In this document: piece after piece, positions 1 to 64,000 of the stretch
Position numbering within the stretch: position 1 is the first letter of the stretch
Layout: every line of letters starts with the position of its first letter
Assembly: GCA_030647355.1 (NCBI GenBank)
Contig: JAUSIS010000006.1
Coordinates: 169,506 to 233,505, forward strand
Origin: a bacterium
GTDB taxonomy: Bacteria; Patescibacteriota; UBA1384; VFKW01
DNA: 64,000 nucleotides
Direction: 5' to 3'
Position numbers and translations under genes: made by a program
The notes under the pieces: model-generated
What the model saw: the letters and a program-made list of their open reading frames with translations, nothing else
Database searches by the model: none
What the model was told of the DNA's origin: nothing

Positions 1-457
1 GGATTTAGTAGTAATTGGTTTTGGGTTAATAATTGGTGGGTTAGCTGGCAAATATGTATTTGAAATTATTCTCGGGCACGCTTACTATAAAAAAAATAAA
101 TTGTCCTATAGCGCCACCGACTGGTTTCTTATATTAGTGAGTTTATTAATCAGCTTTATTCTTTTTATTATTATCCCTTTAATGGGTAAAGAGTTAGCGG
201 GAACACAGTATCCAAGTATCGTATATCTACCTTATTTTCCTATTGTTACAGGAATGGTTTATGGCTTTCTAGCTAAAAGTGTTTCGAGAAAAGAAGCGGA
301 TAATTATAAGGCGAGAAATTACATAATTTGGCTTACGCCCGTTTTTGTTAATTTTAATATTTGCTGGAAGAAACGCGAAAGCGGGTGGTTGATATATCTT
401 TCGAGTTGGTTAATAGTACTTGTAGGTTTTTTTCTTTTTTATATCAGTACAATATAG
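1..457 (+). CDS. multi-pass membrane protein, 5'-partial (frame is open back to the window start; the tabulated TTG at 101 is probably internal)
   Basis: Frame 2 has no stop from nt 2 to 457. The translation is strongly hydrophobic with several predicted TM helices. A hairpin plus T-run follows at 521-549. Confidence 0.4.
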   Translation, partial: DLVVIGFGLIIGGLAGKYVFEIILGHAYYKKNKLSYSATDWFLILVSLLISFILFIIIPLMGKELAGTQYPSIVYLPYFPIVTGMVYGFLAKSVSRKEADNYKARNYIIWLTPVFVNFNICWKKRESGWLIYLSSWLIVLVGFFLFYISTI

Positions 458-520
458 ACAAAATATCTGTCCACTCAAGTAGGTGTTCGAAACAAAGTGC
501 ATTCAGCCTACACGGCAAAA

Positions 521-549
521 TAACAGGTTTAGAGACCTGTTATTTTGTT
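521..549 (+). terminator. rho-independent terminator for the membrane-protein gene
   Basis: aacaggt-ttagag-acctgtt hairpin followed by attttgtt. Confidence 0.45.
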
Positions 550-589
550 AGTTGGGACCGGTTATTCCTCTAAAAAACGAATCAATAAA

Positions 590-619
590 TAGAAAAAAGT
601 CAGAGAAAACTCTGACTTA
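590..619 (-). terminator. rho-independent terminator for the radical SAM operon (minus strand)
   Basis: aagtcagag-aaaa-ctctgactt hairpin. On the minus strand it is followed by a T-run (the plus-strand A-run at 593-598). Confidence 0.45.
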
Positions 620-641
620 ATAGAATTCGAATGGCCATTTT

Positions 642-1553
642 CTACATGTAGTAGTTGAACATGTACGCATACTGTAGAAAATGTCCTTTGTGGTTGACGA
701 CAGGATGATTCCAGCATTTCCCTAGGCCATCTCTCAGAATATTACCGACGTTGATGCAGTCGTCTTGAGAGTAACCTTGAGAAATGACATCACCCCGTGA
801 ATCGATAAGGAAACAAGAGTGATGGTTGCCCAATTCGGAATAATCCTGAATAGTTATGAATGGCTCATCGCCCGACATCCTTTTGAGCTCTTGAAGCTGC
901 TTCAGATAAGTCTTCCTTTCCTCATCCGAAAGAAGAAGCTCCGTGTTCCCGTAAGCTTTACCTTGGGGCGCAATCAGGATATAGAACAGCCTGTCTACTC
1001 CCAAAGCTTTTGCTAGCTGGTAGATATAGTCTATCTTATCCAGATTGTCCTTTCTAACCAGGTAATTGATCCGCAATGGAACACCTGCGTCTCGGTATAG
1101 CTTCATTGACTCCACAGCCCTCCTATAGGCACCCTCGCCACGGGACCTGTCGTGAACTTCTTCGTCCCCATCCAAGGAAATCAACAGCAACGTTTTGGTT
1201 TCAAGGATTGTTTGGGCGATCTTTTGATTCCATATAGAGCCATTAGAAGTGACAAGGGTTTCGATGCCTCTGTCGGAAGCGTAGTTTAATATGTCACAGA
1301 TATCTGGACGAAGAAACGGCTCCCCCCCGGTGAAATCGATTCTCACCAGATTAGCCTCAGCCAAAACATCGACGATCGACTTGATGTCGCCCAAGGATAA
1401 TTCAGTAGAATCTTGCTCTCCGCTAAGACAGAAATCGCAATGGTAGTTACACCGTCGCGTAACCTGCCAGCAGAGTGATAACGGATTCGATAGCGTGACT
1501 TTCAGATTAGCCAATCGCTGCTCATGTCCTTCTTTGTACTCGACGATTCTCAT
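642..1553 (-). CDS. radical SAM enzyme with a C-terminal Cys-rich SPASM/twitch-like extension
   Basis: N-terminal CNYHCDFC (CxxxCxxC), a GGEP-like motif (FTGGEPFL), and C-terminal HHSCF...DDCINVG...KCWNH cysteines. A 9-bp gap separates it from the upstream methyltransferase gene. Confidence 0.7.
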   Translation of the reverse strand: MRIVEYKEGHEQRLANLKVTLSNPLSLCWQVTRRCNYHCDFCLSGEQDSTELSLGDIKSIVDVLAEANLVRIDFTGGEPFLRPDICDILNYASDRGIETLVTSNGSIWNQKIAQTILETKTLLLISLDGDEEVHDRSRGEGAYRRAVESMKLYRDAGVPLRINYLVRKDNLDKIDYIYQLAKALGVDRLFYILIAPQGKAYGNTELLLSDEERKTYLKQLQELKRMSGDEPFITIQDYSELGNHHSCFLIDSRGDVISQGYSQDDCINVGNILRDGLGKCWNHPVVNHKGHFLQYAYMFNYYM

Positions 1554-1562
1554 CTCTTATCC

Positions 1563-2270
1563 CTACCCTTTCTGATGCTGCAAAACCGAAGCTGTCATTT
1601 CCAAGACTGACACATTGTGCTGGATGTCTAGCGAAGGCAACTTCACGTTCCACTTGCCTGGAAAAGCGTTGTAGAATACCCCTTTCCTCGGCAATCTGAT
1701 AACAGTACCGACCACTGTCCTCGAAAAGAAGCCTAGGTCTGCATATGTACTCCTCATCCCCTCTGTGAATTCATTGATACCAAGCAGTTCACAAAACTCA
1801 TCGTTGCCGGCGTTTTCGATTGCAAGTATCATCCCGTCTGCTCGTAGGATGTCACCGAGCTTTCGAAAAACAATGTCGAACGAATCTCTCATAGACGTCA
1901 GACTCCACCCAGCGAAGATAAGGTCAACACTGCTGGGTAGTATGATCAAGTCTCTGGCATCTGTGAGCATGAATTCCACATTGTTGGCACCGAGATTCTT
2001 GTCGCGATTGATTTGCATCAAGCTTGTGCTTCTTTCTACGACGTAGAGCTTTGAGCACTCTCTCGATAAGAAAGATGTGAATTTCCCACTTCCAGCGCCG
2101 ACTTCAAGAATCGTTTTGCCCTTGAAATCGTACTGGCTGGATAAATACCCATCAATTATACCGAAAGCGTCCTGGCACCTACTGAATTCCTCGTAGGCAA
2201 CGCCCTGATTATAGTCAAATCGCCACAGGTCCTTGTTCATCTTAGTACCACCTTGTGATTGGTTTATCAA
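1563..2270 (-). CDS. class I SAM-dependent methyltransferase
   Basis: LEVGAGSGKFT glycine-rich motif I. AAGGTGG RBS 7 nt upstream of the ATG at 2270; an alternative start at 2240 is possible. Confidence 0.65.
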   Translation of the reverse strand: MINQSQGGTKMNKDLWRFDYNQGVAYEEFSRCQDAFGIIDGYLSSQYDFKGKTILEVGAGSGKFTSFLSRECSKLYVVERSTSLMQINRDKNLGANNVEFMLTDARDLIILPSSVDLIFAGWSLTSMRDSFDIVFRKLGDILRADGMILAIENAGNDEFCELLGINEFTEGMRSTYADLGFFSRTVVGTVIRLPRKGVFYNAFPGKWNVKLPSLDIQHNVSVLEMTASVLQHQKG

Positions 2271-2540
2271 TGTACCTCTATGTAAAAAGGGGTCAACCTT
2301 TTTAGATTAGCTGAATATTATCATGCATTAGACCAAAAAACAAGCCTTTGCCCGTATATTAAAAGAAATACCAGATAGTATTATTTGCTAGCGGGCCAAA
2401 GGAAGACTACTTGATTTGTTTCTAAATTTATGGTATTATCATGGCAACTAAACGGAGGGTCGCCCTGCGATCTTTTTGTTTGTAGGTTCCTTTACAACAG
2501 ATAGAATGTATCTCACACTAGAAAAGAGGAGGTGGCAACG

Positions 2541-3257
2541 GTGCAGTATGACGATAATGTCCTTGCAATAAGAGCCGCTGTAGCGAGATTTGAAGTTGAA
2601 CAAGGCGTTGATGTCAATGTCTTGTTTACGCAATTACTCCTACAGCATATCACCGACGGGTGCTCGTTGGTTGATATCGGCACTGGAAATGGTTTTGTTT
2701 TATCGCAAGTCTTGCAGCAAAGTGATAAACAGTTTCAACTATTCGGAGTAGATAACTCTCAGAGTATGGCATCTATTGCTCGGAAGAATCTTGTAGGAAA
2801 TGCTACTATCGTCGAAGCTGACGCTAGTGAGCTACCGTTTGATAACTGTAGCTTTGATATCGTATCTGCCAGAAATGTAACACAGATCGATGTTGTCGAG
2901 ATCTACCGTATATTGAAAGAAGGGGGGGTATTTGTCTTTCGTGAATATGGCTGCGGTAAGGGTATGCTGGAGATTGCCGATCTCTTTCGTGGCAGGATCA
3001 TTCGGCAGAGAGATCCTGATTATTATGTAGAAAGATTGCTAGACGCTGGTTTCCATATTGTGAAATTTGACCAATATGAGATCAAGCGTAAATACCGATC
3101 TGCACAAGAACTGGTTTCTATCGTCAAGAGCTACCCATTCGTTGTGGGTTTTTCCAGCCAGGACGAGAAGCTCATCTTAGAGAAGTTCGCCCAAAACGCT
3201 ACGATCACATCTGACCCGTTCATTCTGGTCACTACCAAACCGAAAGGATGTGCGTGA
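2541..3257 (+). CDS. class I SAM-dependent methyltransferase (Methyltransf_11/25-like)
   Basis: VDIGTGNGF motif I. AGGAGG RBS at 2526-2531 favours the GTG at 2541 over the tabulated 2532 start. The stop overlaps the next gene. Confidence 0.6.
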   Translation: MQYDDNVLAIRAAVARFEVEQGVDVNVLFTQLLLQHITDGCSLVDIGTGNGFVLSQVLQQSDKQFQLFGVDNSQSMASIARKNLVGNATIVEADASELPFDNCSFDIVSARNVTQIDVVEIYRILKEGGVFVFREYGCGKGMLEIADLFRGRIIRQRDPDYYVERLLDAGFHIVKFDQYEIKRKYRSAQELVSIVKSYPFVVGFSSQDEKLILEKFAQNATITSDPFILVTTKPKGCA

Positions 3258-3735
3258 AATGAGGAAAGTTGAATTGCTGTTCGATCTCATCAGGTCACCC
3301 TACGATATGGCACACATCGTCCAGATTGCCAAGTCGATCGACTGCATCGTCTATACTTCCGGCAGAAACTCGCTTTCTTTTGATATCCCCAAGGTGATAA
3401 CCAAGGTAAGATCTTGGAACATCAAGGGTGATTTCAAGGCGATTCATTATGAAACGTTTGAAGAAGCGATCCATGATCTGAGGGCAGAAGGTAAATACCT
3501 GGTGGGAACATCAGGTGAAGTCGACAAGCTTTTCTACGACATAGTTCTGCCGGATGGTAAGGATATAGTCGTAGTATTCGGCAACGAAACCTCCGGTCTG
3601 ACTGAAGCGAAGCAACAGATGTTGGACGATATGGTTAAGTTGCCAATGGACAAGTCCAAGGTTGATTTCCTGACCCTACCGGTGGCTGTCTCAGCCATCG
3701 CTTATGAGCTGTATCGACAGTACCACTGTCCGTAG
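3250..3735 (+). CDS. SPOUT-family RNA 2'-O-methyltransferase, TrmL-like
   Basis: C-terminal VVVFGNETSGL ... KLPM ... LTLPVAVSAIAYELYRQ matches the TrmL/SpoU motifs (FGxExxGL, IPM, SLNxSxAxxIxxYE). Protein is ~160 aa. Overlaps the upstream gene by 8 nt. Confidence 0.55.
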   Translation: MREMRKVELLFDLIRSPYDMAHIVQIAKSIDCIVYTSGRNSLSFDIPKVITKVRSWNIKGDFKAIHYETFEEAIHDLRAEGKYLVGTSGEVDKLFYDIVLPDGKDIVVVFGNETSGLTEAKQQMLDDMVKLPMDKSKVDFLTLPVAVSAIAYELYRQYHCP

Positions 3736-3757
3736 AGGAAGAAAGGTGGCGAGCATT

Positions 3758-4831
3758 ATGCTCAAGGATAAGATAGTTTATGTCGTCACCACGGGCGCAA
3801 CTAAGGCGAAAGGTGTTGGCATACTGCTCAGCATGCTAAAGTCAGAGGGTGCACAGTGCATCGTAATGCCAACCGACGCCAGCTATTCGATGCTTGATCT
3901 CGATTCAATCCGGGGCGAATGGGTCAAGTTCAATGGTAATGAATTCGGCGCCCGTCAAGACGAAATACCAGAAGAAGACCTAGTTGTTGTTGCGCCGTGC
4001 ACCTTCAATACGCTTTCCAAGATTGCGACGGGAATAGCTGATAACTATCCATTATCAGTGATCCATGCGGCGATCGGTAGCGGCAAGCCAGTGATTTTGG
4101 CCCTGGCTATGAATTACTGGTATTTCCAGCATCCTATAACTCCTGTAAACATCAACCGCGTAAACGCTTTTGGCAGGGTAAGGGTAATATGGCCTGAGTC
4201 GATCTATTCCGACGATGGTGTCCTCGAGAAAGTGACGATGGCGCCGTGGGAAAAGATTGTTGACACGATCTGCCATACCTACTGCAAGACACGATACAGC
4301 GAGACAAGAAAAGAACAAGAAACATCTGAGATTATCGATGATCACTTTCCAGAGTTCCATAAAACTGGCTCGAAGATGCAGCAAGACCATTTCACGAATG
4401 GTTCCGCTGGATTCATTGCCAAGAGAATTAAGGAAGGTGTACTTGTCACGTCTTCAGGGTCTTGTGTCGGAAATCTGTCAAGATCGGATCTCACGATTAT
4501 TCAGAACTGGTCCAATCAGGTTATAACCTGGTCAGGTGAGGCAAAGCCGTCGTCCGAGACGCCTTTGATATTGGAGATATTCGACAAATTCCCTGATGTC
4601 AAAGTAATCATACACGGACACTGTAGAAGCATCACTTACAGTCCTCTTATGAATAAGTATCACAGCAGTGAGTATCTCAAATACGGCGAATGGAAGGAGT
4701 TATACAAGATCCAGCCCGTTCTTCAGAAGTACAACGGGGGCATCATGAAATTGCATGGCGAGCTGATCCTTGCCAGGGATTTTGATGAAGCCATGGAGAG
4801 GTATCTGGATATGTATCGCCTAACCTGTTAA
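3758..4831 (+). CDS. two-domain fusion: HFCD/CoaC-like flavoprotein (N-terminal) plus class II aldolase/adducin-like domain (C-terminal)
   Basis: N-terminal APCTFNTLSKIATGIADN and ALAMNYWYF correspond to the HFCD PASANTxxKxAxGxxD and PAMNxxMW motifs. C-terminal PSSETPLILEIF...VIIHGHC corresponds to the class II aldolase PSSE...HTH pattern. GGTGG RBS sits before the ATG at 3758. Confidence 0.6.
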   Translation: MLKDKIVYVVTTGATKAKGVGILLSMLKSEGAQCIVMPTDASYSMLDLDSIRGEWVKFNGNEFGARQDEIPEEDLVVVAPCTFNTLSKIATGIADNYPLSVIHAAIGSGKPVILALAMNYWYFQHPITPVNINRVNAFGRVRVIWPESIYSDDGVLEKVTMAPWEKIVDTICHTYCKTRYSETRKEQETSEIIDDHFPEFHKTGSKMQQDHFTNGSAGFIAKRIKEGVLVTSSGSCVGNLSRSDLTIIQNWSNQVITWSGEAKPSSETPLILEIFDKFPDVKVIIHGHCRSITYSPLMNKYHSSEYLKYGEWKELYKIQPVLQKYNGGIMKLHGELILARDFDEAMERYLDMYRLTC

Positions 4832-4838
4832 TCGCAGG

Positions 4839-4874
4839 ACCCTATCAAGATTTATTTCAAGATAGGGTTTTTTA
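4839..4874 (+). terminator. rho-independent terminator
   Basis: accctatc / gatagggt 8-bp stem followed by TTTTTT. Confidence 0.5.
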
Positions 4875-4969
4875 ACCCAAAAAATTTATCATTTTACAGT
4901 ACAACTGGCATAAATTTATTATTTTGGTTATAATAACACTATTAGCCACAAATTTATAAAAGGAAGAAA

Positions 4970-5407
4970 ATGATCAAGAAAAAAATTCTAGCCATAGTTT
5001 ATAGGATAAAAAATCATAATGAACAGTTTCTAGCTTTATTGGAAAATAGCAGCGAAATCGATCAATCGGTCGGATACTACGTAGTTACCGGTGGAGTAGA
5101 AGGAAATGAAGGGTTACTGGATGCAGTGAAAAGAGAAATTATGGAAGAGACCGGAATAGAGAATATTGTTAATATTTTAGATTTGAATAAAATTTATGAA
5201 TACAAGCATCCAGCAGAGGGCGATTATCTCTGCCAGGAGTCTTGTTTTGCCGTGGAGGTTGATGACGAGGTGAAACATTTGAGCGTAGAGCATACAGGAT
5301 ATAAATGGTTACCTAGAAAAGAATTTTCCGATACGATATTTTGGTATACAAATAAAGCAGATTTAGATGAGCTATTAAATAAATTCATTAAGCACATGTC
5401 AAGGTAA
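4970..5407 (+). CDS. NUDIX hydrolase
   Basis: Nudix box GGVEGNEGLLDAVKREIMEETGIE (Gx5Ex7REUxEExGU). AAGGAAG RBS. Confidence 0.65.
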   Translation: MIKKKILAIVYRIKNHNEQFLALLENSSEIDQSVGYYVVTGGVEGNEGLLDAVKREIMEETGIENIVNILDLNKIYEYKHPAEGDYLCQESCFAVEVDDEVKHLSVEHTGYKWLPRKEFSDTIFWYTNKADLDELLNKFIKHMSR

Positions 5408-5601
5408 TAATTTTATTATCTCATACTTAGGGAGATCGATCTAATAACGATATAGTTATATTGATTGTACATATCAATTCCCTCGATATCTCTATCGAAG
5501 GCACTCCTTATTCTCTCCCGGCCCTCACCTCAAATACCTAGGGAATACCTTGGATAGATTTGGGCATTAATTTAGCTGATTATTGATAATAAAATAATGT
5601 A

Positions 5602-5631
5602 ATAGGTTCGAACAAACTCCCCTATGCGCTA
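5602..5631 (+). other. tRNA-Glu 3'-end-like fragment (T-arm/acceptor/CCA); possible att-site remnant
   Basis: GGTTCGAACAAACTCCCCTATGCGCTACCA matches the 3' terminal 26 nt of the intact tRNA-Glu at 10974-11048, apart from a 4-nt insertion. It is in inverted orientation relative to that gene. Confidence 0.45.
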
Positions 5632-5667
5632 CCACATGGTTTTTGATTTGAACCCGCAACCAACCCG

Positions 5668-5728
5668 GTAGACTGAATGAATCTTATTTCGAACACCTTG
5701 TGGATTGGCTGAATCAGCTAATGCTTGC
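5668..5728 (+). repeat. 61-bp direct repeat, copy 1 (flanks the SWIM/Fic island)
   Basis: ggtagactgaatgaatcttatttcgaacaccttgtggattggctgaatcagctaatgcttg. About 87% identical to the copy at 7679-7739 in the same orientation. Confidence 0.6.
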
Positions 5729-5805
5729 GTATGATCAGACGTTGTGTTTCAATCTCAAGAATGTATCTGATTGCTTTTAAAGTAAAAAGGCTCTAAAATG
5801 CAAAT

Positions 5806-6639
5806 ATGTTTTCATATACTAGAATTATTTTAGATAATACTGAATTATCGATCTATCAACGAGGCCTGGAATATGTCAACAAAAAGAAAGTGAAGTTAAC
5901 CTCTATCATAAATAATGGCTGCCAAGCAACTGCGAGTGGTTCACGAAATTATGAGATTACTCTAGGTTTCTCCAGGGTTGGCTCACCAAAATATTCCTGC
6001 TCCTGCCCATATTTTAGTGAACACAAAAAAGTGGTTTGTAAACATATTATTGGCACCTCGCTTGCTTGGGATAGATCGCGGAGTGTCCCTGATCCAGATG
6101 AAGAAACTTTGGAAGTACTTTGCATTCCGGAACCGATATTTTCGCACAAGGATATTAATGAAGCGTATAATAATCCGCTAACAGCTAACCTTGATGTTAT
6201 TCGAATCGCCGCTGATGAAAGCGGCTGGTCTAGGCCTCATGCACATTTACCAATAAAGCCACAAGTTTGTAATCATACAACCCTTGAGTTGACCGATATT
6301 AACAAAGGTATTTCAGAACTTCGTGCCTGGGCTAGAAAATATAACTTTGACCCCTATTTTTGCGCTGGCGAAATAATGGCCGGATTCTGTGAGCTCATAA
6401 GGTTCACTAAGTTTAAATTTGATACTTTAAATTTAGATGATAAAATTAAGGCAACAGTATTACTTGCTAATTTTCATCATGAATTAATCATGGAAAAGAT
6501 TGATGACAGCGAAGGCCTGCACGAATTTTCAGAAACTCATCTTTATGATCTAGTTAGCGAGTTAACTAACAATCAGAAGTTGAATCAGACGCAAATAAAA
6601 GCGCTTGAATTAATTAAACATAAAATTGATGATTATTAG
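5806..6639 (+). CDS. SWIM-type zinc-finger domain protein (hypothetical)
   Basis: CSCPYF...CKHI fits the SWIM CxCxnCxH signature. The rest has no other recognisable domain. Confidence 0.5.
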   Translation: MFSYTRIILDNTELSIYQRGLEYVNKKKVKLTSIINNGCQATASGSRNYEITLGFSRVGSPKYSCSCPYFSEHKKVVCKHIIGTSLAWDRSRSVPDPDEETLEVLCIPEPIFSHKDINEAYNNPLTANLDVIRIAADESGWSRPHAHLPIKPQVCNHTTLELTDINKGISELRAWARKYNFDPYFCAGEIMAGFCELIRFTKFKFDTLNLDDKIKATVLLANFHHELIMEKIDDSEGLHEFSETHLYDLVSELTNNQKLNQTQIKALELIKHKIDDY

Positions 6640-6660
6640 ATATGTTTTAGGTTAAATAAT

Positions 6661-7548
6661 TCAGGTAATTTTATATTCTGCCCTGATTTTCCAGACGCCT
6701 CGCTCGCGAAAAGCAGGAATCGATTGCCTTAGAGCGGCATTAAAAACTGTCGGAGCTCTTAAATTATTTTTTCGTACATAATCAGATAGATTGATTATTT
6801 CCGATCCTTCGAAATATGTGATTCTTTTATTTAACGATTCGGTTAGAGCCAGAGCCATAACTTTTTCCATCAATTTTGAATTTTTATTAAACTGATAAGC
6901 CTTAAATGCTTCATAATAGTCAGCCTTTTCTTTATCTCTGATAATTATACGGGGGAAGCCAAGTTGTAAGAGTTGAAAATTGGTCAGAACTCGACCAATT
7001 CGGCCGTTGCCATCGCAAAAAGGATGAATTCTCTCAAATTCAAGATGAAATTTAGCGATTTTATCAATAAAATAAGCAATGTGATCACTGGAATAATCAA
7101 TCAAAACATTATCAATTAACTGCTCGACTTTTTCGGGTGCCGACGCAACATGGGTGCCTACTCTAACATACTCGCCGATCCTACGAAAACGTCCGGCTAT
7201 ATTATCATCAATTCCGCCCATCAGCATTTGATGAATAAGCAATATTAGTTCTTTTGAGATTTCATCAGTTTGTGCTTTATCCCTTGTATAGTCAACAACC
7301 CTAGCCAAATTCTTAGCTTCATATACTTCGCGAAGGGTAACATCTCGTGAAAGCTCTTGCTCGAGTAGGATTTTTTCTGTCTCTTTAAGAGTCAATGTTG
7401 AGTTTTCAATCGCGTTGGAGTTATAGACACTTTCCGGCACTTCGGCTTGATCAATAATCGTTAAGAGAGCGTCTTTTCCTTGTTTCAAGACATTATATCT
7501 TGTCTTCAATTCACTTAATTTTTCTTGATAAGGTTTTGATAATGACAT
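6661..7548 (-). CDS. Fic/Doc family protein (class II Fic, putative AMPylase) with N-terminal inhibitory motif
   Basis: Canonical HPFCDGNGRIGR Fic motif. N-terminal SNAIEN fits the (S/T)xxxE(G/N) autoinhibitory helix. GGGGG RBS before the ATG at 7548 (tabulated start is 7590). Confidence 0.75.
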   Translation of the reverse strand: MSLSKPYQEKLSELKTRYNVLKQGKDALLTIIDQAEVPESVYNSNAIENSTLTLKETEKILLEQELSRDVTLREVYEAKNLARVVDYTRDKAQTDEISKELILLIHQMLMGGIDDNIAGRFRRIGEYVRVGTHVASAPEKVEQLIDNVLIDYSSDHIAYFIDKIAKFHLEFERIHPFCDGNGRIGRVLTNFQLLQLGFPRIIIRDKEKADYYEAFKAYQFNKNSKLMEKVMALALTESLNKRITYFEGSEIINLSDYVRKNNLRAPTVFNAALRQSIPAFRERGVWKIRAEYKIT

Positions 7549-7678
7549 AGTTGCCCCCAATTTAATGCAATTTAATTGTATACCATTCACGTTATTTTGT
7601 CAATATAGAGTGAATATGCATGTATATTAACATATATTCACGCTATTTTACTCCGCTCAACTCATTCATAGATGATTG

Positions 7679-7739
7679 GTAGACTGAATGCATCTTATTT
7701 CAAACACCTTGCGGATTAGCTGAATCAGTTAACGGTTGT
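7679..7739 (+). repeat. 61-bp direct repeat, copy 2
   Basis: ggtagactgaatgcatcttatttcaaacaccttgcggattagctgaatcagttaacggttg. Confidence 0.6.
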
Positions 7740-7834
7740 TAGTAATTTCACTGACAACTGATAAATTCCATACGATGTAACCATAGTAAATAACGGCTCG
7801 CTGGTTTTGAATTAGAATAGGCCTTAATATTACT

Positions 7835-10534
7835 TTATTTAGTCAGCACTACACTTATCTGGCTCTGGCTGATATTGCCGGCCGCATCATAGGCCTTGGC
7901 GACAATAGTGTAGGTACCGGCCGAGATGCCCTTGCCTCTGGTATTCCAAGTGTAGGAGTAAGGGGAAGTTGTATCGGTGGCTTTAAGAGAGCCGTTGATG
8001 TAAAACTCGACCTTAGCAACACCGACATTATCGGTGGCATTAGCTGTAATATTGACCTTGGTACCCATTTTAATATTAGCGCCACTTAAGGGCAAAGTAA
8101 TGGAGACTGCGGGAGGAGTGGTATCTGGTGTTCCCCCACCACCGCCACTACCGATGGTATAGAAAGCCCAGCCTCTACCCAGACAATTACCACTGCCGGC
8201 AGCAAAAGGTACCGGGCATGTTGTGAGGGTACTGGTAATAAGCGATGCTCTGACCGCAAATGGATAAACTTTTGCCGAAGCAGATAAGGGTGATGTTAAA
8301 TGTAGTATAGTTGAGCTACTTGTTCCTGAAGCCAGCGATGTCAATGTTTCTTGATCGAAGCCAAAAGACCATCCAATACCCATACCTGAACCGTTCTCCC
8401 ACATCAGACTATAACTTTGGTTGGAACAGTAAGAGTTGCTCGCATTCGTGACCGTAACAGTGTAGGAAACTTCAGCTCCCGCATTAACCGCTGTCGACAT
8501 TGTCGGCGTGATATTAACAACCGGGGTTTGATTTATACAATCAGTCGGCGCTCCGCTCCATACCACATAGGCAGCAGTGGATGTTCCAGCAAGAGCGGTG
8601 TTTGCTTGATGAGAAGCTTTGGCGGTGAAAAAGTAAAAACCTTGTGGAGTACTGGCCGGAGAGGTGACGGAGAGCATGGCGGTGCCTGTTGCCCCCGGCG
8701 GTAAAGTTAAATTGGAAACATTAAATTGAGCCGATAAATTAGGATCTGCTGTGTAGCCGAGATCGTAGGTGGCAGGTTCACAGCCAAGCGTGTCGCTATT
8801 CTTAATACCTATGACATAGTACAGAGTTTTTCCTCCAGTAGTAGTCCCTTGATTACCGCCGGCAATTTGCACCTGGGGAGCAAAACGACCACATACTGCG
8901 GTTGGGTCAATCGTAATGTTAACCGTTGCCTCTTGGTCTGTTACCGAGGTAGTAGTGATTTTTACTCCTGATGATGAATCATTGAATATTTGATCGGGTT
9001 TAAGCGCCCATTGAGTCGGCGTTGCCACTGAAGCGCCGGCACGCAAAAGGTCGGTCATGCTGCCATAGGTGATATCCGGAGCAATCCTTATAAATATTCC
9101 TCCCGGATTAGCAAAAGAGTCAAAGCCATAAGTTTTGCGATACTCCAAATAAAAATATTTTTTCACTACATTCGTAGCCGGGTCTATCTCCTTCGGGATT
9201 CTAATCATCTGGATACCACTTGACGCGTATTCTTGCGGGGCAATTTTATAGGTTCCGCTTTGAGTCACTGTTTGATAATTGGTGGAGGTAATCCAGTCTC
9301 TGAAAGTTTTGTAATAATTGTTGTAGTGATAATAACCGCCGCCCATAATATCATACGGATCGCCATACTCACTCCATTTACAATTATCCCCTATGGGAAC
9401 GGGGTTACTGGCAGTATCGGCGCAAATGAAAGAATTGGCGTGATAAAAACCAAGGTTATGTCCCATCTCGTGAGCAATTGTAGGTGAGTTATAGTAGATG
9501 GGAGTGCTGCCAGATCCGGTATAAGTTGAGTACCAACTGCTTCCACGTACCCCACTCCCCAAGGAGCCCCGCGCACTAAAGAGACATTGGGTGGAGATGT
9601 TGCCAAAAACATACTGAACATTGGTGTAGGCGGCCGGATCAAAACCATCCCTCGCGGCCGCCATCTTGTCTCCGGCACTCCCCCAGATTCCCCACCAATT
9701 ATCCGAAAATGAACAATCGTCATTTCTGTATGATATAGTATACCAGCCGTAAATATCCAAATTCGGATCTTTGATTCCGCTCATAATAGTCTTGCCGAAA
9801 GAAGCTTCCTTCCAAAGATTGTTCACCGAATTTGGATTCAGATAATTAATCTGACGAATATAATCATTGGTAACGGTTTGTGTTTGATCATTTTGGAAAT
9901 TAATCAAGATTACCGCTATTTTGCGCATATCTGTAGGGGTAACGGTCGCTGCAACTTCTTGGGAGTCAACTGCGACAATGTCCTCGCTTCTGGCGACAAT
10001 AATATCCTGAATTTTTATTCCACTTAGTTTCACATTTCTGTTAGCCAACGATGTCGGAGCTTCACCGTCAATAAATATTTCCGGCGCTTCCGGTAGCTTT
10101 CCTAGATAGTAATGCGCTTTACCGACTTTTTCTTGGAAATCATCTTCTATAATAACTTGCAAATTACCTTCGCTCCGAAACCGCTCCTCAACGCTAGGCT
10201 TAATTTCAGCCGGCATCTGGTTGTAGAAATTCAACGGTAGCGCTGAGCTCATAAACTCGCCGGGATTTTCTTTTGCTATCATTGTAAATTTATTTTTGCG
10301 TGATTGGGCAATATCTTTAAGTTCTGCCATATCCTCGATTTTCTTACTTTTCTTATATTTAGAGGCAGCACTTAAAAGCCGGTCATTAAGGTTTTTTACC
10401 ACCACTCGTTCTTCCTGAGTTTTCAGGACATCTGCCTTAAAGAAAAGGTTATTCTTCATTAAAACAATAACTAATCCTGCAGCAGATAGAACTAAGACGA
10501 AAATTAGAATTGATAACAAAGTTCTTTTGGGCAT
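7835..10534 (-). CDS. secreted/membrane-anchored metzincin-type zinc metalloprotease with C-terminal Ig-like domain
   Basis: N-terminal TM/signal anchor. HEMGHNLGFYH matches the metzincin HExxHxxGxxH zinc site. A long Thr/Ser/Gly-rich beta-rich region and a C-terminal Ig-like module (VEFYINGSL...YTWN...GTYTI) follow. AAGGAGGG RBS before the ATG at 10534. Confidence 0.6.
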   Translation of the reverse strand: MPKRTLLSILIFVLVLSAAGLVIVLMKNNLFFKADVLKTQEERVVVKNLNDRLLSAASKYKKSKKIEDMAELKDIAQSRKNKFTMIAKENPGEFMSSALPLNFYNQMPAEIKPSVEERFRSEGNLQVIIEDDFQEKVGKAHYYLGKLPEAPEIFIDGEAPTSLANRNVKLSGIKIQDIIVARSEDIVAVDSQEVAATVTPTDMRKIAVILINFQNDQTQTVTNDYIRQINYLNPNSVNNLWKEASFGKTIMSGIKDPNLDIYGWYTISYRNDDCSFSDNWWGIWGSAGDKMAAARDGFDPAAYTNVQYVFGNISTQCLFSARGSLGSGVRGSSWYSTYTGSGSTPIYYNSPTIAHEMGHNLGFYHANSFICADTASNPVPIGDNCKWSEYGDPYDIMGGGYYHYNNYYKTFRDWITSTNYQTVTQSGTYKIAPQEYASSGIQMIRIPKEIDPATNVVKKYFYLEYRKTYGFDSFANPGGIFIRIAPDITYGSMTDLLRAGASVATPTQWALKPDQIFNDSSSGVKITTTSVTDQEATVNITIDPTAVCGRFAPQVQIAGGNQGTTTGGKTLYYVIGIKNSDTLGCEPATYDLGYTADPNLSAQFNVSNLTLPPGATGTAMLSVTSPASTPQGFYFFTAKASHQANTALAGTSTAAYVVWSGAPTDCINQTPVVNITPTMSTAVNAGAEVSYTVTVTNASNSYCSNQSYSLMWENGSGMGIGWSFGFDQETLTSLASGTSSSTILHLTSPLSASAKVYPFAVRASLITSTLTTCPVPFAAGSGNCLGRGWAFYTIGSGGGGGTPDTTPPAVSITLPLSGANIKMGTKVNITANATDNVGVAKVEFYINGSLKATDTTSPYSYTWNTRGKGISAGTYTIVAKAYDAAGNISQSQISVVLTK

Positions 10535-10584
10535 TTTCCCTCCTTTATTCATATTATCTCAACTATAATAATTATAAATAGCCA

Positions 10585-10986
10585 ATGTGGCGGTGTCAAG
10601 TGTACGTATGGAATCGAATTGTATGTGGGAAACTCACCCAAATGGTCCACTTTGTGGCCGTTTCCCGACCCCTTCCCGGATCCGATTCCAGACTCATATA
10701 TACCAAAATAGAGGAGAAAATAAGAGCACTTCAAATCGCTAAGAATGACGATTTACTTTTGAAATATAATCTTGAGGCGATCACCAAATTTATAAAAAAC
10801 AAGCTTGGTAATCTCACTCAAACTTACATAGATTCAACTCTGGAACAGAAGAGAATCTTGTTGTGTTCGATATACCCCTCAGGATTGCATTGGGGCGAAA
10901 ATGGCTATTCGAACACCCAAATTAGCAAGTTCTACAGGAGTATATTGGGGATACAGACTGATAGCATCCCTTTTGGTAGCGCATAG
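10585..10986 (+). pseudogene. truncated tyrosine-recombinase (integrase)-like N-terminal fragment abutting tRNA-Glu
   Basis: STLEQKRILLCSIYPSGLHWGE resembles the start of the tyrosine recombinase catalytic domain (LLLLLYTGLRxxE), with H in place of the first catalytic R. It is preceded by a SAM-like core-binding stretch. The ORF runs into the tRNA and lacks the rest of the catalytic domain. Confidence 0.35.
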
Positions 10987-11048
10987 GGGAGTCGAACCCC
11001 TCTTTTCAGATTGAAAATCTGACGTCCTAACCGATAGACGAATGCGCC
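10974..11048 (-). tRNA. tRNA-Glu (anticodon UUC), CCA encoded
   Basis: Manual cloverleaf on the minus strand: acceptor GGCGCAT/ATGCGCT (G1-U72), D-arm GTCT/GGAC, anticodon stem TCAGA/TCTGA with loop TTTTCAA (UUC), T-arm AGGGG-TTCGACT-CCCCT, discriminator A + CCA. Confidence 0.8.
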
Positions 11049-11098
11049 TTTATCTCGAGCGTAGTCGAGAGGGTATCATTCTAACGAAAATATTATAT
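11049..11098 (+). repeat. MITE-like ~48-bp repeat, copy A (contains the CTCGA-GCGNAG-TCGAG hairpin core)
   Basis: tttatctcgagcgtagtcgagagggtatcattctaacgaaaatattata. About 88% identical to the copy at 12402-12455. Begins immediately at the 5' end of tRNA-Glu. Confidence 0.55.
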
Positions 11099-11233
11099 CG
11101 TAAATATGACAAATAATCAAGCTAGCTCAGGGTAATTCGCATTACCCTTCCTTTACAAAATGACTAATCGGTACTATAATTATGCAACATTCAAACGCCG
11201 CAAATTTACATCTACGAAAGGGGAAAATTATCC

Positions 11234-12286
11234 ATGCAACGACCGGATAGCAAGACTATTAGTATAGAGATGCCTTGCGATATGCACACCCACTTGCGCG
11301 AGGGAGAACTCCAGAACCGAATAGTCCCGCACTTTGCTTGGCTTGACGCCGTCGTCGCCATGCTCAACTACAAGGACCCCCTCGACCTGGATCAGATTCT
11401 CACCGAGCGTGCTCGGATCGAGGAATTGATTCACCAGGCAGGTGGCCATGCCGAGCTGCTCATCGCACCATTAATGAATGAGGGGACGAGCGCTGACGAC
11501 ATTGATGCTTTCGCAGCCAACGGCATCAAGATCGTCAAAGTGATGCTCAAGGGCGTTACAACCAATTCGCACCTCGGCGTCAATCGGATCCGAGACATGT
11601 ACCCGATCTTCGCCCGCATGGAGGAACTGGGAATGATCGCCAGTTTTCATGGCGAGCTTCCCAATGTACCACACCGGTGGGCAGAGCAAGCCTTCTTACC
11701 GACCTATGAGATCTTGGCACTCAAATTCCCGCGTCTCAAGATTGTCGCCGAGCATATCTCGACACGGGAGGGTATTGAGTTGATCAAATCTCTTCCCGAA
11801 AATGTGGTAGCCACCTTGACGGCCTCGCACATGATGATTACTGGACGACAAGTCTTCAAGTCTGAAAGCGCCGAAGAAGTGCTATTCCCTAACAGGTTCT
11901 TCAGACCGGTCGCCAAGGAACACGAAGACATGATTGCCATTCAGCAAGCCGCTATGTCCGGAAATCCCAAGTTCATCTTCGGATCCGACAGTGCTCCGCA
12001 CACGCCAGAAAAGAAGCAGCTCCCCAACCCTGCTGCCGGTGCATTCTTTCCACCAGAACTAGCAATTCCGGCAATTGCGGAGGCCTTCGTGAACCTGAAT
12101 AAACTCGATCGTCTCGATGCCTTTCTTTCCGGCAACGCCCAGCGCTTCTACGGTCTCACGCCGAGCAAGCGCCAGCTTACACTTAAGTATGGCGAGTGGA
12201 CGACGCCTGAATACATCGAGGGCATAGTCCCGCTTCTGTGTGTCTATCCGATGTACTGGAGAATTGACGATAACGGCACCGACTAA
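11234..12286 (+). CDS. pyrC: dihydroorotase-like amidohydrolase (class II DHOase-like)
   Basis: N-terminal MPCDMHTHLREGE fits the DxHxHLR metal-binding start of class II dihydroorotases. Length 350 aa. GC about 53% against a ~40% background. Confidence 0.55.
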   Translation: MQRPDSKTISIEMPCDMHTHLREGELQNRIVPHFAWLDAVVAMLNYKDPLDLDQILTERARIEELIHQAGGHAELLIAPLMNEGTSADDIDAFAANGIKIVKVMLKGVTTNSHLGVNRIRDMYPIFARMEELGMIASFHGELPNVPHRWAEQAFLPTYEILALKFPRLKIVAEHISTREGIELIKSLPENVVATLTASHMMITGRQVFKSESAEEVLFPNRFFRPVAKEHEDMIAIQQAAMSGNPKFIFGSDSAPHTPEKKQLPNPAAGAFFPPELAIPAIAEAFVNLNKLDRLDAFLSGNAQRFYGLTPSKRQLTLKYGEWTTPEYIEGIVPLLCVYPMYWRIDDNGTD

Positions 12287-12325
12287 CATCTGTTCAAAGG
12301 GCGTTTAGACAATACCCAAATACTT

Positions 12326-12356
12326 CCCAGGTCATCACACCTGGGATTTTCTTTTT
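12326..12356 (+). terminator. rho-independent terminator
   Basis: cccaggt-catcac-acctggg hairpin followed by attttcttttt. Confidence 0.5.
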
Positions 12357-12377
12357 ATAGTTGATAGTTTAGCCAAT

Positions 12378-12455
12378 GAATTTATCTCGAGCGGAGTCAA
12401 GAGCTTATCTCGAGCGAAGTCGAGAGATTATCATTCCAACGAAGATATAATAACA
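12378..12455 (+). repeat. MITE-like repeat, copy B (core unit tandemly duplicated)
   Basis: tttatctcgagcggagtcaagagc + ttatctcgagcgaagtcgagagattatcattccaacgaagatataata. Confidence 0.55.
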
Positions 12456-12542
12456 TAAAAAGCAATTATCTTCGAGTTACCCCCCTACCTTACTAATCGA
12501 AAAAGAGACCATTGTCTCTTTTTCGTAAATCCCAAAATAATT

Positions 12543-13406
12543 TTAGTCGTTTGATCGTCCGGGTGCATTACTACTATTACCGCTGCTAGAACTTGAATTA
12601 GCATCCGTGCTACTGGTTACGCTTTGCGCTCCTTCAGTCTCTTGTTCTGTTACCTCTACTTCTTCAAATGCAACCACTATGCGAGCTGCGGTCAAAACAC
12701 TATCCTTATAAATCCCCGAAACATGTACTTTATCGCCTACACCAATATCGGCTAAAGTAATCTGGCCGTCACCTTCCTCGATTATTGTATTAGCCGCTGT
12801 CTTGATAGTTACCGTTGACCCCTTAATTGAGGAAATCAATTTGTTAGCCGATTTGATCGCTACCGTTAATTCGCCCGTTCCGACCGCTGCTACCGTTCCG
12901 TTTAATTCGAATTTTGTTTGATTGAGTACAGTCTTGGCTTCTTCTTTTTGTACTTCAACTTTGGTCCCGGTCAGGATACTGTCGCTAATTGTACCTCCGA
13001 TTTGCACTTTTGCGCCAATTGGAATATCAGCTAAAGTAGGATCTGTTTTACCTTTGTAGACGACTCTGGCGTCGGCAGCCAATTTAATAGCTGTCTCGCT
13101 ATCTTTTAATGTTTTTACCGAATTGGTAGAACTTTTAATTTTAACTGTAATAGTTGACTCGGCTGCATCTATCGCCGTTACCGTTCCGTTTAATTCGAAC
13201 TTACTTTTACCTAGTGCCTGTCCGTTATCGGTTCCCTCTGATTCTTCCGAATCTAAAGCCTGCTGGTTTGACTGCCCGACTAGTACTTTATTTATATCGT
13301 TCTTATATTTTACTCCTGCGGTTGTTCCAAATGTTGCCGCCAACAAAACGATCAATACCGTCAAAAGTGGTGCCATCCCCCTTGAGTACTTATTGCGTGA
13401 GAACAT
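12543..13406 (-). CDS. secreted protein with two tandem ~95-aa repeats and a Ser-rich tail (hypothetical)
   Basis: Signal/TM sequence MAPLLTVLIVLLAATFG. Internal repeats KFELNGTVTAIDAAESTITVKIKS / KFELNGTVAAVGTGELTVAIKS. AGGAGG RBS 4 nt before the ATG at 13406 (tabulated start is 13451). Confidence 0.45.
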   Translation of the reverse strand: MFSRNKYSRGMAPLLTVLIVLLAATFGTTAGVKYKNDINKVLVGQSNQQALDSEESEGTDNGQALGKSKFELNGTVTAIDAAESTITVKIKSSTNSVKTLKDSETAIKLAADARVVYKGKTDPTLADIPIGAKVQIGGTISDSILTGTKVEVQKEEAKTVLNQTKFELNGTVAAVGTGELTVAIKSANKLISSIKGSTVTIKTAANTIIEEGDGQITLADIGVGDKVHVSGIYKDSVLTAARIVVAFEEVEVTEQETEGAQSVTSSTDANSSSSSGNSSNAPGRSND

Positions 13407-13507
13407 AAAACCTCCTAATATGATTACAATACTATTGTAGAGCTTTGACATAATCTGTCAATAGGTTATATCCTGAGCAATTGAATATATACATTGAATT
13501 ATATTTG

Positions 13508-13579
13508 AGGGCCCAGTGGGATTCGAACCCACGACACGAGGATTAAGAGTCCTCTGCTCTACCACTGAGCTATAGGCCC
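13508..13579 (-). tRNA. tRNA-Lys (anticodon CUU)
   Basis: Manual fold: acceptor GGGCCTA/TGGGCCC, D-arm GCTC-AGTGGTA-GAGC, anticodon stem GAGGA/TCCTC with loop CTCTTAA, T-arm GTGGG-TTCGAAT-CCCAC. CCA is not encoded. Confidence 0.8.
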
Positions 13580-13686
13580 ATATCTTAAATACATCATATA
13601 TAATAACCTAAAATTAATCAAAAATCAACCCTAATAACCAGTGAAGATCATTAGTTTAAATAATCAAAATAGCGCCCACCGTTAGG

Positions 13687-14637
13687 TTAGGCGCTTATGA
13701 TCTCTAATGTTCGGTCTCGCAGATCTCTGCGGATGTAGTAGCAGGGCAGAAATGGGTTACGAAGAAATATTGAGCCGAAACTAACTGCACCCACCCCCAG
13801 CGTGCGTACTTTGGCTATATCCTCGTATTCCCATACACCCGCCCCAATGACCGGGATCAATCCAATCTCAACTATGTCATGAATGAACGGCCAGTTGATG
13901 TGTTGCGCCGCTTTGCCGGAAACACCGCCTCCGCCATGGTGTGCTAACGGGCTCACTTTATCAGGAAAGCAGATCGCCCAAGGAACCGTATTGATCGTAA
14001 TTGCTTCCACGATTCTATGCACAGTCATGACTATTCTCTCAAGCAGTGGCCAAGAAGCAGCCGAAAGCTTAAGGATAACCGGCTTGCTACTTTCTCGACG
14101 AATGATTTCGCACATCTCCTGTAGTCGCCCGACAGTCATCGGTACGCTATGCTGTACATTGGGGCAATAAGGGTCAATCTCGATTGCCACAATCGGCAGA
14201 TCTCTGCATCGCCTTGCCATCTGCGCCAATTTTCGAAAATCGTCAGAGAAAAAGTTAAGCACCAGAGCATACAGCTTTGGATTATAACTCTTCTCTATAT
14301 CCTCGGCAACCACCCAAAAGCCCGGGTTTGCCCATCCATGCGCATTGACTGTTCCGCCGGGTAAAAATCGCAGAGTATCTCTGGGCTTATACCATCGATA
14401 GTTTCCTAAACGCCCAGGAGAAGTAGTAGTCTTACCGAAGACCGTCATCATTGCCCGGTCGAGTGGCTTTTCCCAGTGGAGCAACTTATCAGCCAAATTT
14501 CTCCGGCTGAAATCAGGGATAGACAGATAGAGCAATATCCGCTCCCACGGCCACGCCTCGCCCCAATAGCCCAAAGCGCCAGCCGAGCACGCATACTCAA
14601 TCTCGTGTCCGTTCGACAGCCGGATCAAATCATTCAC
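13687..14637 (-). CDS. dihydroorotate dehydrogenase-like flavoprotein (class 1 DHODH TIM-barrel family)
   Basis: AIEIDPYCPNV (NxSCPN-like), HGGGGVSGKA (GGLSGxP-like) and IPVIGAGVWEYEDIAKVRTLGVGAVSFGS (C-terminal FMN-binding strand). GC about 50%. Confidence 0.5.
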   Translation of the reverse strand: MNDLIRLSNGHEIEYACSAGALGYWGEAWPWERILLYLSIPDFSRRNLADKLLHWEKPLDRAMMTVFGKTTTSPGRLGNYRWYKPRDTLRFLPGGTVNAHGWANPGFWVVAEDIEKSYNPKLYALVLNFFSDDFRKLAQMARRCRDLPIVAIEIDPYCPNVQHSVPMTVGRLQEMCEIIRRESSKPVILKLSAASWPLLERIVMTVHRIVEAITINTVPWAICFPDKVSPLAHHGGGGVSGKAAQHINWPFIHDIVEIGLIPVIGAGVWEYEDIAKVRTLGVGAVSFGSIFLRNPFLPCYYIRRDLRDRTLEIISA

Positions 14638-14770
14638 CTCGATTCTTCAAGAACTATTCTGGCGGTATCTTATCACAAAAAAACCAAATTTCCAAAAACG
14701 AAAATCCCACATTAGACAACAAAGTCCTCATCATGTATGCTAAAATAAGTAAATATTTGCGGAGGGAATT

Positions 14771-15796
14771 TTGTTTGGACAAGAGCTAATTGATGAAATT
14801 CGAAAATCAGGACTAACGGGCAGAAGCGGCTCCGGCTTCAATACAGCCGACAAATGGCACGCCGTCCTTAATGCCAATGCTGAAAAAAAATACGTCATAG
14901 CCAATGGCGCCGAGGGAGAACCGGATACCCACAAAGACTACTACCTTCTCTCGCATTATCCCCAAGAAATTATCAAAGGGATTATTCTGGCTATGCATAC
15001 AGTCGGTGCAATGGAAGGCTTTTTGTATCTGAAAGCAAGTTATTTCGATCGCCTACAAAGCAAACTCAGACACTTGTTAAGGGGGCTTCCCATCAAATTA
15101 GTTGTAGAAAATCCAGGCGGATATCGATGCGGAGAAGAAACAATCGTCATCCAGGTAATCGAGGGCAAGCGTGCTGAACCTCAATTCAAACCGCCTTATC
15201 CAACCCAAAAAGGACTCTGGGGATATCCTACTTTGATAGATAATGTTGAAACCATCTATACCGTGAAATTAATCAACGATGGAAAATATAAAAAAACCCA
15301 TTATTACACAATAAGTGGCCACGTTGAACACCCCGGAACATTTGAAGCACCGGAAAATATTACTGTAGAAAACTTACTCGTTCTCACTGACAATGAGCCG
15401 CAAGAAAAAACTTTTGCCCAAGTTGGCGGAGGTGCCAGCGGTAATATAGTAACCGACAACACTTATTTTTCCTGCAAAATAACTGGAACCGGTTCGGTTT
15501 CTCTCCACCTTCTGGGCGAAGCGCCGGCAAGGTTATTAAAACTCATCAAATTTTACAAAAAAGAATCATGCGGTAAATGTATCCCATGCCGGGAAGGCGC
15601 CTACCGCCTTTATGAATTAATTACAGCACCCAAAATCAACTGGCAGGAAATTGAGGATATTTTAGATACTATGGAAAAAACGAGTTTCTGTGCTCTAGGT
15701 CGTAGCATTGCTTTGCCGGCTCGCGGATTAATTAAATTAGCCGGCGAAGTCAAACAAACTATTACAGAGGAAGAATATGCCAAAAATAACAATTGA
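14771..15796 (+). CDS. NuoF-like NADH-binding Fe-S flavoprotein (hydrogenase beta / HndC-like)
   Basis: GRSGSGFNTADKW (GRGGAGFPTGxKW), ANGAEGEPDTHKD (CNADEGEPGTFKD) and ESCGKCIPCREG (4Fe-4S motif). Confidence 0.7.
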   Translation: MFGQELIDEIRKSGLTGRSGSGFNTADKWHAVLNANAEKKYVIANGAEGEPDTHKDYYLLSHYPQEIIKGIILAMHTVGAMEGFLYLKASYFDRLQSKLRHLLRGLPIKLVVENPGGYRCGEETIVIQVIEGKRAEPQFKPPYPTQKGLWGYPTLIDNVETIYTVKLINDGKYKKTHYYTISGHVEHPGTFEAPENITVENLLVLTDNEPQEKTFAQVGGGASGNIVTDNTYFSCKITGTGSVSLHLLGEAPARLLKLIKFYKKESCGKCIPCREGAYRLYELITAPKINWQEIEDILDTMEKTSFCALGRSIALPARGLIKLAGEVKQTITEEEYAKNNN

Positions 15797-17501
15797 GATA
15801 AATGGAAAGAAAATTGAAACCAACGAAGGCAAGACAGTTTTTCAAATTGCCAAGGAAAACGGTATCTATATACCTTCTTTATGTTATCATCCCGACTTGC
15901 CGGCAGGATCATCCTGTCGCCTTTGTCTTGCTCAGGTAGATGGCTCTCCGAGACCAACAACGTCATGCAACCTTACTGCTAAAGATGGCATGAAAATCAA
16001 AACCAATACCCCTGAAATTAAAAAGCTTCGCGCCAAAAACTTGGAATTTATTTTTGGAGAACACGTAATTAATTGTGGTGACTGCTTAAAAAGCTTTGAC
16101 TGCACTATCCTCCAGCTTGCCAAAGAATTTGGTATTGATATCTATCATTATAAGCATCGCAAATCGCAACCGCGACACTATACATATGGTCATGTCATCG
16201 AATTTGAAGGCAATAAATGTATCGAATGCAACAATTGTGTCGAAGCCTGCAAAAATCAATCAATTGGCTGCCTGAAAACGGCGGACTTCAATCAGGAAAC
16301 TCACATAATTCCTAGCACCGAGTCGCCGTGCATCTCCTGTGGTCAATGCATTGTTCACTGTCCAGTTGGTGCTATTCATTCAAAAAATAATGTAAAGGAA
16401 GTCGAGCGTGAATTGAGTTTAAAGCGCAAGAAAATTGTCTTTCAATTCGCCCCGTCTGTTCGAGTTTCTATTGGTGAAGAATTCGATCTACCCCCTGGAA
16501 AGATAATGACCGGACAAATCATCACCGGTCTCAAAAAACTCGGAGCGGATTGGGTGGTTGATGTTGATCTCGGTGCCGATCTGACAACCTACGCAGAGGC
16601 TCTGGAACTTGTGGAGAGATTCTCTGAAAAGAAAAACCTACCCATGATGACAACATGCTGTCCTTCCTGGGTTCTTTACGTCGAAACGCATCACCCCGAG
16701 TTTATTCCAAATCTCACATCGGTTCGTTCCCCTAATATGATCGCCGGCGGTATCTTAAGGCAAATCTTTGCCAAAAAAGTGTCAATCCAGTGCAAAGATT
16801 TATATACTGTCTCGGTCATGCCATGCACTGCCAAAAAACACGAAATCAACCGTCAGGAAATGTGGCATAATGGTGTTAAACCGGTTGACGCGGTGCTCAC
16901 AACCAGAGAGCTGGCATACCTATTCAAAAAGCGAGGTATCAACCTCGCTTTGCTCCCTTCCGCAAAACCGGATAGCCCATTAGGTGTGGAAACAGGATCG
17001 GGAACTATCTATGGCTCGTCGGGTGGAGTCATGGAAGCAGCCTTGCGCACGGGTTACTATTTCATCACCGGTAAAAACTTAAAAAATGTCGAAATTAAAG
17101 ACGCCCGAGGCATGAAAGGATTAAAAGAAGTGGAAGTTCAAATCGGTAAGCAAACTCTCCGCACAGCCGTGGTTAATGGGATGGAAAATATTGAGGAACT
17201 ACTAGTTCGACTCAAAGAAGATCCTAACCGCTACCACTATATAGAAATAATGGCTTGTCCGGGCGGCTGTATAGGTGGCGGAGGTCAGCCGATCAGCACT
17301 GACGAAAATATTAGGCAAAAAAGACAGAATGCTATTTATGAAATAGATAAGAAATCTACAATACGATTAGCCCACGAAAATCCTGTAGTGAAAAACCTCA
17401 TGGACAATGAACTGAAAACCAAATCAGCCCGCAAGCGCTTGCTAGAGACTAAATACCAGAAATCCGCAGGTCCAGGCATTATTCAAAAAATTATAAATTA
17501 A
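15777..17501 (+). CDS. hydA: [FeFe]-hydrogenase catalytic subunit
   Basis: H-cluster motifs TSCCPSW (L1), MPCTAKKHE (L2) and MACPGGCIGGGGQP (L3). N-terminal 2Fe-2S and two 4Fe-4S ferredoxin-like Cys clusters. Confidence 0.8.
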   Translation: MPKITIEINGKKIETNEGKTVFQIAKENGIYIPSLCYHPDLPAGSSCRLCLAQVDGSPRPTTSCNLTAKDGMKIKTNTPEIKKLRAKNLEFIFGEHVINCGDCLKSFDCTILQLAKEFGIDIYHYKHRKSQPRHYTYGHVIEFEGNKCIECNNCVEACKNQSIGCLKTADFNQETHIIPSTESPCISCGQCIVHCPVGAIHSKNNVKEVERELSLKRKKIVFQFAPSVRVSIGEEFDLPPGKIMTGQIITGLKKLGADWVVDVDLGADLTTYAEALELVERFSEKKNLPMMTTCCPSWVLYVETHHPEFIPNLTSVRSPNMIAGGILRQIFAKKVSIQCKDLYTVSVMPCTAKKHEINRQEMWHNGVKPVDAVLTTRELAYLFKKRGINLALLPSAKPDSPLGVETGSGTIYGSSGGVMEAALRTGYYFITGKNLKNVEIKDARGMKGLKEVEVQIGKQTLRTAVVNGMENIEELLVRLKEDPNRYHYIEIMACPGGCIGGGGQPISTDENIRQKRQNAIYEIDKKSTIRLAHENPVVKNLMDNELKTKSARKRLLETKYQKSAGPGIIQKIIN

Positions 17502-17518
17502 TATCGAAAGGAGAATAA

Positions 17519-17638
17519 TGGAATCTGTCATAGCACGCACAAAAGTCCAAGCTCGTTCAACCTCAACCCGGTTAGCGCTGGGAATATTATTCTTAGCGAT
17601 TTCTATTCTAACTGGCACTAAACAGCTCAAGAAATAGA
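17519..17638 (+). CDS. small (39 aa) single-TM membrane peptide (hypothetical)
   Basis: Strong AAGGAG RBS 6 nt before the ATG. MESVIARTKVQARSTSTRLALGILFLAISILTGTKQLKK. Below the 60-aa cutoff of the ORF track. Confidence 0.35.
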
Positions 17639-17852
17639 ACCTTGCAAAATCACGCAAATTAAAGCATATTATATTAAGAACCTGTACAAAATCTATTCTA
17701 GGAGCGAATCAGAGGATATTTTAGCCGAAAAATGCAAATCTTGAAGAAGGGATAGCCATAGCTATCTTAATGAGTGATTTACATTTTGCAGGCAAAATAA
17801 GCATGGTGCAGCTGCCAGATATAGATCTTGGACAGGTTCTAAGGGAGGACAA

Positions 17853-18290
17853 ATGATTTTCCTAGGGGCAGATCATGCCGGCTTTGAATTAAAGGAAGAA
17901 ATTCGCAAATGGCTTCAGGAAAGAGGCGATTCTGTTATGGATATGGGCACCGATTCTAAGGAGAATGTGGATTTTACCGAATATGCCAAAAGCGTTGCCA
18001 AGGCAACGATTGAACAAAACGGAAAAGGGATTCTATTTTGCTCAAGTGGGCAAGGTATGGCGATAGCTGCAAACAAAGTAGACGGAATTCGGGCGGCTGT
18101 AGCTTGGATACCGGAGATAGCCGAAGAATCAAAAGCGCATAGCGACACCAATGTTCTATGTTTACCGGCAAATTTTCTGAAAGCAGATCAGGTAAAAGAA
18201 ATAATAGATAAATGGCTTTCAACTCCTTTCGCCAGCGAACCTCGCTACATCCGCCGCATAAAAAGAATGAAGGAATTTGAAACTAATTAA
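17853..18290 (+). CDS. rpiB: ribose-5-phosphate isomerase B
   Basis: MIFLGADHAGFELKEEI...CSSGQGMAIAANK is the typical RpiB/LacAB signature. Confidence 0.8.
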   Translation: MIFLGADHAGFELKEEIRKWLQERGDSVMDMGTDSKENVDFTEYAKSVAKATIEQNGKGILFCSSGQGMAIAANKVDGIRAAVAWIPEIAEESKAHSDTNVLCLPANFLKADQVKEIIDKWLSTPFASEPRYIRRIKRMKEFETN

Positions 18291-18298
18291 GGAGTGGA

Positions 18299-18949
18299 AT
18301 GGCTCTCCTGGTCCCAGCAATTCTTGCGAAAACAGCCAAAGAATTCAACGAAAAACTTGAGATGGTTGCTCCGTATTGCCATAAAATCCAAGTGGACATT
18401 ATGGATGGGATTTTTGTTAAAGAAAAAACTATTTCTGTAAACGAAATCCCAAAATTCACTTATCCTCTAAAAATAGAACTCCACTTAATGATTAAAGACC
18501 CCTTGTCAATCTTTCAATATGAGAAACATCCCGCAGTTTCTGCGGTAATCTTCCATTATGAATCAACCGATAAACCAGCGGAAATCCTGCAAGCAATGCC
18601 GAAACGAATAATTAAAGGGGTAGCGCTGAATCCGGAAACCCCGACCAAAGTATTACAACCGATTATTTCCCAAATTGACATGGTCTTACTAATGAGCGTA
18701 AAACCGGGTAAAGATGGCCAGCAATTCATGCCCAACACTTTAGTTAAGATCTCGGAAGTCAAAAATATGCGCCCGGGAATAATCGTCGAGGTTGATGGCG
18801 GTATAAATAGCGAAAACGCCGCCGATATAGCAAACCTCGGGGTTGATCAAGCCGTAGTTGGCTCAACACTTTATGGATCAAATAATTTAAAAAGAACAAT
18901 CAAAAATATTATGCTCGAACTTGGTGACATCGAAGGAGTCGCTGTATGA
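18299..18949 (+). CDS. rpe: ribulose-phosphate 3-epimerase
   Basis: QVDIMDGIFV and VEVDGGIN motifs. Confidence 0.8.
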   Translation: MALLVPAILAKTAKEFNEKLEMVAPYCHKIQVDIMDGIFVKEKTISVNEIPKFTYPLKIELHLMIKDPLSIFQYEKHPAVSAVIFHYESTDKPAEILQAMPKRIIKGVALNPETPTKVLQPIISQIDMVLLMSVKPGKDGQQFMPNTLVKISEVKNMRPGIIVEVDGGINSENAADIANLGVDQAVVGSTLYGSNNLKRTIKNIMLELGDIEGVAV

Positions 18950-19758
18950 ACCCGCTTGAACTAGAATCTTTGTCAAAGAAAATCCGCATCGAAGTAATCA
19001 AAATGCTCGCAAAAGCTGGATCTGGTCACACCGCCGGCTCTCTTGATGTAGTGGATATCTTGGTCAGTCTTTATTTTTCTGTACTAAAACATGATCCCAA
19101 AAAACCAACATGGGAAGATAGAGATCGCTTCGTTCTTTCAGCCGGCCACATGGTCCCGGCTTTATATGCAGTGTTAGCCGAAGCAGGGTATTTTTCAACT
19201 GACCGACTAGAAACTCTGCGAAAATTAGGTTCTCCTCTTCAAGGACATCCACACTATGATCTATCTATAGGCATCGAAGCATCGTCTGGGCCATTGGGAC
19301 AAGGCATATCGGTTGCTGCCGGCATGGCGCTTGCCGGTAAAATAGACAAACAACCATACCATATATATTGTCTGGTTTCTGACGGCGAACATGATGAGGG
19401 GCAACTCTGGGAAGCAATAATGTTCTGCGCTAAATATAAACTTAACAATTTAACTTTAATAATTGATCGAAATAATATTCAAATAGACGGTCTAACAGAA
19501 GAAATAATGCCCCTTGAGCCGCTTGACGAAAAGTATCGAGCGTTCAATTGGTACATCGAAGAAGTTGATGGGCATAATATAGACCAATTAATTAAAGTAT
19601 TTGAAAAGTCCAAAAACCAAAACAAGCCGACTGCTATCATCGCTAATACAATTCCTGGTAAAGGTGTCAGCTTCTTCGAAAGAGACTATCACTGGCATGG
19701 TAAAGCTCCATCCCAAGAGGAAGCCGCCCTTGCTATAAAAGAATTGGAGTCAGCATGA
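18946..19758 (+). CDS. transketolase, N-terminal (TPP-binding) subunit of a split enzyme
   Basis: GSGHTAGSLDVVDIL, GHPH, SDGEHDEG. Its stop overlaps the start of the next gene. Confidence 0.8.
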   Translation: MNPLELESLSKKIRIEVIKMLAKAGSGHTAGSLDVVDILVSLYFSVLKHDPKKPTWEDRDRFVLSAGHMVPALYAVLAEAGYFSTDRLETLRKLGSPLQGHPHYDLSIGIEASSGPLGQGISVAAGMALAGKIDKQPYHIYCLVSDGEHDEGQLWEAIMFCAKYKLNNLTLIIDRNNIQIDGLTEEIMPLEPLDEKYRAFNWYIEEVDGHNIDQLIKVFEKSKNQNKPTAIIANTIPGKGVSFFERDYHWHGKAPSQEEAALAIKELESA

Positions 19759-20720
19759 CCGTAGAAACGAAAGATCAAGTAATCGTCAAAAAAGCCACAC
19801 GTGATGCATTTGGAGAGGCAATTTTGCAATTAGCCCGCGAAAACAAGCAAATAGTCGCCCTATCGGCTAATCTGGCAGAATCAACACGATTGGACGGATT
19901 AATTAAAGAACTCCCAGATCAATATTTTGAAGTAGGAGTAGCCGAGCAAAACATGGCTGGCATTGCCGCCGGTCTGGCACTAAGCGGTAAGATACCTTTC
20001 ATTACTTCGTTCGCCGCCTTCTCGCCTGGTCGTAATTGGGAACAAATAAGGGTCGCCATATGCTATAACAATGCCAATGTTAAAATTGTCTCAACTCATG
20101 CCGGTTTGAGTGTCGGTGCCGATGGCGCCACCCATCAAGCCCTGGAAGATATTGCCATCACCCGTGCCATACCTGACCTAGTAATTTTGTCGCCGGCTGA
20201 TTATTATGAGGCAAAAAAAGCAGTGATAGCCGCAGCCGAATACAAAGGACCGGTTTATATTAGACTAAGCCGCCAGCCATCACCTTTCATAACCGACGAA
20301 TCAACTCGTTTTGAAATTGGCAAATGCAATATTTTGAAAGAAGGCAAAGATTTGACTATAGTGGCTATGGGATTGATGGTAAACGAAGCCATGCTCGCAG
20401 CTGATAAATTAGAGAAAGAAGGGATATCCGCTGAGGTAATTAACTGCCACACTATTAAACCTCTGGATAAGCAAACTATAATATCATCTGTCAAGAAAAC
20501 CGGCAGGGCTATCACAGCCGAAGAACATCAAATTATTGGGGGTCTGGGAAGTGCCGTATCCGAAATTTTATCAGAAAATTATCCCGTACCTATTAAGCGA
20601 ATAGGCATCCATGACTGCTTTGGCGAGTCCGGATCGGCTGGCGAGCTACTTTCCAAATACGGCTGTAATTGTGATAATATAGTAGAAGCTGCCAAAACAT
20701 TAATTTCAAATACTAAATAG
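19755..20720 (+). CDS. transketolase, C-terminal (pyrimidine-binding) subunit
   Basis: FEVGVAEQNMAGIAAGLA, THAGLSVGADGATHQALEDIA. Confidence 0.8.
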   Translation: MTVETKDQVIVKKATRDAFGEAILQLARENKQIVALSANLAESTRLDGLIKELPDQYFEVGVAEQNMAGIAAGLALSGKIPFITSFAAFSPGRNWEQIRVAICYNNANVKIVSTHAGLSVGADGATHQALEDIAITRAIPDLVILSPADYYEAKKAVIAAAEYKGPVYIRLSRQPSPFITDESTRFEIGKCNILKEGKDLTIVAMGLMVNEAMLAADKLEKEGISAEVINCHTIKPLDKQTIISSVKKTGRAITAEEHQIIGGLGSAVSEILSENYPVPIKRIGIHDCFGESGSAGELLSKYGCNCDNIVEAAKTLISNTK

Positions 20721-20740
20721 CTAATGCTAGGAGGGAATTC

Positions 20741-21583
20741 ATGTTAGTCACGATAAATGAAGTTCTAAAGCCCGCCCATAAAGCCGGTTACGCCGTCGGC
20801 GCTTTCAATGTCTACAATCTCGAAACTGCACAAGCAGTTATTGCAGCCGCTGAATTGGAAAACTCACCTGTTATTATGGCTGTATCCGAAAAAGCCATTG
20901 AATACGCTGGCTTCGATAATCTTACCGCCCTACTAATAGAAATGGCAGAGCGTTCCAAAGTTCCCGTCGTCGTTCATCTCGATCACGGGACAAACCTGCA
21001 CACAGTTAAAAAATGTATTACTTGCGGGTTTAGCTCAGTAATGTTCGACGCCTCGACTTTGCCGGAAAATGAACGCATAAGAACAACTAAAGAAATTGCT
21101 AAATTTACCCATAAACATGACATAATGATTGAAGGTGAACGCGACGGGCTTGCCGGTCAAGAAGATGATATAGAAGGAGAAGGTCGCTATACCAATCCCG
21201 AAACCGCCGCCGTTTTCGTTGAAGAAACGAACATTGATGCTTTTGCGGTTTCTATCGGCAATGCTCATGGCATCCCCACTCCGGACGAAAAACTCGACTT
21301 CCCACGTCTAGAGCAAATTGCCAAAAATGTTGCCGTTCCACTGGTATTACATGGCGCATCAGGTACGCCTCCTAGTCAAATCAAGCAAGCAATTTCTCTT
21401 GGAATCTCCAAAATCAATATTGATACCGATCTTCGACTCTCCTTTATGGCTACAGTTCATGACGTTTTGATTAATAACCCGGAACTCAAGGACCCCCGTA
21501 AGATGCTCACCGAAGTTAAAAAAGCCATGACTGAAGTTGTAAAGACAAAAATAAGACTTTTTGGTTCAAATGGGAGGATTTAG
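20741..21583 (+). CDS. fba: class II fructose-bisphosphate aldolase
   Basis: VHLDHG and LHGASG motifs. Confidence 0.8.
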   Translation: MLVTINEVLKPAHKAGYAVGAFNVYNLETAQAVIAAAELENSPVIMAVSEKAIEYAGFDNLTALLIEMAERSKVPVVVHLDHGTNLHTVKKCITCGFSSVMFDASTLPENERIRTTKEIAKFTHKHDIMIEGERDGLAGQEDDIEGEGRYTNPETAAVFVEETNIDAFAVSIGNAHGIPTPDEKLDFPRLEQIAKNVAVPLVLHGASGTPPSQIKQAISLGISKINIDTDLRLSFMATVHDVLINNPELKDPRKMLTEVKKAMTEVVKTKIRLFGSNGRI

Positions 21584-22566
21584 TGGCAGCATTTAATGTA
21601 ATCACTATTGGCGATTCAGCTTTCGACACGATCCATTTTATTGATGAGGACGAAGCACGCCTTGTCTGCAATGTTCGCAAACAATTATGCGAGATATGTT
21701 TTGATTACGCCGATAAAATTCCCGTAAAAGAAATTTTTGAATCAGTCGGCGGCAATGCCGCTAACGCGGCAGTTGGTTTCTCGCGCTTAGGTCTCCATGC
21801 GGCAATTTATACTGAAATAGGGGAAGATGAAATTGGTGAAAGCATTATGAGAAAATTGAAAGATGAACATATTAATCTTAAATATGTTCGAAGGCAAGGC
21901 AAGACTAATCAGTCAGCAATTATTACGACAAACGGGGAACGAACAATTTTCTCCTATCATGAAAAAAGAGATTACCACTTACCCAAACTGGAATCATCGG
22001 ATTATATATATTTAACTTCACTAAAAACCGGATTTGACAAAATCCACGAAGCATTGCTTGAACAAATTCGAAGTAAAAAAACATTCCTGGTTTACAACCC
22101 GGGAACTTATCAGCTCAAAGCGGGCATGGTGGCGTCACAAGCTATCCTACACCGGGCGACTATGGTGATCATGAATCGAGAAGAAGCAGCCAGCTGGTTA
22201 AAACTGCCGATTACAACCGACATTAAATCTCTTCTATTCGGGCTCACCAAATTTGGCACGAAAAGTGCCGTGGTAACAGATGGGCACGATGGAGGATATG
22301 GCTTTGATGGAATAAATTATTATTTCTGCCCAATTTATCCACAGCATATCATCGAAACAACTGGAGCTGGCGATAGTTTTGCTACTGGATTATCAGCTGC
22401 CCTGTTTTATGGGGCTTCTCTCAAAGAAGCAATGCGCTGGGGCACAATTAATTCAGCTTCTGTTGTCTCAACTATCGGCAGTCAAACAGGACTTCTCACG
22501 CTCTACGAACTTAAAAAAAGAGCAAAATTGCATGAATCAGTCTGCGCTAGCCCTATTTTGACATAA
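21583..22566 (+). CDS. PfkB-family carbohydrate kinase (ribokinase/phosphofructokinase-like)
   Basis: GGNAANAAVGFSRLG N-terminal motif and TTGAGDSFATG anion hole. Confidence 0.65.
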   Translation: MAAFNVITIGDSAFDTIHFIDEDEARLVCNVRKQLCEICFDYADKIPVKEIFESVGGNAANAAVGFSRLGLHAAIYTEIGEDEIGESIMRKLKDEHINLKYVRRQGKTNQSAIITTNGERTIFSYHEKRDYHLPKLESSDYIYLTSLKTGFDKIHEALLEQIRSKKTFLVYNPGTYQLKAGMVASQAILHRATMVIMNREEAASWLKLPITTDIKSLLFGLTKFGTKSAVVTDGHDGGYGFDGINYYFCPIYPQHIIETTGAGDSFATGLSAALFYGASLKEAMRWGTINSASVVSTIGSQTGLLTLYELKKRAKLHESVCASPILT

Positions 22567-22722
22567 CAAGGAGAAAGTATGAAAATCAAAACACGAGATT
22601 TTACGCTCATAAAGGCCTATTTCAGGTATATTCTTCATATTAAATGATAATGTAATCGGGCAAACCTCTTGTTTAATTGGCCCAGATAATTTATCCTAAA
22701 ATAGATAATTAAAGGAGAAAGT

Positions 22723-23790
22723 ATGAAGCTTGCTATAAATGGTTTTGGCCGTATTGGCCGCAGCGCCTTAAAAATTGCCCTCGAAAATCCCCAAATTGAA
22801 ATAGTAGCAATAAACGATCTCACAGACGCAAAAACATTAGCCCACCTTTTACAATATGATACTGCTTATGGAATTTATAGTCAGCAAGTGGAATCCCAAG
22901 AAAATAATTTGATTATTGCTGGCAAAACAATCCCCGTCTATGCTATCAAAGAACCGGAAACGCTTCCCTGGAAAGATCTACAGGTGGATGTTGTCTTGGA
23001 ATGCACTGGTAGATTTGTCGAATCCGACAAAGCCGGTCTACATATCAAGGCCGGTGCTAAAAAAGTGGTGATTTCTGCTCCGTCTAAGGGTGAAAATGCC
23101 GCCCCGACCTATGTTCTTGGAGTAAATGATCAGGATTATAAAGGGGAGGCGGTAATAAATAATGCATCTTGTACCACCAACTGTATTGCTCCGGTAATGA
23201 AAGTTCTTCAAGAAAAATTCGGAGTCAAAAAAGCCATTCTGGATACCATCCATGCTTATACGCACGATCAAAATATTCAAGACGGACCACACAAAGACCT
23301 GCGCCGTGCCCGTGCCGCCGCCGCTAATATGGTTCCGACCTCTACGGGCGCAGCAATCGCTGCCACTGAAGTCATTCCTGCCCTCAAAGGAAAATTCGAT
23401 GGAACCTCTATTCGCGTTCCGGTTCTGGTTGGCTCTATATCCGACATCACAGTCGTATTGGAAAAGCCAGCTACTGTTGAGGAAATTAACAACGCATTCA
23501 TTGAGGCATCAAAAACTGATCAGCTCAAAGATATATTAACAACCACCAGAGAACCAATTGTGTCTTCGGACATTGTAGGTAACCCTGCCTCATCAATAGT
23601 GGATTTGGCTATGACGCAGGTTGTAGATGGTGATCTTGTAAAGGTCTTCGCTTGGTATGACAATGAGTGGGGATATTCTAATCGGTTAGTGGAAATAGCT
23701 GCCAAAATCGCTCAATATCAATCTACCGATAATAAGCCAGTCGATCTATCAGCTAAAACATCTATCATCCCGCCCAAGCCAATAGTATAG
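22723..23790 (+). CDS. gap: glyceraldehyde-3-phosphate dehydrogenase
   Basis: INGFGRIGR Rossmann start and ASCTTNCIAP active-site Cys. Confidence 0.9.
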   Translation: MKLAINGFGRIGRSALKIALENPQIEIVAINDLTDAKTLAHLLQYDTAYGIYSQQVESQENNLIIAGKTIPVYAIKEPETLPWKDLQVDVVLECTGRFVESDKAGLHIKAGAKKVVISAPSKGENAAPTYVLGVNDQDYKGEAVINNASCTTNCIAPVMKVLQEKFGVKKAILDTIHAYTHDQNIQDGPHKDLRRARAAAANMVPTSTGAAIAATEVIPALKGKFDGTSIRVPVLVGSISDITVVLEKPATVEEINNAFIEASKTDQLKDILTTTREPIVSSDIVGNPASSIVDLAMTQVVDGDLVKVFAWYDNEWGYSNRLVEIAAKIAQYQSTDNKPVDLSAKTSIIPPKPIV

Positions 23791-23802
23791 CAAAGGAGCT
23801 AC

Positions 23803-24717
23803 ATGCTTTACGATACAATTATAATCGGCGGCGGCGCCGCCGGCTTATCAGCCGCCCTTTATAATGGACGCTATGGCCACAAAACGCTGGCGCTAATCGG
23901 GGAGGGATTCGAGGGCTCGACAATGGAAACATGGGGTGTCGAAAACTATCCGGGGTATTTATCTATCAACGGGACAGATTTAATTGAGGTTCTAAAAAAG
24001 CAGGCGCAGAACGTTGGCGCCGAGCTAAAAGAAAAATATATCCACCATATATCAAAAAAAGGAAAAATATTTTCTGTCCATTATAACAATCACTACGACG
24101 AGGCAAAGACAATAATCTATGCCGCCGGTACAATGCGTCGAAAATTGGGCGTACCAAATGAAGATATATTGAAAGGCAAGGGCATCAGTTATTGTGCGAC
24201 ATGCGATGGTCCTCTTTTTCGAAATAAACTCGTCGGCGTAGTTGGGGGAGGGGATTCGGCAGCCAAAGCCGCCTTGATTCTCGCCGAGTACACTGAAAAA
24301 GTTTATATAATTATTCGCGAAGAATCATTTACTGCCGAGCCGATAAATATTCAAAGAGCCAGCGAAAATCCAAAGATCGAAGTCTTATTTAATTCACATA
24401 TTGATGAATTTATTGAAAACAATGGCATGCTAGCAGGCGCCAAACTGCATACAGGAAAAATTATTGATCTAGTTGGTCTATTTATTGAAATTGGTGGAGT
24501 TGCCAATACTGAACCGATCAAAAAACTTAATGTAGAATATACCAAAAATGGCTATATAAAAGTGGATTGCACGGGAGAAACCAACCTGGCAGGTTTCTTT
24601 GCCGCCGGCGATGTATCAGATGCTTTCGGTGGTTTCAAGCAAATTATAACCGCCGCCGCCGGCGGCGTTGTCGCATCTCACAGCGCTCATAATTATCTTG
24701 TGAAAAATAGTAAGTAA
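23803..24717 (+). CDS. trxB: thioredoxin-disulfide reductase
   Basis: IIGGGAAGLSAA FAD motif, CATCDG redox disulfide, GGGDSAA NADPH motif. Confidence 0.85.
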   Translation: MLYDTIIIGGGAAGLSAALYNGRYGHKTLALIGEGFEGSTMETWGVENYPGYLSINGTDLIEVLKKQAQNVGAELKEKYIHHISKKGKIFSVHYNNHYDEAKTIIYAAGTMRRKLGVPNEDILKGKGISYCATCDGPLFRNKLVGVVGGGDSAAKAALILAEYTEKVYIIIREESFTAEPINIQRASENPKIEVLFNSHIDEFIENNGMLAGAKLHTGKIIDLVGLFIEIGGVANTEPIKKLNVEYTKNGYIKVDCTGETNLAGFFAAGDVSDAFGGFKQIITAAAGGVVASHSAHNYLVKNSK

Positions 24718-24718
24718 A

Positions 24719-26380
24719 TTATTTCTCTAAAAACGCCTTGTTTCTCTTTGCCCGATGAAAACTTATCCCAAACCGATGCACTTCGTCGCGAATTGCCCGC
24801 AAAAGCAGCAAAGATTTTGACTGCAGATTTAGCGCAATAGGTAATTCAACCTTGGGTATAAAAATCAGCTCATCCTTTTTTACCAAACCGATAATTGGTA
24901 TTTTCAGCCCAAGCTTCTTTAATACTTCACAAGCCGCATTCAATTGTCCTTTCCCGCCATCAATTAAAATCAAACTTGGCTTTGGCAATTCCTTATTATT
25001 TAACCTGCGCGAAACAATTTCTCCCATCATCGCTACATCATTTTGCCCGACGACTGTCTTAATAATAAATTTGCGATAACGATCCTTACAGGGGACGCCT
25101 TTTACAAATGTAACCATAGCGCCAACTGCCTGATTTTCTCCCAAATTGGAGATATCGAACGCCTCAATTATTTGGGGAGATTTTGGAAGCTCTAAATCCC
25201 TCTGCAATGATTCCAATATATTATTCAATTGTTTACTCTTAGTTAAAACTTGATTTGTCGAATCAATTGCATTCTCCAGAGCCAAATCAACAAGCGCCAT
25301 TTGATCCCCTGGTTTTGGTTTGGAAATCTGTGTTTTGATACCTCTTTCTAAAAAAGCGCTCACTAATATTGTTAAATCCTCTACTTCGGTATTAACCAAA
25401 ATCTCCTTTGGAATATCAAAATTATTGACATAATATTGGCTTAAAACCGCATGTAAAATATCTTTCTCGTCGAATTTGTCAACTGCGTCAAATTGTAAAT
25501 TATTGCAATGTAATAATTTCCCTTGCCTAACTTTCATTACTGTACATGTAGCGATATCGTACATTTTATAAACAGCAAATATATCACGATTGGTTAAGTG
25601 CGCTGAAACAATATGTTGGCTCTCTATCAAGCGATTAAGGTTTGCAATCTGATCTCTGGTTTTTGCGGCTCCTTCGAAGTCCATATTATTGGCTTGCTTT
25701 TCCATGTCCAATTGGAGTTCTTTCAATAATTCCTTATAGTTGCCTTTAAGAAATTTAATGGTCGAATTAATGCGGTTGTCATATTCTTCCTTGGTAACCT
25801 TTCCTGCATAAGGTGCAGCACACAAGCCAAGCTGATAATTCAAACATGCCCTCTGCCCCGTCTTATAGGTATGAGTCACAATTCCAAAATTTTTTCGAAT
25901 GAACTGTATGGTTTGTCGCAGCGAATTTGCCGACAAATAAGGGCCAAAATATTTTGCTTTATCATTCAATACATTCCGTGTGATAGTTAAGCGTGGAAAT
26001 TCCTCATTTGTAAGTTTCAAGTAGGGGAATGTTTTATCGTCTTTTAATCGAATATTATATGTTGGATGATATTTTTTAATTAAGTTATTTTCTAATAGTA
26101 GCGCCTCAAACTCGTTGCTAACGATAATTGTTTCAATATCGTCAATTTGCCTGATCATCAGTTCAATCCATGGCGAAGGCAGATCCCTTCTTGCGCTGAG
26201 CGAAGTCGAAGTGTGAAAATATGAGGTAACCCGGTTTTTTAAATTCTTTGCTTTCCCCACATACAAAACTCTACGATTTTCATCTCGCATAATATAGACG
26301 CCTGGTTTTTTTGGAATGTTTCTACATATATCAAGCATGATTCGTATTATACTATAAAAATGACCTTTTGAATATTCCAT
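24719..26380 (-). CDS. uvrC: excinuclease ABC subunit C
   Basis: GIY-YIG domain (PGVYIMRDENRRVLYVGKAKNLKNRVTSYF). UvrBC-interaction, RNaseH-like and HhH regions present. Confidence 0.85.
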   Translation of the reverse strand: MEYSKGHFYSIIRIMLDICRNIPKKPGVYIMRDENRRVLYVGKAKNLKNRVTSYFHTSTSLSARRDLPSPWIELMIRQIDDIETIIVSNEFEALLLENNLIKKYHPTYNIRLKDDKTFPYLKLTNEEFPRLTITRNVLNDKAKYFGPYLSANSLRQTIQFIRKNFGIVTHTYKTGQRACLNYQLGLCAAPYAGKVTKEEYDNRINSTIKFLKGNYKELLKELQLDMEKQANNMDFEGAAKTRDQIANLNRLIESQHIVSAHLTNRDIFAVYKMYDIATCTVMKVRQGKLLHCNNLQFDAVDKFDEKDILHAVLSQYYVNNFDIPKEILVNTEVEDLTILVSAFLERGIKTQISKPKPGDQMALVDLALENAIDSTNQVLTKSKQLNNILESLQRDLELPKSPQIIEAFDISNLGENQAVGAMVTFVKGVPCKDRYRKFIIKTVVGQNDVAMMGEIVSRRLNNKELPKPSLILIDGGKGQLNAACEVLKKLGLKIPIIGLVKKDELIFIPKVELPIALNLQSKSLLLLRAIRDEVHRFGISFHRAKRNKAFLEK

Positions 26381-26468
26381 TGCAGCTTTTATCCTTGATT
26401 TTTTACTGGGTTTTTGCTAGAATTAGCAGGCAATATATCTTGCGCATCTGGAGGGGAGCGTGTAGAAA

Positions 26469-27071
26469 ATGCGAATTCTGGTAATCTCCGCTAATAGTGG
26501 ATACTGGAATGCGCGGTTTGCTTTCATACTACCGGGGGCTTTTGTAGTAATTGTCGGCAATGCCGATGAAGCCATAAGCGCATGCGGTAATGCTGAACGC
26601 TTGGATAAGCCATTTGATGTAGTAATACTCGACATCAGCTCATCCGAGCAAATAGAAGCATGCGACCGGATCTGTGAAAGGGTCCGCCTTTACAGTAATC
26701 CGCTCATCGTCCACTTGGACGGAGGAACTGGCTGTGGGTATTACAACCATATGATCGACTTCCATACCGGGAACGTCGGCATGCCATACCTCACATTTCA
26801 AGATCAAGACGATGTTGCCCTGGCTGTCAGAGCTTATTGCTGCAATCAAGAAGTAGAAAGAGCTCTGGATGATATATTCAGCCAGGATGTCTCAAGTCTC
26901 ATGAGAGCGATGAAGCTGGATGTGACAAGTCCAGTCGACAAACTGACAGAGCTGATAGTGAGAAACTGGGCATACCTAAGTCCACTCATTAGAGCTCGTG
27001 TCAGTGAGCATTTCATCGTTCTAACTGAACCGGTTAGGGTCCAACCCAAGCCAATGCACAATGTCGAATAA
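26469..27071 (+). CDS. hypothetical protein with a degenerate CheY-like receiver fold
   Basis: MRILVIS...FDVVILDI pattern, but it lacks the acidic pocket pair. GGAGGGGAG RBS. GC elevated. Confidence 0.3.
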   Translation: MRILVISANSGYWNARFAFILPGAFVVIVGNADEAISACGNAERLDKPFDVVILDISSSEQIEACDRICERVRLYSNPLIVHLDGGTGCGYYNHMIDFHTGNVGMPYLTFQDQDDVALAVRAYCCNQEVERALDDIFSQDVSSLMRAMKLDVTSPVDKLTELIVRNWAYLSPLIRARVSEHFIVLTEPVRVQPKPMHNVE

Positions 27072-27072
27072 T

Positions 27073-27103
27073 GCCCCGCTAGCTTGAAACGGGGCTCTTT
27101 TTA
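27073..27103 (+). terminator. rho-independent terminator
   Basis: gccccg-ctagcttgaaa-cggggc followed by tcttttta. Confidence 0.5.
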
Positions 27104-27217
27104 TTGATACTCAAAAACTTGACGAATCGCCATCGGTCAGCTACTCTATATCAAACAATATTTGGCAAAGGCGGTATCCTATCCAGCCGTTTTTAGCCAA
27201 GTCAGGAGGGCAGGGGG

Positions 27218-27949
27218 TTGGAGAAAATCAAAAGATCGTTCGTTGATGAGCAGATTCGCCTTGCGTTGGAAGCCCTGGGGCGATCACAGGTTCTTCCCAA
27301 ATGGGCACGATGGACACCCAAGATGTGGCAGGAGGCAGTCCGCCGCGGAATGGATCCCTCTGAAATCATCAACTGCGGGCTCGGTTGGGATTTTACCACA
27401 TTCGGTGTATCCGAGAGGATGTTCCCCAAAACGGGTCTGGTTGCTTTCACCTTGAGCAATGGCAACCCGGACAAGGAATATCCACAGGAGTATTGCCAGA
27501 AACTCCTCTGGCTTCAGGAGGGACAATCAATCCCTTGGCACCACCACAAAGACAAGCGCGAGGACATCTACCACATTGCCGGCGGAAGACTGCGGATGCA
27601 GGTCGCAAGACCAAAGAGGATCAGGGAGAAGTTCGAAGCCGATAAAACGGAGAACCTAATCCTAAGTCTAGAGAACGCTCCAAGGGAGTTCGTACCGTGC
27701 GGAGAGTTCTGGGTTGGCAAAGAATGCCCCAGACGAATTCGGCTCGAGCCGGGCATCGGTCACTTGATGACAGGCGGATGTGGCGGCACGCTACTTGGCG
27801 AAGTATCCAGCGTCAACAAGGAGGTTGGTGTAAGGGTTCAGGACAATACGTTCTGGGCTGGCAATCCCCGCTACATTAACATAGTTGCCGATGTCCCGCC
27901 CCGCTATGTGCTTTGCAACGAGTACGCCGAACTACTGAAAGTCGCCTAA
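27218..27949 (+). CDS. cupin-fold sugar isomerase, D-lyxose ketol-isomerase-like
   Basis: IPWHHHKDKREDIYHIAGGRL resembles the D-lyxose isomerase metal site (HxHxxxxxE...GG). AGGAGGG RBS and TTG start. GC about 55%. Confidence 0.45.
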   Translation: MEKIKRSFVDEQIRLALEALGRSQVLPKWARWTPKMWQEAVRRGMDPSEIINCGLGWDFTTFGVSERMFPKTGLVAFTLSNGNPDKEYPQEYCQKLLWLQEGQSIPWHHHKDKREDIYHIAGGRLRMQVARPKRIREKFEADKTENLILSLENAPREFVPCGEFWVGKECPRRIRLEPGIGHLMTGGCGGTLLGEVSSVNKEVGVRVQDNTFWAGNPRYINIVADVPPRYVLCNEYAELLKVA

Positions 27950-27972
27950 CCGGTACACGACGGCAAGCTCAT

Positions 27973-28000
27973 AAGGAACCATCAGGTTCCTTCTTTTTTC
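27973..28000 (+). terminator. rho-independent terminator
   Basis: aaggaacc-atca-ggttcctt followed by cttttttc. Confidence 0.5.
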
Positions 28001-28047
28001 ATCTTGAAAATATTAATTCAAACAAGTAAAGTTAGGACAGGAGTAAT

Positions 28048-28554
28048 ATGCAATGGATTGCCATAAGTGGCAGCTGGCGCAAAACCAATCAAGAAATTGA
28101 AGCTAAAGTACGACAAACAGTCGCCGAAATAATTAATAATGGCAATGGAATAGTAACCGGCGGCGCTTTGAATGTTGATTATTTTGCCACTGACGAAGCC
28201 ATGAAATGTGACTCATCTTTTAATAAAATAAAAATAGTTCTTCCATCTTCTCTGGAAACTTATGCCAAACATTACCACAAAAGAGCCGATGAAGGCGTGA
28301 TTACCAAAGAGCAAGCAGAAAACTTAATAACTCAGTTAGCGAAAATTCGAAACACAAATCTCGACTCGATTATCGAAGGGAAATTTGAAATAATTGACAG
28401 AGTAGCATACTTCGATAGGATCACAAAGATAATAGGCACCGCCGACAAACTAATTGCCTTCCAGGTAAATAATAGTGAAGGCGTCCAGGACACCATCAAT
28501 AAAGCCAAACAAAAAGGCATTCCAATAGAATTATATAGTTTTACTGCGGAGTAA
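28048..28554 (+). CDS. minimal DprA/Smf-like Rossmann-fold protein (SLOG superfamily)
   Basis: WIAISGSWRK (iAVVGsR-like), GIVTGGALNVDYFATDEAM (VSGlAlGIDaaAH-like), IKIVLPSSLETY, and C-terminal IAFQV...SEGVQDTINKA...KGIPIELYS. Confidence 0.45.
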   Translation: MQWIAISGSWRKTNQEIEAKVRQTVAEIINNGNGIVTGGALNVDYFATDEAMKCDSSFNKIKIVLPSSLETYAKHYHKRADEGVITKEQAENLITQLAKIRNTNLDSIIEGKFEIIDRVAYFDRITKIIGTADKLIAFQVNNSEGVQDTINKAKQKGIPIELYSFTAE

Positions 28555-28556
28555 TT

Positions 28557-28973
28557 ATGGCAAAATTACGGATTGTTGTAGTAATAATTAGAAATAACCA
28601 AGGGCAATATTTTGTCCATCAGCGCCGTTTAGATAAAGAATCTTGCCCAGATGGGTATGCTCTCGGTATCGGCGGGAGAATTGAACAGGATGAAGATATC
28701 CATACCGCCGCCAAACGGGAATTAAAAGAGGAGTCTGGAATTGTTAAGCCCGTTAAGTTCTTGTTTAGTTTAGATATGAATTACATCGGTATGGATGAAA
28801 TAATTCATGTCTTTTATCTTTCCAATGACGCTGAAATTAAAAATCACGATATCGAATGGCAATGGTCCGGCTGGATGACACAAAAAGAAGTTGACGAACT
28901 CGTAGAAAATGGAAAATTATGCCCCGACACGGCTGAATATTATACAAAATATAAGAGCAAATATGAGCGATAA
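28557..28973 (+). CDS. NUDIX hydrolase
   Basis: Nudix box GGRIEQDEDIHTAAKRELKEESGI. 2-nt gap to the upstream gene. Confidence 0.65.
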   Translation: MAKLRIVVVIIRNNQGQYFVHQRRLDKESCPDGYALGIGGRIEQDEDIHTAAKRELKEESGIVKPVKFLFSLDMNYIGMDEIIHVFYLSNDAEIKNHDIEWQWSGWMTQKEVDELVENGKLCPDTAEYYTKYKSKYER

Positions 28974-29580
28974 AGAAACGATTGAGGTTTACAAACAACT
29001 TGGCAAGAAATATTGTAAAAATATTGAGCTACTTTATATTGCCGAATTGTACAAATTCATGAAATTACTTCCAAAGAACGGCGAAGTTCTCGATGTCGGC
29101 TGTGCCGGTGGCAGAGATACGGAAGAATTTATAAAAAATGGCTTCCAAGTAACTGGTATTGATTTAGTTGATGAATTTCTAGAAGGCGCTAAAAAATTCG
29201 CCTCCGAAGGTCGTTTTATAAAAATGGATGTTGAAAATCTCCAGTTTCCAAGTAATTATTTTGACGGTATCTATGCTGCTGCCGTATTACTACATGTAGC
29301 AAAAAATAAAATACCGGCTATCCTAGCAATTTTTCATCGTATACTAAAAGCTGATGGGATACTTTTTATTGGAGTGAAAGAGGGCTATGGTGAAAAAAGA
29401 GTAGCCGACGATACATTGGCAGGTGGTTTGAGTAGATTTTACTCGTTCTTTTCCAAAGAGGAGCTAACACAATTACTAAAACAGGCAGGTTTTGACATTA
29501 TTTTCAGTAGGAATGTTCCAGACGAAGCCGGTAGATCAGAAGTCCATTGGATAAGAATAATCGCCAGGAAACAAACATGA
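28963..29580 (+). CDS. class I SAM-dependent methyltransferase
   Basis: VLDVGCAGGRD motif I. Overlaps both neighbours. Confidence 0.6.
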   Translation: MSDKETIEVYKQLGKKYCKNIELLYIAELYKFMKLLPKNGEVLDVGCAGGRDTEEFIKNGFQVTGIDLVDEFLEGAKKFASEGRFIKMDVENLQFPSNYFDGIYAAAVLLHVAKNKIPAILAIFHRILKADGILFIGVKEGYGEKRVADDTLAGGLSRFYSFFSKEELTQLLKQAGFDIIFSRNVPDEAGRSEVHWIRIIARKQT

Positions 29581-30137
29581 AAATAGTCCTTGCTTCCGGT
29601 TCTCCGCGCAGGAAACAATTAATGGAAACGACAGGGCTCGCCTTTGAAATCGATATTCCGGACTTTGACGAAAGGGGAGTAGTTGAAAAATCAGCCCATA
29701 AATTGGCGGAAATCTTAGCTCACAAAAAAGCCAAATCAGTTGCTTCGCGCCACCCTGATTCAATAGTTATCGGCTCCGATCTTGTCGTTGCTTATCTAGA
29801 TAAACAAATTGGTAAGCCTCAAAACGAACAAGATGCCAAAGAGATATTGCAATTATTGCGCGGAAAAACTCATCAAGTTATCACTAGCGTTGCTGTCGTG
29901 AACACTGGCAATAAAAAACAGGCAACAGCAGTAAATATATCAAATGTAACGATGAATAATTATACAGACAAAGAAATTGACGACTACATTGCCACCAGCG
30001 AACCAATGGATAAGGGTGGAGCATACGCTATTCAAGGCATTGGCGGCAAATTGGTTGAAAAATTCGACGGCGACATCGAAACGATCATTGGGTTACCAAC
30101 CAAAACCCTCACTAGTCTAATTAAGAAAGTTCAATAG
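29577..30137 (+). CDS. maf: Maf-like nucleoside-triphosphate pyrophosphatase
   Basis: MKIVLASGSPRR Maf N-terminus. Start overlaps the upstream stop (ATGA). Confidence 0.75.
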   Translation: MKIVLASGSPRRKQLMETTGLAFEIDIPDFDERGVVEKSAHKLAEILAHKKAKSVASRHPDSIVIGSDLVVAYLDKQIGKPQNEQDAKEILQLLRGKTHQVITSVAVVNTGNKKQATAVNISNVTMNNYTDKEIDDYIATSEPMDKGGAYAIQGIGGKLVEKFDGDIETIIGLPTKTLTSLIKKVQ

Positions 30138-30144
30138 GTTATTT

Positions 30145-30417
30145 ATGAAGATAGTTATATTTATACTAATCTCGTTTGCTAGCTATGCAGTTGGAAGAAT
30201 AAGCCACATTTTAGGCGGAGATTTAAATGTTCCGCATCATTGGATATATGGTGTTCTCTCAATAATCATCGGATTAATATTTTATAAGCACGATTGGGGC
30301 AAATGGCTGATTGCCTTTGGACTAGGCATGGTAATCAGCGATTTCAAGGACATGATTGGATGTAAATTCGTTGGACCCGATGATGTCAAAATCAAAAAAT
30401 TCTGGGGAATAGATTAA
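30145..30417 (+). CDS. small membrane protein (hypothetical)
   Basis: Two or three predicted TM helices. No recognisable motif. Confidence 0.35.
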   Translation: MKIVIFILISFASYAVGRISHILGGDLNVPHHWIYGVLSIIIGLIFYKHDWGKWLIAFGLGMVISDFKDMIGCKFVGPDDVKIKKFWGID

Positions 30418-30477
30418 ATTTTATACTTCACTTGAACATAAAACAGATATTAGAGTATATTAGATACAAGGAGAATA

Positions 30478-31296
30478 ATGGACAAGCAAAACTCAATTAA
30501 AAATCGTCCCGATTGGCACATTGACGCAAAATGGGCATGCGTCTTATTTCTGATCCCGATTTTTACCATCACCTTTTTAATTTTTAATTTGTATATGGTA
30601 ACAAAAAAGGACAATGCGATAAAAATTGTCACTACCCTCACATCGGCTATGTATGCCCCGGGTGATAAAAGTCAGGATATAGAAAAAGTACGAGCATTAA
30701 TAAAAGAGAGCCCTGACAAAAACTTCAAACCTTTCCCTGGGATGGATATTGTAATTACCGAGCAAGACCTCAATAAATATAATAGTGGAGAACTTAAACA
30801 AAAACTCTTTAGTCAGCTAGCCGAAAATATCTATAAATACGATGCAAATAAAAACTCTCAATCCACGGTTAAGCATCGCAATGCTTTTTCCGACTTAGGA
30901 TTCATGGCGCTTCTCACTAAGCAAGGACACGACGCCCTGGGTAGATATTTACTTATCCCTGCAATAGCTACTTTACTATTATTATCTCTTACGCTTTTCT
31001 TTAGTGCCGGCTTTGGCAAGGCTATTACCGCTGGCTTGATATTTATCATAGTAGGCTTTATACCGACTATAATACTATTTATACAAGGAAATGCGTCAAT
31101 CTCCTCTGCTGATACTAGTCAAATGAGCGTAACGCAGGGAGTCTCCTCGATAATGAGACAAATCGGTCCGTTGCTCTCTCAAATCATGCTGAAGAATTAC
31201 CTTACTTTATTAATTGGCGGACTATTTTTACTTATTTTCGGGTTTATTGCAAGGCAGATCCAAAAAAGAAAATTTCACAAAACCCCAGCTGCCTAA
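30478..31296 (+). CDS. membrane protein (hypothetical)
   Basis: AAGGAG RBS. N-terminal and multiple C-terminal TM helices. Confidence 0.4.
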   Translation: MDKQNSIKNRPDWHIDAKWACVLFLIPIFTITFLIFNLYMVTKKDNAIKIVTTLTSAMYAPGDKSQDIEKVRALIKESPDKNFKPFPGMDIVITEQDLNKYNSGELKQKLFSQLAENIYKYDANKNSQSTVKHRNAFSDLGFMALLTKQGHDALGRYLLIPAIATLLLLSLTLFFSAGFGKAITAGLIFIIVGFIPTIILFIQGNASISSADTSQMSVTQGVSSIMRQIGPLLSQIMLKNYLTLLIGGLFLLIFGFIARQIQKRKFHKTPAA

Positions 31297-31366
31297 ACTC
31301 TTCTAAAAGCACATCTTATTGTTACAAATCCTCAAAGCGAGGAGTAATGTTGAGACAGGAGGGCAA

Positions 31367-31795
31367 ATGCAAATTGCTAGAAAAATAGGGTCACTTTTCT
31401 TATTGGTCATAGGGATTTTTTATATATGGTACGAACTAATGACAACAATCTTACCCAGTATGGCTTCTCATTCACCCCTCTATCACACAATATTCTATTT
31501 TCTCTATTTATTCTTTCCCCTCGACCTATTACTATTAGCAATGATTATTTGGCCTCTATCTCGTTCAAAGAAAATTAATCGTACATTACTTTTTACTTTT
31601 TCAGGAGCGATGCTTTTCCTCGCCGTATATGTCCCATTGGCGATCTATGGCAGTTTAGACTTCGCAATTCACTTTATTACCTATAGCTGGTTAGGTCTTA
31701 TTTGGTACATTATCCCCATCGCCGGAATAGTAAGAGCAATAAAGTTAAGCAACCGCAAACAAGCCAAAGTTTCTAAACTCAACGAAAAGGATTAA
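31367..31795 (+). CDS. membrane protein (hypothetical)
   Basis: CAGGAGGG RBS before the ATG at 31367 (MQIARKIG...). Four predicted TM helices. Confidence 0.4.
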   Translation: MQIARKIGSLFLLVIGIFYIWYELMTTILPSMASHSPLYHTIFYFLYLFFPLDLLLLAMIIWPLSRSKKINRTLLFTFSGAMLFLAVYVPLAIYGSLDFAIHFITYSWLGLIWYIIPIAGIVRAIKLSNRKQAKVSKLNEKD

Positions 31796-31858
31796 ATACT
31801 GGTAAATATTATATTAAAAGCGTGTTAGTGCCAAAACTTTATTGGCATATCAATGCCA

Positions 31859-31882
31859 TGAAAAAAGGCTGCGTAAGCAGCC
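31859..31882 (-). terminator. rho-independent terminator for the small minus-strand gene
   Basis: ggctgc-gtaa-gcagcc hairpin, followed on the minus strand by TTTTTT. Confidence 0.5.
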
Positions 31883-31913
31883 GAATGGATTGACCTCCAA
31901 GATGCTAATCCGA

Positions 31914-32237
31914 CTAATCGGAATACTTGACCTTTCCCCCAAGCCCCTTGAACGTCTCGGCGACACTCTTGACGACGTTATTAAACGCCGCCGCATTGAA
32001 CCTCTTATGAAGATCAGTTTCCACTCTCTTCTTGACTTCTTCTCTAGCGGCGGCGATATCTACACTGCCATCTTCGAGAAGACGACGGTGAAGTGCGAGA
32101 GTGGTGAAGTTCAACTGACTAAGACTTGGACCAGGCGTTTGGATCAAGAATGTGGCAATCTCAAACTGCATGGAGGCTTTCTTAGTCGCGTCCGGAGAGT
32201 CCGGCATAGCGATTTTACGTATCCTTCCCGCTCTCAC
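31914..32237 (-). CDS. small GC-rich hypothetical protein (97-107 aa) in a self-contained promoter-ORF-terminator unit
   Basis: Balanced amino-acid composition, unlike the overlapping plus-strand ORF. Own sigma70-like promoter and terminator. GC about 55%. The MPDSP start at 32207 is possible. Confidence 0.4.
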   Translation of the reverse strand: MRAGRIRKIAMPDSPDATKKASMQFEIATFLIQTPGPSLSQLNFTTLALHRRLLEDGSVDIAAAREEVKKRVETDLHKRFNAAAFNNVVKSVAETFKGLGGKVKYSD

Positions 32238-32274
32238 TATTTCTCACATCCTCTCTCAAAGCGGTATTTCACTA

Positions 32275-32303
32275 ATTTTACATTACAAAATACGATCCGT
32301 CAA
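32275..32303 (-). promoter_or_regulatory. sigma70-like promoter (TTGACG-17-TAAAAT) on the minus strand
   Basis: Plus-strand cgtcaa at 32298-32303 and atttta at 32275-32280. Confidence 0.4.
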
Positions 32304-32326
32304 CCCCACTGACAGAGTTAATTGTC

Positions 32327-32358
32327 AATAAAAAGATGCACGCCCCTACGACGTGCAT
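32327..32358 (-). terminator. rho-independent terminator downstream of purM
   Basis: atgcacg-cccctacga-cgtgcat hairpin, followed on the minus strand by a T-run. Confidence 0.45.
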
Positions 32359-32368
32359 TACGTGATGG

Positions 32369-33394
32369 TTATACGACCTTTACCCCCTTGTGACCTTGAA
32401 CGATCTTGCCAATCACCCAAGCCCTCTCGCCGAAAGAGTTTAGATGCTGAAGAACATCGCTTACATCTTCCCTGCGGACGACAATGATCATTCCAACTTT
32501 CATGTTGAACGTCTTCAGCATCTCGGCGCGCGAATTCCCGGATGCTTGCTGAATCCAATCAAAGACCGCATCCCGCTCCCACGATGAGTAGTCAACGATA
32601 GCCCTATGCCACTTAGGCAGTACACGTACGAGGTTATCCGGAATGCCCCCGCCGGTGATATGCGCCGCTCCACGGATAAGGTGAAGATTGAAAAGTGGAT
32701 AAAGCGCATCGAAATAGCACCGGTGGCCGGTAAGAAGCGCCTTTCCAACCGTTGACTCGGGATTCCAGGGCGCAGGATCGTCCACAGTCAGTCCGACTTT
32801 TTCCAGCACCTTGCGTACGAGCGACCAGCCGTTGGTGTGCAAGCCATTAGACGCCAGACCGACCAGTACGTCACTGACAAGAATCGCTTTGCCGGTGACC
32901 AGCTTGCTTTTGTCAACTATGCCCGTAATACATCCTGCCAGATCAAAAATACCGGGCATGTAGAAACCTGGCATCTCTGCAGTCTCTCCGCCAGTCATGC
33001 TAACATTCAGTGCTCGACAGGCATTAGTCGCGCCAATGACTGCTTGAGCCATCTGCTGCTTGTTGAGCACTCCGGCCGCAAAATAGTCCAGGAAAGTCAA
33101 TGGTCTCGCCCCGTGAACCAGGATGCCATTGACCGAGTGGTTCACGAGAGCTTCCCCGGCGACACCACAATTGTTGGCGTCAATGGCGACCTTAATTATC
33201 GCTCCCACCCTGTCAATGCTCTGGATAAGAACATTCTGGTCGTCAGGCCGAAGGTACATTCCACCAAAACCACCAATCCCCCCAAGAACACGCGATCCGT
33301 GCGTACTTCGTACGGCATCTTTGATAAGACCTACCGCTTCCTTGCCAGCATCAATATTGACGCCGGCGTCCTTGTAAGTAATCCTGTCAGCCAA
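32369..33394 (-). CDS. purM: phosphoribosylformylglycinamidine cyclo-ligase (AIR synthetase)
   Basis: DAGVNIDAG N-terminal motif and the PurM N/C domain pattern. Length 341 aa. Confidence 0.85.
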   Translation of the reverse strand: MADRITYKDAGVNIDAGKEAVGLIKDAVRSTHGSRVLGGIGGFGGMYLRPDDQNVLIQSIDRVGAIIKVAIDANNCGVAGEALVNHSVNGILVHGARPLTFLDYFAAGVLNKQQMAQAVIGATNACRALNVSMTGGETAEMPGFYMPGIFDLAGCITGIVDKSKLVTGKAILVSDVLVGLASNGLHTNGWSLVRKVLEKVGLTVDDPAPWNPESTVGKALLTGHRCYFDALYPLFNLHLIRGAAHITGGGIPDNLVRVLPKWHRAIVDYSSWERDAVFDWIQQASGNSRAEMLKTFNMKVGMIIVVRREDVSDVLQHLNSFGERAWVIGKIVQGHKGVKVV

Positions 33395-33516
33395 TCAGAT
33401 TCACCTCCAATAAACGTCGTTCAGCAGTGTACGCTCACAATAACAAAATAAAATTCTTATAGCAAACAATACAAAACCAAGTTTTATTATAAAAAACATT
33501 CCTACCAAAATATTTT

Positions 33517-36369
33517 CTACTTTAGAAACTTCTTTAGATACTGCCCGGTATAAGAGGAAACATTTTCTTTTATATCCTCCGGCGTTCCTTGCGCCACAAT
33601 CTTGCCGCCTTTTTCTCCGCCTTCCGGCCCGAGATCGATTATCCAATCCAATGTCTTTATAACATCCATATTATGCTCAATTAATAGAACTGTATTACCT
33701 AAATTTACCAGACGATTCAAAACTTCCAGCAACTTCTCAACATCGGCAAAGTGCAAACCGGTCGTCGGTTCGTCTAATATATAAAATGTCCGTCCCGTAC
33801 TCCTTTTTGACAATTCCGCCGCTAATTTAATCCTCTGCGCTTCGCCACCCGACAAAGTCGTCGCCGATTGCCCTAATTTAATATATCCCAAACCAACATC
33901 CGCCAGAGTCTGCAATTTATCCTTTATTTGAGGAATGTCAGAGAAAAACTCTGTAGCTTCCTTAACAGTCATATCTAAAACCTGAGCAATATTTTTGCTT
34001 TGCCATCGTACCTCTAATGTTTCACGATTATATCTCTGCCCATGGCAAACCTCACAAGAGATATAAATATCGGGCAGAAAATGCATTTCGATTTTAATAA
34101 GTCCATCGCCACGGCAATTTGCGCACCGTCCACCTTCGACATTAAAACTGAATCTTCCTGGCATATATCCGCGCGATTTTGCCTCGATAGTCCGTGCAAA
34201 CAAATCCCTAATATGATCAAATGTCTTGGTATATGTGGCTGAATTGGAGCGAGGAGTTCGGCCGATGGGGGATTGGTCAATGATAATAACTTTATCAATA
34301 TGTTCCAGCCCTGAAATTGACAAATACCTGCCTGGCTTCTCGTACGCCCCATGCAATTTATTCATCAACGCTTTATACAATATCTCATCAACCAGAGTAG
34401 ATTTTCCCGAACCCGAAACACCAGTAATCCCAACAAACTTACCAAGCGGAATTTTGACCTTAATGTTTTTTAAATTATTTTCCCGAGCGCCCTCCACAAT
34501 TAAAAACTTCTTATTACCGACTCTCCGTTTTTTTGGTATCTCAATTTTTTTCTTTCCTGACAAATATTGACCAGTAATAGATTCGCTCTCGGCAATTATA
34601 TTCTCCAAGTTGCCGGTCGCCACAATCTTTCCGCCTAATTCACCAGCGCCTGGCCCGATATCGACTATGAAATCTGCTTGTCGAATTGTCTCCTCATCGT
34701 GCTCAACTACTATTACACTATTGCCCAAGTCTCGAAGTGACTTGAGTGTGTCCACAAGCCGTTGATTGTCTCTCTGATGTAACCCGATTGTCGGTTCGTC
34801 CAACACATATAGCACACCAACTAATGAGGACCCGATCTGTGATGCTAAACGAATTCTCTGCGCTTCTCCGCCCGACAATGTCATCGCTGCTCTATCCAAT
34901 GTCAAATAATCTAAACCGACTCTCACCAAAAAATCAATTCTATTTTGAACTTCTTTCAAGATTCGTTCGGCAATTAATGTATCTCTCCGGCTAATTTTCA
35001 GTTCCTTAAAAAATGTCGCTATCTGTTCTGTTGCAAGCGATGAAAGCTCGGCGATATTCTTTCCGCCAACCCTTACCAACAGGCTTTCCGGCTTTAATCT
35101 AGTGCCGTGACATTCCAAACACGTTTTTGAAATCATATAATGTTCAATTTCGTCACGTATCGCATCAGATTCTGTCTCAAGATAACGCTTCTCTAGGTAG
35201 GGTATAATGCCAATAAAATTTGTCTCAAAGGTTCTAGCTCGACCAAGTGCCCAATAGCGCACAGTAATTCTCTGTGGAGTTTCCACTCCATACATTAGTA
35301 ACTGTTTTTCTCGCTCACTAAGTAATTTAATCTGTATATTTACATTAATTCCTAGAAATTTTGATGCAGACAGGATGATCGCTCCATAATAATTACCTTC
35401 CGAAAACAACGCTGGCAACACTCCACCTTCGGCAATTGTTAATTTTTCATTTGGCATGACTAAAGTCGGATCAACTTCTTTTTTAAATCCTAACCCATGA
35501 CAAGCCGAACACGCTCCGTAAGGGCTATTGAAAGAGAATGTTCTCGGTGCAATATCGCCAAAACTGATGTTGCAATTAGGACATGATAATTGCTCGGATA
35601 GCATAATTTCACTTTGGTCGTCCAAAGCTTTGCGCGAAGGAGACTCGTCTTTATCCTCGATTTTTATTATCACTAACCCGCGTGCTAATTTTAATGCCGA
35701 TTCTAGAGCTTCGCTTAATCGGCTTCGCAAGCTTTGTCCGATTATCAATCTATCAACAACAACCTCAATCGAGTGTGCCTTGTAACGCTCTAACTCTATC
35801 TTGTCATTTAAATTCTTAACCTCGCCATTTACCCTAACCCTCGAAAAACCTCCACGGTATAAATCATATAAAAGCTGATGATATTCACCTTTTCTTCCGC
35901 GAACGACGGGAGCCAAAATCATTATTCTAGTATTCTCACCCAAATCATTTATAAGCTCAATCATCTGATCAACCGTCTGTCTGGAAATAACCTTGTTGCA
36001 TTTTGGACAATGAGGTTTGCCGATTCTGGCATACAAAAGTCGTAAATAATCATAAATTTCAGTAACAGTGCCAACTGTAGAGCGTGGATTGTGACTAGTC
36101 GCTTTTTGATCAATAGAAATAGCAGGGGACAAACCTTCGATATAGTCAACATCTGGTTTGTTCATCTGCCCTAAAAATTGCCTAGCATAACTAGACAAGC
36201 TCTCAACATATCGTCTTTGTCCTTCGGCAAAAATCGTATCAAAAGCCAGCGAAGACTTTCCTGAGCCGGAAATTCCCGTAAATACTACCAATTTATTGCG
36301 CGGAATTTCTAGATCAATATTCTTTAAATTATGTTCCCGCGCTCCTTTAATAACAATTTTTTCTTCCAT
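33517..36369 (-). CDS. uvrA: excinuclease ABC subunit A
   Basis: Two ABC ATPase modules ([10 protein letters not shown] / [10 protein letters not shown]; LSGGEAQR twice), zinc-finger cysteines. Length 950 aa. Confidence 0.9.
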
Positions 36370-36580
36370 CTCTCTTTTTTCTCCTGAGGATGTAAGTTCA
36401 ATCTGTCATATTCAGATGCGTTGTACCATTGAAGCCAGTCAAGCGAAGTGCAGTGCTCCTGACCCAACTGGATCAGGAAACAAAACGCTGGCTGAAATGA
36501 TATAACGCATCATTAACTCTAAACTCACATCAACCCTATTATACCCGAACGAGAACCGAAAATCCAGCACCTAGTTGGGG

Positions 36581-36610
36581 TTGACTAATAGTAATATAAA
36601 TGCTAAAAAT
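36581..36610 (+). promoter_or_regulatory. sigma70-like promoter (TTGACT-17-TAAAAA/T)
   Basis: ttgact at 36581-36586, -10 around 36604-36610. Lies inside the tabulated 36575 ORF start, which argues for the downstream start. Confidence 0.4.
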
Positions 36611-36640
36611 GAAGCATCTCGACGCAGGGGGACTTGTCCG

Positions 36641-37117
36641 ATGACATCGTATACGGTAGTGTTGGGCCGGAAACTCGTTGCGCTACGGAAAAGCGAGTTA
36701 GTGTTCGTTAAGCAGGTGGTAGCTCACCACGATGAATACCTGAAGGCAATCGGGCTTTCTATGGAAGACATCTGTGAGCTAGTTTACGTTCACAAAGAAA
36801 TTCCCTTCCTGGAGGTGTATGCCAGGGGACTGAAGTATGAGTTCCGACTTACTTTGATTCCAGTAAGAGCTGGCGCAGCGTCAAAATCCCAAAAAGATTG
36901 GCGCGAAGTATTAGTTGCCAGCTGTCCTGGGCACGATGGGATCAATTGCAAGGGGCCGGGCCGGCTCGAATCTGACAGTTATCTGGACCCGGACAGCTAT
37001 GAAGACTTACTGGATGCCTTGCGTTCTGGTCCCACCAGAGACAAAGCCGAACCACCTTCGGCACTAGCCCTGTATCTTGGCGAGCGAGAGCTCGAAGAAC
37101 AAGAACAAGGTACCTGA
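36641..37117 (+). CDS. GC-rich hypothetical protein
   Basis: AGGGGGA RBS 7 nt before the ATG at 36641 (MTSYTVV...). No recognisable motifs. GC about 52%. Confidence 0.4.
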   Translation: MTSYTVVLGRKLVALRKSELVFVKQVVAHHDEYLKAIGLSMEDICELVYVHKEIPFLEVYARGLKYEFRLTLIPVRAGAASKSQKDWREVLVASCPGHDGINCKGPGRLESDSYLDPDSYEDLLDALRSGPTRDKAEPPSALALYLGERELEEQEQGT

Positions 37118-37131
37118 TATCACAAACCCAT

Positions 37132-37158
37132 GCCGCCTATCACAAGGTGGCTTTTTTC
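37132..37158 (+). terminator. rho-independent terminator
   Basis: gccgcc-tatcacaa-ggtggc (one G-U) followed by TTTTTTC. Confidence 0.45.
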
Positions 37159-37208
37159 ATATTAAATATTAACTCGACTATTAATCATAAAAACTATAAA
37201 ATTAAACT

Positions 37209-38993
37209 ATGCATTGCGCTAAGCTAAATAAAAAAGCTTTCACACTCATTGAATTACTCATAGTCATCTCCCTTATTGGGATATTGGCAGCTTTAATAAT
37301 TGTCGGGCTCCGAGCGGCACGATTTAAAGCCTTTGATGTCAAGAAAAAAGGAGATATCAGCCAGATTAATCGTACTCTGGAGGCATACGCCGCCGAACAC
37401 GAAGAGAGTTATCCCATTAGTTACTCGGACAATGGTTCCTGCACAGCATCAAATAGCGAGAAAATATCTGACAATTCTTGTGCCGGCAGAACACTCATTG
37501 AAAGTGGCTATCTAAGTTCTGTTCCCCGTAGCGTATTTGATTCGGTATATTCATATCTAAGTAATGGCAAAAACTATACCTTGCAAACTGCCCTATATTC
37601 GCAAGACAACTATTTTGTTGCAACCCCGGCAGGCCTTAGTCAGAAAAAAACTGACGATCCAGGACTGATCAGTCAAGAAGAAGAGAAAGTTCTGATTATT
37701 GTAAATAAAAATAGTCCCGAATCAATTGAAGTTGGTGAATACTACAAGATAAGAAGAAACGTTCCAAATAGTCCATTTCTGGTTGATGTCTCTGCAAGCT
37801 CAGAAACCATATCTGAGACCGACTATACCAATAAAATCGAAACCCCAATCAAAAATTATCTAACGTCAAATTCTCTCCAGACCAAAATCAACTATATTGT
37901 CTTAACTCATGGTATCCCATATAAAATAAATAGTGGTAGTAGCAACGGCCATGCTGTTGATTCAATGCTAGCTGGTATGTTCAGACCAGCAGGGTTAACG
38001 GTGAACCCGTACAAAAGGGTGATAAGCTACATAACAGGCTCCCATAATACTGGGATTCCTTTTGATACCAGCTTCGGCATTTATATGGTTATGCGCCTAG
38101 ACGGTCCTTCCTCAAAGATTGCCAAAGGACTAGTGGACAAAGCCATTTATGCCGGCAATTATCTGGGAGCTGGATCGGGATGGGCATATATGACTGGAGA
38201 ACCATATCTCCAAAATGCAATTACTGTACTTTGTGCGCCTGTAATTGCCGCTGGCTATGAATGTAAAAGCGACCCCGTCCACCTTGGCGGAATAAATGCC
38301 CTTTGGCATGTTTCTGGCGGCGACAATTATGGCAATTCATGGGACTCTTGGAGACCTGGTGCAATTCCTATACATTTTCAATCGTTTACCGCCCGTGACA
38401 CAATACGCGATACTGCTTCACGGTTAGCAGTTGTTAATAATCTAGCTGCTGACGCTACTGGGACATATGGAGCCTCCTCCGAACCTTATGCTTGGGGCAT
38501 TCCACAACCAAATGCCCTTCTAGACTATTTTTTGAATGGAAACGCGAGTTTGGGTATTAAGCATTTTAATTATGCACAATCAATATATATGGCAACACAA
38601 GTGATAAGATGGCGCTGGCTTGCCCTGGGTGATCCACTATACATAGCTCCTGATGATCCGGCGATCGACAGCGAGAAACCGAAAATTGACCACATCGTAA
38701 CCCAAAGAAATGGAAACACAATAACTGTCAGCTGGGATAACTATATTTCCCTGAATGGCTCACCAGAAGTAACTCATGGGGCAATAGACTATGGTTTAAC
38801 GCAATCGTATGGCCAAACTGTCTGGGACGAGACGGCTCTAATCTCCCTTGGTTTAACGAAAAAGAATTATCTAGCCCAGCATAAATTAACTATTATTAAT
38901 ACCGATCCAAGCCAAACTTACTATGTCAAAATCCGCGCTATAGATCCTACGGGAAACGAGTCTTTTAAGGAATTAACCATTCCTGTTTCCTAG
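37209..38993 (+). CDS. large type IV pilin-like protein (prepilin-type N-terminus; C-terminal fibronectin-III-like domain)
   Basis: KKAFTLIELLIVISLIGILAALII class III signal/pilin N-terminal helix. C-terminal TITVSWDNY...YYVKIRAIDPTGNES looks FN3-like. Confidence 0.6.
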   Translation: MHCAKLNKKAFTLIELLIVISLIGILAALIIVGLRAARFKAFDVKKKGDISQINRTLEAYAAEHEESYPISYSDNGSCTASNSEKISDNSCAGRTLIESGYLSSVPRSVFDSVYSYLSNGKNYTLQTALYSQDNYFVATPAGLSQKKTDDPGLISQEEEKVLIIVNKNSPESIEVGEYYKIRRNVPNSPFLVDVSASSETISETDYTNKIETPIKNYLTSNSLQTKINYIVLTHGIPYKINSGSSNGHAVDSMLAGMFRPAGLTVNPYKRVISYITGSHNTGIPFDTSFGIYMVMRLDGPSSKIAKGLVDKAIYAGNYLGAGSGWAYMTGEPYLQNAITVLCAPVIAAGYECKSDPVHLGGINALWHVSGGDNYGNSWDSWRPGAIPIHFQSFTARDTIRDTASRLAVVNNLAADATGTYGASSEPYAWGIPQPNALLDYFLNGNASLGIKHFNYAQSIYMATQVIRWRWLALGDPLYIAPDDPAIDSEKPKIDHIVTQRNGNTITVSWDNYISLNGSPEVTHGAIDYGLTQSYGQTVWDETALISLGLTKKNYLAQHKLTIINTDPSQTYYVKIRAIDPTGNESFKELTIPVS

Positions 38994-38997
38994 TAAT

Positions 38998-41013
38998 TTA
39001 TCGCTCCGACTTAATTATATCCCGTTGAATTTTCCGAAGCTCAATGAGTTCATCGCGCAGTGCTGCCGCCCACTCAAACTGCAACTCGCGAGCCGCTTCT
39101 TTCATCTCTTTCTCTTTGCGCTTGATTAAATCGTCAATATTGCCGCCGCGTGCCATCTCTTTTTCAACCGCATCCAAACCAGTTTCTTCCCCTTCGATTC
39201 TAGCGACAATTGAATTAATTTCTTTTTTAATACTTGCAGGAGTAATACCATGAATTTTATTATGCTCGAGCTGTATCTCTCGACGTCGGTTTGTCTCGCT
39301 AATTGCTTTTTTAAGCGAGTCTGTCATTACATCGGCATATAAAATAACTTTACCCTGCACATTCCTCGCCGCCCGCCCTATTGTCTGAATAAGCGATCTC
39401 TCTGATCGCAAAAACCCTTCTTTATCGGCATCCATTATTGCAACCAACGATACTTCAGGCAAATCTAAACCCTCTCGGAGTAGGTTAACCCCGACAATAA
39501 CATCGTAAGTCCCTTGCCTCAAATCTCGTAAAATCTCAATTCGCTCTAAAGTATCAACATCGCTATGCAAATAGCGTACTTTAACTCCATTTTGATTCAA
39601 ATATTCACTTAAATCTTCGGCCATTTTCTTTGTTAAGGTAGTCACTAGCACTCTTCCGTGTTTAGCGATTCGTTTTTCGATTTCTCCAACCAAATCCTCA
39701 ACCTGGTTTTCAATCGGCTTAACCTCCAATTCTGGGTCAATTAAGCCTGTTGGACGGATAATCTGCTCGACAATCTGCTGGCTATTTTGCAGTTCATATA
39801 CTGCCGGCGTAGCAGAAGTAAAGATAACGCGATTCATATATTTACTAAACTCGCCCCATCTTAATGGCCGATTATCACGGGCGGAAGGCAATCTGAACCC
39901 ATAATCAACCAAAGTGTTCTTTCTCGACTTATCGCCTTCGTACATCGCTCCGATTTGTGGTACAGTTACATGCGACTCGTCAATAATCATTAAAAAATCC
40001 CTGCCTCGAGCGGAGTCGAGAGGATCCATAGCAAAATAATCGAGCAAAGTATTAGGCGCCGATCCGGCTGGTCTTCCCTCTAAATGTCTCGAATAATTTT
40101 CGATCCCGTTGCAATAACCAACTTCTCGCATCATTACCAGATCGTATTTTGTACGTCTAAATAACCGCTCAGCTTCGGGTATTTTCCCCGTCGAGCGCAA
40201 ATGTCCCACTTGCTCATTCATCTCTTTCTCAATCTCCCTGAAAGCAACCTCTGCTTTTTCCGGATCCATAACATAGTGCCGTGCTGGAAAAATCGTTAAA
40301 TATTTTACCTGTTCACGTTCTCTGCCGGTTGTAAAATCGCGGACGCAAATTCGGTCAATTTCGTCCCCGGAAAATTCAATTCTGAAAATAATTTCCTGAT
40401 TTACAGGCACTAATTCAACTATATCACCTTTCGCCCGAAAATTTCCCCTCGCCAGCGAAACTTCATTTCGAATATATTGCATCTCGACTAATCGTTTGAT
40501 TAAATTTTCTCTTCCCAGCTTTTCGCCTTTATTTATCATCAAAACAACATTTTTATACGCTTCGGGCGAACCTACTCCATAAATACACGAAACAGAAGCA
40601 ACGATAATCACATCTTTCCTAGTTAAAAGTGCTTGCGTCGAAGCATGTCGTAATCGGTCAATTTCGTCATTAATCTGTGCTTCTTTTTCTATATACGTAT
40701 CCGTTGTCGGTAAATATGCTTCCGGTTGATAGTAGTCATAATAAGAAACGAAATACTCAACTGCATTTTCCGGAAAAAAGTCTCGAAATTCCTGACAAAG
40801 CTGTGCCGCTAATGTTTTGTTATGAGCAATAACCAAAGTCGGCTTTTGTATGCGATCAATCACATTAGCAATCGTGAATGTCTTACCGGAACCTGTCACG
40901 CCCAAAAGAGTCTGCATTCTAAACTCTTTCTGCAGACCTTCGGTTAATTTATCAATTGCCTTTGGCTGATCACCCGCCGGCTTAAATTTACTTTTGATCT
41001 TAAACTTTTCCAT
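38998..41013 (-). CDS. uvrB: excinuclease ABC subunit B
   Basis: Helicase motifs ([16 protein letters not shown]), beta-hairpin and C-terminal UVR domain. Length 671 aa. Confidence 0.9.
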
Positions 41014-41020
41014 TTTTCAC

Positions 41021-41112
41021 TCTTTTTTAGTTGGAGAATAATGCGATGAGGCGAGTTAAACGTAGTGCATCCGCCTCCGCCGGTTGGCGGAGGAACGCTC
41101 ACCGAATTGCGT
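41021..41112. other. nested inverted-repeat element immediately upstream of uvrB (11-bp outer stem, perfect 8-bp GC inner hairpin)
   Basis: Outer ttggagaataa / ttattctccaa. Inner cctccgcc-ggtt-ggcggagg at 41064-41083. Confidence 0.4.
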
Positions 41113-41549
41113 TATTCTCCAACTAGCTTATTATAGACGAACAAATACCGAAAATCCAGCTGTTGAGCCAAGCTCATGCTTGACGAGTTTTATTTTTCTG
41201 GAAGCGAAAGATATTCCTACGCTTCAAAAGAAGTCGTGCAGGGGTATGGGATTGTAAGGGACATAGGGGGCGACTTCTGCTCGTCATTTACATAGATCGG
41301 CGGAGCCGAATCTGCTTACATCAGCCCGCCCTGATTCGCCGACAGAGTCGGCGACGGATAACAACGAGCCCCCTTAACCCTTACATACAAAACCTGTGGA
41401 TAACCCGATTTCAGGTGTATAGAATTTAGGAATTTTACAGGAAGTGAACCTGTTAATCGGTTGGAACCTAACCAACCTATTGACAAGGTTAGACATATCT
41501 TTAACAATACAAATAGAAAGAAAAAAGGTTTGGAAAGGAGGTGATTAAA

Positions 41550-41753
41550 ATGGCATACAGTGTAACATCCAAAAAAAGCGGACGCGCTTATAATCTGCAC
41601 ATGAAAGAAGTTACTCTGCGCGGAGGACGCAAACAGGTTATCTACTTCTTCGCACAAGATGTAAGAGAAGGTGCATTGGACAAACTTCCTGAAGGATATG
41701 AAGTTATGGAAAATGAAAGAACTGGTCTTCCAATGTTGAGGAAAGCTAGATAA
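41550..41753 (+). CDS. small basic conserved-looking protein (67 aa), hypothetical
   Basis: Strong GGAGGTG RBS 7 nt before the ATG (MAYSVTSKKSGRAYNLHMKEVTLRGGRKQVIYFF...). Followed by a clean terminator. Confidence 0.55.
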   Translation: MAYSVTSKKSGRAYNLHMKEVTLRGGRKQVIYFFAQDVREGALDKLPEGYEVMENERTGLPMLRKAR

Positions 41754-41774
41754 ATAAAACATATTGATGTAAAG

Positions 41775-41802
41775 AAAAAACTCTGAATACAGAGTTTTTT
41801 CT
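41775..41802 (+). terminator. rho-independent terminator
   Basis: aaaactctg-aata-cagagtttt followed by a T-run. Confidence 0.55.
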
Positions 41803-41856
41803 GTTTAGTTAAAAAAACTCTGTTATATCCGAGAAAAACCTGCTATAATAATCACT

Positions 41857-43242
41857 ATGAAACGAATAAATCTCATATTTACCGTACTTCAAGTGCCTAT
41901 TGATGCCATCATGATTTTTCTAGCTCTGGCCAGTTCTTTTCTAATACGAACTTCCGGCCAAACTGAAATATATCGCTGGACATTTTCCGGGTATCTCCAT
42001 TTAATTCTAATTTCTCTGCCAGTTTGGATAATTATTTTCTTCACCCAAGGGCTGTACCGCATTAAGCAACCCTTACGCGGCTTAACAGAATATGCCTCCC
42101 TAACAATAGCCACCCTAGCCAGCTGGGCAATGTACATAGTGGGACTGTATTTTTATCGCTCCGAAAATACTATAGTTTTTCCCCGTTTAATTTTATTATA
42201 TTCACTGATTTTAAGTTTTAGTTTTGTCTTAATCGGCCGCTGGATGATGTATTCTATCCGAAGGCTGATATATCAAATAGGAACCGGCGTGCGAGTACTC
42301 CTAATTGGCAGCAACAACTCCATTTCGCAGTTTATTGCCAGAGAATTAGATAGCAACAAAAAATATGGCTATCATATAGTAAAGCAAATAGACCAAGGAG
42401 CTTTGGCTAACTTCAATATAGATAAGTTTAATAAAAGTAATAAAATAGACGAGATCATCGTTTCTGCACCGAATATTCCTGATGAAAAACTTTTACCGAT
42501 TCTGGAATATTGTGAGAACAATCATATTGTTTATAAAATGGTTCCCAATTTATTTGAAATGCACACCAGCCATGCGCAAAATTTGACGTTTCTAGGCATA
42601 CCGGTCGTTGAACTTATTTATACACCTCTGCAGGGTTGGGGCAAAATAGTAAAACGAATAATGGATATCTTCATAAGCGCAATAGCGCTAATTATTCTTT
42701 CTCCGATCATGCTTCTGGTAGCTTTACTGATTAAGCTTAGCTCTGAAGGCCCCGTATTCTACAGACAGCGCCGCGTCGGTCAAGACAGTACACACTTCGA
42801 TCTTCTAAAATTCCGCTCAATGCGACCTGACGCCGAGAAGCAATTAGAGAAAGTCTTACAAGACCCTTCGCTGAAAGAAGAATTTGAGAAGAATTTCAAA
42901 TTAAAAAACGATCCCCGGATTACTTCAATAGGAAGACTGATTCGCCGGACAAATTTAGACGAGCTCCCGCAATTTATTAATGTTATAAAAGGCGAGATGA
43001 GCTTAGTCGGCCCGCGGCCGATAGTTGATGCCGAAATGGATAAATATGGAATTTACTGCAACAAACGCCATATTGTCAAACCGGGCATAACAGGATTTTG
43101 GCAGGTGAATGGCCGCAACGAAGTTGCCTACGAAGAAAGAATACGCCTCGATTCATACTACATAGAAAACTGGTCAATTTGGCTGGATATTTCTATTTGT
43201 GTTAAGACAATCCTAAGCTTCGTCAACAAAAATGCCTACTAA
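41857..43242 (+). CDS. polyprenyl-phosphate sugar phosphotransferase (bacterial sugar transferase, WbaP-like)
   Basis: N-terminal TM helices. C-terminal LDELPQFINVIKGEMSLVGPRP signature. Confidence 0.75.
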   Translation: MKRINLIFTVLQVPIDAIMIFLALASSFLIRTSGQTEIYRWTFSGYLHLILISLPVWIIIFFTQGLYRIKQPLRGLTEYASLTIATLASWAMYIVGLYFYRSENTIVFPRLILLYSLILSFSFVLIGRWMMYSIRRLIYQIGTGVRVLLIGSNNSISQFIARELDSNKKYGYHIVKQIDQGALANFNIDKFNKSNKIDEIIVSAPNIPDEKLLPILEYCENNHIVYKMVPNLFEMHTSHAQNLTFLGIPVVELIYTPLQGWGKIVKRIMDIFISAIALIILSPIMLLVALLIKLSSEGPVFYRQRRVGQDSTHFDLLKFRSMRPDAEKQLEKVLQDPSLKEEFEKNFKLKNDPRITSIGRLIRRTNLDELPQFINVIKGEMSLVGPRPIVDAEMDKYGIYCNKRHIVKPGITGFWQVNGRNEVAYEERIRLDSYYIENWSIWLDISICVKTILSFVNKNAY

Positions 43243-44323
43243 AGAACCTAAAATAGCTTTAATCCATGACTGGCTGACTGTACCAGGCGGTTCTGAGCGT
43301 GTCCTAGAAGTCCTACATAAAATGTATCCCGAAGCACCGATATTTACAACGATTTATAATAAAAAGAACTTCCCCCAATTTAGTGATGCTAAAATTATCA
43401 CTTCTCATCTAGATAAAATTCCCCTTGCCCACAAAAAATACCAGATTTTCATTCCGCTAATGCCAAAAGCTGTTGAAAGCTACGATCTCTCTAATTATGA
43501 TATTATCATCTCTGATTCTCATGCTTGCGCCAAAGGTGCCATTAAGGCAAAAGGCGCTTACCACATCTGCTACTGCCATACTCCCCTGCGTTATGTTTGG
43601 TTCCCCGACATTGACCAGCGGGCTAATTCATCATGGATTCGTAAAAAGGCCGCCAACTACTTAAAAAAATGGGATCTTGCCACTATTAATCGAGTTGATG
43701 AATATTATGGAAATTCCAACTATATTTGTCAAAGAATAAAAACTATCTATCATAGAGACGCCGGGACCATCTATCCACCTGTTGATATAAATAAATGGAA
43801 AACTTCAGATCGAGTTGGGAAATATTTCCTATTCGTTAGCCGCCTGGTGAGTCATAAAAAAGCCGAGATCGTAATTGAAGCATTCAATCGGCTGGAACGT
43901 CCATTGAAAATAGTAGGCGATGGTCCCGAGCTGGAGAATTTAAGAAAGATAGCAAAACCTAATATTGAATTTACCGGACGAATTAGTGATGATGAATTGA
44001 AAAATATTTATAGCCAAACCCAGGCACTTATTTTTCCTTCAATTGACGATTTTGGAATCGTACCGATCGAAGTTATGGCATCGGGGCGGCCGGTTATAGC
44101 AATAAATAAAGGTGGAGCATCGGAAACTATTGTTGAAGGAAAAACTGGATTGCATTTTGAAAACGTAACGCCTGAAGCAATCATCTCCGCAGTTCAAAAG
44201 TTTAATTTAAACAACTTTGATTCATCTGAAATTCGCCAATGGGCAGAAAAATTTGACACCTCGCTATTTATAGATAATATTAAAAAAGCGGTTGCCAAAG
44301 CCACAGACAAGCTGGAAAAATAA
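43232..44323 (+). CDS. GT4-family glycosyltransferase
   Basis: C-terminal EFTGR...IFPSIDDFGIVPIEVMASGRPVIA (GT4 EX7E region). Overlaps the upstream gene. Confidence 0.7.
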   Translation: MPTKEPKIALIHDWLTVPGGSERVLEVLHKMYPEAPIFTTIYNKKNFPQFSDAKIITSHLDKIPLAHKKYQIFIPLMPKAVESYDLSNYDIIISDSHACAKGAIKAKGAYHICYCHTPLRYVWFPDIDQRANSSWIRKKAANYLKKWDLATINRVDEYYGNSNYICQRIKTIYHRDAGTIYPPVDINKWKTSDRVGKYFLFVSRLVSHKKAEIVIEAFNRLERPLKIVGDGPELENLRKIAKPNIEFTGRISDDELKNIYSQTQALIFPSIDDFGIVPIEVMASGRPVIAINKGGASETIVEGKTGLHFENVTPEAIISAVQKFNLNNFDSSEIRQWAEKFDTSLFIDNIKKAVAKATDKLEK

Positions 44324-44402
44324 ATTATTTCATCATTGCCAACAGCTTATGAAAGACTTAGCTATTTATGAATTTTTGCAGTTCAGTTGACCGGATTGCC
44401 TT

Positions 44403-44431
44403 TTGCTTTTCGTGTCAAAATAAGATACAAT
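44403..44431 (+). promoter_or_regulatory. sigma70-like promoter (TTGCTT-17-TACAAT)
   Basis: Sequence inspection upstream of gyrB. Confidence 0.4.
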
Positions 44432-44456
44432 AGTATAGAATGTTGCCAGAAACTAG

Positions 44457-46538
<2,082 letters not shown>

Positions 46539-46552
46539 GTATCGGAGAAATT

Positions 46553-49132
46553 ATGGACGAACCAAATAACGGGACATTAAATTTCGATTCATCTGGGCAA
46601 TTGCCCGAAGGCGGCAAAAAAACTGCCTATGGTCTGATAAAGCCGCGCTCTATCGAAGATGAAATGCAGCAGTCGTATATTGACTATGCTATGACCGTCA
46701 TTGTGTCGCGTGCCTTGCCTGATGTCCGTGACGGTTTGAAACCGGTTCATCGTCGAGTTCTTTATGCAATGTGGGATACTGGTCTTAAGTCAAACTCAAA
46801 ATACCGAAAATGTGCCGCAGTAGTTGGTGAAGTTTTGAAAGCTTACCATCCGCACGGCGATATAGCTGTCTATGACACCTTAGTTCGCATGGCGCAAAAC
46901 TTTTCTATGCGTTATCCGTTGGTTGATGGACAAGGGAATTTTGGCTCCATGGATGGTGACAGTCCGGCCGCTATGCGATATACGGAAGCACGCATGGCTG
47001 GGATCTCCGAAGAGCTATTAACCGATATCGAAAGAGATACTGTAGATTTTGCCGATAACTATGATGGCACTACCAAAGAGCCGAAAGTCCTTCCTGCTCG
47101 GCTACCGGATTTACTCTTAAATGGTAGTATGGGTATCGCGGTTGGAATGATGACCAACATACCGCCGCACAATCTCACTGAAATTACTGATGCCATAATT
47201 CATTTAATAGATCAACCCGAAGCTGGCCTTGATGATTTAATGCAATATATTCAAGGGCCCGATTTCCCAACTGGTGCTAATATCTATAACCATGAGGATA
47301 TTAAAACCGCTTATTCTACCGGTAAGGGCAGGATTATGATACGAGCCACAGCGAATATTGAGGAGCAGAAAAATGGCTTCCGAATTATTGTTTCCGAATT
47401 ACCTTATCAGGTAAATAAAGCCGATTTAATAAGTAAAATAGCCGACTTAGTCAAAGATAAAAAAATCGAAGGCGTTTCCGATCTGCGCGATGAATCAGAT
47501 CGCAAAGAAGGCGTCCGGATTGTCATCGAACTAAAATCCAACGCCTATCCAAAAAAAATCCTCAATAGATTATTTGAACTCACTGCTATGCAAACAGCTT
47601 TCCATGTCAACATGTTAGCCCTGGTTGACGGAATCCAACCTCGCGTCTTAACCATTAAAAATATACTGGAAGAATATATTAAACACCGCCAAGTTGTAGT
47701 TGAGCGCCGCACCAAATTCGATTTAAATAAAGCTAAAGACCGCGCTCACATATTAGAGGGATTGCTAATCGCCCTAGATCATATTGACGAAGTCATAACT
47801 ACCATCAGAAGCTCCCAAACACGGGAAATTGCCCATCAGAATCTATGCAAAAAATTCAAACTGACAGATCCTCAATCGTCCGCTATCTTAGAGATGCGTC
47901 TATCCGCTCTTGCCGGCTTAGAGCGTCAGCGAGTCAAAGATGAATACCTAGAGAAGATTAAAGCAATTGCGTCGCTCGAAGCCATTCTCGCCGACCAAGA
48001 CGAAATACTAAAGATAATCAAAGATGAAGTTATCGAAATAAAAGCCAAGTATGGCGACAAGCGTCGAACCCAAGTATTCAAAAACCCTATTGGCGAGTTC
48101 TCGGCAACCGACCTAATTCCCAACGAACAAGAAATCGTCACTATTACTAAGGGTAACTATATTAAAAGAGTCCCGGCTAATACCTATAAAAGTCAAATTC
48201 GCGGCGGAAAAGGCGTTATGGGTATGACCACGAAAGAAGAAGATATCGTCGAATATATGCTTTCTGCTAGTACTCACGATGATATATTTTTCTTTACAGA
48301 CAAAGGCCGCATATTCCAGACAAAAGTTTACGATCTACCTACTTCATCTCGCCAAGCAAAGGGACAAGCACTGGTCAATGTCATTCAGATTAGCCAAGAA
48401 GAGAAAGTCACGGCTGTCATTACACTTAATGAAGAAAGTAAGCATAAAGCCGACTATTTCTTGATGGCAACCACAAAAGGTGTAGTGAAAAAAACCGAGA
48501 TAAACGCGTACAAAAACGTCCGTAAAACAGGGATAATTGCTATCAAGCTAAATGGTAATGACGAGCTTAAATGGGTCTGCACAACAAAAGGCGATGACAA
48601 TGTCTTCCAAATTACTACTAAAGGTCAAGCGATTATGTATAGCGAACAAGATATAAGGCCAATGGGACGATCTGCCGCGGGCGTACGTGGCATAAAACTA
48701 CGAACCGATGACAGCGTAGTCTCTACCGATATTGTTACTAAAGAACAATTGGAAACAGTTGATAGGCATCACCCGGCACCGGATATTCTGATCGTTCTCG
48801 AAAATGGCTTAGGTAAACGCACAAGTACCGAACATTTTCGAGCTCAAATTCGTGGTGGAATAGGAATGAAAGCGGCTAATGTTACCGATCGAACTGGCAA
48901 AGTCGTCGGCGCCCAAATTACCCTGGGAGATAAAGGTGATGTGATTATAGTATCGCAACAGGGTCAGTTAATAAGATTGTCGCTTAAATCTATCAAAAGA
49001 CTCGGCCGAGATACGCAGGGAGTTACCCTTATGAGATTCAATAATCACGATTTTATTGCTTCCGTCACCGTCGTTTACGATGAGGACAAGGATCAAGAAA
49101 AACCCCAGGAAGACGAGCTCCCAATTAAATAA
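46553..49132 (+). CDS. gyrA: DNA gyrase subunit A
   Basis: [10 protein letters not shown] active-site Tyr region and C-terminal beta-pinwheel repeats. Length 859 aa. Confidence 0.9.
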
Positions 49133-49170
49133 CCGAAGGGATTTTATAAGCCCAAATTACATAAATCGGC

Positions 49171-49199
49171 TTGTCTTATAGTTTATTTTCTGGTATAAT
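49171..49199 (+). promoter_or_regulatory. sigma70-like promoter (TTGTCT-17-TATAAT)
   Basis: Sequence inspection upstream of infB. Confidence 0.45.
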
Positions 49200-49222
49200 T
49201 ACGTCTAAAGGCAGAGTTTATT

Positions 49223-51082
49223 ATGAAAAAACCAGTCAGAAGAATATCGAAAAAACAAGCAAAAGCCAATCGCAAAGCAAGCGAAGCTGTTGTTGAAATT
49301 AAGCCAGTTGTGGTCGAAAAGCCCCAGGCCAGAAAAAACATAGAAATACCAGCCATCATTTCAGTTAAAGATTTTGCTGAAAGCATGGAATTACCAGTAA
49401 CAAAAGTTATAGCTGTACTGATGAAAAATGGCGTCATCGCTAACATCAATGAAAATATTGATTGTGAAACTGCGATGATTATTGGTGATGAATTTAATTT
49501 TGATGTAGTTGAGAAGAAAGAGCCAGACAAAACAACCAATGCACCAGAGCTGGAAGTCGAAGACGATAAGGCAAAAAGAATTTCCCGCCCGCCAGTTGTA
49601 ACTATCATGGGGCACGTTGATCATGGTAAAACAACCTTACTGGATACTATACGGAAGACCAATGTTGCCTCCGGTGAATCAGGCGGCATAACTCAACATA
49701 TTGGTGCATACCAGGTAATTGTCCCTGGAGAAAAAAAGAAAACAAGACTCATTACTTTTCTAGATACACCCGGACATGCTGCTTTTTCGGCCATGCGGGC
49801 TCACGGAGCATCTATAACAGACATAGTCGTCTTAGTCGTGGCGGCTAATGATGGAGTTAAACCGCAAACAGTTGAAGCTATAAACCATGCTAAACTAGCC
49901 GGCGTCCCGATTATTGTAGCCATAAATAAAATTGATCTGCCGGGAGCAAATTCCGAGAAAGTAAAACAGGAACTCGCTGAACGCGAACTCACTCCCGAAG
50001 ACTGGGGAGGTAAAACAATTATGGTAGAAATCTCCGCCAAAACCAACCAGAACATAGAAGAACTACTCGAAATGATCCTTTTAGTCGCCGATTTAAAAAA
50101 CCTAACTACCAATCCCGATAAGAAGGCAACGGGCGTCGTTATTGAGTCGCATATGCAAACCGGTGTCGGCCCGCTAGCAACCATTTTAATCAACGATGGC
50201 ATATTAGAACAATCAGATACTCTTGTGGTTGGGAATACCTACGGGAAAATTCGTTTTATGGAGGATTTCCGAGGTAGAAGAATTAAATCCGCTACCGCTT
50301 CAACCCCGGTTAGAGTGGCGGGATTAAACGATGTACCTGACTTTGGTGAACTGGTGATATCGGTTGAAAACGAAAAAACTGCCCGGCAAATGACGCAAGT
50401 AAAAAGCATGGTTCGCGGACCAATCGCACATGTTGAATCTGCCGATAATCCAGAAGAAGAGAAAGAAAAATCACATAATATTATTTTAAAAACTGATGTC
50501 CAGGGAAGTTTAGAGGCAATTAAAACATCAATAAACCAGATGAGTACTGCTGAGATCAAGCCTAGTATCGTCAACGAAGGAGTAGGCGATATAAGCGAGT
50601 CAGACATTAATATGGCAGAGACGACTAAGGCAGTCGTTATTGGATTTCGTGTCAGTATAAAGCCGCAAGTCCGGCAATTAGCCGAGAGAAAACAGGTAAC
50701 AATCTCCATATATGAAATAATCTACCAATTGCTGGATGACCTTAAGGTATCTATGTCCAACATGCTTGAACCTGAAAAAGTCGAGGTTAATATAGGTAAT
50801 GCAAAAATCCTTAAGATATTTCTAACCCAAAAAGGTGAACAGATAATCGGTGCGCGCGTTGAAAATGGACGCTTGGATGTCAACAATGAAATTAGGATAA
50901 TAAAAGGTGGGGAAGTTGCAGGTAATGGTAAAATTACCAGTTTGCATCGCGACCAAGATAAGGTAGAAACCATAATGGCCGGCATTGAATGTGGAATTGG
51001 GGTTAGGTCTGAACTAAGTATAGAAGAGGGAGATATTATCGAGGCTTTCCAAACCGAAGAGAGGGTAAGGACTATCGAATAA
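49223..51082 (+). CDS. infB: translation initiation factor IF-2 (short N-terminus)
   Basis: G-domain GHVDHGKTTLLD, DTPGH, NKID. Length 619 aa. Confidence 0.9.
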   Translation: MKKPVRRISKKQAKANRKASEAVVEIKPVVVEKPQARKNIEIPAIISVKDFAESMELPVTKVIAVLMKNGVIANINENIDCETAMIIGDEFNFDVVEKKEPDKTTNAPELEVEDDKAKRISRPPVVTIMGHVDHGKTTLLDTIRKTNVASGESGGITQHIGAYQVIVPGEKKKTRLITFLDTPGHAAFSAMRAHGASITDIVVLVVAANDGVKPQTVEAINHAKLAGVPIIVAINKIDLPGANSEKVKQELAERELTPEDWGGKTIMVEISAKTNQNIEELLEMILLVADLKNLTTNPDKKATGVVIESHMQTGVGPLATILINDGILEQSDTLVVGNTYGKIRFMEDFRGRRIKSATASTPVRVAGLNDVPDFGELVISVENEKTARQMTQVKSMVRGPIAHVESADNPEEEKEKSHNIILKTDVQGSLEAIKTSINQMSTAEIKPSIVNEGVGDISESDINMAETTKAVVIGFRVSIKPQVRQLAERKQVTISIYEIIYQLLDDLKVSMSNMLEPEKVEVNIGNAKILKIFLTQKGEQIIGARVENGRLDVNNEIRIIKGGEVAGNGKITSLHRDQDKVETIMAGIECGIGVRSELSIEEGDIIEAFQTEERVRTIE

Positions 51083-51089
51083 GAAAAAC

Positions 51090-51118
51090 TTGCGAACCAA
51101 CTAAAAACTTTCTATAAT
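51090..51118 (+). promoter_or_regulatory. sigma70-like promoter (TTGCGA-17-TATAAT)
   Basis: Sequence inspection upstream of cdaA. Confidence 0.5.
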
Positions 51119-51141
51119 ATAGTAAATGCGGAGGGAATAAT

Positions 51142-51975
51142 TTGAACACTATAAAAGATAACTTTATAAATATCGTTTCTATGATTGATCCTGCGGGTAA
51201 AGATAATGCTGTAACATTATTTATCTTGGATATATTATTAGTAACACTCATTTTTTACTGGATTTACCTAGTTCTACGTGAAACAAGAGGTATACGAATA
51301 GTCTATGGCATATTTATTCTACTACTACTAACTGCCACCGGACGTTTTCTAGACCTTGCTGCCCTAAATTTCTTATTAAAATATTTAAGCACTATGATCT
51401 TAGTGGCTATTCCGGTAGTACTGCAACCAGAACTTCGATCATTTCTAGAGCGGCTCGGGAGAACAAATATTGTAGCTGATATTACAAAACTCAAAAAGAA
51501 GGAAATGGGCGATCTTATAGATACGGTTGCTGATACGGTTGAAGTCCTATCTAAAAACAAAGTTGGAGCTTTAATCGTATTTGAAAGGCATACTGGTCTT
51601 AGGGAATATATAGAAAATGGAATCTTAATTAATGGTATTGTATCAACCGAACTATTATTAACGATCTTCTCTCAAAACACGGCCCTGCACGATGGTGCGG
51701 TAATAATAAATGGAAATCAAGTAGTGGCCGCATCCTGCACGCTCCCCTTGACGGATGAAAAAATGGCTTTACAGCTGGGTACCAGGCACAGAGCTGCTCT
51801 TGGACTAACTTCGATTACCGACGCACTGATCATTATCGTCTCTGAAGAAACAGGCCATATTTCTCTAGCACAAGAATCACGGTTGGAACGTCAACTTTCC
51901 CCCGACCTACTCAAGCAACGCCTGAACAATGAACTAAATCAGTTCAGGGCTTCAATTAAGGAACAAACTGTATGA
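51142..51975 (+). CDS. cdaA: diadenylate cyclase (membrane-anchored, DAC domain)
   Basis: Three N-terminal TM helices. DAC motifs GALIVFER and LHDGAVII...TRHRAA. Confidence 0.8.
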   Translation: MNTIKDNFINIVSMIDPAGKDNAVTLFILDILLVTLIFYWIYLVLRETRGIRIVYGIFILLLLTATGRFLDLAALNFLLKYLSTMILVAIPVVLQPELRSFLERLGRTNIVADITKLKKKEMGDLIDTVADTVEVLSKNKVGALIVFERHTGLREYIENGILINGIVSTELLLTIFSQNTALHDGAVIINGNQVVAASCTLPLTDEKMALQLGTRHRAALGLTSITDALIIIVSEETGHISLAQESRLERQLSPDLLKQRLNNELNQFRASIKEQTV

Positions 51976-53192
51976 GTAACTTTATTACCAACAACCTAAC
52001 AGCTAAGATTGTTGCTATATTGCTGGCAATAGTTGTTTGGGCATATGTTGCCAGCGGCGAAAGTAGAATTATCAAGGTCCCATCCATTCAGATTACAGCC
52101 AAATCAGCCGGAGCAGGATTGATCGCCAAACTGAGCACAAATGAAGTAACAATTAAAGTCTCGGCGGAAAAAGGTAAACTAAAAAATATAACCAGCGAAT
52201 CGTTTGAAGCTTATGTCGATCTAACCTCAAAAAACAAAGGAACTTACTTAGACGTACCAGTTGTTGTAACTTCAAAGGACCCAAATATCAGCATACGCAA
52301 CATTGAACCAGCATTAATTACAGTCATGCTCGATTCGGCAGTGATAAAAACAGTTCCGGTCGTTGTTAAAGTTGAAGGAAAGCCAGGCGAAGGACTGGTA
52401 CCAGACAATCCAATGATTGAACCCGATAAAGTAGAAGTTCGGGGCGCAAAAAGCGATGTAGATAAAATCCTAGAAGCAACCGCCGTAGTTGGTCTTAAGG
52501 GTGAAACCTCCGATGTTAAAAAAACAGTGGTACTGCAAGGTTTTGATGCCAAATCAGAAAGCATTAAGGAATTGGCATTCTCTCCGACCGAAGTAGTTGT
52601 CAGTATACCGATAATTAAAGCAGGAAAGAGCAAAACTGTCGGAATTAAAGTAAAAACCGACGGCTTAGTAAAATCTGGTTACTGGGCATCCCAAATTAGC
52701 GTGGAGCCAAATACAGTCAGTATAACTGGAAACTCCGACACATTAAACTCGACTAAATTTATTGAAACAGGGGTAATTAATATAGACGGTTTAAGCGCAA
52801 GCAAAGTTTTTAATACAAATCTATCACCTCCAACCGGAATAATACTGCTTGACTCTATAGATACAGTGAGGGTAAGTTTGGTAATATCAGCCGTTGATAC
52901 CACTAAAGCTATTATTGCCAGCATAAGATCAATCAACTTAGGTTCCACTCTCACCCTGGACACATCAGCTTCAGAGCCAGTCACTATGCTTGTATCGGGG
53001 CCTGCCGATAGATTAAACACTATGGGAAGTGACGATATCATAATCACTCTCGATTTGGGAAATTTTGCTAAATATATTGGAATAGCAAAAGTTGATATAT
53101 TGCGTAGTTGGATAGCTGTGCCCGAAGGTATATCTGTCGTGCAATTTAATCCTTCCGCAATATCTATCGAATTAAAAACCAAAGGTAGCTGA
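51972..53192 (+). CDS. cdaR: YbbR-domain protein, CdaA regulator
   Basis: N-terminal TM helix plus repeated YbbR-like beta domains. Translationally coupled to cdaA. Confidence 0.65.
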   Translation: MSNFITNNLTAKIVAILLAIVVWAYVASGESRIIKVPSIQITAKSAGAGLIAKLSTNEVTIKVSAEKGKLKNITSESFEAYVDLTSKNKGTYLDVPVVVTSKDPNISIRNIEPALITVMLDSAVIKTVPVVVKVEGKPGEGLVPDNPMIEPDKVEVRGAKSDVDKILEATAVVGLKGETSDVKKTVVLQGFDAKSESIKELAFSPTEVVVSIPIIKAGKSKTVGIKVKTDGLVKSGYWASQISVEPNTVSITGNSDTLNSTKFIETGVINIDGLSASKVFNTNLSPPTGIILLDSIDTVRVSLVISAVDTTKAIIASIRSINLGSTLTLDTSASEPVTMLVSGPADRLNTMGSDDIIITLDLGNFAKYIGIAKVDILRSWIAVPEGISVVQFNPSAISIELKTKGS

Positions 53193-53290
53193 TAGCCTCA
53201 ATTAATATTATAGTATTGTCAACTCTGGGACGCATAGGGGCTTGACAAGAAATTGCATCCATTGTAACCTACATTGGTACGAGGAGCGTA

Positions 53291-54358
53291 ATGATCCAAT
53301 CAGAAGGCCCGTCATTAGGCAAGAAAAAATACTTACAAAGAATAATCACAAATTTAAAAAATAAACAAAAACTAACTAACGGGTTGGTTAATATTACTTC
53401 CGAAAGTAAAATTTTTAATCTAAACTTCTTTAAAGCGTTGGAATCTCAACTAGGGCTATTAGTGATTGTTGCCTTCTCTCTTATTATGAATTTGTCAATT
53501 GCCAGTGCAAAGAATATTAACGAAACGACCAATTCTGCATCGCTTAGCGGGTTAACACCGGAAGCAATCACTGATACAATCACTACCATTAATCAATATA
53601 CCCCGGGCATTGTTGTAGATAACGAGAAAGTCCAATATGCAATGGCTATGCAAAGCGATTCGGACTTCATGATTACATCTGATGAATTTAATACACATAT
53701 AACTCCGCCGGATCCCGTCGCCCCGGAACCAATCAAACCAAGGACTGGTACGGTCAACTACACTGTCGCATCGGGTGACACAGTATCTAACATAGCCCAA
53801 AAATTTGGTTTAACTATTGCATCTATTCAATACAACAATAGCATAGCAAATTCAGATAGTCTGAAAATTGACCAAGTTCTTAAAATCCCATCAGCCAATT
53901 TATCTAAATTAGCTATCGCCAAAGCAGCTGGTTCGCTCAAACCGAATACTCTTGCATACGGCAATCGAAGTACTGTCGTTAGAGATAGTAGCAACGAAGG
54001 TGGGGGATCATTTATAGTTCCAATAGCCCATCACGGCATCTCTCGAGGACTAAGATCCTATCATTCAGGAATAGACTATATGGCCTATGTCGGAACTTCT
54101 GTGCGAGCATCTGCTGGCGGCACGGTTATCGAAGCAAGAAGTTTTGGTTGGAATTATGGCTGGGGCAAGACAATTTTAATCAGCCACGGAAACGGCATTA
54201 CCACTCGCTATGCCCACCTTTCGCAAATGAATGTAAGTGTCGGTGAACATGTTGGTCAAGGGGAAGTTATAGGCAAATCTGGTAATACTGGTAATTCCAC
54301 CGGCCCGCATCTTCATTTTCAAAAGGAAATTAACGGTCGCCCGGTTTATCCCTTTTAA
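53291..54358 (+). CDS. LysM-domain M23-family peptidoglycan metalloendopeptidase
   Basis: LysM (YTVASGDTVSNIAQKFG). M23 HSGIDY and GNTGNSTGPHLHFQ motifs. Confidence 0.75.
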   Translation: MIQSEGPSLGKKKYLQRIITNLKNKQKLTNGLVNITSESKIFNLNFFKALESQLGLLVIVAFSLIMNLSIASAKNINETTNSASLSGLTPEAITDTITTINQYTPGIVVDNEKVQYAMAMQSDSDFMITSDEFNTHITPPDPVAPEPIKPRTGTVNYTVASGDTVSNIAQKFGLTIASIQYNNSIANSDSLKIDQVLKIPSANLSKLAIAKAAGSLKPNTLAYGNRSTVVRDSSNEGGGSFIVPIAHHGISRGLRSYHSGIDYMAYVGTSVRASAGGTVIEARSFGWNYGWGKTILISHGNGITTRYAHLSQMNVSVGEHVGQGEVIGKSGNTGNSTGPHLHFQKEINGRPVYPF

Positions 54359-54386
54359 CCCACCTGGGCCGATCTCGTTTATATTT

Positions 54387-55373
54387 ATGATTATTGACGA
54401 AGTTATAATTCAGGTAGAAGCTGGTAGTGGCGGTGATGGTCATGTTTCTTTGCGTAGAGAAAAATATGTACCAAAAGGAGGGCCGGATGGCGGCGATGGC
54501 GGCAAGGGCGGAAATATTTATTTTAAACCCAATCCATCCCTAAACACACTCACTAATTATGCAGCTAAAAAATACTATAAAGCACAAGATGGTGCTCCAG
54601 GCGGTAAAGCACTGAAGACTGGCAAAAATGGTGAAGATCAGATTTTGGAAGTACCACCCGGGACTATTATTACAAATTCCGCATCCGACCAGAAAATTGC
54701 CGATATCATTAACGAAACTAATAATGTGCTAGTTGCCAAGGGGGGCAGGGGTGGCTGGGGCAATTACCATTTTCGCTCCGCAACCAACCAAACTCCACGT
54801 GAATTCAACCCTGGTCAGCCAGGAAAGAAGATGGATCTTCGGCTAGAACTGAAACTTATAGCAGACGTTGGCTTGATTGGCTTACCCAATGCTGGCAAAT
54901 CCACTCTTCTTTCGCGTATTTCCAAAGCCCGCCCAAAAGTTGCCGACTACCCTTTTACAACTATCGAACCCGTTCTTGGGGTAGCATCATACCATAGTCA
55001 AACTTTTGTTGCTGCCGATATCCCCGGTCTGATAGAAGGCGCGTCAAGAGGTAGGGGGCTCGGTCACAAATTTTTAAAACATATTGAAAGAACTAAAATT
55101 TTAGCTCATTTAATCGATATCAATGAACCTGATATACTTGCCAGCTATCAGGTAATTCGCGGTGAATTAAAAGAATACTCCCCAAGTCTCGCCCAAAAGC
55201 CGGAAATAATCGTATTAAGTAAGATGGATACCCTTTCAAATACCGATCGCCAGTCAGAACTCTCTAGAGCTAAAAAATCGCTGCCTAAGCTACCCATCCT
55301 TATGCTAAGCGCAGTCTCGGGCGAAGGAATAGACGGATTCTTAAAAATAATCTGCAATACTATTACTAAATAA
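54387..55373 (+). CDS. obg: GTPase Obg
   Basis: Obg fold Gly-rich N-terminus (GGDGGKGGNIYF) plus G-domain GLIGLPNAGKST. Confidence 0.85.
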   Translation: MIIDEVIIQVEAGSGGDGHVSLRREKYVPKGGPDGGDGGKGGNIYFKPNPSLNTLTNYAAKKYYKAQDGAPGGKALKTGKNGEDQILEVPPGTIITNSASDQKIADIINETNNVLVAKGGRGGWGNYHFRSATNQTPREFNPGQPGKKMDLRLELKLIADVGLIGLPNAGKSTLLSRISKARPKVADYPFTTIEPVLGVASYHSQTFVAADIPGLIEGASRGRGLGHKFLKHIERTKILAHLIDINEPDILASYQVIRGELKEYSPSLAQKPEIIVLSKMDTLSNTDRQSELSRAKKSLPKLPILMLSAVSGEGIDGFLKIICNTITK

Positions 55374-55410
55374 TCTCCCTGCTGCTTATTAGAATGTTTT
55401 TGGCTACACT

Positions 55411-55438
55411 ATTGACAACAATATATTTATTGATATAA
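55411..55438 (+). promoter_or_regulatory. sigma70-like promoter (TTGACA-16-TATAAT) with a ~230-nt rpoB leader
   Basis: Sequence inspection upstream of rpoB. Confidence 0.45.
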
Positions 55439-55667
55439 TTAATTCAGAGAAATAGAAAACGGAGCGAAAACTGAATTACCGTTCACATATCTTTCAAAAT
55501 AACCCATAAGAATACAATGGGCAAACCCTCTGTGACGAGGGAATTTTGTGTATTTGTGTCCAAATTTTTCTAAATAATTCCACTAGACAACCGCTATTAT
55601 TTTCAATAAGACTATCATACTAACTAGCCGAGCTCTAAGCTACGGCTAAAAACACAAGAGGAGCGAA

Positions 55668-58600
55668 ATGGAGAGAAAAAACTTTGCCAAACCCACAGTA
55701 AACATCCCACTCCCAAATCTTATCCAAATTCAAACAGAGAGTTATGATTGGCTTTTCAAAGACGGGGTACGCGAGCTGCTTGACGAAATTTCCCCTGTTG
55801 AAGATTTTAGCGGCAAAGTAATGGAGTTGGAATTCAGAGATTACAGTCTAGAACAACCAAAATACGACGAAATAACCTCTAGAAATAAAAATTTAACTTA
55901 TAAATCTCCTCTTAGATGCCGCGTGCTGCTCAAAAATAAATTTACAGGAAAGACTAAAGAAAGCGATGTATTTTTAGGCGATTTCCCTCTCATGACTACA
56001 CGAGGAACGTTCATCGTAAATGGTATTGAACGTGTAGTGGTATCTCAAATCGTTCGTTCATATGGTGTGCTGTTTGTCAGGGAAGAATCAAATGGCCGTT
56101 CGTTATTTGGCGCAAAAATTATCCCTTCCAGGGGAGCTTGGTTGGAATTTGAAACTAACAGCCGAGATGTCATTTCGGTTAAGGTTGACCGGAAAAGAAA
56201 AATTCCAGTTACCACATTTATGAAAATATTAGGAATGGATAACCCGCAAAAAATTCTCGAAACATTTAAAGATGTAGATACAAATAAAAATCATCAATAT
56301 ATCAAAACAACCTTAGACCGTGACCCCGCCGAAACATACGCCGAAGCTTTAGTCGAGGTTTATAAGAGAATTAGACCGGGAGATTTAGCTACTGCAGAAA
56401 GCGCTAAGTTGTTTCTAGACGCAATCTTTTTCAACCCAAAACGTTATGATTTGGGTAAAGTAGGACGTTATAAAATTAATCAACGCTTAAATCTAAATGT
56501 CAAAGATAAGCCGGATACAAGAATTCTGCGGCTCGACGATGTAGTAGAAGTTATAAAAGAAATTATTCGACTAAATAATGATCCGCAAGCCCAAGAAGAC
56601 GATATTGATCACTTGAAAAACCGCCGTATAAGAGCTGTCGGTGAATTAGTCCAAGGACGACTCAGGGTCGGACTGCTCCGCATGGAAAGGATTATTAAAG
56701 ACCGCATGTCCGTTCTCGACCCCGAGACCGTAACCCCGGCACAATTAATTAATTCGCGCCCTATTGCTGCTGTTATGCAGGAATTTTTCGCATCCAGCCA
56801 ACTTTGTCAATTCATGGATCAGACCAATCCGCTGGCCGAACTGGAACATAAACGTAGATTAGCAGCTACTGGTCCAGGCGGGCTCTCGCGAGAACGTGCT
56901 GGTTTTGAGGTTCGTGATGTTCATCGTAGCCACTACGGCAGAATATGCCCCATTACCACACCCGAAGGTCCAAATATTGGATTAGTAAGCCAGTTGGCAA
57001 CTTACGCCAGAATTAATGAATATGGATTCATTGAATCCCCTTACTTAAAAGTTATTAAAGGTAAGTCCGGCAAGCCAAAGGTGACTAAGGAAATTGTTTA
57101 TCTTGATGCCGCAGAAGAAGATAGATTTATTATTGCTCCCGCTTCCACACGCATAAACAATAAAGACCAGATAGTGGATGCCAAAAATATTGTTCGAGAA
57201 TCAGGCGAACCGACAATTGAAAGTAGCGACAAGATTCAATATATAGATGTATCGCCCAAACAGACGGTGAGCGTAACTGCATCATTAATTCCGTTTATTG
57301 AGCACGACGATGCAACACGCGCCTCAATGGGATCAAATATGGAAAGGCAAGCTGTACCGGTAATCAAATCACAAGCTCCAATTATTGGCACCGGCATGGA
57401 AACCGCTGTTCACGATTCAGGACAGCTAATTCTTGCCGATGAAGACGGGGAAGTTATTAACCTTGACGCAGCCAGCATTGTAGTAAAAACAAAGAAAAAT
57501 ATTCAAACATACCAATTAAGAAAATTTGTCAGATCTAATCAAGCCACATCTATCAACCAAAAACCGATAGTCAAAATTGGCGATAAAATTAAAAAAGGCC
57601 AAGTCATCGCCGACAGCTCGGCAACAGAAAATGGCGAACTGGCATTAGGGCAAAACGTTCTTTGCGCCTATATGGCATGGGGAGGCGCCAACTACGAAGA
57701 CGCTATTATTATCTCGGAGAAATTAGTCAGAGATGATCGCTACACATCCATTCACATCGAAAAGTACTCAATTGAAGTACGCGACACTAAGTTAGGTCCC
57801 GAAGAAATTACTCGTGATATTCCCAACGTCGGGGAAGAAGCACTATCAAATCTGGATGAACAAGGAATAATCCGCATTGGAGCTGAAATCTCAGCTGGCG
57901 ATTTACTCGTCGGAAAAATTACTCCAAAAGGAGAAGCGGAACTATCTGCCGAAGAAAAATTACTCAGAGCAATTTTTGGAGAAAAAGCTAAAGATGTCAA
58001 AGACACATCGCTACGCCTGCCCCATGGCGAACGCGGTAAAGTCCTGAACATTAAAATATTTGATAAAAGAGAAAAAGGCGATGAATTACCTGCCGGAGTT
58101 AATAAAATTATCGAGATCAGCATAGCTCAGCTTAGAAAAATTTCAGTTGGCGATAAACTTGCCGGTCGCCATGGTAATAAAGGAGTTATTTCTAAAATAC
58201 TACCTGAATCCGATATGCCATTCTTGGCTGATGGAACCCCCATTGATATAATCCTAAATCCATTAGGCGTCGTTTCTCGTATGAATATCGGACAACTGCT
58301 AGAAACCCACTTAGGATGGGCAGCGGCAGCGCTTGGTTATCGTATTGCCACACCCGTTTTTGAAAGCACTACTGTTGATCAAATAAAGGGAGAGCTTAAA
58401 AAAGCCGGACTACCCGAAGATGGAAAAACTCAACTCTATGATGGACGAACCGGTGAATCATTCGACCAAAAAACCACAGTTGGCATCAACTATATTCTTA
58501 AACTCATTCACTTAGTTGATGATAAGATGCATGCTCGTTCAACCGGACCATATTCTATGGTTACCCAGCAGCCACTGGGAGGTAAAGCCCAATTTGGCGG

Positions 58601-59030
58601 ACAGCGCTTTGGAGAAATGGAAGTCTGGGCGCTAGAAGGATATGGAGCTGCCCATACTCTCCAAGAAATGTTGACGATAAAATCTGACGATGTGGTAGGA
58701 AGATCAAAAGCGTATGAATCAATAATTAGAGGTGAGGAAATACAAAAACCATCAATTCCAGCCTCCTTTCACGTTTTAGTTCGCGAACTTCAGAGTCTTG
58801 GCCTTAGTGTGGATATTCTTACCGAAGAAGAAGTCGAAATTCCGGACGAGAAAGACAAAATTATTAAAGCAGCGCCGATAGCTAAAGAGCAAGAATCTGG
58901 CAATAAGGATACTATTACAGAAGAAATCGCCCAAGAGCAGCAAGAAGATTCGCTCGTCACAGAAATAATGTCAAATCAAGAGAAAGAACCGCCAGTCGCG
59001 TCCCCCGAAGAAGTCGTAGACGAAGATTAA
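55668..59030 (+). CDS. rpoB: DNA-directed RNA polymerase subunit beta
   Basis: Conserved beta regions throughout (e.g. GRHGNKGV). Length 1120 aa. Confidence 0.95.
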
Positions 59031-59044
59031 GGTAAGGAGAAGTA

Positions 59045-62000
59045 ATGGAAAAAGTAAAAACAACAAAAAAAATCAAACAAGTCTCCGCTAACTTACTGAC
59101 AGGGGAAACAGCTCCCAAGATGAACGATTTTAAATCAATCAGGATATCAGTAGCCGGACCTGATAAAATAATGGAATGGTCATATGGAGAAGTAACAAAG
59201 CCGGAAACTATCAATTATCGCACACAAAAACCTGAGCGCGAAGGCTTATTTGACGAACGTATATTTGGTCCTACTAAGGACTGGGAATGTTATTGTGGTA
59301 AATATAAAAAAATTCGCTACAAAGGCGTAATTTGCGATAAGTGCGGCGTCGAAATTACCAGATCGGCTGTTCGAAGGGAAAGAATGGGCCATATAGATTT
59401 AGCCGTACCAATTGGTCATATATGGTATGTCCGCGGCGTTCCCAGTATGCTCGGGTTAACCCTGGATTTATCGCTGACTGATTTAGAAAAAGTTGTTTAT
59501 TTTGCCGGTTATATAATTCTAGGAGTGAATAAAGATGTTGCCCAGAAAGCTCTCGCTCAGCTGGAATCAGAATATCACGAAATCAAAGACCAGTACCTCA
59601 AGGGAGAAAAAACAACCCAATCGCCAGAGGTATTGGCATTAGACGCCAGCTACAAACAAAGGAAACAAGAAATAGATTCCTTACAAGTTAAAAAAGTCTT
59701 ATCTGAAGCACAATATCACGAACTATCGCTGCGTTATGGTCAAATTGCAAGAGTTGGTATTGGGGCAGAAGCAATCTATGAACTACTCAAGCAAATGAAT
59801 CTGGACCAGACGATTGAAGAGTTGAAAGAAGAAATACACCGAACTATCGGTGTTTCGAAACGTAGATTGCTCAAACGACTCAAACTACTCATAGATATGA
59901 AAAAAGCTGGTATAAACCCTGAGTGGTTAGTATTAGTACGACTGCCGGTTATACCACCCGACCTTCGCCCGATGGTTCAACTGGACGGAGGACGCTTTGC
60001 CGCATCTGACCTAAATGACCTTTATCGCCGAGTTTTAAATAGAAACAATCGTCTAAAACGACTAATTTCACAAGCTGCTCCAGAAGTAATACAGAGAAAT
60101 GAAAAGCGCATGCTCCAAGAAGCGGTAGACGCTTTGATTGATAATAGTGCCCGGCATGGTCGTGCCGCCTCCACTGGAACACAAAGACGGCTTCGTTCGT
60201 TATCAGACATGCTTCGCGGTAAACAGGGACGTTTTAGGCAGAACCTTCTCGGGAAAAGAGTGGACTATTCTGGTCGCTCGGTAATTGTTGTTGGTCCAGA
60301 GCTAAAACTGCACCAGTGCGGCTTACCAAAAGTAATGGCACTTGAGCTATTTAAACCTTTTGTTATATCCAAGCTTATTATTGAAGGATATGTCCACAAT
60401 GTAAAAAACGCAACGCGATTAATAGAACGCGGCACTCCAGAAGTGTGGGATATTCTTGAAAGAATAACCTCCGATGCCCAAGTTCTATTAAATAGAGCCC
60501 CCACTCTGCATAGATTAGGTATACAAGCTTTTCAGCCAGTTCTGATTGAAGGTAAAGCCATACAAATTCATCCATTAGTGTGTCCGGCTTTCAATGCTGA
60601 CTTCGATGGCGACCAAATGGCAGTTCATGTTCCATTATCATCTCAAGCAGTCTACGAAGCTAAACATTTAATGCAGGCATCCAAAAACATTCTTAAACCC
60701 GCGTCAGGAGAGCCTGTTGTTATGCCAAGACAAGATATGGTATTTGGCTGCTACTACCTAACCTCAGCAGGTGAAAATCTGCGTGGTGAAAACAAAATTT
60801 TTGCCAATAAAAATGAAGCGATACTGGCCCACCAACAAGGATTTCTTCATATCCGCTCAAAAATAAAAGTTAGAGTTCATGGTGAGATGATGGAAACGAC
60901 CGTAGGGCGTATATTGTTCAATAATATTCTGCCCGAACAGCTGCAATTTGTTAATGATGTTATGGACACCAAAAAACTTAAAAAAATAGTTAGCCGCTGC
61001 TTTAGAGAACTTGGCACAGAGGTTACTGCCCAATTGGTGGATAAAATAATGACTCTCGGATTTCAGTATGCAACACAATCGGGAGCTACAATATCTGTAG
61101 AAGATTTGCAAATCCCTCAAAAAAAGAACGAAATACTCAGAAAAGCAGAAACAGAACTTGATGAAATAAATAAGCGATACCGACGAGGCTTAATTACTGA
61201 TCAAGAACGAAGTATGAAAACAATTGGACTATGGAATAACGCCAAATCTTTAATAGAAAAAGAAATGCATAAAGAGATAGATAAGAATAATCCAGTTTAC
61301 ATCATGGTGTCGTCAGGAGCCCGGGGATCGTTTACCCAGCTAATTCAGCTATCCGGTATGAAAGGATTAGTAGTCAATCCGGCTGGAGAAATAATCGAAC
61401 TACCCATCAAATCTAACTTCAAAGAAGGATTGTCTGTATTCGAGTATTTCATCTCAACGCATGGTGCTCGTAAAGGAAAATCAGACACATCTCTGAAAAC
61501 CTCCGATGCCGGTTACTTGACTAGGCGCTTAATTGATGTCGCCCAAGATGTTATCGTGAGCGAATCCGATTGTGGCTCAACCGAAGGCGTTAAACTTACA
61601 GTTGAAGAAAGTGAACAAATCGGAGAAACCCTTGAGGAAAGATTAGTCGGCAGGGTTACAATAGACCCTGTCTATAAACCCAAAACAAAGCAAGTAATAG
61701 TTGCCGGCAATACCGAAATGACAGAAGATACTGCCAAACAGATCTTTGAGGCAGGTATAACGGAAGTCACGGTTCGATCGCCAATGTCGTGCATGTCAAG
61801 TTGGGGTATTTGCCAAAAATGCTACGGACGCGACCTAACAACAGGATTAACCGTGGCCCAAGGCGAAGCAGTAGGAATACTAGCCGCTCAAGCCATTGGC
61901 GAACCGGGAACGCAGCTAACCATGAGAACATTCCATCTCGGAGGAGTTACTGGGGAAGATATTACTTCTGGTTTACCGAGAGTCGAAGAATTATTCGAAG

Positions 62001-62836
62001 CTAGACCACCCAAATCGGCTGCTTCAATGTCAGAAGTCTCCGGCAAAGTTTCAATCCGAGAAGAAAAGGACCAAAGGATAATCACTGTGACATCCGACGA
62101 AATACCTTCCGAAACAATTATCATTGAAGATCCGTATAAATTTTCAGTTGCCGATAGAGACGCAGTCAAACCAAAACAAGTTGTTGCCGTAGCGGCCAAC
62201 CAAAAAGCAATCCGGGCTTCTATCGGCGGCAAGGCTTCGATAAAAGGCCATAAACTAATCATAACATCTACCAAGCCAATTCAAGAAGAATATGTTATCT
62301 CGCCAAACGCCACCCTCAAAGTTAAACATGGCGAAATGATCCAACGCGGTCAAGATCTAAGCGAAGGCCATCTGGAATTAGCACGCGCACTTGAATTAAA
62401 AGGCACAACTCAAACTCAATCCTACATCATCAGAGGAGTCCAGGAAATTTATTCTACACAAGGACAAGCAATCAATGACAAACATGTGGAAATTATCGTG
62501 CGTGAAATGTTTTCCAAAGTAAGAATAAAAGATGGTGGAGATTCTGAACTAATACCGGGTCAAATTATTGACAGACTTAAAGCCGATACCATTAATGACG
62601 AACTTAAAAAAGATAAAGCCAGAGAAATTGACTACGAACAGATCGTCCTTGGAATTTCCCGTGTTGCTTTAAACACAGAAAGCTTTTTATCTGCCGCTTC
62701 CTTCCAAGAAACAACCAGCATATTAATTGGTGCGGCTATGCGCGGCGCCCAAGACAACCTAAAGGGTCTAAAAGAGAATGTCATTATTGGTAAACTAATC
62801 CCAGCTGGCAGCGGATATTCATCAAGAAAGAAATAA
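59045..62836 (+). CDS. rpoC: DNA-directed RNA polymerase subunit beta'
   Basis: Zn-finger [20 protein letters not shown] and catalytic NADFDGD. Length 1263 aa. Confidence 0.95.
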   Translation: [1263 protein letters not shown]

Positions 62837-62839
62837 TCC

Positions 62840-62868
62840 TTGATAAAAAGCTTAGTTTGCTGTATCAT
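62840..62868 (+). promoter_or_regulatory. sigma70-like promoter (TTGATA-17-TATCAT)
   Basis: Sequence inspection upstream of rpsL. Confidence 0.45.
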
Positions 62869-62890
62869 ACTAAAGTACGAAAGGTAGTAA

Positions 62891-63322
62891 ATGCCAACAA
62901 TATCCCAGTTAGTCCGAAAAGGTCGCGAAAGTAGAATCAAAAAATCTAAATCACCCGCCATGCATCGGGCCTTCAACCATCTAAAGAATAAACCCCTCAA
63001 TCTGGAAGAAGGAAGGCCTTTCATTCGTGGTGTCTGTGTAAAAGTAACTACTGTTACACCCAAAAAGCCTAACTCTGCCCTTCGCAAAATTGCCCGTGTT
63101 CGCCTGACCTCCGGACAAGAAGTCACAGCCTACATCCCTGGCGTTGGTCACAACTTACAAGAGCACTCGGTTGTATTGATTCGTGGCGGACGAGTTAAAG
63201 ATTTACCTGGTGTACGTTATCACATAATTCGAGGCAAATTCGACACTGCTGGTGTCCAAAACCGAAAACGCAGCCGTAGTTTATATGGCGCAAAAAGACC
63301 GTCTGAAGGTAAGGAGCAGTAA
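62891..63322 (+). CDS. rpsL: 30S ribosomal protein S12
   Basis: [12 protein letters not shown]...[10 protein letters not shown]. Confidence 0.9.
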
Positions 63323-63795
63323 TGCGAGGCAGTAAAAAAATTCACCTACACACCATCGAGCCTGATTCGAAATATAAAAATATATACTTAGCAAAATTTA
63401 TTAATAAAATAATGCTAAATGGCAAAAAAGAAACTGCACAAAAATTAGTCTACGATGCCCTAGAGGAAGTTAAAAAAAGAACTCAACTAGATCCCATTGT
63501 AGTTTTTGAGCAAGCTATTAAAAATGCTTCGCCACAACTGGAAGTCAGATCGAAACGAATTGGTGGTGCAACCTATCAAGTACCAATGGAAGTACGCCCG
63601 GATAGGAAAAACGCCCTCGCCACCCACTGGATAATAGACGCCGCGCGCGGTAAACAGGGCAAACCCTATAGTATCTTCTTGGCAGACGAATTAATCGACA
63701 GCTATAACGGAGTCGGTTCAGCTATGAAGAAAAAAGAAGAAATGCATAAAATGGCCGAAGCAAACAAAGCTTTTGTTCATTTTGCTCGCTTCTAA
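63322..63795 (+). CDS. rpsG: 30S ribosomal protein S7
   Basis: KFINKIMLNGKK S7 signature. Overlaps rpsL by 1 nt. Confidence 0.9.
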   Translation: MRGSKKIHLHTIEPDSKYKNIYLAKFINKIMLNGKKETAQKLVYDALEEVKKRTQLDPIVVFEQAIKNASPQLEVRSKRIGGATYQVPMEVRPDRKNALATHWIIDAARGKQGKPYSIFLADELIDSYNGVGSAMKKKEEMHKMAEANKAFVHFARF

Positions 63796-63878
63796 GCAAT
63801 TAAAAGTTCGCAGAGCGAACTACCAAAATTTTGCTTTTTGATTTTTGATATTTAATCTTGGACGACAAAGGAGTTCGC

Positions 63879-64000
63879 CGTGCCCCGCCAATATCCTCTG
63901 GAAAAAACCAGAAACATCGGAATCATCGCCCACATAGACGCTGGAAAAACCACTGTAACCGAGCGTATTCTTTACTATACCGGCGTGACCTACAAGATAG
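63879..64000 (+). CDS. fusA: elongation factor G, 5' fragment (continues beyond the window)
   Basis: GTG start. [15 protein letters not shown]1 motif. Confidence 0.8.

Follow-up and report, generated by a model that had tools for sequence, protein, structure and literature searches.

A horizontally mobile enzyme cassette with an HFCD-flavoprotein::class II aldolase fusion, possibly acting on a nucleotide-type small molecule

Positions 642-5407 of the window (the whole 64-kb stretch of DNA that was analysed) hold one copy of a self-contained accessory enzyme cassette, whose six genes are a conserved, horizontally mobile set and not a chance juxtaposition. Our tentative reading, to which we assign a probability of about 0.45, is that the cassette works autonomously to tailor a nucleotide or ribose-phosphate small molecule. 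No account of the cassette, or of a matching pathway, was found in the literature and libraries searched. The six open reading frames named in a preliminary description of this DNA were all present at or near the positions given there, with their domains confirmed by Pfam and NCBIfam profile searches. Its suggestion of an unusual, uncharacterised biosynthetic or modification cluster was borne out by 35 clustered loci and by the fact that no named equivalog was reached among the matches listed.

Composition and distribution of the cassette

The window copy and its borders comprise the following features.

481..511, minus strand: border repeat of 31-61 nt, left copy (inverted)
642..1553, minus strand: compact radical SAM enzyme (rSAM), 303 aa (PF04055 Radical_SAM, 76 bits), accessory module of variant C
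1563..2240, minus strand: class I SAM methyltransferase A (family 5; Methyltransf_11/25), ORF extendable to 2270
2241..2531, no strand: divergent control region, promoter-like hexamers at 2411-2439 (plus strand, with TG) and 2296-2269 (minus strand)
2454..2486, plus strand: terminator-like hairpin and T-run in the plus-strand 5' leader (terminator scan match 2454-2476 and a T-rich tail)
2532..3257, plus strand: class I SAM methyltransferase B (MTB; core, family 2; Methyltransf_25/11, UbiE-like)
3259..3735, plus strand (ORF from 3250): divergent minimal SPOUT protein (core, family 0; PF00588 SpoU_methylase, 45 bits)
3758..4831, plus strand (ORF from 3704): hallmark HFCD-flavoprotein::class II aldolase fusion (core, family 1; PF02441, 61 bits; PF00596 Aldolase_II, 53 bits)
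4840..4873, plus strand: terminator-like hairpin CCCTATC...GATAGGG, then TTTTTT, directly after the fusion gene (read from the sequence)
4970..5407, plus strand: NudB/Ap4A-hydrolase-like NUDIX pyrophosphatase (family 3; PF00293, 42 bits), Nudix box intact and invariant
5616..5634, plus strand: 19-nt exact copy of the 3' end of tRNA-Glu(UUC), whose full gene lies at 10974-11048, minus strand
5667..5727, plus strand: border repeat, middle copy, between the cassette and a SWIM+Fic module
7678-7738: border repeat, third copy, 88.5% identical to the 5667-5727 copy

The 35 loci, obtained from a scan of species genomes and from look-ups, come from tiny symbiotic bacteria (Patescibacteria), the likewise tiny DPANN archaea, gut Clostridia and Omnitrophota, and from one Pseudomonadales MAG, and the cassette spans both domains, Bacteria and DPANN Archaea. 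The possibility raised earlier that the orthologues are scattered did not hold, as they are clustered in all 35 loci across these very different lineages. The common core consists of MTB, the divergent SPOUT protein and the fusion, in the order MTB-(TrxR)-SPOUT-fusion, and comes with three accessory variants. The SPOUT gene is present in 35 of 35 loci and lies next to the fusion gene at every locus examined; MTB is present in 33 and the NudB-like NUDIX in 19. Besides MTB, each locus encodes one more class I methyltransferase, which varies: across the variants it comes from four or more unrelated families. Variant C, defined by rSAM and methyltransferase A, accounts for 13 loci including the window, while the others carry a TrxR-like flavoenzyme, which lacks CxxC, with a SLOG-family protein (variant B), or neither module. 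Fusion and rSAM, whose co-occurrence the preliminary description proposed to examine, go together only in part: the fusion cassette recurs in 35 loci, rSAM in only 13. The SLOG assignment in variant B (family 7) comes from weak HMM matches to SLOG cluster 4 in 5 of 8 members (best E 4.8e-7); the gene sits inside the same overlapping operon as the cassette genes. The fusion is rare, with only 43 representatives at E<=1e-30 among 1.84 billion.

Further neighbours occur at one or two loci each. In locus L040, in which the family 3 NUDIX was not found, a Ham1-like NTPase gene lies upstream of the SPOUT gene in divergent orientation; both L039 and L040 have a Zeta/AAA_33 P-loop kinase (polynucleotide-kinase-like) directly 3' of MTB; L016 has an APH-type kinase, and the RNA ligase RtcB adjoins the cassette of L029.

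The cassette proteins

The start of the fusion at 3758 is backed by homologues and by the public gene call, and its AF2 model has a pLDDT of 93; the family comprises about 90 clusters in a library of 5.8 billion proteins. Foldseek placed its N-terminal domain near AtHal3a and EpiD (AtHal3a 1mvn, E 7e-13) and its C-terminal domain near FucA, YgbL and DrdA. By sequence as well as by structure, the N-terminal domain matches CoaC-type proteins best, but the fusion has an aldolase domain instead of CoaB and scores 54 bits with the coaBC model (TIGR00521, cut-off 220), so the canonical coaBC considered earlier is rejected. The HFCD domain retains the PAMN motif; the position of the canonical catalytic His has no conserved residue and the clamp Cys is absent. 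Its signature motif has a 'PCT' form that resembles UbiX/Pad1; the UbiX model reaches only 21 bits, over 28 residues. Invariant residues of the fusion include PSSE, HGH and H333, and from the known FucA structure we take PSSE and HGH...H of the aldolase domain to bind phosphate and Zn. This domain shares its fold and metal/phosphate-site residues with FucA, MtnB, AraD, OtnC/YgbL and DrdA (5-deoxyribose shunt), which form the class II aldolase family with ketose-phosphate substrates. It differs from them in being joined to a flavoprotein and in falling under the equivalog cut-offs among the matches listed, and their usual partners (isomerase, kinase, phosphorylase) are not consistent in the cassette.

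The SPOUT protein is the best conserved of the cassette, with 66-81% identity across phyla, and is under every NCBIfam cut-off. Its dedicated family has 131 clusters; since identities to the query are all 49-100% among the matches listed, no distant or characterised relative is found among these. The solved relatives (TrmL, RlmB, AviRb, TrmH) are all tRNA/rRNA 2'-O-methylases of the SpoU type; like them, it has a knotted, SAM-binding C-terminal half, and its minimal size is similar to that of TrmL. In contrast to them, it forms a separate family encoded beside the fusion gene, in which the motif-1 Arg is replaced by invariant Gln22 and the motif-3 Asn by invariant Thr139 in every member; no RNA-binding extension is present. 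The earlier label of a TrmL-like SPOUT methyltransferase therefore stands for the fold (PF00588) and fails for the Arg/Asn signature; it is approximate, and the substitutions indicate a remodelled active site. For MTB, the invariant columns include the DxGTG SAM motif, R14, R126, R137, K143, R155 and R158, and its PDB relatives are generic class I methyltransferases only. Methyltransferase A probably starts at the ATG at 2240, the start that the public gene call (225 aa) also uses. It always goes with rSAM, beside which it was found at 12 of the 13 loci that have rSAM, and its family is not one of those that supply the second methyltransferase in the other variants (cross-HMM 20-33 bits). The NUDIX protein is nearest to the NCBIfam model for dihydroneopterin-triphosphate/dATP diphosphatase (44 bits, cut-off 103) and, in the PDB, to NudB (2o1c) and Ap4A hydrolases.

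The rSAM family is tight: its full-length clusters, some 60 in number, show 65-88% identity, and every one is 301-305 aa long. The CX3CX2C motif lies at C35/C39/C42; C28, C247 and C266 are also invariant, and most members have C280 as well. C247 and C266 form a CX12GX5C hairpin. The protein had been described as an rSAM-SPASM enzyme; PF13186 (SPASM) gave no match in it, and its C-terminus is a partial-SPASM/twitch-type site and not a full SPASM domain. An auxiliary Fe-S site is indicated, because C28, C247 and C266 are invariant extra cysteines. NCBIfam scores are below cut-off throughout the matches listed, with the mycofactocin maturase on top (121 against 265), and no NrdG-type match is among these results, which eliminates the NrdG reading, the housekeeping identity considered earlier for this gene. 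In a profile search of the PDB, SkfB was the closest solved relative (97 bits), ahead of viperin (77) and MoaA (66); BlsE is also among the solved relatives. By structure (AF2 pLDDT 85, barrel beginning about 25 residues from the N-terminus), Foldseek gave TM 0.73 for SkfB and 0.75-0.78 for viperin, and the fit to viperin in its CTP-bound form extends along the whole model.

The PADLOC pVip models cover rSAM end to end at ~90 bits. With viperins (pVip, RSAD2; ddhNTP synthases) it shares size and fold, a partial barrel with a C-terminal extension, as well as an accessory, patchy distribution. Its basic residues align with the triphosphate-binding segments of viperin, Arg and Asn residues falling on KINS and RWK, and it has 'CWQ' where viperin has 'NYH'. 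Membership of the viperin family fails (82 bits, NCBIfam cut-off 180). Moreover, the cassette enzyme has the invariant C28, C247 and C266, whereas viperins are not known to have an auxiliary Fe-S site, and it is an optional part of a multi-enzyme set, whereas viperin is stand-alone or kinase-linked.

Transcription, flanks and mobility

The plus-strand genes had been described as a translationally coupled operon. Close packing is confirmed, with gaps of 1 and 22 nt when homologue-supported starts are used; overlap is not seen in the window and is found in archaeal copies (4-16 nt), in which the NUDIX gene also lies within the same tight operon as the core. In the window, NUDIX is a separate transcription unit with a differing GC content: it has its own promoter-like sites at 4893-4934 and is preceded by the hairpin at 4840..4873, which the consensus terminator scan missed because its loop exceeds 8 nt. 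The divergent control region and homologous loci have in common a promoter block of the TTGCA...TATGTTAT type, and an Rfam search of the region gave no match at E<=1. The leader hairpin at 2454..2486 is possibly an attenuator; a hairpin-plus-U-run of other sequence occupies the same leader position in L013, L017, L021 and L022.

The flanks differ from locus to locus: the flanking proteins (n=142) represent 183 Pfam families, none found in more than three. An integrase/relaxase/RepA_N element carries the Clostridial copy as cargo, the L018 copy sits between 170-bp direct repeats, and a serine recombinase adjoins L039. The window copy adjoins the tRNA-Glu fragment and is bracketed by the local repeat, of which the 64-kb window has just three copies, each at a module border. 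A tRNA-Glu gene also lies 67 nt 3' of the fusion gene in L021; in the window, the orientation of fragment and gene does not suit a simple att pair. Acquisition, earlier suggested from GC content, finds its support in the differing flanks, in the copy on a mobile element and in the repeats. GC content alone is poor evidence, since the excess is modest: 642-4831 has 45.4% and the window as a whole averages 42.0% (sd among 4.2-kb windows 1.5%), which places the segment in the top 2%, and NUDIX, SWIM and Fic are under the window average, at 35-37%.

Proposed function and competing explanations

In the small-molecule reading, with every step taken from superfamily membership, the substrate would most likely be a phosphorylated ribose or nucleotide-type small molecule. 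NUDIX would trim or sanitise a (modified) nucleoside triphosphate, and rSAM would abstract H from the sugar, like its structural neighbours viperin, MoaA and BlsE. The fusion, which joins an FMN-type HFCD domain to a Zn/phosphate-binding class II aldolase-type domain, would combine flavin-dependent redox with enediolate chemistry on a phosphate ester (dehydration, epimerisation, decarboxylation or cleavage), and two or three SAM-dependent methylations would finish the product. A nucleotide or phosphate-ester substrate is suggested because NUDIX is nearest to NudB (dATP/DHNTP pyrophosphatase) and Ap4A hydrolases; Ham1-like NTPase, kinases and SLOG partners recur; the aldolase PSSE and HGH...H are kept; rSAM superposes on CTP-bound viperin with the KINS/RWK residues aligned; and the SPOUT protein lacks the Arg and Asn signature of RNA 2'-O-methylases. 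The enzyme palette resembles that of nucleoside-antibiotic clusters, with an NTP pyrophosphatase, SAM methyltransferases and a sugar-directed redox or radical enzyme, to which variant B adds a LOG/SLOG-type protein. The puromycin cluster contains the NUDIX protein Pur7, methyltransferases and an NTP dehydrogenase, and that of blasticidin S the rSAM BlsE and a CMP hydrolase. The likeness is one of palette and not of orthology: the cassette has no aminotransferase, ligase or resistance/export gene, and it resides in CPR, DPANN and gut Clostridia, not actinomycetes.

Against the small-molecule reading, the SLOG call comes from weak HMM matches, NUDIX is in only 19 of 35 loci and stands apart in the window by transcription and GC, the Ham1-like, kinase and RtcB neighbours are each seen at no more than one or two loci, and rSAM fails as a viperin-family member and is by profile closest to a peptide maturase, SkfB. 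In addition, the characterised close relatives of the SPOUT protein all methylate RNA, its conservation (up to 81% identity between phyla) would also suit an RNA target, and RtcB is found at one copy (L029) and polynucleotide-kinase-like kinases at two others (L039, L040). These last points favour the main rival, an RNA-modification or protection module, which we judge unlikely but worth serious consideration. In it, the SPOUT and class I methyltransferases would methylate one or more conserved rRNA/tRNA sites, and the task of the fusion, rSAM and NUDIX would be to install or process a hypermodification, or else RNA-end processing. By analogy with the AviRa/AviRb pair, it could confer resistance to a ribosome-targeting antibiotic or ribotoxin; resistance cargo is frequent on small mobilisable elements such as that carrying the Clostridial copy. 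However, the SpoU Arg and Asn are replaced in all SPOUT members, the RNA-binding extension is lacking, and median pI values are acidic to neutral, although this last argument is weak. Partners of the SLOG, NudB-like and Ham1-like kinds, and a sugar-phosphate aldolase fold, typify free-nucleotide or small-molecule chemistry, and the swapping of the second methyltransferase among unrelated families is unexpected for a fixed RNA site.

Tailoring of a cofactor appears improbable. The substrate of the HFCD domain would be its own flavin, in the manner of UbiX, or else the domain would bind a pantetheine-type molecule. Together with the methyltransferases and with NUDIX, which might hydrolyse FAD or dephospho-CoA as a pyrophosphatase, it would make or remodel a cofactor resembling flavin or CoA for auxotrophs. 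The hosts are indeed mostly auxotrophic CPR and DPANN organisms, the TrxR-like NAD(P)H flavoenzyme of the alternative module, having no redox disulfide, is a plausible flavin reductase, and the 'PCT' motif is presumably UbiX/Pad1-like; but the UbiX match is minimal, prenyl- and pantothenate-related genes are absent, no role in cofactor chemistry is known for partners of the SPOUT and SLOG kinds, and so rare and patchy a cassette is unlike an essential pathway. The RiPP maturation favoured by the preliminary description, in which rSAM and HFCD would act on a peptide or protein whose gene lies elsewhere and the methyltransferases would tailor it, has slightly less in its favour still. Like the SkfB and EpiD sets, the cassette has a twitch-like hairpin, the HFCD fold (nearest PPC and peptidyl-cysteine decarboxylases) and PAMN, and its rSAM leads to SkfB and the mycofactocin maturase. 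Unlike them, it has no precursor peptide, as had already been remarked: whichever set of divergent loci was compared, neither the cassette nor the 1.5 kb around it contained a conserved small ORF. The cassette proteins have no RRE/PqqD-like domain, and protease, transporter or cyclase genes do not recur in the cassettes or their flanks. The short N-terminus of rSAM, the incomplete SPASM, its dispensability (missing from 22 of 35 cassettes) and the absent His and clamp Cys of HFCD also count against it. Chance clustering of a housekeeping set (CoaBC-type flavoprotein, NrdG-type activase, TrmL and MutT) is hardly credible: every domain's superfamily also holds housekeeping enzymes, but all the proteins are far under every equivalog cut-off among the matches listed, CoaB is replaced, and the order is conserved in 35 loci from unrelated lineages with unrelated flanks.

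The small-molecule or nucleoside pathway, which the preliminary description had offered as its alternative, fits better, given NUDIX in 19 loci, the Ham1-like protein at one locus, the SLOG protein and the kinases. Within this small-molecule reading, the swaps of methyltransferase and redox module between variants suggest a product family that is diversifying, like those of conflict or specialised-metabolite systems, and not a housekeeping modification that stays fixed.

Gene content and composition of the cassette

Open reading frame and domain scans recovered all six genes that the preliminary description had named, each with the domain assigned to it there. They are listed by their positions in the window, and the proteins are hereafter called by the short names given.

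Genes of the cassette, identified by domain scan
642-1553, minus strand: radical SAM protein (rSAM)
1563-2240 or 2270, minus strand: class I methyltransferase MTA (start 2240 from homologues and public gene calls)
2532-3257, plus strand: class I methyltransferase MTB
3259-3735, plus strand: SpoU/SPOUT protein (start fixed by homologues and public gene calls)
3758-4831, plus strand: fusion of Flavoprotein (PF02441) and Aldolase_II (PF00596) domains (start fixed by homologues and public gene calls)
4970-5407, plus strand: NUDIX hydrolase

Homologues and the gene calls published for this contig both support the starts at 2240, 3259 and 3758. With the last two, the plus-strand genes are close-packed in the window and do not overlap. 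The excess of GC ascribed to this region is real, at 45.4% versus 42.0% and within the top 2% of 4.2-kb windows, but it is small. The NUDIX gene and the two genes that follow it are GC-poor (35-37%). From the fusion gene, NUDIX is split by a hairpin that resembles a terminator (4840-4873) and by promoter-like sites (4893-4934). Promoter-like sites for both arms of the cassette lie within the divergent region. The 5' leader of the MTB-SPOUT-fusion operon contains a hairpin followed by a U-run (2454-2486, plus strand), found with another sequence at the same position in four homologous loci (L013, L017, L021 and L022), which suggests that it may be a transcription attenuator. Within the cassette, neither a riboswitch nor any other Rfam family was matched, whether at the gathering threshold over the whole window or at E<=1 over positions 1-6000, and the only Rfam matches in the window were two tRNAs outside the cassette; for want of an Rfam match, a riboswitch-controlled pathway was rejected.

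Conservation, variants and mobility

The family of the fusion protein is small, with about 90 clusters in 5.8 billion proteins and just 43 representatives at E<=1e-30 among 1.84 billion. Through contig look-ups, and by scanning a single genome of each species, 35 loci with near-complete copies of the cassette were collected. The hosts include Patescibacteria (Saccharibacteria/Nanosyncoccus, Moraniibacteriota, Paceibacterota, Berkelbacteria and WWE3), gut and rumen Clostridia, Omnitrophota, one Pseudomonadales MAG, and DPANN archaea (Pace-, Woese- and Nanoarchaeota). When all open reading frames of these loci were clustered, the SPOUT and fusion genes were present in 35/35, always adjacent and in the order SPOUT-fusion, while MTB was found in 33 and NUDIX in 19 of them. 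The orthologues are therefore clustered, not scattered as they would be under the refutation that the preliminary description had named, and the cassette is a real conserved module.

The remaining genes define three variants. Variant C, with 13 loci including the window, has rSAM and MTA, divergently transcribed. Variant B, from DPANN archaea and some Clostridia, carries a TrxR-like flavoenzyme and a protein of about 190 aa, together with other methyltransferases; its operon, in which the genes overlap tightly, has the order MTB-TrxR-SPOUT-fusion-190aa-NUDIX. Variant A, from gut Clostridia, Omnitrophota, Berkelbacteria and WWE3, has only a second methyltransferase, usually with NUDIX added. 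The “second” methyltransferases (families 5, 8, 10 and 14 of our clustering) are all class I enzymes and mutually unrelated, with cross-HMM scores of 20-33 bits. The TrxR-like protein lacks a CxxC and so is not a disulfide reductase. Five of eight members of the 190-aa family match SLOG cluster 4 (PF18306; best E 4.8e-7), and the protein contains an SPGT..E segment that resembles the LOG signature PGGxGTxxE. In a distant Patescibacterial variant (L038, 5476-6829), a different rSAM comes in two parts, a core of 233 aa and an open reading frame of 206 aa with a CxxCx5Cx3C SPASM-like motif, adjoining a PCMT-like methyltransferase of 404 aa; enzymes that are not orthologous thus occupy the rSAM slot.

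Single loci add further genes. A Zeta-toxin/AAA_33 P-loop kinase directly follows MTB in L039 (12610-13398) and L040 (12611-13456), and L040 also has a Ham1-like non-canonical NTPase gene (8596-9156) divergently upstream of the SPOUT gene; the NUDIX family of the cassette was not found in this locus. Inside or directly beside the cassette operon are an APH-type kinase in L016, RtcB in L029, and HTH, DUF6922 and AbiEii genes in L006.

Parts of the fusion protein also occur elsewhere. Its aldolase-type half recurs in other architectures of the 1.84-billion representative library, one of about 305-350 aa, matching positions ~110-350 of the fusion profile, and another of about 800 aa with the aldolase-type domain at the C-terminus; these uncharacterised relatives might help to date the fusion. 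The genome scan also found stand-alone HFCD relatives in Chloroflexota and Actinomycetota, whose neighbours (ABC transporter, glyoxalase, pectate lyase) are uninformative on function.

The surroundings of the cassette are unrelated between loci, the 142 flanking proteins falling into 183 Pfam families that are each present in at most three proteins. In a Clostridiaceae MAG (L001, 1994-12147), the cassette is the sole evident cargo of a small integrative mobilisable element with an integrase, an excisionase-like HTH protein (HTH_17), DUF6076, a relaxase, MobC/NikA, TnpV and RepA_N. In L018, the 4.2-kb cassette is exactly flanked by 170-bp direct repeats (6798-6967 and 11177-11348, 88-97% identical) that carry a T-arm-like segment, GAGATTCGAAC; ARAGORN detected no tRNA in repeats of this type. 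Two related loci, L019 and L020, have the repeat next to their cassette as well, L020 on both sides. A serine recombinase lies beside the cassette in L039. No full-length fusion protein was found in IMG/VR, the INPHARED phages or the PLSDB plasmids, where the only matches were partial and CoaBC-like.

In the window itself, a border repeat of 31-61 nt, which contains the near-palindrome GCTGAATCAGC, has only three copies in the 64 kb (481-511, minus strand, inverted; 5667-5727 and 7678-7738, plus strand), all of them at edges of the cassette or of a module with SWIM and Fic genes. The three copies may serve as recombination sites in an island built of modules. The last 19 nt of tRNA-Glu recur exactly at 5616-5634 (plus strand), 209 nt past the NUDIX gene and 5.3 kb from the tRNA-Glu gene (10974-11048, minus strand), in inverted orientation relative to it, and in L021 a tRNA-Glu gene (11138-11212) abuts the cassette 67 nt after the fusion gene. 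These positions hint at a tRNA-Glu-associated integration, in an orientation that misfits a simple pair of att sites. The open reading frame at 10585-10986, beside the tRNA-Glu gene, was considered as a recombinase remnant and dropped, as it had no Pfam match.

After the cassette, the window encodes a SWIM zinc-finger protein (5806-6639, plus strand; PADLOC PDC-S62, 42 bits) and a Fic-family protein (6661-7590, minus strand; PDC-S04, 131 bits; SoFic, 96 bits). Mutually homologous Fic genes stand beside the cassette in the window (CPR), in the Clostridia loci L005 and L025 and in a Woesearchaeote (L032). After the Fic module and before the tRNA-Glu gene comes a secreted-looking protein of 905 aa (7835-10552, minus strand), with an HExxH-type metallopeptidase-like segment (weak Reprolysin matches) and a C-terminal Big_7 Ig domain. 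Upstream of the cassette, to the left of the window start, the contig sequence (L073, 137-6700) has six consecutive open reading frames of 152-626 aa, with zero Pfam matches.

Active sites and closest relatives of the proteins

The fusion protein scores 61 bits for PF02441 and 52.7 bits for PF00596 (cut-off 22.2), and its AF2 model has a pLDDT of 93. In Foldseek searches, the N-terminal domain retrieved the PPC decarboxylase AtHal3a and EpiD (1mvn, 1e20, 3qjg), and the C-terminal domain FucA, YgbL/OtnC and DrdA. Like the HFCD decarboxylases (CoaC, EpiD/LanD), the N-terminal domain keeps the fold and the PxxxNT...GxxDN and PAMN motifs, conserved in the alignment as PCTFNT..K...GIADNYP and an AMN core. 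Unlike them, it is variable (R, K, D and others) in the columns of the catalytic His, which lies upstream of PxxxNT (His90 in AtHal3a, His67 in EpiD), and the segment there reads IPEED. The clamp Cys of CoaC is also absent, and the clamp loop is shortened in the archaeal and most divergent bacterial members; another His, H125, after the PAMN motif, is nearly invariant. In the aldolase domain, E267, H286, H288 and H333 are invariant and correspond to E73, H92, H94 and H155 of FucA, where the Glu is the acid/base and the three His bind the metal. The PSSE and HGH motifs are kept and, with the third His, would form the phosphate and metal sites, if the known FucA structure is taken as the guide. 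The domain can probably catalyse a reaction of a phosphate ester. The protein differs from CoaBC in having Aldolase_II as its C-terminal half in place of CoaB (PF04127), and it scores 53.9 bits against TIGR00521 (cut-off 219.7). It is likewise far from the class II aldolase equivalogs (FucA, MtnB, AraD, OtnC), the best being OtnC at 43 versus 250, with 38 versus 137 for MtnB.

The SPOUT protein belongs to a dedicated family of 131 clusters, encoded beside the fusion gene in every locus examined, and is the most conserved protein of the cassette. It scores 45.5 bits against PF00588 (cut-off 29.7) and shares with SpoU/TrmH/TrmL the knot fold and SAM-binding motifs 2 and 3; its profile aligns with TrmL over the C-terminal half and with RlmB, AviRb and TrmH over nearly the full length. 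In contrast to the RNA 2'-O-methylases, the Arg of motif 1, catalytic in TrmH, is replaced by an invariant Gln22, and the Asn of motif 3 (of SLN) by an invariant Thr139. Both residues were placed by HMMER alignments to 1gz0, 1x7o and 7edc, in which Gln22 falls opposite the Arg of L/I-R-S/T-A. The score against the NCBIfam TrmL model is 32 bits, compared with a cut-off of 190. The NUDIX protein has an intact Nudix box (GX5EX7REUXEEXGU; PF00293, 42 bits), with G41, E44, R55, E56, E59 and E60 invariant in 10 homologues, and it is most closely related to NudB (dATP/dihydroneopterin-triphosphate pyrophosphatase) and the Ap4A hydrolases.

The rSAM protein is a radical SAM protein by its PF04055 score (76 bits) and its invariant C35/C39/C42 (CX3CX2C) and G76-G77-E78 (the GGE SAM motif). 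Its family comprises about 60 full-length clusters of 65-88% identity, all of 301-305 aa; the next relatives, AhbC/AhbD/NirJ-type SPASM enzymes, are about 30% identical. C28, C247 and C266 are also invariant and C280 is mostly conserved; C247 and C266 flank a CX12GX5C hairpin, the partial-SPASM/twitch signature. The full SPASM domain, with seven Cys and two auxiliary clusters, is absent (PF13186 gave no match). In the AF2 model (pLDDT 85), the barrel begins at about residue 25, and an N-terminal peptide-recognition domain is absent. Viperin (TM 0.75-0.78, full length) and SkfB (0.73) fit the model equally well, and Foldseek against 6q2p gave TM 0.75/0.78 with an rmsd of 2.9 A over 294 columns. 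Like viperin/pVip, the rSAM has a partial (beta-alpha)6 barrel that its C-terminal extension closes, but it reaches just 81.9 of the 180 bits required by the family model NF038283 (viperin_w_prok), and the PADLOC pVip models that it matches at about 90 bits have no stated cut-off. A profile search of the PDB ranked SkfB (97 bits) over viperin (77), MoaA (66) and BlsE (62). Assignment as viperin was downgraded because SkfB ranks higher, the family cut-off is missed and auxiliary-cluster cysteines are present.

Possible products and biological meaning

The preliminary description favoured a RiPP-like cluster and offered as an alternative the modification of a small molecule or nucleoside. The former is not supported. 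Clustering of 1769 intergenic open reading frames of 12-90 aa from the 35 loci gave groups shared only by near-identical genomes, with no small frame conserved within the cassette or up to 1.5 kb away, and the Pfam scan of the cassette proteins found no RRE/PqqD-like domain, fused or stand-alone. Since protease and transporter are likewise missing, the cassette can do without the rSAM and the canonical catalytic residues are gone from the HFCD domain, modification of a peptide or protein is very unlikely. Tailoring of a cofactor is about as unlikely. Housekeeping roles (CoaBC, NrdG, TrmL, MutT) were rejected, as every curated cut-off among the models listed is missed by a wide margin and the conserved linkage argues against chance; the CoaBC and NrdG identities that the preliminary description had named as refutations do not hold. 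A known defence system was rejected as well: PADLOC-DB 2.0 gave no match to the component models of any one described anti-phage system, its matches being generic (pVip for rSAM, a mad2 methyltransferase domain, and weakly PDC-S07 for NUDIX), with nothing for the SPOUT or fusion protein. Fic and other conflict genes beside copies of the cassette hint at a conflict role, which is only suggestive because such genes (AbiEii, RhuM, Fic, Zeta-like, OLD/AAA_15) lie near some copies and most flanking genes are ordinary.

The alternative has become the most likely mechanism, as accessory proteins of free-nucleotide type recur. We tentatively propose, with a probability of about 0.45, that the cassette is an autonomous module tailoring a small molecule of nucleotide or ribose-phosphate type. 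The recurrent accessory proteins (NUDIX of NudB/Ap4A type, Ham1-like NTPase, SLOG, kinases) are of kinds expected to handle free nucleotides; the aldolase domain would bind a phosphate ester; and enzymes that take hydrogen from nucleotide sugars (viperin, MoaA, BlsE, DesII) are among the structural neighbours of the rSAM. The core chemistry appears constant while methyltransferase and redox modules are swapped, as might be expected of product diversification in conflict systems or specialised metabolism. The main rival, an RNA-modification or resistance module, draws on the descent of the SPOUT protein from RNA methylases, on how extremely conserved it is, and on RtcB and PNK-like neighbours; the loss of the signature residues of RNA methylases would favour a small-molecule substrate, and we regard the RNA module as unlikely. 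The acidic to neutral pI of the cassette proteins is too weak a feature to separate the two kinds of substrate.

A more specific form of the nucleotide-tailoring proposal is doubtful, if somewhat less so than the RNA module. The cassette would be mobile and self-contained, of a new class, and would make a nucleotide analogue with several methyl groups and a modified sugar without needing a true viperin; this product would serve as a signal or as an effector against viruses or microbes. The cassette would have been exchanged among episymbiotic CPR, DPANN and gut Clostridia, with the SPOUT and fusion proteins acting on a free nucleotide or ribose phosphate instead of RNA or phosphopantothenoylcysteine. 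That the cassette is a categorically new effector-synthesis system is a real possibility of the same order. Every domain falls in a known superfamily, and our literature search found no description of the gene combination, the hallmark fusion family or the cassette-specific SPOUT family; a review of NAD/ADPr conflict systems covers SLOG and Nudix and does not mention SPOUT, aldolase or flavoprotein partners.

If the nucleotide-analogue reading is true, it implies new chemistry for the SPOUT and HFCD::aldolase folds. A modified nucleotide as product would mean a new enzymatic route to nucleotide-analogue effectors, beside viperin, the first small-molecule substrate for a SPOUT-fold enzyme, and a function for the uncharacterised flavoprotein::aldolase fusion family. 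If the RNA module is the true one, the cassette would be a new mobile determinant of RNA hypermodification or resistance, on a mobilisable element in gut Clostridia. The cassette clearly exemplifies the movement of an entire multi-enzyme module between reduced-genome Bacteria and Archaea. Its product probably matters for the symbiotic or competitive lifestyle of the hosts, because organisms with reduced genomes are not expected to keep three or four SAM-dependent enzymes for a function they could do without.

Follow-up and report, generated by a model that had tools for sequence, protein, structure and literature searches.

The window, that is the whole stretch of 64,000 nucleotides analysed here, carries a gene coding for a single polypeptide in which an HFCD-fold flavoprotein domain is followed by a short class II aldolase-fold domain (Table 1). 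The gene is the last of an operon formed by a class-I methyltransferase (MT_A), a SPOUT methyltransferase and the fusion itself. The surrounding ORF (nt 3704–4831) is uninterrupted in frame, and the ATG at nt 3758 is the start codon, in agreement with the MLxGK N-termini of the homologues; the NCBI gene call (MDO8513272.1, 357 aa) has the identical length, and a Shine-Dalgarno-like stretch, GGAAGAAAGGTGG, is found upstream of this ATG. The initial annotation had described the gene as translationally coupled to the upstream SPOUT gene. The two indeed belong to the same operon, but no overlap occurs here, the SPOUT stop codon (nt 3733–3735) being followed by a 22-nt spacer; an overlap of 4 nt between the two genes is present in homologous loci such as L005. 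Downstream of the fusion, the predicted hairpin with its U run would terminate the transcription unit of MT_A, SPOUT and fusion, and the NUDIX gene that follows has promoter-like sites (nt 4893–4934) and a GC content below that of the core.

Table 1. Genes, domains and motifs of the fusion locus (positions in the window; A1, alignment of the fusion sequences).
Feature	Position (nt)	Strand	Remarks
Radical SAM enzyme	642..1553	-	303 aa, viperin/MftC-like size; PF04055, 76.5 bits; accessory of operon variant 1
MT_D, class-I SAM methyltransferase	1563..2240	-	Pfam; divergent arm, cluster of operon variant 1; start 2240 from the NCBI call
MT_A, class-I SAM methyltransferase (UbiE-like fold)	2532..3257	+	Pfam Methyltransf_25/11; first gene of the core trio
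Divergent minimal SPOUT (SpoU/TrmL-like)	3250..3735	+	PF00588, 45.5 bits; likely start ATG 3259
Fusion gene	3758..4831	+	357 aa + stop; HFCD-fold flavoprotein domain + short class II aldolase-fold domain
N-terminal flavoprotein (HFCD/UbiX/DpaB-fold) domain	3758..4282	+	aa 1–175
PCTFNT motif	3995..4012	+	aa 80–85; equivalent to the flavin-binding APxxANT of HFCD proteins (alignment to 1qzu, EpiD)
Structured linker	4283..4354	+	aa 176–199; strand 181–184 and start of helix 190–209
C-terminal short class II aldolase/adducin-fold domain	4355..4828	+	aa 200–357
PSSE	4547..4558	+	aa 264–267; putative phosphate-binding Ser pair and catalytic/metal-ligand Glu
H286-G-H288	4613..4621	+	two of three putative metal-binding His, both invariant (A1)
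H333-G334-E335	4754..4762	+	third putative metal-binding His and family-specific invariant Glu (A1)
Intrinsic-terminator-like hairpin and U run	4836..4873	+	-15.2 kcal/mol, z -5.2, 0/200 shuffles as stable
NUDIX hydrolase	4970..5407	+	PF00293; own transcription unit here

The fusion, proposed from the DNA sequence in the first place, proved to be genuine. Each half passes its own family HMM well above threshold, namely Pfam Flavoprotein (PF02441, residues 7–172) and Aldolase_II (PF00596, residues 202–348). A frameshift or an assembly artefact joining two genes is excluded because both domains are present, with the same architecture and length, in 85 independent full-length homologue clusters at 90% identity (about 28 at 50% identity) from many samples and sources. 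The unbroken reading frame and the linker also speak against this explanation, to which we attach practically no likelihood. Indeed, the linker shows secondary structure throughout (pLDDT 91–98), is conserved in the fusion alignment, and the same N-terminal extension is carried by standalone relatives of the C-terminal module. The AF2 model of the whole protein is that of a rigid, confident two-domain protein (pLDDT 94.7, pTM 0.90), with the two halves predicted to pack rigidly against each other.

The window genome is not the sole carrier of this architecture, since the search in other genomes retrieved it widely: full-length copies were found in 25 GTDB species of about 185,000, belonging to Patescibacteria (CPR), DPANN archaea and some gut "Clostridia" MAGs. 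No relative was detected among the 2.9 million viral contigs of IMG/VR, and a viral origin is thus rejected. Invariance of residues was called from the alignment A1 of 34 fusion sequences, operon counts refer to 33 fusion loci, and the metagenome scan was built on a 6-sequence alignment. Full-text literature searches yielded nothing on a flavoprotein and class II aldolase fusion or on its operon, in line with the initial suggestion that the architecture is undescribed. In databases the fusion is named "flavoprotein", and this and the other automatic names met here, "3-polyprenyl-4-hydroxybenzoate decarboxylase" and "TrmH family RNA methyltransferase", either say little or mislead.

The N-terminal half had been labelled as a CoaC/HFCD flavin decarboxylase domain on account of its motifs, one of which was interpreted as the substrate clamp. 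The motifs PCTFNT and LAMNYWYF are present, but the clamp label was misplaced: APCTFNTLSKIATGIADN aligns instead to the APxxANT flavin-binding motif (APLDANTLGKVASGICDN in 1qzu), and the actual clamp region of HFCD proteins aligns to PESIYSDDGVLEKVTMAP in the window protein. P80, C81, T82 and N84 are invariant in the fusion family. HFCD flavoproteins bind FMN and form trimer-based oligomers, and from A14 and the PCTFNT motif we infer FMN binding by this half as well. On the contrary, conservation is lacking for the residues that define the cysteine decarboxylases. The catalytic His (EpiD H67, AtHAL3a H90, the His of "VLHIDL" in human PPCDC) aligns to a Gln in the window protein, in a column that is variable and gapped in the family profile; the Asn of the PxMNxxMW region, where the window protein reads LAMNYWYF, may be N, G or D in the family, with drift to AMG, AMD, SYD and SVN; the clamp Cys (AtHAL3a C175) aligns to a Tyr, and six residues of the clamp are deleted in many members. 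In addition, the Ser of the HFCD "TGS" loop is an invariant Ala. All CoaC/CoaBC equivalog models score far below cut-off (TIGR00521, 54 vs 219.7; TIGR02113, 44.6 vs 261.4). As judged by sequence, the N half keeps the HFCD fold and the flavin-binding motifs and has lost the His and Cys of the cysteine decarboxylases, their Asn being variable, so that the CoaC label is not supported and the fusion is almost certainly not a phosphopantothenoylcysteine decarboxylase.

A true CoaC of coenzyme A synthesis, provided with an accessory domain, is accordingly a most improbable explanation, as no CoaB gene is found at the fusion loci and methyltransferases are the partner genes. One archaeal ORF, P0143, joins CoaC, CoaB and Aldolase_II and would fit it; nevertheless it is known from one contig only, and its aldolase domain (68 bits, vs 95–140 bits for the unfused relatives) is more distant than that of the unfused relatives, thus indicating an independent fusion. 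For the same reasons P0143 was discarded as an ancestor of the fusion. The fold is shared with CoaC/PPCDC (1qzu, AtHAL3a), with the N domain of Dfp/CoaBC (6tgv) and with EpiD, MrsD and TvaF, from which the fusion differs by the missing catalytic His and, as to the CoaBC type, by having an aldolase domain in place of CoaB. DpaB and UbiX, non-decarboxylases of the same fold, gave HMM scores (33 and 20 bits, respectively) lower than that of CoaC, and neither a DpaA nor a UbiD partner occurs at the fusion loci.

In the C-terminal half, the previously noticed PSSE...HxH pattern was confirmed. The Glu and three His of the metal site (E267, H286, H288 and H333) are invariant in the 34 sequences, their equivalents being invariant in the unfused relatives, and the C half would therefore be expected to bind a metal; P264, S266 and E267 are likewise invariant both in A1 and in the alignment of the unfused relatives (A3). 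The family has invariant residues of its own, i.e., HxHC, T293, Y306 and E335. Among the FucA phosphate-binding residues, which we take to be N29, T43, G44, S71 and S72, the S-G and S-S pairs are kept, whereas the fusion family has F or C in place of N29; in the unfused C-domain relatives this residue is N ("GNLS"). In a by-eye comparison, 45 residues separate the HxH from the third His vs 60 in FucA, and the FucA Tyr113 loop is thus probably missing, this segment being shorter by about 15 residues. By the same comparison the protein ends about 22 residues past H333 and the C-terminal tail (FucA Tyr209') is missing. On these sequence grounds the C half represents a class II aldolase domain in shortened form, with most of the putative phosphate-binding residues kept, having fold and metal site in common with FucA (1fua/4c25), the short archaeal FucA-like enzymes, MtnB and the DHAP-shunt aldolases Ald2/DrdA. 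The equivalog scores for MtnB, FucA and Ru1P-aldolase are all far below cut-off (MtnB TIGR03328, a partial match of 38.2 vs 137 bits), and both chemistry and substrate of the C half may differ from those of known aldolases.

As to the gene neighbourhood, the SPOUT gene lies directly upstream of the fusion in 32 of the 33 loci and MT_A is present in 28. Three gene-order variants were distinguished, which track the fusion-protein tree, and the accessory genes vary, comprising a radical SAM enzyme, a TrxR-like flavoprotein, a LOG-like protein, the NUDIX hydrolase, a kinase and an NMNAT-like protein. The radical SAM gene is restricted to operon variant 1, where it is 70–79% identical across loci and co-occurs with MT_D. 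Variant 2 has an APH-fold kinase, the APH fold being the fold family of MTR kinase, and variant 3 a TrxR-like reductase without CxxC, with a canonical SpoU gene added in some loci. The NUDIX family is found in 18/33 loci in varying position. The LOG-like protein belongs to SLOG cluster 4, which was reportedly defined by Burroughs and co-workers in 2015, and shows the GxGTxxE motif. Overall, the SAM users of the operon amount to 2–4 methyltransferases plus the radical SAM gene.

The SPOUT protein is the most conserved gene product of the cluster, being 67–81% identical where the fusion is 47–61%. It keeps SpoU motifs 2 and 3, and its motif 1 (N..G..R), home of the catalytic Arg in TrmH-type enzymes, is replaced by SPYD.AH..Q. 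All SPOUT equivalog scores are below cut-off, and the C-terminal half resembles TrmL and RlmB. To our knowledge, RNA is the substrate of every SpoU/TrmH-type SPOUT enzyme characterised so far. A hypermodification of tRNA or rRNA, in which the SPOUT and class-I methyltransferases act on a nucleoside and the fusion contributes a redox or C-C step at the altered base or ribose, might be considered. Such a function would explain the resemblance to TrmL and RlmB, the high conservation, as expected for a conserved RNA target, and the additional canonical SpoU of some variant 3 loci; moreover, tRNA or rRNA genes adjoin some loci, and pairings of flavoenzymes with methyltransferases, such as MnmC and TrmFO, are known in RNA modification. 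We regard it as rather unlikely, since motif 1 is lost, no RNA-binding extension domains are present and the pI of the core proteins lies in the acidic to neutral range (median 5.0–6.6, vs 8.75 for the canonical second SpoU, pI being weak evidence). Furthermore, the NUDIX, LOG-like, kinase and NMNAT-like accessories suit nucleotides better than polymers, the patchy occurrence in so few species is unusual for a translation-related function, and we know of no RNA-modifying enzyme with an HFCD or class II aldolase fold. A riboswitch or other RNA leader was also considered and rejected: Rfam searches returned none in positions 1–8000 of the window at E<=1, apart from one chance match to SCARNA7, and only tRNA and rRNA genes in eight homologous loci.

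The radical SAM enzyme and the N domain bring in two further possibilities. The best PDB profile matches of the N domain are EpiD (71 bits) and TvaF, the top NCBIfam matches of the radical SAM enzyme are MftC, StsB and PqqE (MftC at 121 vs a cut-off of 265), and the methyltransferase MT_C matches a daptide methyltransferase over near full length. These matches would agree with maturation of a RiPP or peptide-derived cofactor, the HFCD half acting LanD-like on a C-terminal Cys and the radical SAM enzyme and methyltransferases tailoring the peptide; more distant relatives, P0147 and P0154, even adjoin a conserved 66–70 aa ORF and a radical SAM gene. Yet among the small ORFs (18–110 aa) around the 33 fusion loci none is conserved between lineages, conserved protease or transporter genes are absent, the position of EpiD His67 is not conserved and the aldolase half retains a site of the sugar-phosphate type, all of which renders peptide maturation very improbable. 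Hardly better placed is a nucleotide-analogue or anti-phage conflict system, in which a viperin-like radical SAM enzyme and the methyltransferases would yield a modified, chain-terminating nucleotide, with NUDIX and SLOG proteins as regulators or immunity factors. Mouse viperin (5vsl, 59 bits) is the best PDB match of the radical SAM enzyme, which also hits PADLOC pVip models at 92 bits, and SLOG and NUDIX proteins are typical of nucleotide-centric conflict systems. On the other hand, the NCBIfam viperin model gives 81.9 vs a cut-off of 180, the radical SAM gene occurs in one variant of three, and the lack of any viral relative in IMG/VR also weighs against it. PADLOC retrieved no match for the fusion, SPOUT, TrxR-like and SLOG proteins, its remaining matches being generic methyltransferase and viperin-like ones. 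Fic, OLD nuclease, SUa-2TM and IS240 genes were observed near some loci, a further point in favour of a conflict system.

The neighbourhoods of the closest unfused relatives of each half are those of nucleoside or ribose-phosphate salvage, although the sample is not unbiased, because the loci were chosen by sequence patterns. Unfused N-domain relatives with the PCTFNT motif (Chloroflexota) adjoin IU nucleoside hydrolase, PfkB kinases, SIS, ADP-ribosylglycohydrolase, PRAI-like and PRTase genes. Unfused C-domain relatives lie beside an IF-2B/MtnA-type isomerase in 6 of the 14 closest loci and in 19/35 of the next tier, with SAH hydrolase, PNP_UDP_1 and aldehyde dehydrogenase as recurring neighbours; IF-2B-aldolase (L134, L140) and PNP_UDP_1-aldolase (P0233) fusions exist as well. 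Proteins of about 800 aa with a receiver domain and others of about 320 aa, both with the same aldolase module, were dismissed as a functional clue, their contexts being different and the motif partly PSSS and not PSSE. In CoaBC (CoaC and CoaB), in the MtnB fusions (plant DEP1, Tetrahymena MtnBD) and in the IF-2B-aldolase proteins, two consecutive steps on a phosphorylated small molecule are joined, as would be the case for our fusion, which differs from them in its partner domains.

On this basis, and as a tentative preference held with a little less than half of our confidence, we propose that the fusion, encoded by the last gene of a horizontally spread operon, is a bifunctional enzyme of a SAM-dependent tailoring pathway with a phosphorylated small molecule of ribose origin as substrate. 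The substrate bound by the C domain would be ketose-like and phosphorylated, with ribose, a nucleoside or SAM as its source, and a divalent metal together with Glu267 would generate an enediolate, from which aldol cleavage or condensation, dehydration or epimerisation could follow. The N domain would carry out an FMN-dependent two-electron redox step on a neighbouring intermediate or product, the FMN being possibly recharged in operon variant 3 by the TrxR-like reductase that lacks CxxC. The methyltransferases and SPOUT would methylate the same small molecule, while the NUDIX, LOG-like, kinase and NMNAT-like accessories may feed in or trim a nucleotide-type precursor. In favour of this proposal, the ribose/nucleoside theme was reached independently for each half and the accessory genes are of nucleotide type, and the acidic-to-neutral core and the SPOUT without N..G..R argue for a small molecule over RNA. 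Against it, the FucA Asn29, Tyr113 loop and C-terminal tail are not kept, and the high SPOUT conservation also fits a macromolecular substrate. IF-2B isomerase, PNP, SAH hydrolase, aldehyde dehydrogenase and DeoC genes were not found in the 64-kb window nor, save for a weak PNP-like ORF in L009, within 8 kb of the 33 fusion loci; a simple salvage scheme is thus not encoded in cis.

In a specific version of the bifunctional-enzyme proposal, SAM by-products (5'-deoxyadenosine, MTA or SAH) would be disposed of or re-used in a manner akin to the DHAP shunt; the C domain would act on a 5-substituted ribulose-1-phosphate by cleavage or dehydration and the flavoprotein domain would oxidise or reduce the aldehyde product, like the aldehyde dehydrogenase of the unfused operons. 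The neighbours and fusion partners of the best-matching unfused C-domain relatives point in this direction, together with the abundance of SAM users, the variant 2 kinase (through its fold) and the partial MtnB match. We nonetheless consider it a minor candidate with a low probability, given that the IF-2B isomerase, unlike at loci of the unfused relatives, is present in 0/33 fusion loci, that the by-product of methyltransferases is SAH and not MTA or 5'-deoxyadenosine, and that the radical SAM gene is confined to one variant; the low MtnB, FucA and Ru1P-aldolase scores are a further difficulty, and MT_A and SPOUT as obligate partners are left unexplained.

The genomes of CPR and DPANN organisms are tiny and leave little room for superfluous biosynthesis, and an operon of 3–9 genes that is kept and passed between the two domains of life is thus likely to matter for their host-dependent lifestyle. 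Its possible roles include salvage of host nucleotides or SAM by-products and production of a methylated metabolite or cofactor. The fusion illustrates that the HFCD fold can shed its cysteine-decarboxylase residues and become joined to a sugar-phosphate enzyme. As a bolder and doubtful extension of the proposal, an undescribed SAM-dependent pathway, exchanged among CPR, DPANN and small-genome Firmicutes, would have MT_A, SPOUT and the fusion as its core and yield a methylated small molecule whose parent compound is ribose, a nucleoside or possibly a flavin/NAD-type cofactor, with SPOUT as the first small-molecule SpoU-type knotted methyltransferase and with metal-enediolate and flavin redox chemistry combined in one particle. 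A SPOUT partner acting on a small molecule, if true, would widen the known scope of this enzyme class. Since trimers are the usual form of one half and tetramers that of the other, the fusion might assemble into a cage of 12 or 24 subunits.

The fusion of a flavoprotein domain with a class II aldolase-fold domain is encoded by one uninterrupted open reading frame. Its start at ATG 3758 agrees with the MLxGK N-termini of the homologues and with the NCBI gene call (MDO8513272.1, 357 aa, named 'MAG: flavoprotein [bacterium]'), lies 22 nt past the stop of the SPOUT gene and has a purine-rich, Shine-Dalgarno-like stretch ahead of it. Both halves exceeded the cut-offs of their family HMMs in Pfam, with PF02441 (Flavoprotein) on residues 7–172 (61.4 bits, cut-off 22.7) and PF00596 (Aldolase_II) on residues 202–348 (52.9 bits, cut-off 22.2), confirming the two-domain architecture described in the initial annotation. 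The structure prediction it had called for was confident throughout: the AlphaFold2 model, built from an alignment of 34 family members, had a mean pLDDT of 94.7, no segment below 70 and a pTM of 0.90, so that confidence extends to how the two halves are placed relative to each other.

A clustered-protein search covering 5.8 billion proteins retrieved 85 clusters (90% identity) of full-length homologues, 31–100% identical and 341–392 aa long (one 281-aa match is a fragment), and both Pfam domains were present in all 85; the next matches were ordinary CoaBC proteins (E ≥ 2e-6). When 1.84 billion representatives at 50% identity were searched exhaustively with a profile, only 52 proteins were found at E ≤ 1e-30, about 28 being full-length fusions. 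GTDB contigs, with one genome per species, contained the full-length fusion in 25 species. Carriers were Patescibacteria (Saccharibacteria, Nanosyncoccus, Moraniibacteriota and Paceibacterota), DPANN archaea (Pacearchaeota, Nanoarchaeota) and gut or digester 'Clostridia' MAGs, while no viral relative was found among 2.9 million viral contigs. The fusion is a real, conserved two-domain protein; a frameshift or assembly artefact joining two genes was rejected on the 85 full-length clusters, all carrying both domains, and its probability is negligible. Source databases name the homologues 'flavoprotein', 'hypothetical protein' or '3-polyprenyl-4-hydroxybenzoate decarboxylase' (JGI), and a full-text literature search found no account of a flavoprotein plus class II aldolase architecture. 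The protein joins known superfamilies in a new combination, inside an undescribed operon.

Positions of the features in the window and in the compared loci (L numbers)
Feature	Locus	Position	Strand
Radical SAM gene	window	642–1553	−
MT_D, methyltransferase	window	1563–2240	−
MT_A, class-I methyltransferase	window	2532–3257	+
SPOUT gene	window	3250–3735	+
Fusion, open reading frame	window	3704–4831	+
Fusion, coding sequence	window	3758–4831	+
Hairpin with U-run closing the core transcription unit (−15.2 kcal/mol, z −5.2)	window	4836–4873	
NUDIX hydrolase gene	window	4970–5407	+
Fic-domain gene	window	6661–7590	−
NuoF-like subunit and [FeFe] hydrogenase	window	14771–17501	
Ribulose-phosphate 3-epimerase	window	18299–18949	
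Split transketolase	window	18946–20720	
Fic ORF, same family	L004	12044–12979	
TrxR-like flavoprotein	L005	6614–7543	
P0143, CoaC + CoaB (DFP) + Aldolase_II	L073	6757–8580	
Degenerate N half + short aldolase	L074	175–3888 (protein with its neighbour genes)	
P0160/P0165/P0233 group, receiver domain + aldolase module	L075	7001–9403	
Degenerate N half + short aldolase	L077	1980–5420 (protein with its neighbour genes)	

The N half had been taken for a CoaC/flavin decarboxylase, an identity that did not survive comparison with the known enzymes. Aligned pairwise with human PPCDC, the protein has Gln opposite the catalytic His ('VLHIDL') and Tyr opposite the clamp Cys, and the NCBIfam models for CoaC, CoaBC, DpaB, UbiX and AfpA all remained far under their cut-offs (best 54 against 219.7). 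The 18-residue string read as the substrate clamp is actually an APxxANT-type motif. Across the family, the region ahead of the conserved PEED...PCTFNT block is variable, gapped and without a conserved His, the position facing EpiD His67 in the profile-to-EpiD alignment is weakly conserved, the Asn position of PxMN holds N, G or D, and six clamp residues are missing in many members. Invariant are A14, in the N-terminal loop, and P80-C81-T82-x-N84, the putative counterparts of the HFCD flavin-binding elements. The flavin motifs are intact; of the Cys-decarboxylase residues, the catalytic His and the clamp Cys are lost and the PxMN Asn is not conserved across the family. By fold the N half groups with CoaC and the other HFCD Cys decarboxylases, from which it differs in defining catalytic residues. 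A true CoaC, which would share this fold, is highly improbable. We infer that the N half would still bind flavin, with a chemistry other than Cys decarboxylation; DpaB and UbiX carry out non-Cys-decarboxylating chemistry in the same flavoprotein fold.

In the C half, P264, S266, E267, H286, H288, H333, G334 and E335 are invariant in the family. The Glu of PSSE and the three His presumably hold the divalent metal, as they do in class II aldolases such as FucA, and the S/T-G phosphate loop is retained; the domain looks catalytically competent, with its putative metal site intact. It differs from FucA in having Phe or Cys at the Asn29 equivalent, a segment about 15 residues shorter between HxH and the third His, and no C-terminal tail. 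NCBIfam matches to OtnC, MtnB, methanogen FucA and archaeal short aldolases were partial and under cut-off (25–43 bits); the domain belongs to the superfamily of FucA and MtnB by fold but to neither equivalog.

Genomic context was compared across 33 fusion loci, comprising the window, exact-protein look-up loci and GTDB loci, whose ORFs were called and clustered. A SPOUT protein of about 158 aa lies directly upstream of the fusion in 32 of these loci, the approximately 238-aa MT_A occurs in 28/33 and a NUDIX hydrolase in 18/33; both a divergent SPOUT and a class-I methyltransferase are obligate partner genes of the fusion. Three operon variants were distinguished. The window and other CPR loci carry the radical SAM and MT_D genes on the opposite strand, followed by MT_A-SPOUT-fusion; gut Clostridia have MT_B, NUDIX and sometimes an APH-fold kinase before the same three genes; and the third variant, hosted by DPANN, one Saccharimonadales and another Clostridia lineage, reads MT_A, TrxR-like, SPOUT, fusion, SLOG (cluster 4), MT_C and NUDIX, with or without NMNAT-like and canonical SpoU genes. 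The neighbour-joining tree of the fusion protein, whose deep branches belong to the third variant, tracks operon variants rather than taxonomy, a pattern consistent with the cassette having been transferred horizontally as a unit.

The SPOUT gene is the most conserved of the cassette (67–81% identity where the fusion has 47–61%). The 131 homologues detected all consist of this single domain and come from the lineages in which the fusion occurs. SpoU motifs 2 and 3, forming the SAM-binding knot, are kept, and motif 1 has changed from N..G..R to SPYD.AH..Q; the core proteins have median pI values of 5.0–6.6 against 8.75 for the canonical second SpoU. RNA hypermodification, a reading under which the SPOUT protein would retain an RNA substrate, is considered unlikely. 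The 303-aa, viperin-sized radical SAM protein had mouse viperin as its best PDB match (59 bits) and scored 92 bits to PADLOC pVip, but it stays below the cut-offs of the viperin and MftC models of NCBIfam. An anti-phage system based on a nucleotide analogue is quite improbable, and peptide maturation marginally more so. Its gene is 70–79% identical among CPR loci and mutually exclusive with the TrxR-like gene, found at L005 and nine other loci. The latter's product matched Thermoplasma TrxR (3cty) with 174 bits but is without CxxC and hence no disulfide reductase, being more probably a reductase of the flavin or ferredoxin type. The SLOG-like protein exceeded the PF18306 cut-off (29.9 against 26.3) and keeps the LOG-like GxGTxxE motif, and the DPANN extra gene was closest to archaeal NMN adenylyltransferase (65 bits, under cut-off).

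Unfused relatives were informative for both halves. Those closest to the N half are Chloroflexota proteins of about 170–200 aa with the PCTFNT motif (118–139 bits against about 100 for CoaBC). Many of them (L033–L072) adjoin genes for inosine-uridine nucleoside hydrolase, PfkB kinases, SIS-domain proteins, ADP-ribosylglycohydrolase, PRAI-like isomerase or phosphoribosyltransferase; two PfkB kinases and two SIS proteins are often present. These genes resemble a cluster for the catabolism of ribosyl compounds, so far uncharacterised. Closest to the C half are archaeal class II aldolases of about 190 aa (95–140 bits), directly followed by an IF-2B/MtnA-type isomerase gene in an Altiarchaeales genome and, in Methanosarcinales, placed after or fused to a DeoC-type aldolase. 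When 80 metagenome loci were ranked by C-domain profile score, the best-scoring tier (14 informative loci at ≥85 bits) had IF-2B neighbours in 6/14, SAH hydrolase in four and a phosphomutase-like gene in two; of the 35 loci in the 60–85-bit tier, 19 had IF-2B, 17 aldehyde dehydrogenase and 13 PNP_UDP_1 phosphorylase. Together, IF-2B, aldehyde dehydrogenase and PNP_UDP_1 correspond to the genes of the DHAP shunt, the known route for 5'-methylthio- and 5'-deoxyadenosine. IF-2B/MtnA-type isomerase–aldolase fusions (L134, L140; 578-aa ORFs), short class II aldolases fused to DeoC-type class I aldolases (L095, L096; 422-aa ORFs) and P0233, with its C-terminal PNP_UDP_1 domain, were also found. Each half, independently of the other, therefore points to sugar-phosphate metabolism of ribose, nucleosides or SAM by-products, in loci retrieved by sequence pattern rather than sampled at random. 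A specific SAM-by-product shunt is as unlikely as RNA hypermodification: IF-2B, SAH hydrolase and aldehyde dehydrogenase genes occurred in 0/33 fusion loci, a weak PNP-like ORF in 1/33, and none of the four gene types across the 64-kb window.

We tentatively propose a more general mechanism, combining ketose-phosphate enediolate chemistry, flavin redox, methyl tailoring and processing of a nucleotide-type precursor; in this general form it falls slightly short of an even chance. The C domain would bind a phosphorylated ketose-type substrate derived from ribose and form an enediolate stabilised by the metal, from which cleavage or condensation, dehydration, or epimerisation would follow. The adjacent two-electron redox step would fall to the flavin domain, in the role that the separate aldehyde dehydrogenase has in unfused operons, while the methyltransferases and SPOUT may tailor the same small molecule, and NUDIX, LOG-like, kinase and NMNAT-like proteins would process the nucleotide-type precursor. 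With its function so inferred, the fusion offers a testable entry point to how ultra-small symbionts run their accessory metabolism, and possibly to SPOUT chemistry on small molecules.

Other aldolase-containing architectures were observed. The 607-aa P0143 (archaeal MAG GCA_042570655.1) is regarded as an independent, unconfirmed fusion since its aldolase domain (68 bits) stands further off than the unfused relatives (95–140 bits) and it occurs on one contig only; it could be a gene-call or assembly fusion. In P0160, P0165 and P0233 (about 800–1115 aa), a receiver domain at the N-terminus and a long uncharacterised region accompany the same aldolase module, with PSSS in place of PSSE; L075 neighbours include PEP-utilising enzyme genes and a cytosine/purine permease. 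The L074 and L077 proteins (about 305–330 aa), in which a degenerate N half is joined to the same short aldolase module, lie near a large radical SAM gene (about 550–560 aa), an SDR-like gene and a conserved 66–70-aa ORF with 'N.DWD.V..E', which may be a peptide-linked system.

The window NUDIX gene, located after the hairpin, has its own promoter-like sites and lower GC. Within 4500–7600, GC content drops from the 44–48% of the core cassette (642–4831) to 36–38% over the NUDIX, SWIM and Fic genes, which suggests a mosaic region. The Fic-domain gene lies just outside the cassette, and the same ORF family flanks it in a distantly related Clostridia lineage (L004, L023), with OLD-family nuclease and SUa-2TM genes coming next in L004; these loci may represent a variable or defence-island setting. 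Further downstream, the genes at 14771–20720 fit a fermentative CPR-type genome.

Follow-up and report, generated by a model that had tools for sequence, protein, structure and literature searches.

Introduction

Archaeal integrases of the SSV1 type act at tRNA genes, where integration breaks up the integrase gene so that one part lies on each side of the element. The locus described here shares the partitioning of an integrase gene around an element at a tRNA gene; in SSV1, however, the integrase is a tyrosine recombinase, the partition removes much of its gene, and the att core is identical to the tRNA over a long stretch. Classical tyrosine-integrase islands in tRNA genes would resemble our locus in their position at the tRNA 3′ end and in the restoration of the tRNA by element sequence, as well as in their tandem accretion and in relics that decay to cargo. 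In contrast to these islands, the tRNA end does not recur here as a long direct repeat, the enzyme belongs to another class, and the island boundary appears to be a piece of the integrase gene.

Large serine integrases, such as phiC31, Bxb1, A118/LI, TnpX, and CcrAB, have Resolvase, Recombinase, and zinc-ribbon domains, as does the family to which the present locus belongs. Both have a short core common to the att sites and a P′ motif that lies 5 bp further out than the B′ motif. In the case of LI integrase, the motif of the zinc-ribbon domain is located 5 bp further out in attP than in attB half-sites (PMC3783163). Known examples target protein-coding genes, whereas the present family targets tRNA 3′ ends, and the half-site motif shared here is the tRNA T-loop itself. 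A survey in 2020 described it as previously unreported that serine integrases use t(m)RNA genes, and predicted such use in 14 of 297 cases (PMC7192596). Serine integrases that target rumA have an att site within the integrase gene's 3′ end, and their integrated and excised forms differ in the C-terminus (PMC4701971). The streptococcal and clostridial ICEs of this kind (Tn1549/CTn5 type) are similar to our family in carrying the att site inside the 3′ end of a serine integrase gene. Their 3′-end exchange partner, however, is the protein gene rumA, while here it is a tRNA gene read in antisense. Unlike them, the present family spans at least ten tRNA specificities, and its relic tails pile up in arrays.

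Here, we analysed a 64-kb stretch of DNA, referred to as the window. A preliminary description had proposed an island remnant beside a tRNA-Glu gene of the window, and this is borne out, with a truncated integrase gene that abuts the tRNA's 3′ end. We consider it likely that two dead integrative elements of a large serine recombinase (LSR) family, stacked in tandem at the 3′ end of tRNA-Glu(UUC), make up the region 5667–10980, and that they arose by the mechanism proposed below.

Results

A recombinase stub abuts the tRNA-Glu gene

The intact tRNA-Glu(UUC) gene (10974–11048, minus strand) recognized in the preliminary description was confirmed by ARAGORN and by the Rfam tRNA model (61.6 bits, cut-off 29). 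Its last nucleotides, CTACCA, read TGGTAG in antisense (10974–10979) and make up the recombination core in our junction table, in which the acceptor and T-arm of the tRNA constitute the B′ half-site. A plus-strand ORF (10585–10986) terminates within the antisense 3′ end of this gene (...ggt agc gca tag). The first approximately 40 codons of the ORF are without homology. The segment 10709–10980 of the plus strand is a relic of an LSR gene, comprising its last approximately 94 codons and ending as the P arm. The stub is 57% identical to residues 347–437 of the 441-residue recombinase P0049 over 92 aa (BLASTP, E = 2e-29), and it sits at the extreme C-terminus of LSRs in multiple alignment A2.

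This ORF had previously been taken for a truncated, tyrosine-recombinase-like gene. The ORF is real and abuts the tRNA 3′ end as described, but its homologs are, without exception, serine recombinases or fragments thereof. The ORF has no match in Pfam (E ≤ 0.1), PHROGs (E ≤ 0.1), or NCBIfam (E ≤ 0.01), the profile search for phage integrase yielded no Phage_integrase signal in any library, and the catalytic domain of PF00589 (R-H-R-Y) is absent from it. Judged by homology, the integrase of the island belongs to the large serine recombinases and not to the tyrosine recombinases. Within the 64 kb, LSR similarity is confined to 10708–10998. The Resolvase, Recombinase, and zinc-ribbon domains are absent from the window, and the copy found there is a pseudogene stub. 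Since no catalytic domain is left, the island is immobile and fixed.

A comparison is offered by locus L001, which contains an unsplit recombinase gene. The window at 10709–10980 and L001 at 261–532 are 96.7% identical over 272 nt, and the identity stops exactly at GGTAGC, beyond which the window continues into the tRNA and L001 into the remainder of the gene. This natural polymorphism, p.b in the window versus p.q in L001, is the only natural evidence on attP × attB recombination. The P arm matched the window at a single place, the stub (nhmmer, E = 2.3e-46).

Related recombinase genes run into tRNA genes in metagenome loci

Altogether 107 homologs of the stub were found, and the full-length ones carry the Resolvase, Recombinase, and Zn_ribbon_recom domains (PF00239, PF07508, and PF13408), with scores of 112.7, 41.2, and 30.8 bits, respectively, in L083. 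The L083 member is intact, with an LSR of 529 aa, an upstream ORF of 119 aa, and a tRNA-Glu gene. Family members also have weak resemblance to CcrB and XisF in NCBIfam. We regarded as informative the 75 metagenome loci in which at least 100 nt follow the match. In 70 of them, the recombinase gene ends against the 3′ end of a tRNA gene encoded on the other strand; the tRNA genes adjoining recombinase 3′ ends represent ten amino-acid specificities. The family is common in Patescibacteria-type metagenome contigs. A scan of IMG/VR returned one locus only and thus gave no obvious indication that the elements are phages.

In four unsplit genes (L001, L002, L081, and L044), reading continues beyond the core into a C-terminal tail. 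The split arrangement occurs in the window, L080, and L050, and together with the unsplit arrangement of L001, L081, and L044 it places attP inside the integrase gene. The attL and attR of L080 share 8 nt, TTTGGTAG, and the core of the window and L001 is GGTAG(C); like other LSRs, the family has short att sites without long repeats. GG and TCGAAC are 22 nt apart in all 16 tails (including q4, see below), compared with 17 nt in the target tRNAs. The attP half-site motif is thus 5 bp further out than the attB motif, an offset that matches the 5-bp shift reported between LSR attP and attB motifs (PMC3783163). The P′ arm of L081 mimics its target, a tRNA-Gly. Arrays of tails upstream of a recombinase relic and a tRNA were also present in L064, L080, and L050, and arrays of tails together with unsplit junctions occur in L002 and L081, with no tRNA within the stretch examined.

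A proposed integration mechanism

From the anatomy of these loci we infer the family mechanism as a whole, including the succession of events, the repeated use of sites, and the recombination chemistry. The attP of an element would be located in the final approximately 100 nt of the recombinase gene that the element itself carries. Because attP is located inside the 3′ end of the gene, integration would swap the last approximately 35 codons, which we call the tail. Recombination with the tRNA gene would take place at a short core, here GGTAG(C), the antisense of the terminal CTACC. In the integrated form, one end would consist of the recombinase gene running antisense into the tRNA (P arm plus B′ arm, attR), and the far end of the left-behind tail of approximately 35 codons (B arm plus P′ arm, attL). 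The tRNA body would be retained, and its last bases would be re-supplied by the element. In the P′ arm, a TCGAAC resembling the T-loop would be set 5 bp further away from the core than the T-loop proper is in the tRNA. Later elements would land beside the tRNA again, and older ones would be shifted outwards.

Displaced recombinase tails probably delimit two stacked relics

We built a tail profile from 13 tails, none of which came from the window. Its three best matches in the 64 kb were q3 (E = 1.4e-4), q1 (E = 2.6e-4), and q2 (E = 2.4e-3). Tail q1 (5667–5780, plus strand; RLNESYFEHLVDWLNQLMLAYDQT...*) is an intact recombinase tail of 36 codons that starts with GGTAG. It equals the tail of the unsplit gene P0002 of L001 in length and is 48% identical to it over 31 aa, and its GGTAG-to-TCGAAC distance is of the attP type. 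Tails measure 35 to 36 codons, and the one at 5667 comes directly after GGTAG as in unsplit genes. Tail q2 (7678–7738, plus strand) also starts with GGTAG and represents a displaced recombinase 3′ end, a putative P′ half-site, with its reading frame interrupted by a stop. It forms a 61-nt direct repeat, 89% identical, with 5667–5727, and is supported by tblastn too. Tail q3 (447–511, minus strand; RLNALCFEHLLEWTDILSILY*) was found with both tblastn and the profile and is 55% identical to the P0002 tail over 20 aa (tblastn). It adjoins a block of low GC that extends past the left edge of the window (GC of 1–512, 0.336).

Protein homology, the DNA profile, and the position right at the core agree on these tails. 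The tails are short and the single E-values modest, as would be expected if the similarities were due to chance or to assembly artefacts and the region were ordinary native DNA. Such an explanation is extremely improbable, since it would have to account for the concurrence of the three lines, for the stub-to-tRNA arrangement in 70 loci, and for the recurrence of the same arrangement in an independent Logan assembly (L008 and L009). Tails q1 and q2 lie in direct orientation and would form the left boundaries of two relics in a stack, E1 (5667–7677), with the SWIM and Fic genes as cargo, and E2 (7678–10980), with a metalloprotease gene and the LSR stub. A profile of ten P arms detected no P-arm similarity just left of q1, q2, or q3. 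Because simple tandem integration predicts junctions between a recombinase end and a tail, we assume an extra deletion step.

Cargo genes and composition of the relics

E1 contains a gene for a SWIM zinc-finger protein of 277 aa (5806–6639, plus strand; PF04434, 21.7 bits, cut-off 19.6), which matches PDC-S62 of PADLOC (9e-12), and a gene for a Fic protein (6661–7590, minus strand; PF02661, 75.9 bits). Class II Fic proteins have the core HPFx(D/E)GNGR and an inhibitory motif, (S/T)xxxE(G/N), N-terminal to the core. The translation reads HPFCDGNGR in the core and has SNAIEN upstream of HPFCDGNGRIGR, which corresponds to the class II layout. The Fic protein matches PDC-S04 (1e-38) and SoFic (7e-28) in PADLOC. 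By these profile matches, the Fic and SWIM genes resemble candidates for anti-phage defence.

The cargo of E2 is a putative metalloprotease of 905 aa (7835–10552, minus strand). It has an N-terminal hydrophobic segment, predicted to be a membrane or signal segment, a zinc motif of the HExxHxxGxxH form (HEMGHNLGFYH), and a C-terminal Big_7 Ig domain (Pfam, 79.9 bits). Its protease-family matches are all under the curated cut-offs (Reprolysin_4, 17.2 against 22; M6 TIGR03296, 26.6 against 110.8), and its matches in the PDB concern the Ig domain only. The earlier cargo assignments, namely class II Fic, SWIM, and a metzincin-type motif, hold, and all three genes lie between the tRNA and the inverted copy of its end. 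No other element of the family yielded a homolog of the cargo genes; a Fic-like gene in L096 belongs to the host side.

The GC content is 0.361 in E1 and 0.436 in E2, compared with 0.42 in the whole window and 0.451 in the flanking host segment, which may support a foreign origin for E1 only. The value of E1, the lowest of the block, bears on whether the element DNA is limited to E2 (7678–10980), in which case the SWIM and Fic genes would be resident and q1 would be the scar of a separate, almost wholly deleted element. The DNA left of q2 ends in TTGGTAG, like a native tRNA flank, no P-arm remnant was found between q1 and q2, and a 750-bp relic in L080 shows that shrinkage to a tail and a stub is possible. 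Even so, we regard this limitation to E2 as unlikely given the GC of E1, the matches of both of its genes to anti-phage defence candidate families typical of islands, and the arrays elsewhere in which tails delimit successive relics. Two stacked relics, E1 and E2, are the arrangement that we favour.

We also looked for a related genome with an empty site. The flanking amidohydrolase gave a single distant match (34% identity) in a scan of genome contigs and no relative above 39% identity besides itself in a protein search. The databases searched contained no close relatives of the host, and exact-protein look-ups of both flanks returned the same strain only.

The inverted copy of the tRNA 3′ end

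Positions 57–75 of tRNA-Glu match the plus strand of the window at 5616–5634 perfectly over 19 nt (E = 4e-5, in a search of both strands of the window and the collected loci), and allowing one 5-nt gap lengthens the match to 30 nt (5605–5634). The inverted 30-nt copy of the preliminary description is therefore real, but its coordinates (5602–5631) were off by about 3 nt. The minus strand reads TGGTAG CGCATAGGGGAG TTTGT TCGAAC at this putative junction, which we call q4. Upstream of the copy, the DNA does not resemble the tRNA's 5′ part to a significant degree (score 12, shuffle mean 14), indicating that the copy is a 3′ fragment only. A whole decayed tRNA-Glu pseudogene at 5563–5634 was considered and rejected because its 5′ part is not significant.

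The copy had been interpreted as the far att site produced by duplication of the tRNA 3′ end. None of the 70 tRNA-linked loci of the family, with up to 10 kb of upstream flank, contains a second tRNA-end copy attributable to an element end. Far ends appear instead to be marked by the displaced recombinase tail, in the window at 5667 and 7678. A tyrosine-integrase island that duplicated the tRNA 3′ end, the classical target of these enzymes, and whose far att site was inverted later would provide for a 30-nt copy reaching from the T-loop to CCA. It is very improbable, as the ORF at the tRNA is homologous to serine recombinases and gives no Phage_integrase signal, the copy is inverted with a 5-nt insertion where an attP half-site is expected, it lies outside the tail junction at 5667, and flanking repeats able to drive an inversion were not found.

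The insertion places TCGAAC 22 nt from GG, as in 15 other tails, compared with 17 nt in the tRNA. Rather than a later inversion, as had been suggested, this attP-type half-site spacing argues for reading the copy as a further relic junction on the opposite strand. Mimicry of this sort is also seen in the P′ arm of L081 and its target tRNA-Gly. The match of q4 to the tail profile is weak (E = 0.54). Judging from its sequence, the inverted copy is probably the tRNA-mimicking P′ half-site of a leftward-facing fourth relic, not a duplicated att core.

The junctions q4 and q1 stand back to back, separated by a spacer of 32 nt (5635–5666, read directly from the sequence), which is a candidate for the ancestral B arm, the DNA that adjoined the tRNA on its downstream side prior to invasion. 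The spacer has no P-arm similarity, and other copies of the spacer or of the junction contexts were found in none of the loci. Flipped integration through the palindromic TA dinucleotide was considered as a cause of the inverted tails and rejected, as it predicts abutting tails, not cores 32 nt apart. The order of q4, spacer, and q1 is also what two tail-to-tail tRNA genes would leave. The copy would then be the last bit of a second, plus-strand tRNA-Glu gene, convergent with the first at a distance of about 32 nt and decayed after elements had separated them, and its 5-nt insertion would be coincidental. Such a gene would account for the missing tRNA to the left: the tRNA expected for q3 and q4 is absent from the 9.4 kb left of the window, where there is no LSR similarity either. 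Nevertheless, identity of 100% over 19 nt next to a 5′ part of 50 nt with none detectable forms a sharp edge instead of even decay, the copy stops right after TCGAAC, at the expected end of a half-site, and the insertion yields exactly the 22-nt attP spacing. We thus hold a decayed second tRNA to be somewhat unlikely and retain q4 as a putative half-site.

Discussion

The LSR family to which the stub belongs occurs widely and is apparently undescribed; in the searchable literature, we came across no account of LSRs of this kind that target tRNA genes. It is possible, though we would stop short of calling it probable, that these genes represent a large, undescribed family of serine integrases, mostly of Patescibacteria, that uses the universal tRNA T-loop as an anchor for the zinc-ribbon domain. 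Such a family would carry attP in its own 3′ end, with the swap of approximately 35 C-terminal residues as a possible state switch, would have re-targeted itself to at least ten tRNA specificities, and would leave tail scars in arrays, as a record of one invasion after another of a single tRNA gene.

For the window itself the meaning is modest: the island is dead and immobile, and its cargo comprises the Fic and SWIM genes, a pair similar to defence candidates, together with a large putative protease. As far as annotation is concerned, islands of this kind could not be delimited by a repeated tRNA end, and the marker would be a piece of the integrase gene of approximately 60–100 nt. To our knowledge, large DNA is preferably inserted with serine integrases, which are considered to avoid tRNA genes. 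If the proposed reading of the family is true, docking on tRNA 3′ ends through a half-site based on the invariant T-loop would provide landing sites in every genome, and re-targeting would follow a simple logic as well.

The recombinase stub beside tRNA-Glu

An intact tRNA-Glu had been claimed in the preliminary description, and ARAGORN placed a minus-strand tRNA-Glu(ttc) at 10974-11048, for which the Rfam tRNA model scored 61.6 bits. The ORF at 10585-10986(+) indeed runs into the 3' end of this tRNA. It ends in ...CCT TTT GGT AGC GCA TAG, which means that the tRNA CCA end, read in antisense, supplies its final codons. The ORF had been described as tyrosine-recombinase-like; however, it gave zero matches in Pfam, PHROGs and NCBIfam, and its homologs are large serine recombinases (LSRs). 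An initial protein search with the window ORF returned only five relatives, all short. One of them, in locus L007, is preceded by a broken ORF that has typical Recombinase and zinc-ribbon sequence. When the query was rebuilt from L007, the search yielded 107 proteins; PF00239, PF07508 and PF13408 are present in the full-length members, and the named proteins are labelled Saccharimonadales or Patescibacteria. The window ORF aligned with residues 347-437 of one homolog, P0049 (441 aa; 57% identity, E=2e-29), and in a multiple alignment with the extreme C-terminal end of these LSRs. By homology, the recombinase is assigned to the large serine class, not the tyrosine class. Only ~94 codons of the ORF (10709-10980) are homologous and no further LSR similarity was found across the 64-kb window, so the window gene is a dead stub.

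Pfam confirmed two of the cargo genes described earlier, Fic at 6661-7590 on the minus strand and SWIM at 5806-6639 on the plus strand. The third, at 7835-10552 on the minus strand, encodes a 905-aa protein with a Pfam Big_7 domain. This proposed metzincin-like protease has the motif HEMGHNLGFYH, and its protease-family matches were all under the cut-off.

A probable attachment site within the recombinase gene

P0002, a protein of locus L001 with 97% identity to the window ORF, runs past the junction (...IPFGS-LNALPIEHLLKWLDQLMLRF...). A homolog of this tail, of equal length, is encoded in the window directly after GGTAG at 5667 (q1; RLNESYFEHLVDWLNQLMLAY...*). A degenerate second tail copy follows GGTAG at 7678 (q2), and q1 and q2 form a 61-nt direct repeat with 89% identity. 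At the DNA level, window positions 10709-10980 match L001 261-532 without gaps (96.7% identity over 272 nt). The identity stops exactly at GGTAGC, beyond which lie tRNA-Glu in the window and the tail and other genes in L001. This difference, a natural polymorphism located at the crossover, shows an insertion exactly at a stub-to-tRNA junction. The unsplit P0002, the displaced window tails and the end of identity at GGTAGC together place attP inside the recombinase gene. Upon integration, the gene body would stay against the tRNA as attR, and the tail would be left at the opposite element end as attL; we infer every recombination step from sequence. The serine integrases of rumA-targeting ICEs likewise contain the att site within their gene (PMC4701971).

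Recombinase relatives at tRNA 3' ends

The C-terminal alignment, used to scan metagenomes, recovered 80 loci, and IMG/VR contributed one further locus. Sequence continues for at least 100 nt past the match at 75 loci; at 70 of these, a tRNA gene on the opposite strand abuts or overlaps the 3' end of the recombinase gene with its own 3' end. The adjoining tRNAs are Leu, Glu, Phe, Arg, Ser, Ala, Gly, Pro, Met and Lys, and the majority of the recombinases are full length. Of the five exceptions, four have non-tRNA sequence with tail features after the junction (L081, L084, L086 and L044). A second, more distant LSR (L050 2052-3572; 38% identity to the homolog P0077) lies ~250 nt upstream of tRNA-Arg(tct), and its contig also bears the tRNA-Leu relic; tRNA targeting may thus reach past the sampled family.

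A proposed stack of relics in the window

A DNA profile was built from 13 tails, all from loci other than the window. Its three best hits in the window were q3 (minus strand, 511-477 within a tail at 447-511; E=1.4e-4), q1 (plus strand, 5667; E=2.6e-4) and q2 (plus strand, starting at 7676; E=2.4e-3). From left to right, the block next to the tRNA consists of a 32-nt spacer, relic E1 (q1, SWIM, Fic; GC 0.361), relic E2 (q2, protease, LSR stub; GC 0.436) and tRNA-Glu. With tails q1 and q2 and an LSR stub beside the tRNA, the proposed island remnant stands, as a dead relic; its boundaries shift, the far element ends being marked by recombinase tails rather than by the inverted tRNA copy. Arrival of SWIM and Fic with an element is suggested by their low GC, their location between two tails and matches to PADLOC defence candidates (SWIM, PDC-S62, 9e-12; Fic, PDC-S04, 1e-38, and SoFic, 7e-28). 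NUDIX, within 4970-7590, also matches such a candidate (PDC-S07, 4e-6), and a low-GC tract (~0.36) spans ~4600 to 7750, taking in NUDIX outside the q1 boundary. A protein search with the flanking amidohydrolase found only itself, the next best match being 39% identical, and a genome scan with it gave a single distant hit (34% identity); in the databases searched, the host is without close relatives.

Similar arrays occur elsewhere. L064 (3992-7575) has three tails upstream of stub and tRNA, L050 a single tail upstream of stub and tRNA-Leu, and L080 (6092-6846) is a 750-bp relic of only tail and stub. In the sequence examined, which lacks a tRNA in both cases, L002 (4037-10459) contains three tails; L081 has one tail farther upstream and an unsplit junction (2653 and 10334). 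Given these arrays, reuse of one tRNA with older elements displaced outwards looks typical, and together the arrays read like a fossil record in which a single tRNA gene was invaded time after time. We found no P-arm similarity to the left of q1, q2 or q3, which does not fit simple stacking, so later deletion has to be assumed; the recombinase could have driven it by recombining an internal attP-like junction with a pseudo-site.

Tail q3 adjoins a low-GC block (1-512; 0.336) that runs off the left window edge, and together they look like another relic island, oriented the opposite way. Two terminator-like hairpin and T-run sites lie at 520-600 (minus strand), between a radical SAM gene and q3.

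The inverted tRNA copy

The inverted tRNA 3'-end copy reported earlier exists: tRNA positions 57-75 match 5616-5634(+) perfectly (E=4e-5), and one 5-nt gap extends the match to 30 nt (5605-5634). In the 50 nt upstream, tRNA likeness is no higher than in shuffled sequence. It had been explained as a duplication of the tRNA end by integration. Within the flanks examined, an extra tRNA-end copy at the element end was seen at none of the 70 family loci, so the copy is not a normal integration product.

Read on the minus strand, the copy is TGGTAG CGCATAGGGGAG TTTGT TCGAAC, that is, the tRNA antisense end with a 5-nt insertion right before the T-loop motif. All 16 tails examined have T(C/T)(G/A)AAC at 22 nt from GG, against 17 nt in target tRNAs. 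In LSRs, the zinc-ribbon-domain motif is established to lie 5 bp farther out in attP than in attB (PMC3783163). The copy also stops directly after TCGAAC, the expected end of a half-site. With the attP-type spacing and the 5-bp rule, this leads us to reinterpret it, with somewhat better than even confidence, as q4, the fourth P' half-site, which points leftward as q3 does. The unsplit L081 site (TGGTGT GGGTGACGAGAC TTGTT TCGAAC) mimics its target tRNA-Gly (TGGTGC GGGTGACGGGAC TCTAAC) just as q4 mimics tRNA-Glu. The match of q4 to the tail profile is weak (E=0.54) because its inner 12 nt track the tRNA, not the tail consensus.

The putative q4 and q1 stand back to back, 32 nt apart, the topology expected had two convergent tRNA genes each been invaded; over 9.4 kb beyond the left window edge, neither a tRNA nor an LSR remnant was found. 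A single T-loop-like TTTGAAC (5647-5653) lies in the spacer ~13-14 nt from both cores. This distance is roughly attB-type, yet the motif may be there by chance, as it is missing from the B arms of L080 and L050. Between the inverted q3 and q4, a compact cluster of host-like GC (642-4831; 0.45) holds radical SAM, two SAM methyltransferases, SpoU methylase and a flavoprotein/class II aldolase fusion. If q3 and q4 bound a relic, this cluster would be its cargo, despite its GC.

Nature of the family elements

A 97-119-aa ORF with no Pfam hit is conserved directly upstream of each intact recombinase gene examined, overlapping its start or within a few bases of it (L011 9654-10004, L013 9704-9997, L065 8500-8826, L083 8450-8809); it is a candidate recombination directionality factor. 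Intact relatives also encode a TraG/TrwB-like ATPase (L011 and L065) and a Replic_Relax protein (L011), and some relatives have other cargo in their place. Together with the upstream ORF, these genes suggest small elements of the integrative mobilizable or conjugative kind, not phages.

Serine integrases are not known to target tRNAs: according to a 2020 survey, no serine integrase had been reported to use a t(m)RNA gene (PMC7192596), and our literature searches found no description of the present family. As judged from their sequences, its members appear to be serine integrases with tRNA 3'-end targets, an intragenic attP and T-loop-based half-sites. The window copy itself is of modest interest, and the family that it revealed is worth follow-up.

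Follow-up and report, generated by a model that had tools for sequence, protein, structure and literature searches.

Cis-mobilizable elements (CIMEs), and the tandem accretion of integrative elements at tRNA and other att sites, have been described previously (Pavlovic 2004; Bellanger 2011; reviewed in PMC5704250). In Dehalococcoides, genomic islands are bounded by repeats of the ssrA 3' end with an adjacent conserved non-ssrA motif, and some of these islands, which lack an integration module, have been proposed to be CIMEs (PMC3146451). The locus analyzed here lies within a 64-kb stretch of DNA (hereafter the window) and resembles both systems. With CIMEs (PMC5704250) it shares att-like direct repeats resembling the 3' end of a target gene that bound the segments, the absence of integrase and transfer genes inside these segments, a tandem layout downstream of the target, and an accessory or defense-type cargo. 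As in Dehalococcoides, multiple islands appear in tandem downstream of a small RNA gene with a 3'-end repeat bounding each, and the non-target motif beside the Dehalococcoides repeat is comparable to the family-specific insertions described below. The Dehalococcoides islands, however, target tmRNA with a 20-bp repeat and mostly carry a serine-recombinase module, whereas the target-like sequence here is ~55-60 nt long and no recombinase was found. Compared with CIMEs, the islets are only 1.1-2.0 kb long (one or two genes) and putatively mobile, no cognate integrase-bearing element was found, two of the target-like sequences (c3 and psi, below) are inverted, and several repeat copies are away from any tRNA-Glu in the available DNA. 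We consider it probable that the 61-bp repeats of this locus are att-type boundaries left by site-specific insertion beside a tRNA-Glu gene, and that they delimit a tandem array of integrase-less islets.

A repeat search of the window identified two 61-nt direct repeats on the same strand, c1 (5667-5727) and c2 (7678-7738), with a start-to-start spacing of 2011 nt and identity at 54/61 positions (89%). By nhmmer, the left repeat c1 extends over 5666-5731 (E 2.8e-19) and the right repeat c2 over 7677-7740 (E 6.1e-17), both read on the minus strand and both aligned with tRNA-Glu in alignment A5. The pair reported in a preliminary description of this DNA is therefore real, with coordinates shifted by one and an identity of 89% instead of ~87%. 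The repeats do enclose just two convergent genes, as had been stated, a SWIM gene on the plus strand and a Fic gene on the minus strand, the stops of which are separated by 21 nt (6640-6660) and not 22. The sequences flanking c1 and c2 show no alignment or homology to each other, and the longest exact run common to both repeats, counted from both copies, is 13 nt, which makes the proposed deletion-prone behavior unlikely if homologous recombination is meant. The fact that c1 and c2 are the only two full-length copies in the window could suggest mere coincidence or a recent duplication within the locus, of no wider meaning. This reading is already refuted and retains a negligible probability: a 34-nt degenerate core matches only c1 and c2 in the 64 kb, with 0 matches expected (100 shuffles), c1 is 92% identical to a copy at an unrelated locus in a Saccharibacteria MAG and only 89% to c2, and the repeat family has at least 10 members.

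As judged by profile homology, c1 and c2 are members of this wider family and not a private duplication. A first family HMM, built from c1, c2, c3, L006 and L013, found the independent copies L016a (E 8.7e-8), L016b (E 5.3e-5), L016c (E 3.4e-5) and L018d (E 1.2e-4), and a nine-copy HMM found L026d (E 1.8e-12). Together, the related copies come from six distinct contig contexts, and each of these appears to belong to the CPR/Patescibacteria. A scan of GTDB representatives, a set that therefore lacks the genome of the window itself, returned one copy (L006) with a 25-base degenerate core, while a JGI metagenome scan for the repeat gave two matches only, both chance matches inside genes, and neither two IMG/VR scans nor a blastn search of phages and plasmids gave any match to it. 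The possibility, raised earlier, of a generic genome-wide repeat is disfavored, with three copies in 64 kb that all lie within 8 kb, and exclusivity to the SWIM/Fic pair does not hold either. The third copy, c3 (449-512, tRNA-like reading on the plus strand), is inverted relative to c1 and c2 and was recovered with E values of 7e-5, 2.6e-12 and 9.3e-14 in separate searches. It is directly followed by an intrinsic terminator (514-545) and is located exactly where synteny with GCA_030154545.1 breaks, the conserved five-gene block ending at a flavoprotein gene and, on the other side, at c3. The preliminary description had overlooked c3, the psi fragment, the tRNA-Glu gene at 10974-11048 and the likeness of the repeat to tRNA-Glu.

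This tRNA-Glu (UUC) gene, called on the minus strand, is the presumed primary integration target and is co-oriented with c2 and c1. In its minus-strand reading, the repeat can be aligned to tRNA-Glu over its 3' part, starting at the anticodon-arm position and running through to CCA, and each copy reads as a degenerate form of the last ~55 nt of the tRNA, with a dyad or hairpin at the anticodon-arm position, the T-loop-like block GGTGTTCGA and a CTACC(A) end. When local alignments were compared with shuffles, the copies L016a-c reached z scores of 9.2, 7.1 and 6.7 against the L026 tRNA-Glu, and L018d reached 6.5 against the L018 tRNA-Glu; tRNA-Lys and tRNA-Arg controls were mostly near 0, with a maximum of 3.3. 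Furthermore, 17 nt (TTGAGGCTACCAAAAAA) are common to L016a and the 3' end and flank of the L026 tRNA-Glu. For c1 and c2 themselves, little similarity to the tRNA-Glu of the window was seen (z 0.9-2.3), and their link to tRNA-Glu, as read from these alignments, is transitive, via the repeat family. The element HMM, run against a set of 13 tRNAs, matched only one real tRNA-Glu, and weakly (E 0.0012). A full cloverleaf or tRNA-like gene was rejected, as the copies are not called by ARAGORN or RF00005, and a 5' acceptor complement upstream of c1 is not kept in L006.

Alignment A5, which sets all copies against three tRNA-Glu 3' parts, revealed insertions of +2 and +5 nt common to all copies. Their presence in the copies of all genomes suggests descent from one element-borne sequence rather than independent tRNA decay. 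The copies could instead be pseudogene relics of duplicated tRNA-Glu genes in a recombination-prone region, with the accessory genes arriving independently, for example when flanks recombined homologously after DNA uptake. The resemblance to the 3' part of tRNA-Glu and the lack of an integrase nearby would fit such relics, and CPR bacteria are thought to rely on DNA uptake. However, the same +2/+5 insertions occur in six contig contexts at non-homologous loci, which argues for the spread of one already-degenerate sequence and not for repeated local decay, and the 3' part alone is present, never the 5' half, which is the pattern of an att duplication. We regard an origin as pseudogene relics as improbable.

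A shorter tRNA-Glu-related fragment, psi (5605-5634, plus strand), lies 33 nt from c1 and consists of GGTTCGA, ACAAA and CTCCCCTATGCGCTACCA. Its last 18 nt (5617-5634) are the exact 3' end of the window tRNA-Glu; this 18-mer occurs only at this site on the plus strand and at 10974-10991 on the minus strand. The fragment has a 5-nt insertion where the repeat family has its +5, and its orientation is inverted relative to the tRNA-Glu gene. The inversion of both c3 and psi with respect to the tRNA gene is not predicted by a simple tandem-accretion model.

Comparison with other Fic loci shows that the repeat recurs around this gene. The closest Fic homologues are 83-86% identical, and in each of the three contexts examined the repeat follows Fic, with a second repeat copy or tRNA-Glu itself marking the upstream boundary. 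The order in L016/L017 is element, 148 nt, Fic, 48 nt, element, with no other gene between; in L018-L025 it is tRNA-Lys, tRNA-Glu, Fic, element; and in L026-L029 it is tRNA-Lys, tRNA-Glu, Fic, PRiA4_ORF3, element. In L018 and L026, tRNA-Glu is thus directly upstream of Fic and the element is downstream in the same sense. The upstream element of L016, where no tRNA was found within 10 kb of sequence, takes the position of tRNA-Glu in L026. In the window, one segment, with the 905-aa gene, intervenes between c2 and tRNA-Glu, whose sense is again the same. What lies between Fic and the distal repeat varies: nothing in L016, PRiA4_ORF3 in L026 and SWIM in the window. Between the upstream boundary and the start of Fic-cassette homology lies an unrelated spacer of 33-110 nt, indicating that the left junction is not precise. 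At L006, L013, L016c and c3, no tRNA-Glu is alongside in the DNA available. The earlier suggestion of an old insertion or cassette is thus supported and can be made specific, as a tRNA-Glu-like family of att type also bounds Fic in other CPR contigs.

What is shown is that the copies are homologous to one another and resemble tRNA-Glu, that they recur around Fic, that c1 and c2 are co-oriented with tRNA-Glu, and that no recombinase lies nearby; integration at tRNA-Glu itself is inferred. Under this model, tRNA-Glu, the 905-aa gene, c2, the promoter-Fic-SWIM segment and c1 would constitute a tandem array of small CIME-type islets that arose by accretion. On this reading c2, with the Fic promoter on one side and the stop codon of the 905-aa gene on the other, would separate two successive islets, and c1 would close the Fic/SWIM islet distally (attR type). 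The 905-aa gene (7835-10552, minus strand) encodes a secreted protein with a HEMGH metalloprotease-like motif and a Big_7 domain; as the occupant of the stretch from tRNA-Glu to c2, it may represent the first islet of the array. The second islet would carry as its conserved cargo a Fic AMPylase of class II, predicted to be self-inhibited and equipped with a promoter of its own, and SWIM, tail-to-tail with Fic, would occupy a variable slot before the distal repeat. The insertions would be the work of an integrase of the tyrosine or serine type, the gene for which has since been lost or resides elsewhere, with the crossover possibly in the dyad at the anticodon-arm position or in the T-loop, and the islet is probably now fixed. 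The gain and loss of accessory genes in the tiny genomes of CPR/Patescibacteria are little understood, and this locus offers a recognizable signature: ~60-nt tRNA-Glu-like borders of very small islets with Fic AMPylase, SWIM, toxin-antitoxin and defense-type genes, in several CPR contigs. If genome-wide, it would provide a sequence handle for mobile cargo, integration hot spots and the responsible recombinase in uncultured bacteria.

No integrase or recombinase gene was found in the islet, which speaks against the insertion model, and none was detected by Pfam among annotated ORFs of at least 120 aa in positions 1-17.5 kb of the window or in the 4.2 kb to its left (L001). A tblastn search of the whole 64-kb window with a XerC/D-like query gave no match. 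Because no recombinase was found, the islet does not qualify as an autonomous integrative element, for which an integrase is required, and its gene content suggests a CIME-like remnant only, CIMEs lacking an integrase by definition. The composition of the cargo is suggestive: its gene GC is only 1.3-1.8 SD below the window mean, and matches elsewhere reach 86% identity for the Fic protein and 63% for the core flavoprotein, a difference that slow Fic evolution could also explain. The best non-self match of this adjacent flavoprotein is 62-63% identical and comes from the closest genome available, and a search for an empty site by way of this gene reached no nearer relative. On these sequence data, the cargo may be foreign or disseminated.

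The position of the copies relative to neighboring genes raises another possibility, namely that the repeat works as an intergenic RNA or regulatory module, for instance in a 3' UTR or as a small antisense RNA, that it is scattered across CPR genomes on account of this function, and that its flanking of Fic is incidental to mobility. Seven of the nine copies first found lie 3-100 nt past the stop codon of a convergent gene, a pattern also seen for L026d, and an A-run/hairpin/T-run terminator of unrelated sequence abuts the CTACC end in at least six copies. On the window's plus strand the hairpin is kept in 83.8% of cells, a value reached by 0/500 shuffles, compared with 61.3% on the other strand; three compensatory pairs occur in the plus-strand hairpin, and the alignment, in our own reading, shows a TAGNCT hexamer that follows TG in most copies and is similar to an extended -10 box. 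On the other hand, there is no conserved -35 box and no conserved terminator after the hairpin, most G-U pairs are common by descent, amounting to about three events, and the three-copy consensus fold is weak (-8.9 kcal/mol) with no covariation. No match to Rfam 15 was obtained at gathering thresholds, and nothing relevant appeared at E<=10 around c1, c2, L006, L016a/b or L018d. A function as RNA would also leave unexplained the likeness to tRNA-Glu and the replacement of the upstream copy by a real tRNA-Glu in L018 and L026, and we judge it unlikely, although slightly less so than decay of duplicated tRNA genes. Several related candidates were rejected. A promoter scan found no sigma-70 promoter within the repeat, the strong Fic promoter lying outside c2, and pairing of the element with the terminator as an attenuator, seen in L016a, was not reproduced in other copies. 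A micro-ORF (MNLISNTLWIG; ATG, N10 codons, stop) is present in c1, c2 and L006, but its ATG and frame are missing in L013 and other copies have in-frame stops. A coding relic on the other strand ('GVRNKIHSVY') is interrupted by in-frame stops in 5/9 copies, with conservation at all three codon positions.

The layout of one or two genes followed by a 3' site of roughly 60 nt with an imperfect palindrome is also that of integron cassettes and their attC sites, with which the locus further shares co-oriented sites in arrays, toxin-like genes in the cargo, and a better-folding strand that is the complement of that of the upstream ORF. The repeat might accordingly be the recombination site of a CPR-specific cassette system, in which one- or two-gene defense or toxin cassettes with a ~60-nt tRNA-Glu-derived 3' site are inserted serially by a trans-encoded recombinase at tRNA-Glu or at resident copies, possibly via the better-folding strand as in attC. 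If true, the tRNA-derived site would serve as the basis of an integron-like platform for gene capture, which would account for the copies at non-tRNA loci and for the variable slot beside Fic. Unlike integrons, however, the window repeat comes without IntI, attI or Pc. By inspection of the copies, it also has neither the R''/L''-L'/R' architecture nor the RYYYAAC/GTTRRRY pair of attC; the pairing is a single hairpin of 6-8 bp at one end, it is sequence and not structure that is conserved between genomes, and the site is tRNA-derived. We hold such a cassette system to be a speculative extension with a low probability, on a par with an RNA function. Inspection likewise showed that the architecture does not fit an integron attC, XerCD dif/pdif, REP/RAYT (GTAG plus palindrome), TIR transposon ends or a CRISPR repeat, and the c1/c2 mismatches are not adenine-specific as they would be in a DGR TR/VR pair.

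The Fic gene (6661-7548, minus strand) encodes a protein of 295 aa from the ATG, with a Pfam Fic score of 76 bits. Its translation contains HPFCDGNGR within HPFCDGNGRIGR, which satisfies the catalytic motif HxFx(D/E)GNGRxxR, and SNAIEN is found on the same chain at about residues 43-48, N-terminal to the Fic core. The best match among solved structures is human FICD (E 5.7e-22), and in the phmmer alignment the SNAIEN glutamate aligns with the TVAIEGN inhibitory-helix motif of that protein. The earlier assignment to self-inhibited class II Fic proteins is supported, at the sequence level, by this combination of motifs. With FICD/HYPE, the C. difficile Fic (4X2E) and the Bacteroides BT_2513 protein (3CUC), which are its best solved-structure matches, the window protein shares HPFxDGNGR and a same-chain N-terminal inhibitory helix, [ST]xxxE[GN]. 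It differs from FICD in having no TPR or transmembrane region, and from the class II proteins in carrying ~100 extra C-terminal residues. A class I toxin/antitoxin of the VbhT/VbhA type was rejected, as the inhibitory motif is intramolecular and there is no separate small antitoxin; the adjoining gene is no VbhA-like neighbor but encodes the 277-aa SWIM protein on the opposite strand and is missing from the closest Fic loci. More than 7995 Fic homologues were found at E<1e-40, with a best identity of 86%, and homologues 68-74% identical are labelled Woesebacteria, Berkelbacteria and Falkowbacteria.

Upstream of Fic, the promoter scan identified TTGACA-17-TACAAT (7603-7575, minus strand) with GTGAAT(AT) boxes, the feature as a whole covering 7575-7641. 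Two of the boxes form an inverted pair (7610-7617 and 7634-7641) and one lies between the promoter hexamers. L016, L018 and L026 conserve this region ahead of their Fic genes, and blastn homology with L016 reaches ~105 nt upstream of the Fic start.

The SWIM zinc-finger protein (277 aa; 5806-6639, plus strand) scores 21.7 bits with Pfam SWIM (PF04434), above the gathering cutoff of 19.6 bits. The four residues of its CxCxnCxH finger (C65, C67, C78 and H80) are invariant in 15 homologues. The protein had been described as having no other known domain, which is correct for Pfam and NCBIfam, but its C-terminal 190 aa form a conserved domain with the invariant motifs WSRPHxRLP, DPYFCAGE and IDDSDGxH. 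This region matches PADLOC PDC-S62 (E 9e-12) and distant SWIM+DUF6880 proteins. The C-terminal domain is helical, and a search of the AF2 model of the protein (pLDDT 89) against the PDB gave no fold match at E<=0.001. The finger and the helical region align to the first ~240 of the 566 positions of the PDC-S62 profile, and the window protein is half the length of the SWIM+DUF6880 proteins (560-600 aa) with which it aligns. The family of the window protein, with 39 representatives at E<1e-30, is set apart from both by the invariant motifs named above.

The preliminary description left open a role of SWIM as target or partner of the Fic enzyme; the answer is mostly negative. In a dedicated two-gene system, SWIM would act as sensor, regulator, target or antidote, and the repeats would delimit the unit. 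Besides the separation of the stops by only 21 nt, this is favored by a Fic gene at most two genes from a SWIM homologue in 3/8 distinct SWIM contexts (the window, L002 and L012), far above chance for a gene class at roughly one per genome. In the two SWIM contexts other than the window, the neighboring Fic proteins belong to another, SoFic-like subfamily; the three SWIM-adjacent Fic proteins are only 27-32% identical, and orientation and order differ. Conversely, SWIM is absent from all three closest-Fic contexts examined, one of which has PRiA4_ORF3 in its place and one nothing, and the closest SWIM homologue (71%) is tail-to-tail with an AbiEii toxin gene instead of Fic. As a class II protein with its own inhibitory helix, Fic requires no partner, and PADLOC holds separate single-gene candidate models for each protein. 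A dedicated SWIM-Fic partnership is thus not supported and has, in our estimation, a small probability, comparable to that of tRNA pseudogene relics; the analysis removes a tempting but unsupported idea. Our reading is instead that SWIM occupies the variable Fic-c1 slot as a passenger. The PADLOC models matched by the two proteins, PDC-S62 for SWIM and PDC-S04 for Fic (E 7e-39), are both 'phage defence candidate' models, and SWIM homologues sit among VapBC, BrnTA, HicAB and AbiEii modules. These matches and toxin-antitoxin neighbors fit the cargo of an accessory island.

The preliminary description placed a SWIM/Fic gene pair between two 61-bp direct repeats, and this was confirmed. A repeat search located same-strand copies of 61 nt at 5667-5727 (c1, left) and 7678-7738 (c2, right), with 89% identity (54/61) and exactly two genes between them. 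These encode a SWIM zinc-finger protein (5806-6639, + strand, 277 aa; Pfam SWIM, 21.7 bits) and a Fic protein (6661-7548, - strand, 295 aa counted from the ATG; Pfam Fic, 76 bits), with 21 nt between their stop codons. A 34-nt degenerate core occurs at only 2 sites in the 64-kb window, where shuffles predicted none, and the flanks of c1 and c2 do not align with each other. The NUDIX, SWIM and Fic genes lie 1.3-1.8 SD under the mean GC, a deviation that is only mild.

Beyond the window, a search for the repeat recovered copies at other loci; the element is thus a family, not a private duplication. The window itself has a third copy (c3), partial and inverted, near 449-512; nhmmer detects it at E = 7e-5 when the HMM is built from two copies and at 2.6e-12 when it is built from five. 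When one genome per GTDB species was scanned, one further copy appeared in a Saccharibacteria MAG (L006, 6558-6623), whose 92% identity to c1 exceeds that between c1 and c2. It is placed between RNase Y and an XRE/PLD-nuclease cluster, in a locus that has nothing in common with the window beyond the element. Another copy (L013) has a PIN toxin gene on one side and a distant SWIM homologue on the other. No copies were found in JGI metagenome contigs, IMG/VR, or phage and plasmid records, and the element has no Rfam match.

Taken on the same strand as the nearby tRNA-Glu, the element can be aligned with the final ~55 nt of that tRNA. Its hairpin occupies the anticodon-arm position, GGTGTTCGA matches the T-stem/loop GGGGTTCGA, and the terminus is (G/T)CTACC(A). 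In an alignment of the copies with tRNA-Glu, every copy in every genome carries 2 extra nt in the variable-loop region and 5 extra nt after TTCGA. Local alignment against shuffled controls gave z = 9.2, 7.1 and 6.7 for the three L016 copies versus the L026 tRNA-Glu and 6.5 for the L018 copy versus its own tRNA-Glu, compared with values mostly near 0 (maximum 3.3) for tRNA-Lys and tRNA-Arg. One L016 copy shares 17 consecutive bases with the L026 tRNA-Glu 3' end and flank. For c1 and c2 the similarity to the window tRNA-Glu is weak (z 0.9-2.3), and their link depends on family membership. Several copies have no tRNA-Glu close by in the DNA examined. The copies are not functional tRNA parts: ARAGORN and the Rfam tRNA model pass over them, and the T-stem cannot form. 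Pairing in the hairpin is clearly more complete on the strand opposite to the tRNA-like reading (83.8% vs 61.3% of cells, three compensatory pairs), which keeps alive the possibility that the element acts as an RNA or as a single-strand (attC-like) site; most of the G-U pairs, however, are inherited in common, so the strand bias amounts to few events.

The arrangement of the window matches that of the related Fic loci described below. The tRNA-Glu gene (10974-11048, - strand) is co-oriented with c2 and c1, and the order is tRNA-Glu, a 905-aa gene, c2, promoter-Fic-SWIM, c1. The 905-aa gene (7835-10552, - strand), which may also be island cargo, encodes a secreted protein that contains an AHEMGHNLG zinc-metalloprotease-like motif and has a Big_7 domain at its C-terminus. 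A fragment 33 bases left of c1 (5605-5634) reads GGTTCGA+ACAAA+CTCCCCTATGCGCTACCA; its final 18 nt are the exact window tRNA-Glu 3' end, which has no other occurrence within the window, and its 5-nt insertion sits at the element-family position. Both this fragment and c3 are inverted. About 55 nt downstream of tRNA-Glu, the T-loop-like sequence GGGTGTTCGAATAGCC (10903-10918, - strand) resembles the element core; it falls within a probably spurious 133-aa ORF (10585-10986) without a family match.

Gene neighbourhoods were compared for three Fic proteins among those closest to the one in the window. In L016/L017 (Fic 86% identical), Fic stands alone between two element copies, one ~148 nt upstream and one 48 nt beyond its stop; a third is found 4.6 kb off, in the same orientation as the other two. 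The order is tRNA-Lys, tRNA-Glu, Fic, element in L018-L025 (83%), and tRNA-Lys, tRNA-Glu, Fic, PRiA4_ORF3, element in L026-L029 (86%). The element is downstream of Fic in 3/3 contexts, the upstream boundary being either an element copy or a real tRNA-Glu. The upstream element in L016 occupies the exact place of tRNA-Glu in L026, and in both a terminator and then the conserved Fic promoter region follow this boundary. Between the upstream boundary and the left junction of the Fic cassette lies an unrelated spacer of 33-110 nt. L018 holds an extra L026-type tRNA-Glu 3' fragment (~4905-4945; CCCCTTGAG) without the +5 insertion, 13 nt ahead of the Fic promoter homology, which suggests that the Fic cassette brought along part of a donor tRNA-Glu. 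In L018-L025 a diversity-generating retroelement (bAvd and reverse transcriptase; L018 9799-10793) lies ~4 kb from the cassette.

Judged from sequence, the window and the Fic contexts carry the hallmarks usually left when DNA integrates site-specifically into a tRNA gene. Inserted DNA would be bounded by the tRNA on one side and by a repeat of its 3' part on the other, and successive insertions would build tandem arrays with such repeats as separators. Williams reportedly described in 2002 an identity block from anticodon arm to 3' end as characteristic of one class of tRNA att sites; such a block, together with the 7 inserted bases, explains the ~61-nt length. The +2/+5 insertions are common to all copies, which shows that the sequence is propagated in its degenerate form, presumably as the part of the att site that the element carries. 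The integration reaction, its crossover point and the recombinase are inferred; a search of the islet and its surroundings turned up no recombinase gene. The ssrA islands of Dehalococcoides are a close analogue, including a conserved motif beside the repeat that cannot be aligned with the target gene (PMC3146451). The earlier "cassette" reading is supported, since the element brackets Fic elsewhere too, and is sharpened to a tRNA-Glu-derived, att-bounded, integrase-less islet. The islet may, with modest probability, be an instance of an integron-like capture system confined to CPR bacteria.

The class II assignment of Fic holds at the sequence level: HPFCDGNGR is present with SNAIEN on its N-terminal side, the best solved-structure match is human FICD (E = 5.7e-22), and the SNAIEN glutamate aligns with the FICD inhibitory-helix motif TVAIEGN. 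A strong sigma-70-like promoter (TTGACA-17-TACAAT; 7603-7575, - strand) sits upstream of Fic, outside the repeat. Three GTGAAT(A) boxes in this region (7575-7641, - strand), two forming an inverted pair ahead of the -35 hexamer and the third between -35 and -10, are kept in 4/4 Fic loci (the window, L016 ~5900-6000, L018 ~4900-5000, L026 ~7900-8000) and look like an operator for a repressor. Close homologues number >7995 at E<1e-40, with a top identity of 86%, versus a best non-self match of 63% for the adjacent flavoprotein-aldolase gene; Fic proteins 68-74% identical are labelled Woesebacteria, Berkelbacteria and Falkowbacteria.

The SWIM family is small (19 proteins by word-indexed search; 39 representatives at E<1e-30), has 560-600-aa SWIM+DUF6880 proteins as distant relatives and matches the PADLOC candidate PDC-S62. 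A second, well-conserved domain (WSRPHxRLP, DPYFCAGE, IDDSDGxH) is confidently predicted to be helical (pLDDT 89) and matches no PDB fold at E<=0.001. At residues ~141-239 (window 6226-6522), W141, R143, H145, D182, Y184, F185, C186, G188, E189, D233, S235 and G237 are invariant and H239 nearly so, suggesting a candidate metal-binding or catalytic site in the C-terminal domain.

SWIM-Fic adjacency is seen in 3/8 distinct SWIM contexts, with differing Fic subfamilies and arrangements; further neighbours across the eight are AbiEii, VapBC, BrnTA, HicAB, PRiA4_ORF3 and NAGPA. The suggestion that SWIM is a Fic partner is not supported: SWIM is absent from 3/3 contexts of the closest Fic homologues examined, and the closest SWIM homologue (71%) lies 8 nt from an AbiEii gene in a tail-to-tail arrangement, not beside Fic. 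Common residence in small tRNA-linked accessory islets is the best explanation of the adjacency, with SWIM filling a slot of variable content that separates Fic from the distal repeat; a specific functional link may exist, although nothing found requires one. The SWIM-Fic cluster of L002 begins 85 nt past tRNA-His, and its segment 8049-11126 (SWIM homologue, Fic fragment, SoFic-like Fic, HicAB) is another such islet. ORFs of 54 aa (L002 9083-9247) and 53 aa (L012 1577-1738), neither with a family match, lie between the SWIM and SoFic-like Fic genes; a small anti-Sofic protein is reported to be encoded beside Sofic (PMC12249575).

The window is syntenic with GCA_030154545.1, the nearest available relative, over a five-gene block at 642-4831 (radical SAM, two methyltransferases, SpoU methylase, flavoprotein fused to a class II aldolase); the synteny ends at c3 on one side and past the flavoprotein on the other. 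Homologues of the fusion are labelled CPR bacteria and also Pacearchaeota/Nanoarchaeota. Elsewhere, a NuoF-like flavoprotein and a [FeFe]-hydrogenase large subunit (14771-17501) are consistent with a fermentative CPR bacterium.
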